NCBI GenBank assembly: GCA_012295275.1
Contig: CM022671.1
Span: forward strand, 30,628,001 to 30,692,000
DNA: 64,000 nucleotides
Origin: Chrysomallon squamiferum
Lineage: Eukaryota > Animalia > Mollusca
Direction: 5' to 3'
Each line of letters starts with the position of its first letter. The first letter of the stretch is position 1. A program made the position numbers and the translations under genes. This document shows positions 1 to 64,000 of the stretch, in pieces. Under the pieces are notes generated by a model that was not told the origin of the DNA, searched no databases, and saw only the letters and a list, made by a program, of their open reading frames with translations.

Positions 1-156
1 GTTCAAACTGGCTTAAGACCGTCGCTGTCTCTCAGTGACAAGCCGCCCGCCGACTGGATGAATCTGATCAAAAAGGCGTGGCACATCGAACCATCAGAAC
101 GCCCGGATGTGGACCAAATGTTGAACTTCTTCCGTAACTTTCTAGATAAGAAGTGA
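1..156 (+). CDS. Protein kinase, C-terminal end (subdomains X-XI; TKL/tyrosine-kinase-like), 5' part outside the window
   Basis: Frame +1 from base 1 reads VQTGLRPSLSLSDKPPADWMNLIKKAWHIEPSERPDVDQMLNFFRNFLDKK*, matching the GxRP...L(I/M)xx(C/A)WxxxPxxRP motif of kinase subdomains X-XI. TGA at 154-156 is followed by AT-rich 3'UTR-like sequence. Not in the ORF track. Confidence 0.85.
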   Translation, partial: VQTGLRPSLSLSDKPPADWMNLIKKAWHIEPSERPDVDQMLNFFRNFLDKK

Positions 157-994
157 ATATACGTACAAACATACGGAACTTTCAAAGCATTAAATATATG
201 ACTGTGTTCTGAAAGATGTTTATTTTGATTGTAGCGTGATGATAACAGATTTGGTTTATTTTTCAAGAAACTTAAAATCATAAATATTTTGCTCAATTTT
301 TAATTTTAGTTAATTTATTTTGTTGAATTTTACCACTGAAAGTATTTCACTGCATAAAAATGAAAACTAACTAAATCACAAATGCTGATTTATTTATTTT
401 TTTAAATCTTTTAAACAATAGTATTAATGTTATTATTTACTCAAGAAAAACTAACAAAGAGGGATATTGCTTTTATAAATATCTAACCTTTTTATATTTA
501 TATTAACAAATTTAATTTTGTTATAATATGCATTATTGAAATTGCTTTGATTTTGTTACTCTGCACAAAATGGAAATGGTTTCGTTTTTCGTCTATTATA
601 TGATCCATACTTATCAAATAAAATAAAACAATAATAACCTGTTAAATCATTATTGTTATGTAAAAGTACTGCCAAAGCCACAATAAGAGGAACAAATATA
701 AAAAGAAGAAGAAAAAAAGGTACTTCTACTACTACTACTACTACTAAATAAATAAATTATTCAGTACTTACAAATGTATGTGGGTAATCTTGTCTTTTAC
801 GATTTTGTTTTTCTTTATTTCAACACAACATGGATTGTAACAGTCGAGTCTAACTTCTGAAAACTCAATAAATTACAGAGGTGTTCTTATTATAGTCTTT
901 TGTTTTTAGTGACTGAAATTGGTTTTAATATTAACAAATATAAGGTGTGTATGTATGTATGTATGTATGTATGTATTTATGTATTTATCTATCG

Positions 995-1167
995 TGTGTA
1001 CGTCTGAATAGACTCTGCACATAGACAATATTCGGGAACGCACTGGCGCAGGAGGACAAAGTTCAATCACGACCTCAGAAAACCCGTCATAGGCCGCTGA
1101 CGAGACTCGAACATTTGGCACGTATTCGCCCGAACGGTGTTACCGTGCGGCCATTGAGACAATCTTC
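995..1167 (-). mobile_element. tRNA-derived SINE copy 1
   Basis: The reverse complement aligns with 8940-9129 and 22830-23013 (shared core GTCTCGTCAGCGGC...GAGGTCGTGA...CTTTGTCCTCCTGCGCCAG...CGTTCCCGAATATTG). B-box-like GTTCGAGTC; (CATA)n tail. Confidence 0.75.
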
Positions 1168-1899
1168 GTATGTATGTAGATGTGTAGGTAGATATGATGT
1201 AGGTATGTGTATATGTATTGTCTCTTTGTATTGTCACGTAGCATGTATTTCTGTCTAACTATCTATCAGACTGTCTGTATGATTTGTCATGCCTTATGAA
1301 TAATTAAAGAAAAACAAACGCATCTGGGAACCTTCCAAATTATTACCCTGTGGTACCTTTTAACTTGATTATCTTTTCTCTCTCTCAACCTAAATTATCT
1401 TTTGTGTTTGCATTTTTATAGTATTTCACCAATGAAATATAATTTATTCAGGCGTGTCGCATATATGAATACGGTTCACTAAATGAAACTGTCGCCAGCT
1501 CTACTCAGTTTCGAATCACGTGTAATTTTTACAAGTACATCTTGCAGCCAGACGTGACGAATACATGTTTTAAATGATGAAATTGTGACGTAAAGGGATC
1601 GAGGAATTTAAACTAAAATCTTTTAAAAGTTATAATATATCCTTAAATGTACAATGGCTTTCTGCATTACATTACAATTTTTTCCAGATCTTATCGTAAA
1701 CTGAACCACTTCAGTTTTCCATTACCACAGCGCTGATCTGTAAAGGTTGATTTTTAAAGTATCATGAATAGAAGAGACCAGTTGTTTCATTAAGGCTGTA
1801 CAAACAGAGCTATGTGCAGCAGGATCATTTTGTTAATACAGTCACATTGTCACAGTTTGAGGCAACAAAAATAAAACTTGACGGGGCTCGTTGAAATAC

Positions 1900-2530
1900 C
1901 ATATGTCATATCACAGGTCAACTCTGTATATCACAGGACAACACTATATCATAGGACAACATTGTATGTCACAGGACAACACTATATCATAGGACAACAC
2001 ATGTCATAGGACAACATTGTATACCATAGGACAACATTGTATATCACAGGACAACACTGCATATTATAGGACAACATTGAAAATCATAGGAAAACACTAT
2101 GTCATAGAATAACATTATATCACAGACAACACTGTATATCATAGGACAACATTGAAAATCATAGGAAAAAAAGATGTCATAGAATAACAAATATCACAGA
2201 CAACACTGTATATCACAGGACAACACTGATATCATAAGATAACACTGTATATAAATCATAACAGGCCAACACTGTATATCATAACACTATATATTATAAG
2301 AGAACATTGTATGTCAAAGGATAACATTGTATGTCACAGGACAACACTGTATATCATAGAACAACACTGTATATCATAAAAAAAAACCCACTCTATATGA
2401 TAGGATAACACTATATGTCTTGGGACAACACTATAATCATAGGACAACACTGTATATCATAGGATAACATTGTGTATCATAGTACAGCACTGTGTATTAG
2501 GGCAACACTGTATATCATAGGACAGTATTT
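1900..2530. repeat. ~20-bp minisatellite (TATATCATAGGACAACACTG-like)
   Basis: Many degenerate tandem copies of tatatcaYaggacaacaYtg are visible. Confidence 0.9.
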
Positions 2531-2639
2531 TATAGAATAATACTGAATAGATAGACAGGTGGATAAACAATTGAATAAATATTTAGCAGTCACTTCCAAC
2601 AACAATGATAAAAATAAAATAAGGAAAATTATACAAAAA

Positions 2640-2662
2640 TGTTAATAATAATGTTAATAATG

Positions 2663-2705
<43 letters not shown>

Positions 2706-2739
2706 TAATAATAATAATAACAATAACAATAACAATAAC

Positions 2740-2779
<40 letters not shown>

Positions 2780-2800
2780 TATAATAACAATAAATAAATT
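2640..2800. repeat. (TAA/CAA)n microsatellite
   Basis: Direct inspection. Confidence 0.9.
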
Positions 2801-3649
2801 AACAAAAGAAAGAAAGAAAAAGAAAGAAAGAAAAAAAAAAAACGATAAGAAAAAAAGGCCCTCACCATGATCCTCTACATTGACCCCCCAAACAAAACGT
2901 CCCCAACAACCGCCCGCCCAAATGTTTTTTAGGAAAAAGCTTAAATTATAATGATTAAGCGATTTTTAATACATCTGTGACATAATACATACCATTTACA
3001 CAATTATATGCACAAACTGAAAAGATAGGAACACGACACACAATCTGCGTAACATTACTTGACTCCTATTGACAAAATGCATGTTGAAACACATTGTTGT
3101 ATAAATTGCTTCTGAATTACAAACTGCGGGTGCACTGAGTTCAATACATTAACTAGACCCGTTCATTTAGAATCATGACAGTTGCCTATCTTCAGATTCA
3201 TGGGAGATATGCGCCAACTAAAAAAAAACAAAATACAACATGGCTCATTGAAATATCATAACCCATATCACAGGTCAAATACATATATATATATCTATAT
3301 ATATATATATCGTTTTCATACATACATACATGCATGCATCTATCTATCTATGTACGTACGTACGTATGTACTATGTATGTATGTATGTATTTATGTATGT
3401 AAGAAAACGATACACAGCTGTTTGAAGCATAGAAATATAAGCAGTGCTCTTTTTTTTTTTTTTTTTTTTTCACAGCTAGTACTCGATAAAAAGATAATTA
3501 CTGTTTAAAATCAGTTCAATTTTTCATCGTTGGTTTTGAATAGTGTTAAGTGTGGGATATTTGAACAATCATGCATGAAAGTTTAATTTTGTTTTAAATT
3601 AAAAAGTCATTCCTACTTTCGTGTCATTCTGAAACCTTCGATAATATTT

Positions 3650-4070
3650 TTCATGATTACTGTAGAGTAATTAATAATGTAATATAATTGTTCATGACGT
3701 ATCATTAATATCGTAGTAGTATCACTGACATTGCAGTCTCATAATTGAAAATGTATTATTCATACTGTAGTATCATTAATATGGTAATATCTTTAATATT
3801 GTACTACCATTTATACTGTAGTATCATTAATACTGAAATATCTTTAATAGTATAGTATCGTTAATACTGTAATGTCATTTATAGTGTAGTATCATTACTA
3901 CTGTAGCATTAGTTCTGCTGCAGAATAATTAATATCGTTAATATTACAGTATCGTCAATAGTGTAATATTATTAATATTGTAGTGTCATTTATACTGTAT
4001 TATCGTTACTGCTCTACTATCAGTTTTATTTGCAGAATCATTGATATTGTTAATATTGTAGTATTATTAT
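3650..4070. repeat. Degenerate ~17-bp minisatellite (TACTGTAGTATCATTAA-like)
   Basis: Recurrent tactgtagtatcattaa variants. Confidence 0.75.
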
Positions 4071-4291
4071 ACCGTTCTTGAAAAAACAAGAATGAAGTCA
4101 GAACGAGGCTTTAGCATATATATAACTTTGAAAAGAACTGACCGATCGTCGAAGTGAACAATTAAAATACTGCAATAAACCGATTTTCCATTTTGTATAT
4201 ATTAGGTCAATGTGGTTTACTATTTATACTATTTCATAGCCAACATGTATATATAAAAAATACTGTATATTACAGTAGTATATTTTTCAAA

Positions 4292-4640
4292 ATGGCTACC
4301 TACATGAACTTGTTTCGGTCAATGGTTGCTGTAGCATTCATAGTTGCTGGTGAGAATCATATATTAACAGTTTGTTGGTGTTGTTGGTTTCTGCTGCTGT
4401 GACAGTCGTAGCTATAGTGAATATAATAATAATTAACTGTGGTTATGAAGAACTGTAAATTGTTTGTGCTGTGTTAGCAAAACGGAACCTTACCTGCTGT
4501 GATGTTGTCTTTGTTGTTGTTGTTGTTGCTGTAGTCGTGCTATTTTTTGCCGTGGTAGCGTTAATAACTGTAGTAAAAGAAAGTGTAATGGTTTTAGTCA
4601 AATGTTTACTATATTACTTTTGAAATAGTAATAGAAATAC

Positions 4641-4681
<41 letters not shown>

Positions 4682-5335
4682 ATGGTATTAGTTTTAGTGG
4701 AGGTGGTCGTAGTAGTACTGGCAGCAAAATGAGGAGTATTAGTTTAGTGGTATGAAGGTAATGGTACTAGCGTTTGAAGTAGTAATATTAGTAGTAGTAG
4801 CAGTGACGGTACTATAGGGTAAATAGTCAATAATGGTCGTAGTTCTAGTAGTAGTAATAGTAGTACTAGTAATAGTAATAATAATAACAATAATAGTAAT
4901 ATCAGTAATAACAACAGTAATAGTAGCAGTAGTAGTAGTAGTAGTTGTAGTGGTTGTGGTGGTGGTGGCTAAGGCGCTGATGTTTGTAGTAATAATAAAA
5001 GTGGTATTAGTACGCATAAATATAGTTGGTGTAGCCGGTTATGATGGTAGTACTAGTAGTACTAAATCTTGGTGATATGGTAGTAAACAATGATATAGCT
5101 TAATACCTCACTTTGTTCTAGTAAGCCATTTTGGGCATATGTCTACAGGATTAATGTCGTATTTTGAATGATTTTGAACAGACTGTATATTTTAAAAACA
5201 ATCCATCGAATTTTATTTAATCTAAAGAACGATCTTTTCAAAAATTCCATAATGGTATTATTGTATACGGTATTGAAAGTAAATATTATCTCAAATCCTT
5301 GTATGAAGTGGCCTGATAATGGCATAAGTACCATA

Positions 5336-5407
<72 letters not shown>

Positions 5408-5479
5408 TATGACGATGATAATAATCAAAATGAAAATAATAATAATAAATAATAATAATAATTATAATAAATAATAATG

Positions 5480-5511
<32 letters not shown>

Positions 5512-5629
5512 TAATAATTATAATAATAAAAAATAATAATAAATAATAATAATAATCATAATAAATAATAATAATCATCACCATAATAAATAATCATAAT
5601 AATCATCATCATAATAATAATAATAAAAA

Positions 5630-5660
<31 letters not shown>

Positions 5661-5834
5661 CACATAAGTGTATACTCCAGTGAGATCAGCTCTGCAGTGT
5701 TATCAGGATGTGAACACAACAGTTACCTGTGACAGTGGCTGCTGTGGACAGTCTTCAGCGCAGTACTGTTGTACTGGGTCGTTAAGGTACGTTCTCCTGT
5801 CTTATTTTCAAGTTAAAAGTACGTAAGTGATATT

Positions 5835-5930
<96 letters not shown>

Positions 5931-7599
5931 ACAAAAAGTAAAATATATTAAAATGTAAATAAGAAAGAAAAACAAACAAACAAAATAAACAACAGCCAGT
6001 TTGACAAATGTACGTAAGACTGCTAGATAAGAAGATCGATACAAAATACATACATACATACATACAGATGTATATATATAAAGACAAACATATATATTAT
6101 ACGTTAACATAGATCAGACATACATACAAACACATAGGTAGGGAGACAGACAGATCAGTGGATATACATAGACAGACTGACAGATAGTTTATAATACACG
6201 TATGCAATATTTCAGCAGTTTTGAAAACAATACTAAAATGACTAGAAACTCAGTACATCGTCAGGAAACAAAAATTTAAATTTATCTTCTGTTTAGATTC
6301 TTTCATTTGCCTTCGCATCTCTTGAAATATGTTCTGCCTGTTTTATCACGGACCTAATATGCTTCTCAATACATCTCTGCTATTTCTGTAAGTTAAACTT
6401 TCACGTGAAGCAAATTATCACAATAATTCTAGACTCTTAAAGCTGTTTGTCTGTCATTATTCATCGAAAGTTATATTTTTCAGAATGGACACTTTGATTC
6501 TAGTCGTTGTCGTAGTCGTAACGGTGATGTGTATAGCTGCCGCTGCTACAGTGTGCTGTGTGTGTACAAGACGGTTCTCTGGTAAAAGGGAATTAAAAAG
6601 GGGACACGCGAGGGATACTAACATTGTTATATTATATGCAGGTACAAAGACGTGTTTTTTTATATGTATATAGTTCATTTATTTTATTATTTTAAAATTA
6701 TTTTGTTCAAAAGTCAGGTTATGGTGATTTTAATTTATACATTAGTGAATGTAATCATTAAATGGCTCATTAAACATGTTTTCCCGCTTTATTTACACAT
6801 TTAAGTTTTTACCAGGCTGAAAAACATAATAAATTTCTGGATGGTTCTTAAAAACAGACAGAAATCTCTGAGTAGCGAAACTGATTTAACAAGGAAATGT
6901 GCATGTTTACTTACGTTCAATAGTCATCATTGTTAATGCCTTGGTCACAGCAGGCATCATTTTCATCATCATCATCATCATCATCGACTTCGGCGTAATT
7001 TTATGCTACAAATAATGAAGATGAGATCAGTCATGGACGTTAGAGATATCCATAAGTTTCAAAAATTTTGATATTAAGATATTTATAGTGTAACTTTTCT
7101 CTCAGGCGAAATTCAACAAATGATTCCTCTCGTCAAACCAGATTCTCAACGACCTTCGCTGGAAATACAGCCATTTGATATGTGTGACTTGCCAACACCG
7201 CTGCAACCACCACTACGCTCAGAAAACTCGAAGACTTTAACAAATCCTGGTGCTCTCTCAAACCAGAAAGGACTGGATTCTAGCAGAGCGAACATCTCAC
7301 AAAAAAAAATTGCTTGGGTATCAGAAGTTTCGCTATGCGCTGATCAGAGCAAGTCTGGTGATAATACTCTGACGTCTAAAACGCTTTCTGGAGATTCTAG
7401 AAGAACGCTGACAGAGGCACAAGAAAACCGTGCAGTCCCAGTCGATGGCAACGAAGCTGAGAGTCTGCAGCGTGCAGTCAAACCGGCTTGGACACAGCCT
7501 TGTCCTGGTGATCAAAGCGTAAACGCCATTTCTTTTATTGACAAGAAAAGGAAAAAGAATCGAGTGAAAGTAAAATTTGATGATAGACGAAGAACATGA
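4292..7599 (+). CDS. Shisa/CYYR1/WBP1-like single-pass membrane protein with a small Cys-rich ectodomain (~251 aa, 4 exons)
   Basis: Exons 4292-4349 (signal peptide MATYMNLFRSMVAVAFIVA, donor gtgaga), 5681-5786 (RSALQCYQDVNTTVTCDSGCCGQSSAQYCCTGSL, C-C-CCG-YCC pattern), 6484-6581 (TM LILVVVVVVTVMCIAAAATV then CCVC; an alternative in-phase donor follows 6641) and 7106-7599 (cytoplasmic tail). All junctions are GT-AG with consistent phases 1/2/1. Confidence 0.8.
4630..5070. repeat. (TAG/GTA)n low-complexity intronic repeat
   Basis: Explains the poly-V and poly-T ORFs in the track. Confidence 0.8.
5335..5658. repeat. (TAA)n microsatellite
   Basis: Direct inspection. Confidence 0.9.
5842..5925. 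repeat. (GA)n microsatellite
   Basis: Direct inspection; similar tracts at 7708-7783, 10738-10832 and 14321-14442. Confidence 0.95.
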
Positions 7600-7704
7600 T
7601 GATATTTGTATCAGTTTAAGAGGCGCAGAAAATAAAATTACCTTGTGGATTAATCTATAAGACAGATGTTTTTAATATTATATGAATTCAGTAATTCTAT
7701 ATCT

Positions 7705-7793
<89 letters not shown>

Positions 7794-8708
7794 ATTATTT
7801 AAAACTGAAAAGTACTGTTTAATGATAGAGAGAAAAAAACAGAGCTACAGACAAAAAAAGAAAAATGAGTCTGCAATATAAAAGACATTGTGAAAAATTG
7901 AAAAATAGAAAAATACAGAGACGGTGAGTTAGAAAGGAAAGAGGGAGGATTTTTACAAAATTAATAAAGTAAATATAAAAAATAAATTAAACGTAATTAA
8001 AAAAAAAAATAAAAAAAAATAAAAAAAAAAAATATATCTGTATATGTATGTGTATGTGTCTCTGTGTGTGTGTGTGTATATGTGTGTATGTGTGTGTGTA
8101 TGTATGTGTGTGAGAGCATTTATATATAAACAGAGAAATAGAGAGATAAGTGTATAGATTTATAAATAAATATACGTACATAAACTTTGAAAGATAAATT
8201 ATATGCTTTTATTATCTATTCAAACTGGTTAACCTGATATAAATTAAAACTAGTTCAGTTTTATTATATTATTATTACCCTTTTCTAGACGGATACTCTA
8301 CAATACTCTGAGCACTCGTTAATTCAGGATTTGAGTCACACGTCCTATCACAGAACGACAAAGAAAAAAATAAAGAAAATTCCTTTTTGTCAATTACAAA
8401 CAATCGTAAATAACTAATAAATAACTAAAGCGTGGAAACAACATCATCTATGACGCTACGAAAAGAAAGATTGCGGATGTTAACCCATACGAATCAAGCC
8501 AACCATTACCACCAGTTCTTGTTAGCATTCTTCAATTCGGAGAAAGTAAATTACTGCGTCGGTGAACATGGTCTACATAAACACAGTGTTTTGTTATCGT
8601 GATTATTCTGTAATATAAAAGAGTTGCAAGGGGAAAGTTTTAATGGGTTATCCAGAGTATGAGGATGTTTTATATGATCAGGATGAGAAACATTTTACTT
8701 TTTTAATG

Positions 8709-8771
<63 letters not shown>

Positions 8772-8939
8772 CACACATACAATATACAAACACTCCTAAA
8801 GATACATTCACATTTACATACATAAGCACAGTCACACACGCACAGATACATGCATGCATACATACATACATACAGACAGACAGACAGACAGACAGACATA
8901 CATACATTCATACATACACACACATATACATTTAAAACA

Positions 8940-9100
8940 AGGTTGTCTCGCTGGCCGAACGATAACATCGTCCGCCTTGGAGTGCGGGAGAATGGGGTGT
9001 CATACGTTCAAGTCTCGTCAGCGGCATCTGACGGGTTTGTGAGGTCGTGATTGGACTTTGTCCTCCTGCGCCAGTGCGTTCCCGAATATTGTCTAAGTAC

Positions 9101-9129
<29 letters not shown>
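8940..9129 (+). mobile_element. tRNA-derived SINE copy 2
   Basis: A-box-like TGGCCGAACG (~8952) and B-box-like GTTCAAGTC (~9006), conserved core, and 3' end AGAGTCTAATCAGACGTACATAAGACAGA. Homologous to copies 1 and 3. Confidence 0.8.
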
Positions 9130-13065
<3,936 letters not shown>

Positions 13066-13510
13066 CGTATGCTTTTTTTCTTCTTAAATTAAATCTTCTG
13101 GCTAACTATAAAGACATTCTAAATCCGGTCTTGAAATCTTGCATCAAGAAGAGATTTTACGTTAGATAAGAAAATAGAGTAGTTGTAGTTACCTCCCTTA
13201 CGTTTGCTACGATGGCGGCTGCACGTTTGCTACAGTCAAATGCTACATTAAATTATTTAATTATTTTCACATAATATATTATTTCGTATTCACTTTATTT
13301 TAAAATTAGAGCGATTAGTAATTTTTTGAGTTTTACAATATCTCTAACTCTCTCTCTTTCTGTTCTTTGCTATAATAATAAATAAGAAAAGAAAAGTGAA
13401 TGAATATTTAACGACATCACATCTATCCATTACGAAAAATTGTTAGATGTAAAAAGTCATTTATATAATTATGGCATATAAAAACAACAACAAACAAAAA
13501 AAATATATAT

Positions 13511-13552
13511 AAAAATGAAAATGAAAATGAAAATGAAAATGAAAATGAAAAT

Positions 13553-13587
<35 letters not shown>

Positions 13588-13623
13588 TGAAAATGAAAAC
13601 GAAAATGAAAATGAAAATGAAAA
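13511..13623. repeat. (AAAATG/AAAACG)n hexamer repeat
   Basis: Direct inspection. Confidence 0.9.
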
Positions 13624-14317
13624 TAAAATAAATAAATAAAACCTAAAAAGAACCCATAAAAAGCACTCAAACACCATGAGCAACTCTACTGTATCGGCCT
13701 TCCAAGCACTGACACATGTAAATATTACAAAGACGCGAAAACAGGTTGGTCCTCAGAAGTCCCTTTGTGGATGAAAAAAAAAAAAAAAAAAAAAAAAAAA
13801 TAAAATAAAATAATAATCCGATAATGCGAATTGTATGAAGTTTTCGCAATTATTTTTCGTCCTCATTATCTCCCTTGCCAGTTACCTCCCAGAACGCAGG
13901 AAAATGCATCTCCTACATTCTACAATAACCTCCACAAAAAAACTCTTAACAACTTCTGCCCTTTGCGTCGTCATTTGTGCTCTTCCCCGTTCACAGTTTT
14001 GCGAACCGACCTGTTACATAGTGAAAACAATGACAAATATGTCTGTAAAGCCATTTAATTTAATATGAAAATATTTACAAACGAAGTCAGAATTCAACAT
14101 TACATTATAAATTGTTTCTTTGCATACTAAATATACACATAATTTCATAAAATTGCATAATGAATATATTTATAAACGAATTGGTATCTTCGTTACTATT
14201 TCATAAATAATTACACAGTAAATAAACGTATTTCATTTGGGTTTTGGGGTTTTGTATATAAATATAAAAAATGTTTTATACTGTATTGTAAGAGATTTGT
14301 GCATATTGCTTTAACAC

Positions 14318-14444
<127 letters not shown>

Positions 14445-14855
14445 CTAGTAATCGCATACAAAAGGTATTATTAAAACCATTTAAAAATCATCTGCATATA
14501 ATTAGCAGTAATGTATGAAAATACGACACTAATTTAATCTAAATCACATTTGATATGATTAAACTGACATTCAGTTATGTCAGTGCGTAGAAAAAAGCAT
14601 AATCTAACGAGTTTACGAAAGAAAACAACTGACGGATGATCAATAACAAGAAGGTTTTACAAGATTTAAGAAAGAGAGCATGTAGTTTCGTATGTTTGAA
14701 TGTATAACAATCTATTTTCTGACTACAAGAACAAGAACAGAAAAAAATAGAATAAAAATCGCCAAGTCATAACCAACAAATAATTTTAAAAAAACACAAA
14801 AACAAACAACAACAAAAGCACAAACAATAACAACAAAAATAATAACAACAACCAA

Positions 14856-14898
<43 letters not shown>

Positions 14899-15052
14899 GG
14901 AAAACATAATAAATATATAAAAAAACAAAAACAAAACAAAAACAAACAATTAATCTTTAAGCACCTTTTACTGTTTTATACCTGTAACTTTATTGTATGT
15001 CAGTGTTTGAACTACACCAGTGCGTTCTACAATGGTCACTAATTAACAACAT

Positions 15053-15320
15053 TCAGTTGCTCGTTTTCTCCTTTCTCACAGCAGTTGTGACGTGCTTAAC
15101 CTTGAGGGGGATTTTCAGTTGAATGTGTGAGAATTTTTGCCATTTTTTCCCCCTGCTCCCAGTCAAGTGTGGGTCCGGACCTTTGAGACCCTCTTTCTGG
15201 TAATGAGTGATAAGTTCCTTCAAATCCGTCGTCTCCTTTCCAGACGCGAAAATGTAAAAATAGACTTGGCGGTTGTACTCCTTCTGATGTATGACGTAAT
15301 GTCTTATTTCTCCAAGATGG
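15053..15320 (-). CDS. Last exon of the adaptor gene: C-terminal half of the SH2 domain
   Basis: HLGEIRHYVIHQKEYNRQVYFYIFASGKETTDLKELITHYQKEGL...IQLKIPLKV shows the SH2 betaD (RHYxI), alphaB (LxELIxHY) and betaG (LxxP) signatures. Acceptor ttattccag. Missing from the ORF track. Confidence 0.85.
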
Positions 15321-15342
15321 CTGGAATAAATAAATAGAAAGT

Positions 15343-15423
<81 letters not shown>

Positions 15424-18400
15424 GGATGGATGGACGGACGGATAACCCGTATGGATGGATAAATAAATAAATAAATAAGTAAATAAATAAATAATTAAAT
15501 AAGTAAATGAGTAAAAGTAAGTAAGTAAGTAAGTAAGTAAATAAATAAATAAATAAGTAAATAAGTAATGATGTAATTAAGTAAATAAATAAATATATAT
15601 GTAAATAAGTAATGATGTATTTAAGTAAATAAATAATTAAAATTTAATAAATAAATTTAATAAATAAATAAATAAATTTGTAAATAAGTAAGTAATTAAT
15701 TAAATAAATAAATAAATAAATAAAACTGTGTGTGTGTATGGCCTAGATAGAGAGATAGATATACAGATGTATAGATATATAGATAGATAGATGGATGGAT
15801 GGATGGATGGATGGATATATAGATGTCTGATAGATAGACAGATAACTAAATCAATAGATATGTAAACAAATATCATTAGAAAGAAATTAGATAAGTAAAT
15901 AAATAAATAAACTGATTGGAACGGGAAACAAATACATAGGTGCAATGAAGTAGAATTTAGTCATTATTTTTATTGAGATCTTTCCCTATCTTAGAAAATA
16001 TGCGTGCACATTAAAATAATAATTCTGTTCTTTTAATTTATTTAACATGAATAATGAAAAACTTATTCATTATTGATATTTCTGTTCACATATCATTTCA
16101 GTTAGATTATCACAGTTCGCATGGTCAAGATAAATAATTATCACTAGTTTATATTTTGTAAAATCTCCGAGCCAGGTAAATACATCTTGTCTGTTTTTCT
16201 TACCTTACTGAGATAACGAACTGATTGTTTTTCCTTCTTCGCCAAACTATAAAGTTTCCATCTTCTTTTTTGAATTTATCCATAGTTGGTTTAATCTGGG
16301 AAAAAAAAAAAAAAATATAAAATAAAATATATATATATAGTGAACAGAAAAAAGATTCCGTCCCAGACGGCTTTAAACATTTTTCTTCGTAACACTTCAT
16401 TTCTTCTTCATTTACATTTCGGTTACTTAAATAGCATTAGTGAGCATGCACGAATAATATTACCATTCTCACATATCATCTCAATAGTATTACTACCGTT
16501 ACTTCTGCTGCTGCTGCTGCTACTACTATAATAACAGCTATTACAACTACAGCTACTGCACCTACTGGTATGTATATTACTACTATTATTACTACCTCTA
16601 CTCACAGTCATTTCTGTTACATCAGGGCACCAGCCAGGAATGTCAGAATCAGGAATGTTTGGAACAGACGTGAAAACGGGCGTGGATTCAGAACGTATTC
16701 GTTTCATGGGAAGTGGCGGCTTCTCTTGCTGCAGTGACATGGACCGCGGTTTCGTCAGAGTGACGTCATCGCAAGGAATATATGTGTATTCGCTCAGCAA
16801 TACAGTTTGAGAATCGAGAGACCTAGCCGAGCTGATGCCTGTCAGAGTTGCTGGTGTTGTTTCGCTTAACCTGTGTCCACTCATGTCTATATAATCTTCA
16901 AATTCTTCTTCATCTTCGTTTGCCATGCAGGAATAGGTTAGCTGCCAGGAAACCTTTTTGCTTGTATTTTGGCTCGTGGCTGCAGTGATCTGCTCCGTAG
17001 GTTTCTGATCGCGGATCATCAAATTGGAATCAGACTGACTTAATTCCATCGGGAACAAACACGGTTCTGTTTCCATGGGAGAATCTGAAGAATTGGCGAA
17101 TCCGAAATAGCCGTCTGATGATCTAGTGATGATCAGAGGATCGGACTTTGACATCTTATTTTCGTTCAACAAAGAGTTGAGGTTTTGGCAGGGTGATGCT
17201 TGGTCGTTGGATGCAGTGGCAATGATGTTTTCATTGTTGGTATCAGCAAAACCGAAATAACCATCAGAATCTTGATGAATAACGCACGCTTGGGCTGGGT
17301 TTGAATTTTGTTTGGCCCCACCAGTGACGACCATATCTACGGGGTTGAAGTCGTCGTCTAGCATTTCAACATAACCGTCTGGACGATTTTTAAATGTACA
17401 TGGTTTCGGATTTGCATTTTGTGAATTTACTGTGCCTGTATTAGTGGAAAATGGTGTAGGATTATTGTTATCTGTAAGATTTGTACTAACTGACACTGGT
17501 AGTTGTTCACCAGATGCTAGCACACAAGGCACTGGTGGAACTGAGGTAAAAATTGGATGATTTAAATCAATGTAACTTCGTGGCTCACTGGAAACACATG
17601 GCTTTGGAGTGGACGTTGCTGTACACCCGGATGATGCTGAATTAAATAAAACACTTGGTGGTGATTGAACAGACATACCAGTTGTAGACATCACTGGTGA
17701 CATTACTGACTGAGGCATGGATGTCGTTGTCTGAGACGTATTGACAGCAACATTCTTGAGACCAGAGGTCGAAACTCCAGGACTGTTTGAACTGGTACTT
17801 GAATTTTTCATATAAACTAAACTAGGATCTCGGTTATCTGGTTCAGGAGGTAATCCAGCTCGGCTTGCCTGGCCCGGGTTAGAGTACGTCGTATTTGCTG
17901 TTAGAAACTGCCGCACGGTCATCGGACCTGGGAGTGGGTTATTTTTCATAAAGTGTTCCTTGATGCAGATTTTATTATCTTTTGCTATGACCTTGTACTG
18001 AGGTCTGGTCACAGTCTGTGTACACGATGGATTTTCTGATTCCGTAGTTTGGCGTATTTCTTTCACCTCTGTCTGTTGCATGGAGTGATTTAAGAAACTC
18101 GAATTCGTCTGAAGAGACGGCCACTCTGGGTCTGGGAACACCATGCTGTTTAACTCGCGTGAAGCAGTCTCGAGCTCTGCAGCTGTCAGGTGGGTAGAAA
18201 CGGGTACATGGTTTGGTGTTGATTGACTGCTGGAAATGGGTACACGTTTTAGAGTGGTGAGACTGTCACAAAACTGCTGGTGTGTTGGCACTGTGAGGCT
18301 TGTCCCAGAGTTAATGGGTGTTGTAGTACATGAAGTCAGTATACAGCGAGACAGATTATTGAACGACGTACTGTTTATCTAAAAATACAGTAAAGTGATA

Positions 18401-19550
18401 ACGAAAGCAAAATTAAAGTGTGAATATTTGCATATCTCATTATGCCTAAAACACTTCTTAATTAATTCTAATTCGATAAAGAGAATCTCATTTAATTATT
18501 ATTTACAAATGCATTAAAGGACCATTCAGTGAAGTGATATCAGCTGAAACACTTACAGCATCAGAAAACTGCATATTTGAAGTGAGAGTTTGGCTGGTTA
18601 CGGGGATGTTGTAAGTCATGTCACAAATCATTTGAATATCTTCTTTTAAGCCTGCAGTCTGCAGCTGTCCGTTCTGACTCTGGTCCAGGTGATTCTGCTG
18701 GTTTGGCTGACGAGTCTGTGAAGGCAGAGTGATAGGATACGATGGCCTGCCATACACAAAACGTTTAGTGTCATCAGTAGCTTCAACCTTCTTCAGTGAA
18801 AGCTGTCTTCCCTGGAGATTTGAAGGAAAGTTGATTTAAAATGAAATGTTTGTTCAGTTAGCGTTTGTTGTTGAAACGATGAGTGAAGCTGGTGATGAAT
18901 ACAATGATCATGTTGGTAATAATGAACATGATGATGATGATGATTGTAATGATGAACATGGTGATGATGATTGTATTGTTGAACATGACAATGATGTTGG
19001 TAATGAGGAACATGGTGAATATTTTAAATCCTAGTAATGATGAATATGATGATGATGATGTTGATGCTTGTATAAGTGAACATAACAACGATGATACTAA
19101 TGATGAAAATGATGTTGATGATGCCTGTAATCATGAATGTAAAGAAAAAAAAAAAAAAAAAGAAATGATATTATGTATTTGCTTTGCCGCATTAAATCTG
19201 AATACACCTAGTGTACGCTAACAGTTTATTTTAACAAACAAACCTTGAGAAGTCTTGCTGGAGTATTCCAGGAGATAGACAGATCTGGTCCCATGATCAC
19301 GTAGTTAGGAAGATAATTAAGAATATTCTCCAGACTAGAGGCCAAACTTGCATCCATTTCTGTGGAGATTGACTGGAATTCATAATGACCTGGTTCAAAT
19401 TCAATTTTAACATGCAGTTCCATAGAGTGAAGACCTGCAAAAGAAATATCTTAATATGTAATATAAAACATCTTAAAAAATACACACACACACGGACACA
19501 CAGACACAGGCACACACACACAGACACCCCCACCCACCCACACACACACC

Positions 19551-19593
<43 letters not shown>

Positions 19594-19784
19594 ACACACA
19601 GACACCCCCCCACATATATATATATATATATATATATATTGAGAAATAGAAACATAGAATAAAGACGTGAACAAAAAATAATGGTATAGAATTTTTAATC
19701 TAACATCCGGACAGGATGTTTCAGGAACTTTCAGTTCTTAGCAAGAAAAATGACGTCAGTGTCATGTATTTGTATAACCTATTA

Positions 19785-19838
<54 letters not shown>

Positions 19839-20245
19839 GGCTCTGGGAGGGGTATGATGAAAGTGCCAAACCATTCAAAGCTAAATAAGAATTATATCCA
19901 TAAATGTGTTGCTTGACTGCTACATGAATGAATGTACTTGACGTACATTTTAATCAGACTACAGTTCCTTTGTTATGTATAACTGAAGTTTGTATTACAT
20001 TTCTTTTCTACGGTAACACTATAGCTAATTCAGCAAAGAGAACATGAACTGACTTGAAATTCCCACTTTCATAATAGATGTCGTAATAACCGCTTTATTC
20101 TAGGAATGTTGTAAAGACCCGCAAAGTTTGTTTGGAAATAATATATTTCTATTTGCTTTTGAAAAGAGGAGTGCCTTCTTTTCGATGTTATTATTATTAT
20201 TATTATTGTTCGTGTTGTTGTTGTTATTATTGTTTTGTTTTGTTG

Positions 20246-20295
<50 letters not shown>

Positions 20296-20452
20296 ATTAT
20301 TATTATTATTATAAATATTATTATTATTATTATTAATATTAATATCGTTATTACTTTTGTTGTACTGTTAGGGCACTTGTTTTCCTTGCCACAACTACAT
20401 CACTATTTTTCATCACGGCTTCTTCTACTACTACAAATATCTCTATCCTTAA

Positions 20453-20494
<42 letters not shown>

Positions 20495-20972
20495 AATCGT
20501 CATCATCATCTGTGTTATATATTATCAATATCATCAAAGGTTTTACAGAATTTATTTATAGACGACCGGAAACTACCGTTCTAGATTTCTTTTGTCGCTA
20601 CTATTCGTTCAATCAATCAGAGCCAGGAAACACACACCTTGAATTATCTACGTAAGAACAAGCCTACAGAAAAAAAAGCGCTTCACAAAACATTAAAACA
20701 ACAGTAAGAAGTGGACCAGATATTTACACTGTCTGACGCCCACACGAATTAGCGTTCAGGATGTAAAAGGGAAGAAAGGGATTTCCTCTACCCATCCAAT
20801 GAATGAATGAATGAATGAATGAATGAACGAACGAATGAATGAATGCACAGAAGAATAAATGAATACATAAATAAATGGATACAAATATTTCCAGAGCTGA
20901 AACGGGTTTCGATATGGATACAGAAAAGTTAAACATTATAAAACTGATAATTTCATTAGAAGAATTTTTTTG

Positions 20973-21007
<35 letters not shown>

Positions 21008-22001
21008 TATTGTAATACACATACGTTGTAATTACAATAATCAGTTATTTTTAATACTTGATATTCCGAGAACATAATATACATTTATGACACTATTATT
21101 ATTATTGTTATTAATATTATATATAATGTGTCTCTGTGAATATTTTAAGGATCGGGTGAAGTCGTTTGTAATTATATTGTGTTGTAATTAAACACAAAAA
21201 TAAATTATACAAAGTTAATAAAGCATAATCAAATTATTCATATTTATTTATTTATTTATTTGTTTTAATTGTATGTGTTTTCTTTTTCCTTCTTTCTTTT
21301 TAACTGACTGCAAAACAATATATATACATGTAGAACGAATGTTACGCTTGGTTAACTATTATTACCTACTGTAATGTACAAATCTTTATTATGAAGAGAG
21401 AAAACACACGAAGCAGAGTCGAGTTTCGTGTTTCGTCATGTGTGCGATTGTTGATCACATGTACGTGAAGCTACATAGCCATAGCTACAAAAAGTATGTC
21501 ACTCAAGATTTGTTCTTTTAAACAAAGATGTATCTTTTTCTTTAACTTTACGTATGTATGAATACATGTATGTATCTATATTTATGTATACATTACGCAT
21601 GTATGTACTTAAGTATGTACGCATGTATATATGTTCGTAAGTATGTTTGTACTTACGTTGATACGTACATACGTATCCATGTCTGTATGTGTGTTTTTAT
21701 GTGAATGCATGTCTGAAATAATTTTTTTTTTTTAAATAAACAGTCGTTCGGATTGCACTGTTTCTCCTAACTCAGGTAAAATCAATTATAATGTGCTTGC
21801 AGGCAGCCTGTTACTCATTAATGAATTTCACGGTGAGTCATTCTGCTGTTTGTGGACTGCTGGCCCAGATGTCTCCAGTCATTGTATGAACTCGCGATCT
21901 CAGTGACGCAGAACGATGAAACAAACAAAGTACCAACGTACAGACGACACACATACAACAGCGCACGTTTGAATATGTATAAACATCCAGATGTGTGTGT
22001 G

Positions 22002-22053
<52 letters not shown>

Positions 22054-22366
22054 ATGTGTTATTATTTGATTTAAAATAATAATGTACAATTTTTGTAATA
22101 TGTTGGGTGTTTTTTACGTATGAATAAGATGTATCCATGTATACATGAATATGTGTGTGTCACAAACAAAGAATGTATTTTTGTTTATATATTTTTTTAT
22201 AAATACGTTTCTTGAATTTAAATCACTCACACTCTTATCATTATCAAAATATAAATTGATCATATGTCTAACAAAACATTTATAGCTCTATATATATATT
22301 TTTTTTTTTATTTTTTTTTTTTATCAAGCCCGTAACATCCAGGATACAAGAGCAATAAAAAAAAAG

Positions 22367-22397
<31 letters not shown>

Positions 22398-24380
22398 CAC
22401 ATAAAAAACCCCAAATAACATTAATATTCTGTCTGTGTTAGAGCAGATTATTTTTTATCATACGTCACGAGATGTGTCTGTATCTTTCATAACTGAATTA
22501 ATTAGAGTCACCTGCATATCGTGGTGACGTGCGTTCACTTTGTTCAAACCGACTCCGGATTCTTTTCCTTTATCTTATGGCAAGTGTGTCTTGGTTAATT
22601 TCTTTTAAAATACGGACATGCAGTAGCAAAGTTAAAGCACAAATACCACGGGCATGATTTTTTTCTAAGGCATATAAACTGTTAGTAATTTAGTTGTTGT
22701 AGAAAGACTGTACTTGAACGCACGCACTCCCTTCCTAACAACTACATCTGATAAGTAAAGCTTTTGTGTACACATAAAATAAAGCCTTGTAATTATCTAC
22801 GTATGCATCAATGTACTTAGCATTGATCAGTCTGTCTTAAGTACGTCTAATTAAACAATATTCGAGAACGCTCTGGCTGGCGCAGGAGGACAAAGTTCAG
22901 TCACGACCTCACAAACCCAGTCACATGCCGCTGACGAGACTCGAACGTGTGGCACCCATTCGCCACCGCACTCTATAGGCAGACGATAATACTAATCGGC
23001 ATTGAAGACAACCGTGCTTTAAATAGCCAGTGCTTATTATAAAGTGTACTGTTTTTAGTTTTTGTTTAGCACGTTTTAATACTGACAAATAGTCATAGTA
23101 GGTGTGAAATATACTTCTATGTATGTATGTATGTGTGTATGTATGTATTAAATATTGTTTGTATTGAGTATATGTATGTATATGTATATATACATATATG
23201 TAAGTATGCATGTATGTATGTATGAATGCATATACTATATATGTGTATGTCATATGTATGTATGCGTATACTGTGTATATATATGCATGTATATATGTAT
23301 GCATGTATGTATGAATGCATATAATATATATGTGTATGTCATATGTATGTATGCGTATACTGTTTGTGGATGTGAATGAAACGTATTTCTGAGATGTTCC
23401 TATCACCATGTTGTATCCCACGAAGTATGTTTTTTTTTTTAAGCAAATTACACAGTGATCATTTATTATTTATTTACGAAATCACTGTGTAATTTGCTGC
23501 ATCAATCAGACAAATTCGTTACTGCTGATGAGAATGGCTGATCGATTTCTGCTTCAGTATTGTGAATACTCTCTTTGTTGTGATTAATACTGCAGTAGTG
23601 TGGAATGATTTGTGTGAGTAATAGGCTAGCGTTTCATTTCTTCTTTAAAAATAATTTAAAAAATTGTTAAATTTAAGACTGCCATGGAAGTGCAAGTTAA
23701 TTTTTATTTTTATTTTTAAGTAATTAAATTTTTTTTTTTTTTTAGTTTTAGACATATTATTTGCTGCAAAATTTTGTTAGTATTTTTGAAAGAAGATACG
23801 TATCAACTATACAAACATACACAGCTATGGATCCACGAATACACATACACAAATGTACGCACATACTTACACACATAGTACATAAATGAATACACATACA
23901 TACACCCATAAATGCATATACACACAAACACCTGCACAATTACAAATATGCGTCACACGTATTTACTATTTTCCTAAATGCTGCTTATCACTAAGTAGAG
24001 CGTAAACAGTCGTAAATCTTACCTTGACATTTCTGAACGAGGAATTCCAAACAGTCCAGTCTTCGCTGTGCTTTCAAAGCTCTCAGTAAAACGTAAACAG
24101 TTTTTCCTTCCCCTGCCATCCAGTCCTTCAGCAGGCAACACCCTGGAAACGTCTTCTCCACCTGCGCACGACGTCGTATTGCTTCCAACTCGGAAACTGT
24201 CGTGATCCCCAGCTCCTCGGCCAGCCCCTCCCAGTTCCCCGAGTCCCCACGTCCGTCGTTATATAACATCAGACCTAACTTGTCTATTACAGGACAAGGG
24301 AGTTCGTATACACGGGTGTCCAGTATGGAAGGTGGAAGATCCTCTATTACCCCGTTCCACTGAGCGCGATGCCTCGCCAT
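15053..24380 (-). CDS. Death domain / RBD-like / Tyr-motif-rich / SH2 signalling adaptor (978 aa, 6 exons)
   Basis: Exons (-): 24380-24023 (death domain ...VIDKLGLML...WEGLAEELG...LLKDW...TVYVLLRAL...RLDCLEFL), 19434-19244 and 18811-18557 (RBD-like, ISWNTPARLLKGRQLSL), 18378-16606 (S/T/P/N-rich, ends IPGWCPDVTEMT), 16295-16204 (DGNFIVWRRRKNNQFVISV) and 15320-15053 (IRHYVI...LKELITHY...LKIPL, TGA). All junctions are GT-AG, phases 1/0/0/0/2, total 2937 nt in frame. Confidence 0.88.
15342..15440. repeat. (GATA)n/(GGAT)n microsatellite
   Basis: Direct inspection. Confidence 0.9.
16204..16295 (-). CDS. Exon 5 of the adaptor gene: SH2 alphaA-betaB-betaC
   Basis: IKPTMDKFKKEDGNFIVWRRRKNNQFVISV; acceptor (t)n-cccag, donor gtaaga. 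Confidence 0.85.
16606..18378 (-). CDS. Exon 4 of the adaptor gene: 591-codon disordered region with Tyr docking motifs
   Basis: Long ORF 16423..18291; acceptor tttttag at 18380-18379 and donor gtgagt after 16606. Confidence 0.9.
18880..19140. repeat. Degenerate (GAT)-rich intronic repeat (ATGATGAACATG...)
   Basis: Recurrent aatgatgaacat/gatgatgatg units; source of the spurious acidic and Met-rich ORFs. Confidence 0.7.
22830..23013 (-). mobile_element. tRNA-derived SINE copy 3 (intron 1 of the adaptor gene)
   Basis: Reverse complement reads GGTTGTCTTC...CGTTCGAGTCTCGTCAGCGGC...GGGTTTGTGAGGTCGTGACTGAACTTTGTCCTCCTGCGCCAG...AGACGTACTTAAGACAGA. Confidence 0.78.
23442..23498. repeat. Perfect 18-bp inverted repeat with a 21-nt loop
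   Basis: AGCAAATTACACAGTGAT (23442-23459) and ATCACTGTGTAATTTGCT (23481-23498). Confidence 0.9.
24023..24380 (-). CDS. First coding exon of the adaptor gene: death domain (MyD88/IRAK/Tube-like)
   Basis: ORF 23991..24380; start context AAAATGG; six-helix death-domain pattern; donor CAAG|gtaaga. Confidence 0.88.
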
Positions 24381-24469
24381 TTTGTCACATTTAGTTATTT
24401 AAGCTCGTCAAGGCATCTACAAAGTTTTCCTCTGGTTCTCTGTGATCAATACGCACATTAACCCGTTAG

Positions 24470-24555
24470 TTTCTTTCCAGGAAAAACCACGATCGTGTAG
24501 TAGGACAGGAAGATGAAAGGTGTAATCAAGCATGAAACGCATTCTGATTGGTTAA
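24470..24555 (-). promoter_or_regulatory. Candidate proximal promoter of the adaptor gene (CCAAT box, GAS-like palindrome)
   Basis: ATTGG at 24547-24551 (CCAAT on -) and TTCCAGGAA at 24475-24483, 100-170 bp upstream of the ATG. Motif match only. Confidence 0.3.
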
Positions 24556-25301
24556 TCCTTTTCAATAGCCTCGGGTAGTCTTTCTTTATTTCCTTTTTTT
24601 TATTATTTTGTACGTGGTGTGACAAGTATGGCTGTCAACAAAACGCCTACTCAAAAAAAAAAAAAAATAATGCAAGTATTTCAATGAGAATTGCCCAACT
24701 GCAGTAAATAATATATTCTAGAGTGCAAATGTGCACGTAAAACCTAGTATGTGATATAAGCTGAATAATCATTTGTGTTTTAATATAAACACACAAACAC
24801 AATTATACATTTATATTTTTAATGTATGAAAATTAGATATATTATACTTATGAATCATAATTAAAAAAATAAATTGATCAGTAAAAAAAAAAAACAAAAA
24901 AAAATAAAAATAAAAAGTAGTTTGTAGTAGTCGTAACTGTTGTTGTTTCTATACTACTACTACTACACCTACTGCTACTACTACTACTACTTGTTGTTAT
25001 TATTATTATTACAAATGTCAAAGCAATATAATTATGTTAATTCTTGTATGCGACAGAATAAAATGAAAAAAATTTGAATATTGTAAATGTAATAATCCGT
25101 TCTTTGTAGAAACGTGACAAAATAATGCGGTTTACTTGAAAACATTTTAAACAGAGTAATTTCCCTTGAATAAATAAATACTACCAGACATAACCCGTTA
25201 TAATCACTGTTGAAGTATATAAAATAAATTGTGATTATAAGCAATATATTTTGAATCAGATAAGCAAAATTTGTGCCAATCTATATGATTACATATATCT
25301 A

Positions 25302-25345
<44 letters not shown>

Positions 25346-25794
25346 AAAAATAATGGATAACAAAAAAAATGAAAGGATTAAAACATGTAATTAGTTCAGT
25401 GAAACATTCATGAATTTTGAAACCGAAACTAAACTAAAATAAATAATAATAAAAACAAACAAACAAACAAACGATGATAATAAATAAATAAATGATTATG
25501 ATGGTAACAGTAAAAAATAAATATATAAATAACGATGATGTTTATAATGATGATGATGTTGATAAATAAATAAAAATAAAAATGATGATGACCATACTGA
25601 TGCTAATAAACAAACAAGGAGGCAAGATGATAATTTAAAACAAATGTATGTTTCTTTCAGTTTTACTTGGGCACAAAAATTATGTGTATCTTGTTTAACC
25701 AGTTATAAATGAAATCCCCTGTTATCTGTATTTTTATAACTTTTTAAATACTTATATACAGCTGTATATAAAGGAAAATAAAGTTACTTAATTT

Positions 25795-25845
<51 letters not shown>

Positions 25846-26854
25846 CAAATAAATAAAATTTAAGAATAAAAATAAAGATAAAAATAAAATATCAGCTTCT
25901 TCAGTTATTCATGCTCTGAAATATGCGTCTTAAATTCTTAAGTATCAATAATGATACAAAATACATCACCTTTAAGCCTTAGAGCATTTACAAGAAGCTA
26001 ACAAAAAGTATAAATCATTTACATATGAAGCAATATAAAACTTCTTGATATCATAAAACTATATGTATAAAATAAACAGGTAGGTAGATAGGTAGATAAA
26101 TAGATAAAAATAAATAAAAATAATGATGATGATAATAACAACCAATAACAATAATAACAACAACAACAATGAAAGTAGTAGCTCTGGCTGTGGCTGTAGT
26201 AACAATAGTATTATTATGATCACGGATTCTGTCACCACTACTGCTACTATTACTACTACTGATGCTGCTTCGCTGGTGCAGTCTTCAATTAGTATTTATC
26301 AACAAAGATCGGGTTTTATCATGTATAATTTGTTTGTTATTTGCACAAATTACCTAATATGTGTGAATATTTTTAATATGTTCTGAGAAAACAAACATAT
26401 TTTGACATCCTTTCCCACAAGCCTTTGCATCTGACTGAAGAGATGTTCACCAGAGTATTGCAGGTGTGCAGTGTGGATGCAGATGTCGGCATTCATTTTA
26501 TCAGGTGAGAATGCAATTTATCTGGGATTTTTGTTGTTGTTGTTGCTGCTGTTGTTAATATTAATGTTATCACCATGACTGTTGCTGTTGTTATTGTTAC
26601 TATTATTATTATTACTATTATTGTTTGTTTTTATTATTATTATTTTTTTATTTTTTTTTATTGATGATTACAGGGAATGCATGAAGCTTGTTGTCATTCA
26701 CAAAACTGAATCAAAATCATGTCAGTATAACAGAAGCTTTATTTAATTTGTCTTAAATATTTTGAAAATTTGGAAAAAATTTGAGACAGTATTTTATTTT
26801 TAATTTAACAATGTTTTAAATTTATAATGGAGAAACAGTTTTTAATACACTTTT

Positions 26855-26887
<33 letters not shown>

Positions 26888-28831
26888 TTTAAAATATCTA
26901 ATATTGAAATAATATTAGTTTTCAAGATAGTGATTACGAAAGATTAGGTAGTTTCAAACAATCACTGCACATGAAGACGCCTGTAAAGATACACCAAGTC
27001 ATCTACCAGAAAGTCAGAGAATCTTTGCTGCATTTTAATTAAATCATATATCTTTCACATTTTTGTCCCTGCAAAATCTTTTTATAAATTTATTATCACA
27101 TCACTTTTAGAGATGTAAAATCACTAACAAATTTTCCTTCTTTTCTCCTCCTTCAGTTTGATTTTAATTTTTCTTCTGTGTTAAATTAAAATTTTAAAAT
27201 TACTTAAATGTTTTTATTATTTTTTTTTTTTTTTTTTATTTACCTCTTACTTTTTATGTTTCTTTAAAATTTTAAAATTTTATTTTTGTTTTAGTGTTTT
27301 TTCAATTTTATTTCCTTGAATTACTTTGAATTTATAAATGTTTTTTAATATTTATTTTTTGTATTTTTTTAAAATTTTCTTTTTAGAGATTTTCCTTTAA
27401 AATGGCACATTTCAATTTTATTTTTTATTTATAATTTTTTATTTAAAACTTTTTATTTAAAAATTTAAATGTTAAATATTTATTTTACTTTTATTTTATT
27501 AATATTATTTTTTGTTTGTAATGGTTTATCTAAAACTTAGTTGTTTAAATTTTGTTATTATTTTACTTCTATATGTTACTTCCTTCACATTTTCTCCCTT
27601 GAAAAATTTGTGAAGTTTAGTTCAGTTATATTTATTTAAATTTATGATTTTAATTTCCTATCCATTTACTTTTTAATTTTTATTTGACTTTTTACATCTA
27701 GTGATTTAAATTTTAATTTCTTAATTTTTAAATTTTTATTTCCATGATTTAATTCCTTCAGTTTGTTTTCTTTTTAAAATATTATTTCATATTATTTTAT
27801 TTATATATTTTTCCTTTGTATTTTTGCATGTTTTCTTAAAAAAAAAGGCAACAATTATTTATATTTTGATTCTATGAAATATTTTTAAAATTCATTTTCA
27901 GTTTATTTTTTTAAAATGAACTGTTTCATATTTTATTTACATTTTATTTTTATCTTTTCTGCAATATTCTTTATATTTCATTTTCTTTTTCAATTTTTTC
28001 CAGCTTTATATCCTTAAATTCCACTATTTTATTATTATTATTATTATTATTTTTATTATTTTAAATGCTATTTTTAAAATATTTTTACTTTGTTACTTTC
28101 TTTAAATTTTGTTTCGTTATAGGTTATTTCATTTTTTGTTTTTTTCTTTTTTCAAGCAAATTTTAAAAGCTTTTTATTCAGTGTTATTTTTAAATATTTT
28201 AGTTTCGTGTTAAAGTTATTAGTCAAAATTTCAGAAGTTGTGTAACAGAAGATTAAAATCAGAAAAACAAATTTGTAAGGATGATAAAATGGCCTAGAAA
28301 GCAGAAGTTACAAAATATTTTTTTTAAAATTCTTTTTCTTTTGCATATCTTTTGAAAAACACATTTCTCCTGCTGGAAGCCACACAAAGTAATTACAACA
28401 ACAATAATAAACAATTCATTTAAAAATAATAAAAATAAATGTATTTATTGCTATTTATTTTCTACTTTATATATATGCAAATTACAATAATATTCTGTTA
28501 GAAGATTAAATACCTAGATGCAGTTATAAATATATACTTGTAAATAATAAATAATATAACAAATCGTTTAAGATATGAAAGTGTTAATCTATGCCACACA
28601 TAACAAAATATTCTGCTTCTTTATTTTATAGAGTACATTCTATCAAAAAAACCTACAAAAGCAAACATAGAAACAAACAAAACAACAACAAAAAAACCCA
28701 GACATAAGCATACCAAAAAAAAATTAAAAAAAAAAAAAAAAAAATGAACGAATCAAAATAATAATAATAATACTATACTATGATTAGAGAGATTAAAATA
28801 TTTTCAGATTCTGTTTCTCATAATTATCCAC

Positions 28832-29158
28832 TTAGTTTCTTGTTTTTGATGAAATGTATCTAACAAATTGTCCATTGTCTGCTGTTGCTGTGATGATCAT
28901 ATTCAGTGATGTGACTGATGATGTCACAGGAAAATCAGCTGTTGATACATCAGTCTCTGCAACACGAAATAAGTCAGAGTAGCCATTTCTGGATCCAACA
29001 GCAACATTGTAGACCAAGGCTGATTGAGGGTGAGAGAAAACCCCACCCCAGTCCAGATGAACTGTAGTCCCCTTCCAGTGTATGTTAGCAGATGAACCTA
29101 AAAATACAAAGTTTAATTTAATAAATTTAAAAATTTACAGTTGTAACAAAACTATACA

Positions 29159-29197
<39 letters not shown>

Positions 29198-32100
29198 GTG
29201 TGTGTACTTATTAAATATTTTTAATTGTTTAAGCCTAAAACTGCAACAGTAATTACATAAAGCCAAACTTTGAACCATAGGCCATTTCTGTATATGTTTA
29301 TGTTCACAGTGTATTTTTGTCTGTTTGCACAAAGCAGAAAGTGTTAAAATATAGTAACTGTAACCTGTAAGCTGTGGTGGACGACTATCTACAACCACAG
29401 AACCAGATACAACATCGCTCTTCAGCTCTCGAGTATCTACTGCAACAACTTCGGCTGTGTATGTGACACCACTGGTCAGAGCTAAATCCACATCAATGTA
29501 GTTGCAGCTTGTGTTTGTCCATTTTGTCACTGGATCTTTTCCTGCAGTGATGCGGTAGAGGAAAGTTTTAGTGTTGCTGTCGTCGCCCAGCCTTGACCAG
29601 GTCACTTGGAGTCGTGATGTATCAGTCTGAACTGGAAGACTTACTGCAGGACCAGATCTTTGATTTGCCAGCAGAAACATGACTTTCCCATCCAGTGATG
29701 ACTGGGGCTGAAGTAACACTGTGTGAGGACCAACTGATGCTGAGGAGTGCAGCTCAATCTGGTTAAAACACTGAACCCTGGCATAAATCTTTTCATGATG
29801 ATAAGGTTTCGAGAGGACCAAGCTACATCTTGTAAGGTAAGTGGAGAGTTTCCATGGTTGTATGTGTTCAGACATAGACCTGTGTCCTGCAGATTAAAAT
29901 CATGTGTTAAATCATGAGATATCCCAGAGTTGAGATTATGAATTAATATATTTATTAAAACCCATTTAAAAAGCTTCATAAAATTAATTTTTTGCACCTC
30001 TGTAAGCCTATTATTAAAATATGGTGAATTAGTAATTCTCTTATTCAAAGATTTTAGACTTATATATGCTTAATTTATCTTTTGAATAAATATGTTAATT
30101 TCCATAAAATAAAAATAGCATGACTAGTTTGGAATGATTGCAATATACTGATTCAGAATTTAAAACATTTATGAAGTCATAAATATTAATCAAACATTAT
30201 ATCTTCTTTAAATGTACAATATATTAGTCTTTAGAAACTTTATCTGCTGATTTAATAATCATAGCAATGCAGTCTGTAATTATTTCACAGAATATTTGAA
30301 GTTTCTTGTTAAACAAACATTTACTTACCCAGTGCACACCTACAAGATTTCAAGCCACTTTCTTTGTCCTCTACACTCCACGATACCTTGACAACAACTC
30401 TCTCAACACTTCTTTCAGAAGAATAGACCAGATTTGCTGTTGCTTTAGTAATTACTGGTGGTGTATGGTCAATAATTAAAACATCTGATTGAAACACTGA
30501 CACCAACTGTGCAGAATTTTCAGCAGTTACAGTGACAAAAATTCGGGTGCCATGAGGCACTTCAGCTTCTACGAGTTCGTGGAAATGGAGAAAAGTTGGC
30601 TTCAGGGTCTGTATTTGAAATCCTCCTCTTGTTGTTCCTACTCCAATCTTAATTAGTTTTGGTTCAGTTTCAGGATCAGACACACGAGCACTGACCAGCA
30701 GGAGAGATGGAGATATCTGCTGAATGGTTAAAGCTCTGGCACCATCAACCTCTTTTGTTTCATTACAGGAATGAATGGTTACATCATTTTCAGATATAAA
30801 GTTAGTTTTGTCTGTCATTATCTGAAGGTTTAGAATTCCAGATCGTGATGTGAGAAAATAATAATGGGCTTCAGCTTTTGTTTTGTTATCAGTTAACATG
30901 AATTTTGCTGGAATACATTCATCATCAACTTGAAAGAAAATGCTTGTTTCAGGAAATAAATGTTTACTCTGTATTAATTTTGTGACAGAAATTTTTAAAT
31001 ACATTCTTTCTTTTACATCAATTGTGGCTTTAAGGATATTTTCTGGATTGTCTATGGATGTGCTGTTATTGTTCCATGATATATTCAAAGTGATATCAGA
31101 AAAGTTCAGACATTCAAAACCAGTGGGTGGAGTGGAATCAATGAGTACAGGAGGAGACTTCACCACAGCACTGTGATGTCCTGTCAAATCAACTGCAGTT
31201 ACCGAAGCCTGATATTTCTCACCTTGAACAAGGGACAAATTATTAATAACTACCTTGTTTTGAAAGCCTACACTAATCTGAGCAAGCTGTGAGAGAATGT
31301 CTGTGGTTTTGTAAACTGCTACTCTGTAACTGACTATAGCTGAATGGCGGTCTTGAAATCCCACGCCAGGAGACCCCAAATGTTGATGTTGATGACTGAG
31401 ATACCTTGTTGACATGCTCTGCAGTGTTGAAGGCAACTCCAGCAAGTGGAACTTCATCATCTACAACAACTCCATCAGAGAAAGCAACTCCAGAGAGACC
31501 AGCTGTATTGAGAGCTTTGACTGTTGCGTAGTATCTGATGCCTGGTTTAAGCAGCTTCTGAGAAATGGAATAATTTGTATTTCTTCCAACACTTGTTGGT
31601 TTTATCACATCAGATCCTGAAAAATTTAAAGAAAAAATATTATAAATAAATATGTCTAAACTGATTGCTGTAATAGTACCAAGATAACTTGATTAAAATC
31701 TGTTGAATTGTCTCTTTTGTATTAGTATTATTATTATTATTGGTTTTGACTAATTGTTTTAGGTAAGAGAAAAATGATTTAAGTGCACATTTGGCAATAA
31801 AAGGTTAATAAGAGTAAATAAGAAACAATTAAATTTAGATCAACATTAACAATCAAACAATAAGAAATGCCCATAAGGGCATGAGCCAGAATAATAAGAT
31901 ATACCATAAGGGCTGGAACCCATTTGAAATACAAACTGCCATCAGTTTTAAGAATACTGCTGATCTTTATTTCTGGATATTTGTCAGTGTCTGTCAGCAG
32001 TGGTATGTTTACACAAGGCTCTAGGACATCTGTTTGTTCACAGGTCCTGCCAACAATGGCACACGTACAGTCCTTAGAGCAGTAATGGATGTCACAGGAA

Positions 32101-35100
32101 TGTCTCTGAATCTCCAGTAAACCTTTATCAGCTTCCTGATCTGAAGCAATAACTGTGACAGTTAGTTTACTAAACTCTGTTAATAAACCCACAGCATTTT
32201 CAGCACGTATTGAGAGAATAATGTTTTCACCGTTTTTTAGTTGGTCAGAAAGTGAAACGGAGACTGACTGGTCTTCAGAACTGAATGATGGTGATAAATG
32301 TGTTATTCCCTGTGACAGTTCAGATCCATCGTAAGATCTGCTCACTGTTAGATGATACTGAGTGATTTTTGATTCAGAATCAGAAAAACCATACCATGTT
32401 AAATTAACCTGTGTCAGGGTCTTATTTTTACTTTGTACATGTTCCCATGTCAGTGGGTTCTTGAATCCACCCAGCTGAGGAGGAGTGGAGTCTATTAACA
32501 GATCTTCACTGTGAGCTGTAGTGCACAAACCTGCCTGGTTGCAACCAGTAACTGACAAGGAATAAACATCACCACTTCTGAGTCGGTTGATTTTGCTGAA
32601 TGTTAATATCTGTTCATGTTCTGCTCCTATCTCTTTTCTCTCTAATGAAACTTTACTCTCATGGTGTGTTTTTAATGTAAGAATGTGTTTTACAATTGGA
32701 CTTTCTCTGTCATCAAACCTCCAGGCTACATGCAGTAAAGAATTATCTGACTGTACAGAAGTATTTTGTGTTTGGTTTAAATTAGGAGCTACAAAATGTG
32801 GACGTTGTATTACTTGAGGTGTGGTGTTGTCTACAATGAAAGATGATGACACAGACTGTAAGCCAGCATTGTTTGTTGCTCTCACAGTGATGTGCAGTGG
32901 AACAGAAACTGGTAACTGAAGTCCAGTTTTTAGAAATGTATCTGACAGCTGTGTGTTTTCAAAAGATGTCAGATTACATTGATAGGGTTGATAACCGAGA
33001 CACCATTCAAAGTGTTTAATTTCCGACTCTGGATCTTCAAATCCTTGCCAGTGGCCTGAGAGTGAAGATCTGCAGAGAAGAAAAAAATTAAAAAAAGAAA
33101 CAAAAAAGAAACAAAAAATTGAAATTAATAAGAAAATGAAATAATATAAGAAAAGTGTAGTTAAATCTTTTTATGAGACTTTTAAATTTTATCTTTCATT
33201 TTTTCTTCTAATTGATGCAGATTCTAAATTAATTTACTTTTCTAAAAGGAATTTTCCACTGACTCATCAATTGTTGTTTTCACTTATAACACTTCTACTG
33301 TTATTATTAATATTATTATTACTACATACTGTTATGACTACCACCACAACAACTACTACTATTACAACAACAACTACTCCTACCACCATTACTACTACTA
33401 TTACTAGAACTGTAATTATTTTTATAAATAAACCCTCATGACTGTTACATGCACATCAATTGAACACTTATCAGTGTAATACTCAGGTATGTTATTAGGA
33501 AATATATAGTTTTACCTTTGACTGACGTAGTGCTGGTGATTTTGTTTGTATCCAGCAAACACTTGACCTGTTAAAGGTGGTGTGTTGTCCATGATGAGTC
33601 CATCTGACGATGTCTCCGTACACAGACCCGCCTGGTTACAAGCTTTAACTTTTACATAGTATTTCTTACCAGGAATAAATGACACTGTCCATGTGAAGTC
33701 TGTAATAAATAAAACATTAAATAAATTAGCATACATACTGTAACAGTCCAAAAAATAATATAAATTAGATTTGAATGAAGACATCAGCTAATAAAATAAA
33801 TTGAATAAATAATAATATAAATAAATAAATAAATAAAAATATTAAATAACAAACTAGAACAATCAATAAATACATAAATAAATACAAATAAAATAAATAA
33901 ATAGATAAATAAACAAACAAACAAACAAACTTAAAATTTTAAAACTATAATACAGCAGGTGGTAAATATACTTACTTGTACGTAGGCCAACAGACACTAA
34001 AGGTGCCACATCATCATTAAGTGGATTTGAACCAAGAGCCACCTGGTAGCCAGCAATACCTGAATAAGCATCTCTGAATCCCGACCAGTGACAGTGATAG
34101 GTGGTCAGATTTGACTGGTAATCTATATCCTATTAATATGAATATTTATAGATATATAAAAATTATATATACATATATAGACAGATAGATGGATAAAGTT
34201 TGTGATTTGATTTGTGTCAGATTTATTGTTGCATTATAATAAATTGAAGGTTCTTACTATTTTTATTTTATTTTAGATAATAGTTTTTTTCTCTGATGCT
34301 CTCTTAACAAAACTTTTAGGTTAAACAAACAAACAAAAATTCCCAAATCTTTCTCCCAAAATTATAAAATGATATGTAAAAATCCTTTTATGTTGTTTAG
34401 CAAGAAGTAAACTATGCATTTTCTGTAGCAGCTGGTTTCCTTTCTGAGATCAGTTGTCTTTTAATAATCATTAACATGTTGAAATACACTAAAAATCGCA
34501 GTTAAATACCTTCTCACTTTGATGACCATCTCTGACAACACCAGTGTCAGGGGGTGAAGTGTCAATGACAAATGGAACTGCATGTTGAACTGTAGATAAT
34601 CCTGCTTGATTAGTTACCTGAAAATGAATATCCGAGGTAATTTAGAAGAATACTGATATATGTGATGAATTACTATTACCAAAAAGTTAAAGAAGATCCT
34701 TCTGAACAAAATAAATAGACTATAGTCATACCATATTCGATAAAACAACAACAACAACAACAGTACTGATGATAATAATAATAATAATAATAATCATAAT
34801 AGTAATATTAATAATAATAATAACAATAAAAGTTAATAATAATAATAATAAAAGTAATAATGAAGACAATAACAATAATAATAATAAATATAATATTAAT
34901 AATAGTGGTATTAAAAATAATGATGAAAATAACAATAATGATGATAATAATAAAATTAACAACAACAACAACAATAATGAGAATTAAAATACTATTATAT
35001 TTCTTTAATTAATATATAATTGGATATTGTGCATGTCCTTCTCAAAGGCATATTATATAAATAAAATACATTGATTTAACTTTTGAAAAAGATTTTTCTA

Positions 35101-36165
35101 GCATGTAAATCATGGAATGTAAAGTTTTAAAATAAATAAAATGAAAGATGTAATCACTAAGCAGATAAATAAATGAATAAATTTTTAACTAAGAAAAAAA
35201 TAAACCAATAAATAAATGAAATAAATAAATAGATAAATAATTTGATAAAAAAATATAAATAAATAAGTGACTAATTTACTAAATAAATTATTAAAAGAAA
35301 TAACAAAACAAACAAACCAATAAATAAATAAAACAAACAAAGAAACAAAACAAACTGTTCCTCACCTCAAATCTAATCTGATACTGATGTCCGTCAGTAA
35401 ATTCTGATTGACTAATATGAGCAAAATTGTCAGTGTACTTCTTCATAACAGTTACATCGTATTTATGATCAACAGAGCCAATATCCAGGCTAACATCAAC
35501 CAGCCCACTTTCTAGGTCTTCAAAACCATGCCACTGTATTGTAAATTCATTCCATGGTAGAAAATGCTGATGGAAGAGAAATCCCTCTATATCTACTGTA
35601 CCTGGAATGGGGGGCGTTGTATCTACCAAAACTCCTTCAGAGACAGAAGATGATGTGTGTCCAAGGTAGTCAGATGCTGGAGAAAGGTAATTCATATTTT
35701 TAATATTTTATTATTAACATAGTTTTAAAAAAAAAAAAAAATATGATAAGAATTTTGTATTTGAACTTTGCAGTGATATGGGTAAATAAAGAAATTTAAA
35801 AAAAAACCACAATAACAACAATAAAGTAAAGAATACTAAAATAAAATTTGTAATTTAGATAGTGAATCAAAAATATAGTAAAGCAAATGTCTGCTAAAAT
35901 AAAAATAACTAAATATCAAAAAAAACAAATCTAAACTTTTTAAAAGACAAGATCATAATAATAATAAAAAAATATTGTTTTGTAAATGAATGAATTGTGT
36001 TTCTAAAATACTAATTTGTTTACTAAACCAGCATTGAAAATCATGAATAAAATTATTAAAAATTATTTGAAATTCTGGATGCAAATTATAAACCTTTGAC
36101 AGTGACATAGTAGATTTGCCCATTGACAAGTGTAAGATTTTGTATCAGGTGACTTGTTACCATGC
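28832..36165 (-). CDS. 3' part of a giant FN3-like (DTTPP / W.GF.D.ES) repeat protein gene; 5'-truncated and frame-disrupted (pseudogene or assembly error)
   Basis: Exons (-): ~36165-36094, 35676-35366, 34617-34510, 34129-33976, 33699-33516, 33069-31905, 31616-30329, 29886-29365, 29097-28832 (TAA). Repeating motifs D(T/S/N)(T/S)PP, WxGFxDxES and YYVxVKAxNxAGL, plus a Cys-rich insert HSCDIHYCSKDCTCAIVGRTC. Frame breaks at ~31940 and 31360-31362; no start or signal exon. Confidence 0.8.
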
Positions 36166-36278
36166 TACATACATACATATGTACATTATATAGTTAAACA
36201 CACTCACACATAAACATACATAAATATTGAATTTTAAAGATATATAATCTAGTTTTATTTTTATTTTTTGTTTTTCAG

Positions 36279-39257
36279 ACTTGTATCAATACAAAAACCA
36301 ATGTTTTACCTTGCCCCAGTTCCCCAGATCAGACTGAAAAAGAAAATAAATGTGACAAAGCCACTGGAAAAAATAAATTTAATTCATGGATCTGAACTGA
36401 CTCTTATATACTGGGACAACCGTAAGTTTTTTTAAAATTACAGTTTTAAAATCACTTATAAGAAATTCTGGAATTTGAAATGCTTAGAAACCCAAACGAT
36501 TTTCTTCTTTTTTTCACGGCAGAGATAATAAAATTTTATAGTTTTCCAGTATTTTACTGTATACAAACTTTATTTCATTTATAAAATTATTAAAACTATA
36601 TACTATTATGTGCATACTATCTGTATAACCTACATATGAAATAGAATTGGGTCCCATAGGTTTTATTTTCAGCTGTCTCCTTATAGTCCAAAATTCACCC
36701 AAATTCCAAAATCTGAAACATTTCTATGAATCTTAATATATTCTATTTTTTAAATATATAGAGAAGAGGCTTATTAAACAGGCCTAATATTTATATAATA
36801 AATTTAATAATAACAGACGACAGTAATACAGATATTTGTTATATTATTTATTGTAATATTATATTTTGTTAATGTACTGTTTATATTAAGCTACATCATG
36901 TTAGTAGCATTATTTTTATATTTTATGTGCAGATGCTCAGGTATGGCGAAGTATACAGGAGCCTTGTGGTATGGAAAACCAAAACATCCTGACTGCTGAA
37001 TCATTTCATACTGAAGTAATTGTTCTATTTATTAATTAATTGTCATTGTTATTCTTGTTATTACTATCATTGTTATTGTTATTATTATTCTTGTTATTGT
37101 TGTTGTTATTTTTGTCAATGATTAAATTACTGTTAATATTATTGTTATTATTTTTGATATTATAATCATCATTCTTGTTATTACCGTTATCATTGTTATT
37201 TTGTTAGTTATTATCATTACATTGCTGTTATTGTTATTGTTATTATTACTGTTGTTGTTATTCTTGAATATTGGTATTCTATCATGGCATTTTAATATTG
37301 ACACTTAAAACAACAGTATGTTTATTTGCTAATTATTATTTCTTAAATTATTATTATTAAATGTATTAAAAACATGACCTATAAATATCATTTTATTAAA
37401 ATGTCTGAAAATTATTATTTATACAAACATTATTTTAGTTCTTTTATGTTCAGATATTTGTTATAAACTAAATAATTGTCTTTTTAAACAACCTGATATT
37501 TTTGTTCAGGTATGTGAAAAAGCTTTCACACCAGCATTATTATCCTTTGGTAAGCCTGACTACCAGAAACGAAGTACCCAAGATTTGTCTTCTCCTAGAC
37601 ATTTCATCATAGCAGAAATTAGACCTGAACTTCATAATTCCATTCCTTCTATTGTCACCACAAAGGTAGATGGTAAAGAAGATAATATTCTGAAGGCTTC
37701 GATTGAATTTGTTGATGCTGAAGGAGATGAGCTGATATTTGCTATAAAAACTCAACCCAAGCACGGCACAGCCAATGTTTCTCTTGATGGATTGTTGCTG
37801 TACATGCCTCAACAGGATTTCACTGGTGTTGATGAAATAGAAATATCTGCTACTGAGGTGATAAATGCTCCAGGTGCTAAGCCTCACACTCTTACAGCAT
37901 TTATCACTATAATAGTGGACAATGTCAATGGTGCTCCAACTCTGTTTTTCCAAAATTCCAGTGACAGTCTGTTGTTGAATTCTGCAGAAGAAAGACTGGT
38001 GGAGGTAGAACTCACAAATGATAAAACAAAACATCTTGTAGGTACTTTTTGGATGACGGATGCAGACGCTAATGATAGCCTTTCATACTTGCAGAAATTT
38101 CCAGAACTGTCACCAACTCTGAACTTTTCACTAACTCCACTACCTTCAGAACAAGATGATGCAGAAGACTTTTTTGCAGGAACACCTGGTACACTAACTA
38201 AACAGCAGCTCTGGCTGTATCATCTTCCAAATTTCACTGGTTCAGCAAATGTATCTTTCATTATCAAGGATGGAGATAATGCTTACAGTCATCCGATTAC
38301 CATTCAGGTTCTTGTTAACCCACAAGTGGATTCTGGTCTCTCTGCTGTCATCATTGCTGTGATTGTTGTGTCTGGTGTCATTGTCTTGGCTCTCATTGCT
38401 GCTGCTTCATTCAGATACTATCTGAAATCCAGGAACAAAATCCGAGATCTGAGGTGAGATCAAAGTTGTCAGAAACAAGTGACTTAATATTTATTTTATT
38501 GATACATGTATTATAAATATGACGTATGATTATCATTTTGTTAAAATTTACAGAACTAATATGTAAATATATGAATGCATAATTCTTTAGCTGTTTTCTT
38601 TTTTTGGCCTATATGGTTTTATTCTTTGTTATTTATTTATTTATTTATTTTTCATTTTTCATTTTTCATTTTTTTATTTTGTATTAATGAATAGTTTTGT
38701 TTTTTGAAAAGTTAAACTATGCCAAAACCCTTTCAAAAATAATAACAAAGACCAGGGCTCATTGAAATAATAATAATAATAAATAACCAAAAATATGTGT
38801 GTATGTGTATATATATATATATATGTTTGTATGTATGTATGCGTGTATGTATGTGTAAATAAAATAAAATAAATAAATTAAAATAAAGTAAATTAAAATT
38901 AAGATATATCAATAAACACACAAATAAAAAAAAGAAGACAAAGATTAAAGTTTCAACAGCTTACACAAAACTAATTATTAAAAAACCCAATATATATATA
39001 TATAACAATAATAATAATAATAAACAACAAACAATATCTGTTATTTCAGATTGTAAAATATTTTACAGCTAATTATTAACTTCTTTTTTATTTTTCTCAG
39101 TATGCTTCCAGACACTATTTTTGATGAAACACACAATGTTGTGTACTCTAACAACCTCAGTCCTTCGAAACTGCAGGAAATGTTCCAGTTGGGATATATT
39201 GGACCACAGACCTTACTGGATGAGAAAACTCCCCAGATGACTGAAGTTGAGATTTAA
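36279..39257 (+). CDS. 3' part of a large type-I membrane protein with cadherin-like/bacterial-Ig-like domains; 5' end missing
   Basis: Exons (+): 36279-36421, 36933-37015, 37510-38453, 39101-39257 (TAA), with consistent phases. Motifs DAEGDEL.F...PKHGTA.V..DG.L.Y.P..DFTG.D, VDNVNGAP and TDADAND; TM VIIAVIVVSGVIVLALIAAASF followed by RYYLKSR; tail ends TEVEI. The first visible exon opens with a splice acceptor (phase 2), not an ATG. Confidence 0.82.
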
Positions 39258-40587
39258 CAAACATTCTTTTTTTCACTTTTAAGTCATTCAAGATGGTTTA
39301 GCAGACTTTATAGATTATAATAAATAATTCTAGTAATTCTGTTATTTCATTTAATGTAGTTGTAGGAACTGAACCCAAGATTTAGATGAGGTAGTTTTCT
39401 TTTGTGTGTGTGGTTTTATTTTTACATTTTTAAAATTTATTTTATTAATGTATTTAAACAGAAAAAACAAAAATCTTCAGGATTTTTTCCTTTATTTTCT
39501 TTTTATTATTATTTACAGTAAATGTTTTCTGAAGTAAATTATTTGTATTTTATAATAAACTTTCGAAGTTAATTATGTACTTCATAAAAATTTGATAATT
39601 GTTTTTAGCCAAAGAATTTTTACTTCAGAAGAATTGAAATATTAATTTTGTTTTGCTTTATCTATATTTATGCATGGTTTTATATATTCTGATAACACTT
39701 GTAACATCCATATTCACTAATAAACATGAAAAAGACAAAGACCTGTTGAATTTAATGTAATTATATTACTTTTGATCATTTGCTGAATTAATTTTAAATG
39801 TTTTTTTAACTAAAATCTCTCTGTAAAAATGTAAGGAATTAGGATAAATTCTAAAATACCACAGGTTTTTGTTTTTAATCAGTTTCTGTTAAATTTATAA
39901 TCTGTTTGATTTCAGATGAAAAGAAATTATCATTTTTTGTTAATCATTTTGCAAATTTTACAAAGGCAGATTTCAAATATCACTTTTTATACGAGACACT
40001 AAAACTGAGAAATTAACTGTCCAGAAATTGGGTTCACAGCAAAAGAAAAAATTAATGAAATGTAAAAACTTGTGTAACTGTAATTGGATCTGAAACTATT
40101 ATAGACATGTATTTGGAATGTTCCTCTCATTTAAAAAAACCAAACAGAAATATTAGAGGCTGGAGTAATAAATTCTGAGTACTAAACATAATTCTGTGAC
40201 AAGAACTTAAGAAAAAACTGTGCAACATCAAGATACATCAGCTGTTTGGAAATAGAGCACAAACAATATCTGATACAGTTAGTAAGCATAAGCCAGATTG
40301 GGAAAATATCATTGTTATACAGAGTAATAATAAATAAAGAAATAAATAACAACATAAATAAAATATATTTATTGATGTTAAGCAGTTAACATTTTTACCC
40401 AAGTGCATAGTACATAAACTAATTTGATATGTAACAATCAATAGTTTCCATTCATGTTTTTTACTGACATACATTTAAACCATGACAAAAAACTACTTTG
40501 TTTCTCCATCTATCAAAAAAAAAAAAAAAAAAAAAAAAACTTTTCTGTATAACAAAATGTGGAAAGGGAGATGAAGTAAAAAAAATA

Positions 40588-40664
<77 letters not shown>

Positions 40665-43163
40665 CAATTACTCATTTACAAATTTTAACATTATTTTTTT
40701 TTTTTTTCTATTTATTTTTACATTAAATCATGATCTTATTATGTATCTTATAAATAATTTTTGATTTTTGATTCACCAGATCAGCACTGTTTCTGATTCA
40801 AGGCAATATTGTGGTTTTTAAGACTAAAATCTACAATACAGTATGTGAAATTATATACATACAATATATAAAACTATGTCTGGTTTAGGTATGAATAAAA
40901 TAATTAGATTGTCAAAACAATCATTTCTAAACACGTCAGTGAAAACTAAGTTACACACAACTTATAAACTTTACAGAATATAATACAATCAGAGAGTGTT
41001 TAGTGAAGTGAACAACAAAGGAAAAATATATAACAAAAACCCTCTGTTCACCCTCCCAAAACACACAAACTATATAATTAAAAAAAAAATAATAATAATA
41101 AAAATAAATAAGTAAATAATAAAATAATATAATAAGAGAGTAGTACTAGTACAGCAGCAGTAGTAGTAGTAGTAATAATAATAATAAAAAGAAAAGGCCT
41201 TATGACTAATGAATAAAAAAAAATAACAACAAAAATAAAAAAAAAAAAAAATATAATGGAAAAGATGAAAGCACAAAGTTTCCTTTTATTAAATATATTT
41301 AAAAATAAAACAGGAAACAAAATATGAAATTAATTAAATTTCAACATTACTTTTTAAACACTGATGTTCTGTGACCAATAGTAACATGAAATCAGATTTT
41401 TTAAAGACACGTACATTTTGATCATATATGACACACAACACACAAATGCAAGGCAAACTTTGATTTTTAGCAAAAATAAATGAACTAATCACAGGCTTGT
41501 AAGTTGATTTTAAACTGATATATAAAACAAATAAATAAAAGAAGCAATGGTGTAAACTAATTACATGGTTAAAATGTGTAACAGCCACTTGTTTTGATTT
41601 TAAATGTCTGTGATACATGCACATTACAAACAGTTTTTAATTTAACAAATCACTTTGAAATGAAACCATTCACCCAGTTTTTATAAATTAGAAGTATACA
41701 CAACCTCCACTAACAGGTTTTGAACCAGTTATACCAAGTTATCTGAGTCAGTCAAAATTAATTCATTGTACAAGTACAATGACATTAATATCTTGTACAT
41801 GATATAATGTTTTGTATACAAATAGTTTTGTCTAAGAACTGTAAGCCACTTTTGAGATTATATTTCTAACAGATGATAACATTAACCACCGTCCAGTGAA
41901 TAAAGTACTGGAAGAAATTGTCTTTGCATTTTAAAAAGCACAGAAAATATAAAAATTATTGCAATCTTATATAAAATTTAAAAACAAAACAATAACAAAG
42001 ACAAAACCACCTCTTCAGTTTTAGTGGAAATAAAAGAGAAGTATAATACACAATGTATTTTAAATAAAAAACAAACTTCATGATAATAAAAACATTTAAA
42101 CATTATAAACATTAAAAAGAACCAAAAACTTAATATGACTACAATATTCACTGCTTGGTATTAATTGCATAATGTTCATATCATTAACATGGAAAACTTT
42201 TGATGCAAACTGATAAATAATCTGTAAAAATCATTCACCATTTACAAAGAGCACTTGAGGTTTTTATTTATTTATCACAATTTAAGTGGGCTTTTTTTCA
42301 GTAACAAAAACAGCGACATTACAACTTAGGTTTCTCACTGTAAACTGGCAGTTGTTAATAGGAATGTTTCACTGTGAGGTACTTTACATGTATCTGTAAT
42401 TTCATACAGGATATGATAAAATATAGGCTGATAAAACTTTGAGAAAATAAGATTAAATAACACTAATAATCTTTATCTTTATTTTATGTATACACTACAA
42501 ACTTTTAAAATCAGTTAATACGGTTTTCCATTTCAAGATACTTTAAGGGTATTTGTACTTTCCTGCCGATATATGACAAAAATTGGAGAAAATAATATTA
42601 AAATCCTATGTATATCTTTATTTTCTTTTTTCATATATAATTGTTAAAATTTTATTATATATTTATTAACATCTTTTCAATTAGTTACAAGATGTTTAAG
42701 TCTATACAGATAACACATTTTAATTAGAACAAATTTCATAAGCAGATATAAATGAATGGTACTTAAGATTTATACAATTTTGTTTGTAAAATGAAATGAC
42801 GAAAGGAAGATTGTCCGATTAATAGTAATGTTTTCCAATTATACATAACAATAATAAATAAAAAATAATAATAATAATAAAAAAATGAATCTGAAAATCA
42901 GGATCTGAAGAATTAGAAAATTTACTTGCACCCACTCTACTCCAAAATGATTCTAGTAACTAGCATTACACACACATAAACTATTCTGAACTTAAATAAT
43001 ATATCTAACTTTATCTGAACTAATCATTAGAAAAAATATATGTATTTGTTTTTATTATTACACTGCTAAAAATAATCCTAAAATAATCCTCAATACTTTT
43101 CTCATTTAAGCCACTTTAAACTGTCAGAAAAAAAATGCATGATCCTTTCAGTAACAATTGCAA

Positions 43164-43203
<40 letters not shown>

Positions 43204-45849
43204 GTGACCCAGGTATAAATGCTGCTTTTAATGATACTCAGTGTATTATTATTTGCTTAAACATAAATAAATAAATAAATAAATAAATTGGTTTGAGACA
43301 GAAGTAAAAACAACTTGGGCTTTAATATAGTTTATAAATTAAATTTTAATTAATTAATCTTTTAAGTTTTAATACTGTTATTAAAATTTTATTAGAAATT
43401 TTGACAAATACAGATTTTAAATTAATTAGCATTTTCGATTAATATATTTACAGTCAAGTAGAAATATTTATTAACAAAATTTTTGAAAGGAAAAGGGGAA
43501 AAAATATATCTAAATTTGAATACATAAAATAAAGATTTTAAATTAAAAAAAAATTTATAAAATAATTTAGCAGTTTAGATAAATATAATAATTAGTGGTT
43601 TAGATTAAACAGTATTTAAAAGAAACACACTTGAGATCCTATTTTATAAATTGTTATTTACATATTTTTTAAAAACAAATGAAATTTTCAATACATACAG
43701 ATGTTACAGAAAATTGTCATGTATACAAATAGATATAATTTATAAACATATAATAAGAAAAAAAAGAAAAATAAAAAAGAAAAATAAACAAACAAAAACA
43801 GGTGTTATTACAAACCAGCATGTGAACTTAAAAAATAAGTTTTTGTATATATTAATAAATACAGTTACATTATTTTACACATGTATGTTACTGTGTAAAT
43901 ACTTTTATTTATTTATATATGCATATACATATACGTATAAGCAATTTAATGTGTAGATATATGTTTATACTTATTTATACACCCATGATTTCTGTTCCCT
44001 TATACCCTTGAAAACAATCTGTAAATATACAGGTAAAATACTGAGATTTATGACACACACAAACACATTTTAGCTGAGTTGTATTTATGAAAATGAATGT
44101 TTAAGGAAAAAAATATTTTCATATGATTTTACAAAACATGCACAACAATAAAAACTATTAACTAAAAGTAACTAAATACTAAAAAGCTAGTATATGGAAC
44201 CCAAACCCATTTAGATGAAATCTATTAACACAAACAAGTAGGAATGTCAAAGATGGAAGAAAACCTGGTCCATGATGATAAATTTACTAATTAATGAGTA
44301 ATTAAAATTGAATTTTTATTCCTCAAAGCAAATTTCAAGTCTCAATTCTGAGCAATTTTATTGCTTTTTATCAATTTAAAACAACGTTATTCCAAGTAAA
44401 CAATAAATGTGGGTTTTAAATTGTTTAGATTTCACAGAAAAAACAAATCTTGAGCAGACTTAATTCAAAGAAATGTAAATAAAGTATGTTTTATTATTAA
44501 TATTATTCATAAGAATTTTTAAAATTGAGCATTTGTAATAATCTCTCATAATCTATATTTTAAAAAAATGAACAAAAGAATTTAATTTTTTTTTTCCTAA
44601 GATCATTTATGTTCCAGTAAAAATTCATCTTACCCTTTACAACTTCTGTCATAAAAAAAGAATTACTTGAGCAGTTTGGCTTTACTTTTGAAAAAACAAA
44701 TGTAAAATAAAGTTTCAAATTAACAATATTTCATGACCATGGAATCATAAAGAATATATTCTGTAATATTTAAAAAAAATTTTAAATCAAAATATGAAAA
44801 AATAAAAAAAAAGATGGTTCCAAAACAGGACAATTCCATACTTGATAACAAAATGAAATTCAACAAACCTAATGTTAACAGTAACAAATATATATAGCTA
44901 ATTATTTATATATGTATATACACAAGCAGCTTGGATAATATATCTATGTACAATACAATCATCTCATAACAGGTAATGTAAATATTTATTTTTGCTAATT
45001 TCTCTTTTAAGAGAATATTATTTTTCTCAAACACTTTTTATGTGCTGTGGATTTTGTTAACAAAATAATTCTAACTTATCAAGGAATTTAAAAATATTAT
45101 ATTATTTATTGTTATTATCCATAATGCTCAGTTAAAAACTCTCAACTCATATGGACCACTAGTAACATTATTGTAAAGTTAATTAAATCTGAATAACATT
45201 TTTAATATTTTGATTTATATTTTAAAGTCAACACAATTCTGTATGATGGATACTTAAACACAAAAGTTTTTTTTCTTACTTTCAGTAACAATACTGACTG
45301 CAAATGGATGAAAAAGAAGCTGAAATACTTCCATGTTAATCACATTTTGTTCATGATTAGTTTCAGTTTGAGACAAATAATATTTTGCATATTAAAACCA
45401 CATCAATAATGATATAGTGAGTTGTGACAATGTTACAAAAACACAAAACATTTCTTAAATTTTTTTTTAAAGGGAATAATGAATCACAGTATGAAGGTAT
45501 AAAATTTTCCAAAAGAATTTTGTTTTCTCCTTTATCACAAAACATGTATCTGACCTCCACTTCAGAATCCACCAGCATCACAAAACGTTTCATAATTTTA
45601 TCTACAGTTTGCACTGATTTCAACAAAAATAAACTGAATTTATTTTAATACCTATATAATTTTTTCTTTTTTTTACAAAATTTTTTCAGTATATTAGGAA
45701 GACTTTAATTTCCTTGCATTACTATTTTAATTTATTAAACTTTTCATCCACATTTCAAAATACAAAAAAAAAAAAAAAAAAAAAAAAATCATCTTCAGTT
45801 GCATCCCTTTTTAAAAATAAAGGGAAGTAACTATTGTAAATTTTGATTA

Positions 45850-48800
45850 TCAACGTTTGAGTAGTCTCCCATCATATAAATTATTTTCATCCTCGTCATC
45901 AGAGCTGTCATGGTATTCGTTAAACGGCTTCGTTAATCTCGTCTTTTTGTGATTTGTGAATTCATCGTCATCTTCGTCGTCATCTGGTTGCAGTCGATGG
46001 AAGCCAACATCGCTGAACCGTTTTGGTTTCTCAAACTTGAAGCAGAGAATAGCAGTGATGACAATAATGATGAGCAGAACCAGAACTCCTGAAAAACATT
46101 TTGAGAATGATAAAATCTTTTTAAACTGAGCATTTATAATAATCTCTAAATCTGATAATCTACACTGTAATAATGTCAGGTTACGTATGTTAACAAATAC
46201 GATGCTTCTAAATTACTAACGAATTTAAAATGCATAGAACAAAAGCTGAGCTCACACAAAAAGCATGTATTTTATACTATTTTTTTGATTTTTTGAAATC
46301 AAAATATAAAAAGCTTATGATATCAAAACAGCACAATTGTACATTTGGTAACAACAAACTAGAAACACAACATTGCTGTCAGTTTGAATAAAAGTCTGTC
46401 AAAGGCTCTTCCTTTACAATTATCCTTGTTGTTTGTATATTACTGCTGCTGCTGCTACTACTGCTACAAGTATTACTATTTTACTACTACATTACTGCTC
46501 TACACTATTACTACAACTACTACTCCTCCTCCTCATATGTTTACTACTACTACTACTACTACTGTCAGTCCTTTACAACTTGGGCAAAAACACATTTCTT
46601 TTACTCCAAAACTGAAGACAAATAATTAATAATAATAATAACATAATAATAATAATAAAATGAAAACTCACCAGCTATAGAGATGGCTAAAAATGGTGTC
46701 ATGCCAAATATTGTCCTTGACTCTTTCATCTTGACATCAATAAACTTGGACTGGCTTGTGTCTGGAATACTGACAATCTGAAATTGTTTAAAAACAATTA
46801 TAATTATTATTTTTATTTATTAATATACTGTCTTTCTCTAGTTTTATTAATTAATAACAAAATTATTATTATTATTATTTTTAAATTAATTATTATTAAA
46901 TTTTTAGGTGTAAATTAAATCAAAAACTAATAAATAATTAGAAATATAATATTTTAAATATTAATATGTTTTGACTTGTCTTTTCATTAATTAATAATAT
47001 CAGACATATTAATTTCACATGACCTTAACATAAATCATGTATAAAAATCATACAATTAAGTTTAAAAACTTAAATTTACTTTAGAAATATTATTAATTTA
47101 TACATATTTATTTTAAAAATGCAAATATTCTGTTAAAATAAAATAAATTATTCATTTACGAGTAAACACTTTATTGTAAATTTAACAAAATCAGAAAACA
47201 GAAACTTAACATTTAGTTTAGAAACATTAATTTTAAAATACAAACAGTTTGCATATTTACAACACCTTAATATCAAACAAATATTAAAAATTTAAAATTA
47301 ATGTTATAAACATTAAATGTTAAATAACGCAAATACGTGCATATTCATAACATCTAAAGATAAAATGTATATAAAAAAATGTATGTTTAAAACTTACAGT
47401 TACTTTATCATCGTACTCGGGTTTGGTTATTTTCAGTGTGTACTCTCCAGGAGCCAGATACAAGTGGAAGCTGCCATTTTCATTAACCTGTGTTTGAAAG
47501 TTGGCTGAGTCGACAGTAACAGTAAACCCTTTTTTAACTTTGTCTTGTCTCTCGTCATCGATACTGCCATATATTCCTTTGTGAACCTGTAAGTAATGAT
47601 GATGTCAAACAACAACAGAAGCAGTAGCAGCTACAGTAATTGCAATAATAATATTTATAAAATAACAATTAAAGATAACTAAAAACTAAGTGTATTTATT
47701 AAAATTGTAAATGAAAATAATTGAAAAATAAATGTTTAATAAAATCATAAATGGAAATAATTAAAACTAAATGTGTTTATTAAAATTATAAATGAAGGTA
47801 ATTGAAAAATAAATATATTTATTAAAATTACAAATAAAAATAATTAAAAACTGAAAGTATTTATTAGAAAAACAACTAAGATAACAAAAACCAAATGTAT
47901 TTATTAAAACAACAAATAACCATAATTAAAAAAACCCAGACGTATTTATTATAAATATCAATCGAAGAAGATGCAAACGAAACATACTTCTTAAAATAAT
48001 AACTAAAATAATTTAAAAAAAAAAAAAGTTTATTTATTTAAATAATAGTTAATGAAACTATTTGGTCTATGAAGATTCACCTCTTCCAAGATGGCCAACA
48101 AAGAACGTCTGTTTTCATGCCAGACTGTGAGTATTTGACTGGACTGAGGGTAAACACAACATCCAGTGTACACAGCAATAGATGGGATGTGCAGCATATC
48201 AAATGCATAATCCTGTTTAGAAATTAAAAAAATAATAATAATAATGCTTACAAGGTAAGTAGATGAAAAAATTTTGACGTAAGAAATGAATAGATAAATG
48301 AATGTACTGGACAGAAATAAACAATTAAGAGATATGAATAAATGAATATATATGTACAAAATTTATGAATAAATAAAACATTATGTACAAGATATGAATG
48401 AATAATTATGTACAAGAGATATGAATAAGTGAATAATAATGTACAAAATTTATGAATAAATGAACAATTATGTACCAGAGATATGAATAAATGAATAATA
48501 ATGTCTAGGAGATATGAATAAATAAATAATTATGTACAAGAGATATGAATAAATGAATAATTATGTGCAAGGGAGAAATGGATAACTGAATGTACTAGAA
48601 ATGAGTTAATCAGTAATAATGCACAAGAAAGAAAGGATAATTGAATGATTGTACAAAAGAGAAAGGATTCAAAATCAATTAAACAGAACTTACTAAAAGG
48701 CTTCCTGTGTTTTTATGTTGATTAAAAGCTTTGACTGTTCCATCTAAATACCGATCTGCAAATTCGACAAAAATAAATATTATTTAACTGTATCTAAACA

Positions 48801-51006
48801 CATTTTAATATTAACGTATGATTATCTTTTATTATCAAACAAAAAAGAAGTATAGAAAATCAAAAAGAACATTTTTTTTTAAACTATTTGAAAATTGTGT
48901 GCAAACAGAAGCAGTAGGTTGTTATAACTGATTTTTGCTGTCTGAAGTTCAATATGCTAGACAGAATTATGAAGAGTGAGAGAAACAAAATAAATAGAGA
49001 AAAATCAAGGAACAATCAATTAAATAGCAATAATAATTTAAACTCTCATTTTTAATTTTAAGATAATCTGAAGATAGTATTAATACAAATGTATTTTATT
49101 ACAACAGTACATTTAATCTTATTTAAATATAGATAAAATCTGAGATTTAACAAAATAACACAGAGAGCATAACTAACACAAAATATTTAAATTCTGAGAA
49201 GATGATATTGAAGTTTAATATACATCATTGAGACCAGAATATTTTTAAATTCTCAGCATTTTATTTTTTCTGTTTTTTTATTTTTGCATATATCGCTTTC
49301 AATTTTTGTAATAGAACTATTGAAAAGAAAAAGGCATGAACTATTATTTATGTTTTATTTTCATTGTTTTTTTCATTCTGATGGATTCTGACAGGTAGAT
49401 CCTGTTTTTTTACTTCTTTCTATTTTAATGACAAGATAAATATATATATATATATTTATTTATTTACAATGTCATTAATGTAATAACAATATATAATTTA
49501 AAAAAATAATAAGTAATAAATATATCACTACAACAAACAGAACATATATATTTCTTACTTTTTGAGATATTACATCCTCCTTCAACTTGCATATTCTCAT
49601 GATTATTTGCATAAACCAAAGCTAACTTTTTAAGTGTTGCTAAATCTTCTTTCTCAGTTTTATCTGAAAAACAAAATCCACAAATGAAAAATGTAATATG
49701 AAAACCAGTGCAATAATTTATTGTCATCTCTCTATTTATAATTTGATAGACATATACACATACATCAAAAAATAAAATAAAATAATAACTGAATACTCAA
49801 TAAAAAATAAATTTGAGAACTTAATGAAGCATGAATGTAAAAAATGATTAAATTTAGTTCCAAAATATAAAACTTTATCTTTAATTTGAATAACTGATAG
49901 CTTCACAATTTTACTTGATATTAAATTTACATTTAAATATATTTCACCAATGTTTTTCTAAGTGAATAACTAATACAATTTTACTTGACATTAAAGTATA
50001 CTTTCCAAACCCCCCTTTTTTTAACTTTTTTATTTTTTTTATTTTAATAAATAGATATAAGTTTTTCAAGTATTAAAGAAATTAATATTAACACACACAT
50101 ACATATATTATATAACATATAAAGTATATATTTTCTGTTTTTCTAGGTGTAAACAATTATTTTGCTAATTAATTTCAATTCATATATTCATAACATATCT
50201 TTAACTACATTATAAGCTGTTATTCTATTTGGATGAATATGTTGATAATTTTAGTAATAAATTTATAATATATATAAAATAACTTCATCTTTATCGGCTT
50301 TTCTAAGAAGAAAACTAATATTTAGCTACCTAACTTCAATTCATACACTGATAACATATTTGGATAGATAACATGATAATTTTTATTAATAAATTTACAA
50401 TACAGCTTTAATTACATTTTACCTATTTCACCAAGAGGAAAAAAAAAAAAAAAAACAATTCTGCCAATTGATTTCAGTTCATCTATTTATAATCCACCTT
50501 GAAGTATATTTTACCTGTTTTTCTAATAAATTCAAAATATACTTTTATGTAAATTTACAATGTACCATTTTTTACATTGTTACCTATCTTTTAAGACAGA
50601 AAATGAATATTTAGCAAATTAATTTCAATTCCTGAATTTATAATATACCTTTTAATATATTTTTCCCATTTCCCTAGATGGAAAGCACACCTTTGTAACA
50701 CACCTTTAAGTATATTTTACCTTTTTTTCTAGGTGGGTAGGCTACAACAAGGTCTCCTGCTTGTAATGAAACACTAAGACTAAGGTCAGTCATGGACATC
50801 CATTTTGTGAGAGCAGAAATTTCTGCCTGTAGAGGAATCTTTCCATCATAGGTAGAGTCTGAAAACAAAGTGAGAATGAAAGAAAAAAGCTTGTTACATG
50901 TTAATAAAAAGTGTACGATGATATAAAAGGAAGTTGATGACTTGTTAATGTTGAGTGTAGGTTGCTATAATGAATATATTTTTGTTATTGACATAATGGT
51001 AATACT

Positions 51007-51044
<38 letters not shown>

Positions 51045-53515
51045 CCCACATGATATTCACACAAATAAATAATTAAAAAAAAAAAAAATATATAATAATA
51101 ATAAAATCAACAAAAACAAACCAAAAACAAATTAATAAAAATTTAATAAAAATTAATAAAAAATAAATCATTAACAAAATCCTGATAGTTTTTAATTAAT
51201 AGTATAAATTCATTTACTAACAACTTTTGTTAAAAAAAAAAAAAAAAAAAAATCATTACCCCAAAAAACCAAACAACAAATAAAATTAGTTATACCTGGG
51301 AAGGCCTCATCAAGGTCTACATTATTGAAATTTGTCTTTCCCTGCTGTGAATCACAGTTCTGTTTGGCTTTTTCTCCTCCATCAGGATTCAGAGATGGCA
51401 GGATGTAGATCCTTGTTGTTTCCAGTAGCTGAGAAATGTAAGCAGATAACATACTCTTATAGAATTGTCATAACTTGCAATCAACACACACACACACAGA
51501 CAGACACACACACACACACACACACAGATAAACACACAGAGATTAATGTCTAATAAATGACAGACAAATGTTTGCATCCTTGGATGTATATCATTCTCCA
51601 AACAATACAGAAATACCCAATAAACTTTGTGCATTCTTAAAATTCAATTACATATATTTGTATGCTGAAATAACTTAACCTTAAATCCCTTAAATACACA
51701 AAAAAAATATACATCAAACAACTAACTAACGGTACTTCAAAAACACCAATGATGGTTAATTACAAAATGAAAAAAAAATTATTTATTTATTTCTGTGTTT
51801 CTCAGGAGAAAGATTAGTTTTTAAAAAATTGTTTTGTTTTTACCTCAGTGATAGAAGAGTCTAAGTTGTACAGCTGACACAGATCAGTTGCTAGTTTCAG
51901 TAAGAGTTCTTTACCAACGACTTCATTTCCGTGAATGTTTGCAGTGAGCAGAATTCCTGGCTGGTACATCTTCGACTTCTTACCCATTTCCAGCATCCAC
52001 AGGTAATAGCCCAGTGATGACTTTCCAATGCTGGAGATAACCAATTAAAATTATTTCATTATTATATATGTGTGTGTGTGTGTGTGTGAGTTTTATGTGT
52101 GAATATATATTTGTATATGTTCATGTTCTTACATGTGTATGTTGGTGTGTGTGTGTGTGTTTATAGTTAAAGACAGATAAGTATATACATTATCTACATG
52201 GTTGCCATCATAAAATAACATTTGAAAGCAGATTTAATTTCTGCAGGCTATTTCATCATCTTGATTCTAATATTAAACTTCATATGTTGTGAATATATTT
52301 AAAAAAAAAGAAATAAATAAAATAAAATAAAGGAAAGACAAAGAAAAGAAAATCTATAATCAATAAATCCAATTTGGTAAAATAAAATATAACTGAATAA
52401 ATAAATAAACAACAACAGCGACAGTAATAAAAATAATAAAAGTAACAACAAAAACAGTAATAACGTGATGTGCGTAGACCTACCTCTGCAAATTGGCTAT
52501 GTCTGGACATGTTTCTGAAATGTTTTTAAGCAAAGATCTCATGTCTGCATAGTTGTGATAGGACAAAGTGTTCACTTCTCTTTTCAACACAAAGTTCAGC
52601 TCTGCAGACTTATCTTTCTCTACCAGAACCTTCTGGTGCAGTGCTTGGAAACCTGAAACAGAAAAACATTTTATAACACAAAAGTGAAGACAGATTTTCA
52701 CCTTGAAATCACAAATATTAGTTTTAAATCAGTGAAAAAATCATATTTGTTACATTTGTAGTTTCAGACTATTTCACTGTTAGACATAAGCACTAGTTTT
52801 GTTAGGAGTAGCAAGCTTTTGTGAAATCTTGACAGTTTCCATGTAAAGTATTTTGTGTTTTCAAATACTATTACTACCGCTATTAATATGGCAATAATAA
52901 TAATAATAATAACAGTATAATTACTACTGCTGCTGCTGCTACTACTACTACTACTACTACTACTATTAATAATAGTAATAGTGAAAATGTGATAAATTTT
53001 TATTTTATCTTTAAAAAAGGGTACAGTATATTTTAAAATAAAAAAATAATGCACAAATTATCTTCTATGCAATTATCTATGAAAAGATGCACTAATTATT
53101 TGTTTTGCATTTTCACATATGCAAACACACACACACAGACAATCAGACAACTGCTGCACCTGCTGTATTTGCCTCTATCGTGTGAGCTCCTTCAGTGAGC
53201 AACACAGAAAAGTGCCCATCAGCAGAGGTGGTTAAAAACTTCCCATTATCATCAACTTCCAAAATAGCTTCAGAAACTCGCTTCCCCATCTCATCTGTGA
53301 CAGTGCCGTGTACACCTGTTAGAAATAAATAATTAAAGATAGGACAGAGACTTGTTTTACATACCTACCTTGTTGAAGGATTCAACTAAACTGCTTTACA
53401 TATATAGCATGAAAAGAATAGAACATAATGCAAAGCAATTTTGCGTCACAGTGCCTTAAATGACAAAATGATTAGATTAAGTTCTTGATAAATTCCACAT
53501 ATATATTCATGTGTG

Positions 53516-53550
<35 letters not shown>

Positions 53551-55740
53551 TTGTGTACATTCCTTCATTTTCTTTGTTTCTGTTATAATTACAGATAAAT
53601 AAATATGTTTAATGAAAGATAAAAAAAATTAATTTAATCTAAACCTTGCAAAGCCTTTTTCAAAATGTGCATCAATGGGTCAAAGGTCGTCATCCACAAT
53701 GTGGGCAACTGAGAACCTGGTGGGAACTTACAGCAGCTAATGTGTGCAGAAATCTGAAAAATAAAAAATATATCTAATTATTTTCACTTACTTGTAATTT
53801 TAAAAACAAAAACCTTATAAATCAAACAATCAGAAACCCTGGTACATCATGAAGTACATTTCAGTAATTATTCAAAGCAGTGAACTTATCACATTTTATC
53901 TGGAGAATTATTTTATTTTTCAGCAATATTTTAGCGTATGTATGCAGCTTACGGCTGTGACCAATCCAATATGGTAACTAAACTCATACAGAAATAAATA
54001 TGCTGAAAAAAAAGAGGCAACCCCCCCCCCCAAAAAAAAAACCCAGCTTCATTTGGAAACAGATGGTATATTACAGTTATCTATAACGTATCTATCATAA
54101 AAATTAGTAGATGTTAAATTGTTTCTAAAGAGATTTCATGTAGTAATGATTATCATGGTCCAGTGATTAAAACAATCAACACATGAACTAATTCACTGTT
54201 GGGTTTTGAATAATCTACACACTGTTAGTTACACTAACTGTAGCTAATGCTAACAACTGTAAGCTTCTCTGATGATAAAAATAACAAACCGCCACAGTGA
54301 TCAGCTAACAAATGATAAAATAAACAAATTTACACCTATACAGAATAATGCTCCTTGTAGTCACAGAACACATGATAACAAGCTACTCAGAGATGACAAT
54401 GATAATGATTTATTGCAGATAGAAAACAATGATGATGATTTATTGCAGATAGAAAAAACAATGATGATGATCTACTACAAATAACAAATGATAATGATCT
54501 ACCAACAGACTACCAATGATAATGATATACCCACAGATAGCAATGATAATGACTTACTCACAAAAATAGATAAACAGAGATAATGAATTAGTCAATATGA
54601 CTGATAATGATCTTTGCACAGATAACAAATGATGATCTACTCACAGATAAATGATAATGATCTGCTCACACAGAACAAATAATAATAACCTACTCACAGA
54701 TAAGCAATGATAATGATCAACTACCCACCAACAGTTAACGATCTTACTCAACCATAACAAATGAAATAATCTACTCACAGGTAACAAATGATAATGATCT
54801 AGTCACCCATAATGAATGATAACAATCCACTTACCAATAACAATGACAACAACGCACTCACCCATAAAGAATAATGACAATCTATTCAAGATTACCAATG
54901 ATAATGATCTACTCGCCCGTAATGAATGATAGTAATCCACTTACCAATGACAATAATCCACTAACCTGTTATGAATAACACCAGTCTATTCACAGATGAC
55001 CAGTGATAATGATCTACTCACCCATAAAGAATGATAACGGTCGTAGACCTCATCCATAATGGAGTAACCGGACCCAGCCAGGTCAGCTCCATGTTGAATT
55101 CCTACTTGTTTTGTACTGGCATCACCACAACCACTAGCTTCATACATCACTGGCAACAAGTCTGCGAACGACCGAGCTAGAACTTGCAGGATGTCTTCAT
55201 CCTCAGTGACAGCAGTTGGAGTAGTGGAGACCGAGTTTTCCTTGATCTTTTCACTTCTTGGAAGTCTGAGGGATGTAAAAAAAAAAAATGTTAACATGTG
55301 GAATAACTGATTTTATGCCTTTTGCTTCAGTGGAATGAATTGTGTATTGCAGAATCAATTTTTGATTTTCTTCGTTGCATGGATTTGAAATGTAAGTGTT
55401 TAGTTATTTATTTTTTTTTTTTTTGGATGAGTTCAAAGAAAATAATTAAAAAAAAAAAAAAAAAAAAGAAGAAAGAAAAAAGAAAGACCATGTTGCAGAT
55501 TATTACTCGACATTTTGGATGTGTTTTTTTTTAAATGTTTTAAATAAGAACATTTTAGAGAATAATTTTTGTTTGATAATAAATCCTAAACTAACTGAAG
55601 CAATATAAGAGAAGTGAGTGTCACATTAACTTAAAACATTAAAATTGAAAAGAAAAAAGAAGTAATAAAACATTTCGTACCAGTGAAAAAATGAACATTA
55701 TTCTGTTTTGTGTACGTTTTAAAATAATCTTATAAACAAG

Positions 55741-55774
<34 letters not shown>

Positions 55775-58700
55775 AGATTCCAAAAAACCTCCCAAAAAAC
55801 ATAACAAAACCCAAAACAACAAAAAAAGAAAAAGAAAATCATTATTATAAAGATACTTACATCATGTACAGTCCTCCAGCCTCCAAACTGACAACAAGTT
55901 GGAACTGGTGATTTTCAAACTGTTTTTTTATAGCTCCAACCACTGGAGCCTGACAATAAACAAACGAACAAATCAATGCTAGAAGAAATATGAAGAAATA
56001 ACCTAAATGTATTCTGCATATTTCCAGGTTACATTTCATCTAGATTTTGCAAAGACTTCTACAAATAATTGTAAAAATAATTGTAATATTTAAAATATAT
56101 TACTTGTTCTGTTATAAAAATATTCGTTTATCAAATTATTATTCTAATTTAAATTTATGCTATTCAAACATTATTAATAAATTCAATAATTCTACAAAAA
56201 TCATTTTATTACTTTATACATTATTCCTAAACGTACTTCTGAGCATATCATTTTTAATAATTTAGTAAATTTTTCATACTTTTATTCATTCTAAAATCTT
56301 ACTTCTGCAGATATCAGTTCTGGAAATCTTGCTCCTTTGTAATGTTTTCCTAAACAGTCGCCTGGTTCTGCTTTAGTAGCGCCCTCTATGTTCACCTGTG
56401 GTATTACATGCACATGGCTGTGGTTCAAAATCTTTACACTGTCAGGTTCTTCATGTAAATAACCTGTAAGTAAGATTATATCAAAATTAAAAGATTGACT
56501 GTTTCTGTTTAGGAAGAAATGACTCTAAATAGCTGATTAATTTTGATTAAAAAATTCAGTTTATCACTGGCTTACAAACAAATATTTGTTATTTTGACAA
56601 AAATATCTTCAGAAAAATGGTTTGTTTGTATTAAAATTGTGTATTAATTTTTTTGAGAGAAATGAAAGCAGATACATGATATGATAGAAAATAATAATAA
56701 TGTTCATATTTTACTTAATTGTTTTTAAGAAAGTTTTTAATAAATAACATATAAAAAAACTAGAAAATTAAAAAACATTACTTATCACCAAATATTATAC
56801 CTGTAACCAATAAGAATGCACCTACCATAATACTTAACCAATCAGAATGAAGCTAAAAAAAAATGCTTGTTAATTACTTAATTATAATATAGAGAATAAC
56901 TAGATTAAGGCCAGATGTAGAGGTTCTGTGTTTCTGTTTAACAGATAACAGATTATAAAAGAGAAAAAATAAGAAAGAAAGAAAAACAAAAGATGTAATA
57001 CCTATAATAAGATGGCGGACCAATCTCACTAACAATTCTGTCCCAACAGGTTCATCTCCATTAACATTTCCTAGCAACAATATATGAGGCTTATAGTCCT
57101 TCTGACCCGTGACCTTTGATGACAGATGTAACAAAGATACAGCCTTTCCTTTGCGATTCATGTGTAATGTGTCAAAAGTGACGAAATCTGGATTTTTCAG
57201 AGCTAGATCTCGGAACTCATTTTGAATGTCGTGAGTGTTCACGTATTCTGTTTTCATGTTTTGCTTGATGTCGAAGTCGACCACAGACGTCCATTTTTCT
57301 TGTTCTGCATCCATTTTGAGTGAGAAGTTGACATGAATTGCAGCATGATCAGTTACCTGTACTGTTACACTTTCGTTTGTGTATCTGTAAAAAAAAATTT
57401 AAAATAAATAATAATAAAACAAATAATAAAATAAAATAAAATAACAGTCATGAATTGTATGACTAACTGTCATTCTAATATGACATAAAATTATTAGATT
57501 TAAAAAATATATATATATATAAACAAAATAAAACAATCAAATATGTAAAGTTATAAATAAATTTTAAATAATTATAGTTTATACATTAAAAATTAAAATT
57601 CCAAAATTAAAATACCTACAGCAAAACAAAAAAGTCAAGGTAACAATGAAAAAAAAAAGCATAATAAATTTTACAAATATAATTTTCAGTATTTGAAGAA
57701 AGGAAAAGAAATTTTGAAATTTTAACTGTAATAATGTATTACAAGTAATTATTTCAAAATAAGTTAAAAAAAAAAGACAAAATGAAAAAATTACTACTAC
57801 TAATAATAAATCTATATTACAAGTTAAAAATGAAAATCTCAGGAAAATTAAAATCATAGGTGAAAAATTATTTTAAAAAAAAGGAGAAACAAATATATTA
57901 ATAATATATGGAAATGATAAAAATTAAAAATGCATTTAGCACAGTAAACAGTTTATATCTATAAGCACAACAGTGTTAAATATGTGTGAGAAAATTTAAA
58001 GTCTGTTTTACCTTGGATGTCTGACTGTTAGCTTGTACTGTCCTGGTGCCAAAAGTCTCCAGTAATCTCCATCAGCAGCTGAGTATATAGTGTGATTGAT
58101 TCCCTCAACTATCACAGAGGCACTGGAAATACCCAAACCTGTCTCATTGTCTAAAATAAAACCACTCACACCTTTGTGTACCTGAAATATCAAAGTAACA
58201 AAGAAAAATAATAAATAAATAAAAAAATAAATAAATATGATGCTGATAATGTAAAAATATGCATAGTGGTAATATTAGTATCGTAATAACAATTACAACC
58301 CCCAACAAAAATCAACAACAAACTAACAAAACAAAAAAAATCAAAACAATAATAAAACAATAAAAAAAAAAAAAAAAAATTTTTTTTTTTTTTAATATAA
58401 AATAATAAATAAATAAAAAAATTAAAATAAACAATATAAAATACAAATAAAATACAAAAAAAATACAAAAATAAAATAAAAATAGTACAAAACAGCAGAC
58501 TAAATGGTGGTTTAAACTTTAATATTACACTTCACAAAATATAACAGTAACAAAACACAGTTCACAGAGATGATGTAATGTCTATTAAAATTGAAAAATA
58601 TCATGCATATGGAAGGTAAAAGTTACAAACATTTTGTTGATCGCTTGAAAAAAGCCTATTTCTGCATGAATATTTTTACCTAATTTTTCATAAAACAGAA

Positions 58701-61672
58701 TTTTAATTTACTACTTATTGATTTTCAAAATTTACCTGTCCCATGTAAACCAGAAGAGGATATTTGTTGGCGTCCCAGTAACCAGGTAGTTCTTTAGCTT
58801 TTGGAAACTTTGTACATCCTAATTCCAGTGTTGTCTCAAAACAGTTTGTGTGTAAGTAGTTCCAGTCTTGCATGCCACCTGCAACACAGTTTATATGTTT
58901 ATTGTAATAATGTAAATAATAATAATAATAATAAATAAACAAAATAAAATAATAAAATTAAATTAAATTAAAAAAAATGAATTATGAATGTGAAAAAGAA
59001 AATTTATGCAGAATGTTTATTAGACAGGAAAAAGACTAAGCCATAAAAAAAAAAAAAAAAAAAAAAAAAATATTTATGTAATATTAAAAGTAACATTGAT
59101 GATGATTCTAATAATAATAATAAAAAAATAATAATAATAATAATAGTAAAAAAATTTTAATAATAAATTTTTGATAATGAATTAAAATTAATACTATTAC
59201 AAATAATGTTGGACAAACATTATTTTATTATATTCTAATTTTCAGTCTGGATTTTGTTCCAGTGTGAATGGTTTCTGACATAAACCCATATATATATATA
59301 TATATATATATAATAACAATAATTGGATAAAATAAAATTCAGTATATAAATTATATACAAATTTTTTAAAAACAGTAAATCAGAAATAAATATCTACAAG
59401 TTTAATGACAGAAATGAATAAAACAAAAGTTTAAAAAATAAAAATAAAAATAAAAATCAAGATAAAAAAACAAGAAAAAAACATCCACCTGATCATACTC
59501 CCAAAAAAAACAAAAAAAACAACAAAAAAACATAGATATGGAAAAAACAAGAACAAAACCATTCTGTAAGGTATTTTACCTGACACACTGTACCACTTAG
59601 CGCCATTTGTAATTCCATCTTTGAAATACTCATCACTCCACACACACGGATGTCCCAAGTGCATTGTTGAGTGTGCCTGAGGGAATAATAAATAAATAAA
59701 CAAATAAATAAAATAAAATAAATAAATAAATAAATAAATAACAATAATAATAATGAATTTTCTATAACAACAATATTAATAACACATCAGGATTGCTAAC
59801 ATAACTACAAGCAATAGCAACAACAACAACACAAAAAAAAAAAAAAAAAAAAAAAATTATTTAATTATAAACAAACAAAAATATCAATACAGCACAAATA
59901 ATAACAGAATAAATGTAAAAATAAAACAATAAAAAAAAAAAATTAAATAAAATGAACAAATAAAACAAAAGAAAAGATGAATAAATACCAATGAATAAGC
60001 TTCTGAAATCATAATGAAAGTTTTATCATCTGCGCTCTTGCTGTACGCAGAGTAACCTTTCTTTGAACTGTCGAATGGGTAATTAGCCACGAGGGAGCCA
60101 CCGTGCAAATTAGCTGAGAGGACGAATGGAATGGATTTGAGCCACTTAATGACAGCCAGAGTTTCTGGTTCCTGATGTTTGTTAGTGTAGGTCACTTGAA
60201 ACTGATCAGGAAAATTGCGATTCAGGTCATAATTGTTGCTGTTAGTGCGACCTTTTACTCCTTGTACATCACCTGAGGTGAAAAAAAATAATAATAATAA
60301 TAATAAAAAAAAAAAAAAAAAAAAATAATAATAATAATAAAATAAAAATAATAATAGTAATAATAGTAATAATAATAGTAATAATAACAATAATAATTTT
60401 AAAAAATGATAATGATGATGACGACTATGACAATGATGAAAACAACTACAACAGCAACAAGAACAATAAACTAAACAAGAAAAATTCAAAATGAAAAGTG
60501 ATAGTCTGAGTTACAACTCTACCAACCTTCGTTAGAAATCTCGTAACCGTCAGGGTTCATGGAGGGCATCAGATGGATTCTTGTCAAGTTGACCATCAGA
60601 CTGATAAATTCATTATGTTGATAATTCTTACACAGAAATTCTATCAACTGCAGCATCAACTCCCTGCCGACTACCTCATTGCCGTGCATGTTAGCGACGT
60701 ACTTAAACTCCGGTTCTCCTGCAGTGAATAAAAAAAATAGTGTTTATTACCACCGTAACAGTTTTTATTATTAATGATTATTGATGTTTCTGTATAAGAA
60801 TGATTAGGAAAGGAAAGACAAAATGAATAATATTTGACAACATCTGAAAATATTTTAGGATCAAAAGTTATGAATGTATTAAGATCATGTTGTAAGGCTT
60901 TCAAATAATGACAGTGAAGGAAAAAAATAACACACACACACACACTCACACATACATGCTATAAACACTTTGGTATAAGTACACAGCTTATATATGACTC
61001 AGTCCCATCAAAGATACAGAACATCTGATCTTGTATGATCATTTTAACAACACAAATAAACACCACCCCCTAAAGACACCCTGTCAATATATTTTCTTTT
61101 CTTTTTTTCTCTAATTTTTGTTGAGATAAAAAAAAGCAAAAAAAAAAAAAAAAAAGGCTATTAAAAATCCCATCACACACTCGAACAAAACCAAGTTAAA
61201 AAATCAATCTTTTCATCATGCTTCTGTAAGACTTTTATCATTTTAAAGATTATATTTGGAAGTTTCTCAGGAATGAGAACTTAAATGAAACAAATATATT
61301 TTACTTACCTTCAGTTGGACAGGTTCAGGTATCATTAAAATAATCTTTCACAAAATTAAAAAAAATAAAAAATAAAAAATTAAGAGAAACAAAATCTCAC
61401 CTGGTTCATGGATACCTGGGTTGTCTGTTATTTCTAATACCCAGAGTTCTCTTCCTTGAACTGATTTTCCGATGGAATACAGTCTGGTGATTTCTGGGTA
61501 ATCTTTGCTGAACTTTCTCAGGAAATTTGTCATGGCGGTGAAGTTGTGATGAGCAAAAGTCGAAGGTTCGATAAACTTCATGTTTTTCCTGTGTTCTGCA
61601 TCATGGAATCGATTGACGTATTCAACAAGTTTTTCTTCTTTTTCTACAGCACCTACTGGTGTTGTTGTTATG
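45850..61672 (-). CDS. CPD: Carboxypeptidase D (M14B multi-domain metallocarboxypeptidase); 5' end beyond the window
   Basis: 22 exons (-): 61672-61401, 60718-60527, 60272-59989, 59676-59580, 58878-58736, 58181-58012, 57384-57002, 56463-56303, 55949-55861, 55265-55022, 53753-53645, 53315-53160, 52652-52484, 52030-51844, 51428-51296, 50858-50721, 49663-49559, 48755-48694, 48212-48081, 47586-47398, 46777-46672, 46088-45850. Motifs [56 protein letters not shown]; TM; CPD-type tail GFHRL...[12 protein letters not shown]. Confidence 0.96.
47690..47955. repeat. ~41-bp degenerate intronic minisatellite
   Basis: Recurrent GTATTTATTAAAATT(G/A)TAAATGAAAATAATT..AAA units. Confidence 0.7.
48280..48660. 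repeat. ~31-bp intronic minisatellite (AAATGAATAATTATGTACAAGAGATATGAAT)
   Basis: Tandem copies visible. Confidence 0.85.
50110..50735. repeat. Degenerate ~80-100-bp tandem repeat adjoining the CPD donor at 50721
   Basis: Recurrent AGTATATTTTACCTgTTTTTCTA and GCYAATTrATTTCAATTCAT motifs (e.g. ~50123, ~50415, ~50503, ~50709). Confidence 0.6.
54390..55040. repeat. ~30-bp intronic minisatellite containing the CPD splice-donor sequence
   Basis: Units ATGATAATGATCTACTCAC(A/C)... read GTGAGTAGATCATTATCAT on the gene strand, matching the true donor at 55021-55003. Confidence 0.85.
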
Positions 61673-61721
61673 CTGAATAAACGAATGAATGAATGAATGA
61701 ATGAATGAATGAATGAATGAA

Positions 61722-61757
<36 letters not shown>

Positions 61758-62550
61758 AAAATAAATCTTAAATATATTTCACTGCCTTCATATTATATAT
61801 TATATATATATATAATTAAACAAGATTTAAAAAAAATAATAAAATAAAAAAATACTGCTCAGCAAAATAAAATATAATTAATCGAAAAATTTGTTTTTTT
61901 AAAAAGTATCACTTAACTGAAATTAAAAATCTGTCTTTATTTTGTTAAAAGTAGGCCTTTACTTTAAGGATAATGTAAAATTAACATGAAAAAAACCCCA
62001 GTTGCCAGTGTTACTGCATTAACACTGTATAAATATCTACACAAGTGGAACTATATATTTTTATTATGTACTAATATTATGTATGAATGATTGTTTTCCT
62101 ATGAATGTGTGTGTGCATATGTATTTTTGTGCATTATGTAAAGTTTACAATACATATTACTTATTTCATCATGTATGTCTATAAAAATTACACATCACAT
62201 AAAATAAGATTAAAAACTATTTCGCAGTTAAAAAGATTTTAAGCTTTTCTCTGTAAAAGCCTTATTTTGGGATGAATTTACTAAAAGCCATTAGAAAAAG
62301 CACAAAGCCCATAAATATACAACTTTTTAGAAAGTGCAGAAAGATGCATGATTTTGCATGAACCTGCATATTTTAATGAGCTGAACATTCCACCAGGCAC
62401 AACCTTTAAAATGAGTTAGCCATAAATAAACAAAAAAATTTAAAAGAAAAAGTTCAAATGCAGGTCACAAAGATTTCCTTCAACAATAATCAAAATTGAA
62501 ATTATTACGTACTATTAAAGTTTAATTTCAGAGGCAGGGTTCTCTTGTGC

Positions 62551-62589
<39 letters not shown>

Positions 62590-63109
62590 AACGAAACAAA
62601 GACACCACTCTACAGTAAGAACATGTTGTCCCTCAACACCCCTAAAACATTTAAACCTAAATATTCATCTGAAAGATTTCTCAGCCATTTTGCCAATGAG
62701 TCATCTAGTTATGAAGATGATCCAATCCAGTTATTTATCAAATTGATACTAATCAATGATTTAGTATGAAATTCAGCCATTATCAGGACCCATTTTTTTA
62801 CATATATATATATATCTGTTATAATAATGAAATCATTTATCTAGAAAGGATACAGTTATTTAACAGCTATCAGTGTCATTATCATAGCATTCATTGAGAT
62901 CTTGAAAGTTGTTTATAAACACTGAGTCCAAATCTTTATGATTTAATTAAAATCTCAACATTTATCAAGCTCAAAAAATCTATTTACAATTGTAAACGTA
63001 TTCATGAAGTCAAGTTATTTTAATAAATATAAATTAAAGTTCAAGAGATCTAGTCACTATAAACATTTTTTTTTTTTTACTCAGTGATGTAAAAACAAGA
63101 TCCAGTTAT

Positions 63110-63126
<17 letters not shown>

Positions 63127-63143
<17 letters not shown>

Positions 63144-63290
63144 TCAAACAAACCAACAACAATTATCAATCAAACAAATAATTTAAATAATTTTTCATGT
63201 GGATTTCAACAACAATAACAACAACATCAAACAAACTAACAACAATTATCAATCAAACAAATAAATTAAATAATTTTTCATGTGGATTTA
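63127..63290. repeat. 82-bp direct tandem duplication
   Basis: ACATCAAACAAA(C/T)AACAACAATTATCAATCAAACAAATA.TTAAATAATTTTTCATGTGGATTT occurs at 63141 and 63223. Confidence 0.85.
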
Positions 63291-64000
63291 AGTCATTTCA
63301 ATTATGAACTTGAAGTGAAAACAAAATAATTATCAACAAGTCTTCATTGAAATAATGATAAATTTTTATTGAGTAAGTATTAAGCAAAAAATATATTGCA
63401 TTTAAATAGTATTCCATAGTTGTCTAAAAAAAAATTAAAATGATTTTATAGATTGGCATTTTCAAAATATGTTTTTGAAATATACAAATATCTGATTTTC
63501 TCTCTTTTTTTTTTAAATACAAGATATCTGAGAGTAGGAAAAAGAATGTAAGAGAGAAAGAAAGAAAGAAAGGAGAAAGAAAAAGAAGAAAAGAAAGTAA
63601 AAGGAAAGGAACGAGTAAAAACAAAATAAGAAAGAAAGAAAGAAGAAAGAAAAGAGAGAGAAAGATAAACAGTCAGGGTGTGTCTGGGTGTGTAAATAAA
63701 AGTAACAGGTGGCAATGTAGGTTTTTGGTTTTGAGGAATTAATGTTAATCTTATCAGCTATTTATGAAGTCACAGTTCATAAATTTATTTATGTTTACGC
63801 AGAGAAAAGCTTTAAAACCACAAAGTGTTGTTTTGAATATACTGGCAGTATGTACCAGTGTGTAGTAAAAGGAAATGCAACAGTAAACTTTAGCAACATA
63901 TGTCACATTTGATTCAGATCGTAACATACTGGTTGCAGAGCACAAACAAAAACAATTACATATATACATACATATATATATATATATATATAGATATGAA

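Follow-up and report, generated by a model that had tools for sequence, protein, structure and literature searches.

A snail gene encodes one spliced protein in which a death domain, a Raf-like ubiquitin-fold domain and a tail of tyrosine motifs precede an SH2 domain

Introduction

Death-domain (DD) and phosphotyrosine networks are usually linked through several proteins. BCAP/PIK3AP1, BANK1 and Dof are catalytically inert scaffolds that combine an N-terminal innate-receptor interaction domain with YxxM motifs for PI3K (pYxxM being the binding site of p85) and carry TIR, DBB and ankyrin domains, and SLP-76/BLNK/CLNK place an N-terminal SAM or leucine-zipper region ahead of a canonical C-terminal SH2 domain. 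MyD88 and the ancestral CIKS/Act1 (DD-linker-SEFIR; PMC11087794) have an N-terminal DD, a linker and a single C-terminal interaction domain. A death-fold domain has also been joined to an SH2 domain by engineering, in the DED-SH2 chimeras of Howard et al. (as described in PMC2575513), which lead tyrosine-kinase signals into a death-fold pathway.

Here we describe a gene from the snail Chrysomallon squamiferum, located in a 64,000-nt window (GCA_012295275.1, CM022671.1, 30,628,001 to 30,692,000; all coordinates are those of the window), which encodes one spliced protein with a DD, a Raf-like ubiquitin-fold domain resembling a Ras-binding domain (RBD), a tail of tyrosine motifs and an SH2 domain. 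Its layout is that of MyD88 and CIKS/Act1, but an SH2 domain stands where MyD88 has TIR and CIKS/Act1 has SEFIR, and only in the snail protein does an RBD-like domain directly follow the DD. Like BCAP, BANK1 and Dof, the snail protein would be a catalytically inert scaffold with YxxM docking motifs, here predicted sites enriched in mollusc-like linkers, but it combines a DD with RBD-like and pseudo-SH2 domains where these scaffolds carry TIR, DBB and ankyrin domains; no homology between its family and these scaffolds was detected. Unlike SLP-76/BLNK/CLNK, it begins with a DD and an RBD-like domain, and its SH2 domain lacks the arginine; unlike IRAK/Pelle/Tube, its family has no kinase or pseudokinase domain, as judged by Pfam and the orthologue model. 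The DED-SH2 chimeras share the pairing of death fold and SH2 but are artificial, and their closest natural counterpart would be the amphioxus DD-RBD-SH2 protein, which keeps the arginine that the snail form has lost.

Results

Splicing of the six minus-strand exons (Table 1) gave 2937 nt, encoding 978 amino acids and a stop with no internal stops; each of the five introns has GT-AG ends, and their phases are 1, 0, 0, 0 and 2. Consistent with this, the tblastn blocks of the Gigantopelta aegis RefSeq orthologue (XP_041348320.1) coincided exactly with the six exons. Four RNA runs were compared, and in contigs of two of them, X7 and X9 of one study, introns 2 and 3 are spliced out (joints 18378/18557 and 18810/19243); these joints were not present in the other two. 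A 2596-nt X7 contig extends from exon 2 through to position 16677 within exon 4; past exon 2 it carries 30 loose letters that match the 3' end of exon 1. A second RNA contig, overlapping the first, covers the junction of exons 4 and 5 and carries 30 loose letters that match the start of exon 6, the junction of which is present in both X7 and X9. No single RNA contig spans DD to SH2; the single transcript is borne out by all five junctions, on two contigs that overlap inside exon 4, where the break lies. Splicing, orthologue and RNA thus agree on the gene model put forward in the initial annotation. Chance splicing of unrelated exons was rejected, since a RefSeq orthologue exists, the joints occur in RNA and a whole family shares the architecture.

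Table 1. Exons and sites of the window gene (window coordinates)
Feature	Position	Strand	Evidence
Exon 1, death domain, aa 1-119	24023..24380	-	Pfam, G. aegis identity, orthologue model, RNA
Exon 2, bulk of the RBD-like domain (Raf-type ubiquitin fold), aa 120-183	19244..19434	-	Identity, model topology, PDB profile matches
Exon 3, final RBD strand and start of disordered linker, aa 184-268	18557..18811	-	Splicing, RNA, model
Exon 4, disordered linker rich in Ser/Thr/Pro and bearing Tyr motifs; first SH2 strand; aa 269-859	16606..18378	-	Model, identity
Exon 5, SH2 helix A and strands B-C, aa 860-890	16204..16295	-	Splicing, G. aegis alignment, RNA
Exon 6, remaining SH2 and basic C-terminal tail, aa 890-978 and stop	15053..15320	-	Identity, fold, RNA
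Tyr604 YxxM, leading a set of three D-G-Y-hydrophobic repeats (Tyr604, 642, 692); Met not conserved in G. aegis	17362..17373	-	
Tyr764 acidic YxxM, conserved in G. aegis; predicted to dock PI3K p85	16882..16893	-	
Tyr799/Tyr801 Y-x-Y-I motif directly ahead of SH2	16777..16788	-	
Trp877 codon, SH2 betaB5, replacing the FLVR arginine	16242..16244	-	Aligned to Grb7 arginine

Identity to the G. aegis orthologue is 76% in the DD, 81% in the RBD-like domain (aa 120-194) and 72% in the SH2 domain (aa 845-978; 73% for exon 6 alone), with 50% in the Tyr tail and about 30% in the linkers. In the predicted structure of the orthologue, three domains are modelled with confidence and some 650 residues are disordered (pLDDT below 50 for residues 215-866). 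The model contains no further folded region, and no TIR domain was found in Pfam scans of the family. Annotated isoforms of Haliotis and Gigantopelta include some that lack the DD. About 100 nt before the ATG there is one STAT-type palindrome; at least one such site occurred in 35 of 100 shuffles, so that it is not significant window-wide.

The predicted N-terminal death domain was confirmed by profile score and helical-bundle fold together: Pfam Death (PF00531) scores 25.8 bits on the window protein (aa 49-114) against a cut-off of 22.6, both Death and SH2 exceed their Pfam cut-offs in the G. aegis orthologue, and the DD of the orthologue is predicted to be helical with pLDDT mostly above 90. 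Its assignment specifically to the MyD88/IRAK4/Tube type was not supported: although MyD88 (Z 11.8) and then a Pelle-Tube entry (Z 11.5) came nearest to the orthologue model by fold, the mollusc DD profile matched NRADD (41.5 bits) and p75NTR (39.8 bits) in the PDB above MyD88 (36.6 bits, no invertebrate MyD88 being compared) and IRAK4 was not among its 22 PDB matches. The same profile gave 49-62 bits on invertebrate p75-like receptors, and two p75-like receptors were the sole full-length DD matches from outside the family in the 1.84-billion search. In the Aplysia clade the DD is eroded (no Pfam Death match for P0063, P0017, P0025 and P0037). Overall, the DD is as near to p75NTR as to MyD88, and an immune role is unproven.

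These matches bear on a different reading, to which we assign a low probability, namely that the protein is a neurotrophin-pathway adaptor whose DD would bind that of a p75NTR-like receptor and whose tail would couple to Trk/RTK, with a neural or developmental rather than an immune role. Consistent with this are the leading sequence matches to NRADD and p75NTR, the scores of the invertebrate p75-like receptors, and the presence of p75NTR and Trk in Lottia and of neurotrophins in amphioxus and Saccoglossus (PMC2772990). However, the lead over MyD88 is only 3-5 bits in a comparison that held no invertebrate MyD88, the order is reversed by fold, and DD partners are not predictable from DD similarity. 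In architecture, p75NTR and NRADD are membrane-spanning receptors whose DD is C-terminal, whereas the snail protein has an N-terminal DD and no receptor ectodomain.

Of the Raf-type Ras-binding domain that had been proposed next to the DD, the ubiquitin fold is probable, but the basic Ras contacts are lacking. The orthologue model has the order beta-beta-alpha-beta-alpha-beta, and the three best PDB matches of the family profile are Raf RBDs (E 0.001-0.03). Pfam RBD (PF02196) had no match in the window protein and was matched below cut-off by 1 of 30 family members (Saccoglossus member, E 3.5e-4). The VIA and Foldseek structure lists, obtained with multi-domain queries, were filled by SH2 and DD matches and so gave the RBD fold no confirmation. 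In the register set by aligning the family profile with the Raf RBD, 0 of 16 rows have a basic residue at the equivalents of Raf K84 or R89 (the R89 column being gapped in 4 rows, the window protein included); the window protein has Asn at the K84 equivalent, and its domain is net acidic (6 K/R vs 9 D/E). Because these positions are never basic, coupling to small GTPases is doubtful, and Raf-type Ras binding is unlikely. Raf also has C1 and kinase domains, which the snail protein lacks. In Raf, R89L nearly abolishes KRAS binding (PMC7895934).

The C-terminal SH2 domain was likewise upheld in part. Both fold and profile place it in PF00017 on the orthologue, where Pfam SH2 scores 27 bits against a cut-off of 21 and the fold match reaches Z 13.5 (rmsd 1.8 over 97 residues); the window exons, scanned separately, gave no Pfam SH2 match. 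Its best match by sequence and by Foldseek is the SH2 domain of Grb7/10/14 (RA-PH-BPS-SH2), in which a ubiquitin-fold domain also precedes a C-terminal SH2, but the snail protein lacks PH, BPS or any fold between RBD and SH2 and adds a DD, a Raf-type ubiquitin fold and the Trp at betaB5. The part that fell was the phosphotyrosine-binding arginine, which is replaced by Trp877 (no variant of this codon is listed among the four RNA runs). Across 55 SH2 rows, betaB5 is Trp in 45, Arg in 8, all of them amphioxus, His in 1 and a gap in 1. Because betaB5 is Trp, the molluscan domain is a pseudo-SH2, and the snail domain is unlikely to read phosphotyrosine. Human SH2D5, TYK2 and RIN2 have SH2 domains that also lack the FLVR arginine and cannot bind phosphotyrosine through it; SH2D5 has the same Trp, and the TYK2/JAK SH2 domains bind receptor tails independently of phosphorylation (PMC7530234). 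SH2D5 differs from the snail protein in its PTB-SH2 architecture (PMC12406720), and the molluscan Trp most likely represents an independent change, because the amphioxus relatives keep Arg.

We consider it very improbable that the snail protein binds both phosphotyrosine by its SH2 domain and Ras-GTP by its RBD. The two folds appear intact, Arg is kept in amphioxus members, Arg878-Arg881 directly follow Trp877 in C. squamiferum, and some SH2 domains use other basic residues, as does the C-SH2 of p120RasGAP (PMC7530234). However, the residues after Trp vary across the family, Arg at betaB7 (3/55 rows) and Arg or Lys at betaD6 (14/55) are infrequent, and the K84/R89 equivalents and acidic charge of the RBD-like domain speak against Ras binding.

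Conserved Tyr motifs were recovered in the tail that the initial annotation had proposed for pTyr docking. The Tyr tail keeps half of its residues in G. aegis, and of the three YxxM sites of the snail protein only that at Tyr764 is retained there. In counts made over related, hence not independent, sequences, YxxM occurs 31 times in mollusc-like linkers against 10.1 expected (0 of 1000 shuffles; 20 of 24 linkers), Y-x-Y-I, a pattern picked post hoc, is found in 14 of the 24 against 0.4 expected in total, and Grb2-type YxN is weakly enriched (33 vs 24.3 expected; 43 of 1000 shuffles). The Mercenaria clade (4 of the 24 mollusc-like linkers), one Saccostrea row and all five deuterostome linkers have no YxxM, which is therefore not a family-wide function. 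Tyr makes up 1.0% of deuterostome linkers vs 2.7% of mollusc-like ones. The window protein has no TRAF6-type motif.

That the protein instead acts as a brake or decoy also seems unlikely to us. Its DD would then cap death-domain polymers, the pseudo-SH2 and RBD-like domains would serve autoinhibition or localisation, and NF-kB signalling or apoptosis would be dampened with no positive output. The loss of key residues from both ligand-binding modules, the lack of a TIR, kinase or caspase domain, the DD-less isoforms and the upstream palindrome would fit such a role, but the enriched Tyr motifs point to an output and the palindrome is of a kind that shuffled windows often contain. A braking effect is partly compatible with the PI3K-recruiting role favoured below, because recruiting PI3K is one way in which NF-kB can be dampened.

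Together, DD, RBD-like and SH2 domains were found in 35 of 73 proteins, from gastropods, bivalves, amphioxus and Saccoglossus. Members include oyster EKC23659.1 and Aplysia LOC101845460. The family is older than the initial annotation had guessed, being present in invertebrate deuterostomes. All named members are called 'uncharacterized', 'hypothetical' or after one domain in the databases, our literature searches found no description of a DD-RBD-SH2 family, and no SH2 entry occurs in the supplements of a paper on amphioxus domain combinations; consistent with the initial annotation, which knew of no named family, it is apparently undescribed. A published orthogroup has single copies in oyster, Aplysia and Biomphalaria and no human or Drosophila member (PMC9334734).

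The mollusc-only DD profile scored 61-75 bits on amphioxus, 49-62 on p75-like receptors, 47.5 on Saccoglossus and 41.5 on its best PDB match. The corresponding SH2 profile gave 39-50 bits on deuterostome regions (some alignments running into the linker) vs 31.6 for its best PDB match, Grb7, and the RBD profile 15-25 bits on deuterostome RBDs. These scores disfavour independent assembly in molluscs and deuterostomes. The family tree (34 rows, one isoform omitted, midpoint-drawn, long branches flagged) did not recover gastropods as one clade. In the ESM Atlas, amphioxus and oyster-like members had no feature match, from which neither absence nor novelty follows, and structure neighbours were single-domain matches with TM below 0.4.

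Discussion

Our preferred reading, held tentatively and by analogy, is that the 978-aa protein may be an adaptor recruited through its DD to receptor-proximal DD assemblies, Tyr-phosphorylated there and able to recruit PI3K by YxxM. The DD would co-assemble with MyD88/IRAK-type or p75/TNFR-type death domains, a Src/Syk-type kinase would phosphorylate the acidic Tyr motifs, and the SH2 domains of p85 would bind the resulting pYxxM. The snail protein would then be a functional counterpart of BCAP in which a DD replaces TIR. The pseudo-SH2, given its conservation (72%), might bind a partner peptide without phosphate, as JAK-family SH2 domains do, and the RBD-like domain may form one unit with the DD and have no role as a Ras-GTP effector. 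In a DD-linker-SEFIR adaptor of amphioxus, the DD is needed for NF-kB activation and the protein interacts with MyD88 (PMC11087794).

The amphioxus form of the present family would read phosphotyrosine rather than display it, because it keeps the SH2 Arg and has almost no linker tyrosines. More speculatively, and in our view rather unlikely as a whole, the family could be an ancient bilaterian one, lost in vertebrates and flies, that wires DD assemblies to tyrosine-kinase signalling and whose polarity was reversed in molluscs, from a phosphotyrosine reader as in amphioxus (Arg SH2, Tyr-poor linker) to a PI3K dock that displays phosphotyrosine (pseudo-SH2 with Trp, tail with YxxM).

Overall, one conserved gene carries both death-domain and phosphotyrosine-type modules. 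Because the orthogroup has no human or Drosophila member, immune catalogues based on human and fly miss the family; oyster, abalone, Biomphalaria and amphioxus are species in which it can be tested. The split between Arg and Trp offers a natural pair for an SH2 domain that loses phosphotyrosine binding yet stays strongly conserved. If the reading of a reversed polarity is true, the family would be a natural counterpart of the engineered death-fold-SH2 chimeras and a missing link from MyD88 or p75 to PI3K in mollusc immunity.

Gene model, expression and genomic context

The initial annotation had proposed an adaptor with a death domain (DD), a Raf-type Ras-binding domain (RBD), a phosphotyrosine tail and an SH2 domain, and its six-exon model was borne out. 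Splicing gave a 978-aa frame with 0 internal stops, and all introns were GT-AG with compatible phases. A search with exon 1 returned a sole protein match among 420 candidates, Gigantopelta aegis LOC121367931, whose isoform X1 (XP_041348320.1, 1025 aa) exceeds the Pfam cut-offs for Death and SH2 and maps by tblastn to exactly the same six blocks. Against the window protein, identity is highest over aa 120-194 (81%) and in the DD (76%), followed by the SH2 (72%), and falls to about 30% in the linkers; this places the window in a gastropod that is related to G. aegis but distinct from it.

Exon 4 was present in 9 of the 11 sequencing runs listed, two of these nine being RNA runs from a single study (X7 and X9). 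In both RNA runs introns 2 and 3 were skipped at CT..AC ends; this skipping was absent from the two other runs aligned on exons 2-5. One X7 contig joined exons 2-3-4, and its loose letters correspond to the 3' end of exon 1. An overlapping contig joined exons 4-5; its own loose letters correspond to the beginning of exon 6, and the exon 5-6 end was seen likewise in X9. All five junctions are therefore supported, those to exons 1 and 6 by 30 letters per loose end, and the DD-to-SH2 span is covered by overlapping contigs sharing exon 4 rather than by a single one. Overall, the gene is real, expressed and conserved. X7 carries an in-frame 6-nt deletion at window 18125, and the listed variants of the aligned stretch lie mostly in exon 4 or introns.

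RefSeq isoform X2 of G. aegis lacks the SH2 and has an out-of-frame end at the would-be exon 5 start; isoform X3 lacks the DD. In three Haliotis species and in G. aegis, the annotation includes DD-less isoforms (rows P0002, P0005, P0006, P0008 and P0009 of 73 collected proteins) whose start falls at the RBD-like exon or within it. The window yielded no alternative first exon corresponding to theirs.

Upstream of the ATG (~100 nt) lies a palindrome that we take to be STAT-type, the only one in the window and not significant window-wide (35/100 shuffles contain one or more). The M14 gene appears, by inferred name, to be carboxypeptidase D-like, the Fn3-like exons and adjoining plus-strand frame are either two genes or an inversion, and the 173-aa frame is probably an exon of a convergent neighbour.

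Features of the window and their positions
Feature	Position	Strand	Remarks
Exon 1	24380-24023	minus	spliced frame
Exon 2	19434-19244	minus	spliced frame
Exon 3	18811-18557	minus	spliced frame
Exon 4	18378-16606	minus	spliced frame
Exon 5	16295-16204	minus	spliced frame
Exon 6	15320-15053	minus	spliced frame
Palindrome TTCCNGGAA	24475-24483		presumed STAT-type
CCAAT-like box	near 24545-24552		accompanies palindrome
Zinc carboxypeptidase (M14) gene	about 45850-61770	minus	multi-exon; repeated catalytic units, C-terminal hydrophobic segment
Exons of large Fn3-like-repeat protein	about 28800-35710	minus	
359-aa ORF	37378-38457	plus	bacterial-Ig/cadherin-like domain, hydrophobic membrane segment; adjoins Fn3-like exons
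173-aa open frame	7078-7599	plus	ordinary composition, no Pfam match

Domain structure and predicted binding properties

An AlphaFold2 model was built for the G. aegis protein from a 30-row alignment, and the structural results concern orthologues, not the window protein itself. A confident DD (~12-127) is directly continuous with a beta-beta-alpha-beta-alpha-beta domain (129-209), followed by disorder at 215-866 (pLDDT <50) and a confident SH2 (~895-1015). A 339-aa amphioxus member has the same three folded units at lower confidence. The DD had been proposed to be MyD88/IRAK4/Tube-like. In fold it matched MyD88 at Z 11.8, with 103 residues at rmsd 3.4, and a Pelle-Tube entry at Z 11.5, with 97 residues at rmsd 1.9, while sequence placed NRADD and p75NTR ahead of MyD88 by 3-5 bits.

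In sequence the middle domain appears Raf-like, the three best PDB matches of a 16-row profile being Raf RBDs (E 0.001-0.03). Raf's own contacts with Ras are basic residues in strand 2 and helix 1 (K84-R89), and R89L nearly abolishes binding (PMC7895934). However, the K84 column holds Asn 12, Gly 2, Gln 1 and Thr 1, the R89 column no Arg or Lys in 16 rows, and the window domain is acidic in net charge. Judged by sequence, the domain appears Raf-like yet is probably no Ras effector.

Likewise, the SH2 was upheld as a fold (Abl, Csk, PLC-gamma and Grb10, Z 13.1-13.5; Foldseek top match Grb7), but its phosphotyrosine-binding arginine is replaced: Trp877 falls on the FLVR position in alignments to Grb7. 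Of 55 SH2 rows, 45 have Trp in this column and the 8 amphioxus rows have Arg; Saccoglossus has His, and one row is gapped. Arg-less SH2 domains cannot use that residue for phosphotyrosine, the only human cases given in PMC7530234 being RIN2, TYK2 and SH2D5, the last with the same Trp; the same source describes phospho-independent contact of JAK SH2 domains with receptor tails. The molluscan domain is thus a predicted pseudo-SH2, and its 72% conservation and fixed Trp are best read as repurposing rather than decay.

The linker motifs were counted in 24 mollusc-like proteins, each gene or cluster contributing one sequence; these are related, so that counts are not independent. YxxM occurred 31 times against 10.1 expected (0/1000 shuffles reach this), in 20 of the 24 proteins and mostly 50-185 residues ahead of the SH2; it was absent from the Mercenaria clade. 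Y-x-Y-I, a pattern picked after inspection, occurred in 14/24. Five deuterostome linkers, three of them short, had no YxxM and a Tyr content of 1.0%. Of the tyrosines in the window protein, G. aegis keeps Tyr764 and Tyr799/801; in the Tyr604 and Tyr750 motifs it lacks the Met. Three spaced D-G-Y-hydrophobic repeats (Tyr604, 642 and 692; aa 595-697, window 17100-17400), each preceded by a short hydrophobic run, lie in the window protein; Gigantopelta also has three of them, and Haliotis has four.

Distribution and age of the family

Searched by phmmer among 1.84 billion representatives, the G. aegis orthologue had 47 matches, with names looked up for 10; abalone, oyster and amphioxus proteins came from two further searches. 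DD, RBD-like and SH2 domains occurred together in 35 of the 73 collected proteins (local domain profiles; isoforms and alleles counted), with named members in Gigantopelta, three Haliotis species, Patella, Aplysia, Argopecten, Mercenaria, two Saccostrea species, Branchiostoma (two paralogue types) and Saccoglossus. The family searches found no vertebrate or ecdysozoan members, which does not prove absence, and no annelid or echinoderm member was identified among the collected, name-assigned proteins. In the OrthoFinder table of the PMC9334734 supplement, the Aplysia protein shares a single-copy orthogroup with its oyster and Biomphalaria counterparts, and neither fly nor human has a gene in it.

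Mollusc-only profiles give amphioxus DDs 61-75 bits, against 41.5 for the best PDB sequence, and deuterostome SH2 regions 39-50 bits, against 31.6; deuterostome RBDs are picked up as well, at 15-25 bits. On these sequence grounds, a single origin predating the protostome-deuterostome split is favoured.

In the Aplysia clade (P0063/P0017, P0025, P0029, P0031, P0037) the DD lacks part of helices 2-3 and falls below the Pfam cut-off, the RBD-like and SH2 domains remaining intact. A second molluscan type shares the Trp-type SH2 (P0051, P0052, P0060-P0062); in P0051, Physella acuta LOC131937246, a CARD precedes the SH2 in place of DD and RBD-like domain (Pfam CARD_2 E 9e-11; family SH2 profile 73 bits), which suggests a death-fold swap.

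Proposed role and novelty

No named DD-RBD-SH2 family was found. The proteins are already public with automatic Death/SH2 labels, and the entries of named members read 'uncharacterized', 'hypothetical' or 'Death domain-containing' or give a locus code. Architecture terms and accessions found no description in mostly non-subscription literature, so that a passing mention may exist elsewhere, nor is the family mentioned in the available parts of PMC8195603, 10.1101/046789 and the PMC2575513 supplements. It is therefore apparently undescribed.

The most economical reading is that the window protein would be a docking protein, parallel in design to BCAP without homology. We infer that its DD would bring it to a death-domain assembly, that its acidic Tyr motifs would then be phosphorylated and recruit PI3K, and that a phospho-independent SH2 contact may anchor or regulate it. 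Candidate assemblies are either TLR/IL-17 (MyD88, IRAK, CIKS; PMC11087794) or p75-like receptors (PMC2772990). The amphioxus form, with an Arg SH2 and Tyr-poor linker, is the reciprocal of this design and resembles engineered DED-SH2 chimeras, described as steering tyrosine-kinase signals toward caspases (PMC2575513). Overall, the family adds a new domain combination to the modular signalling adaptors, a class already known, and its function is putative.
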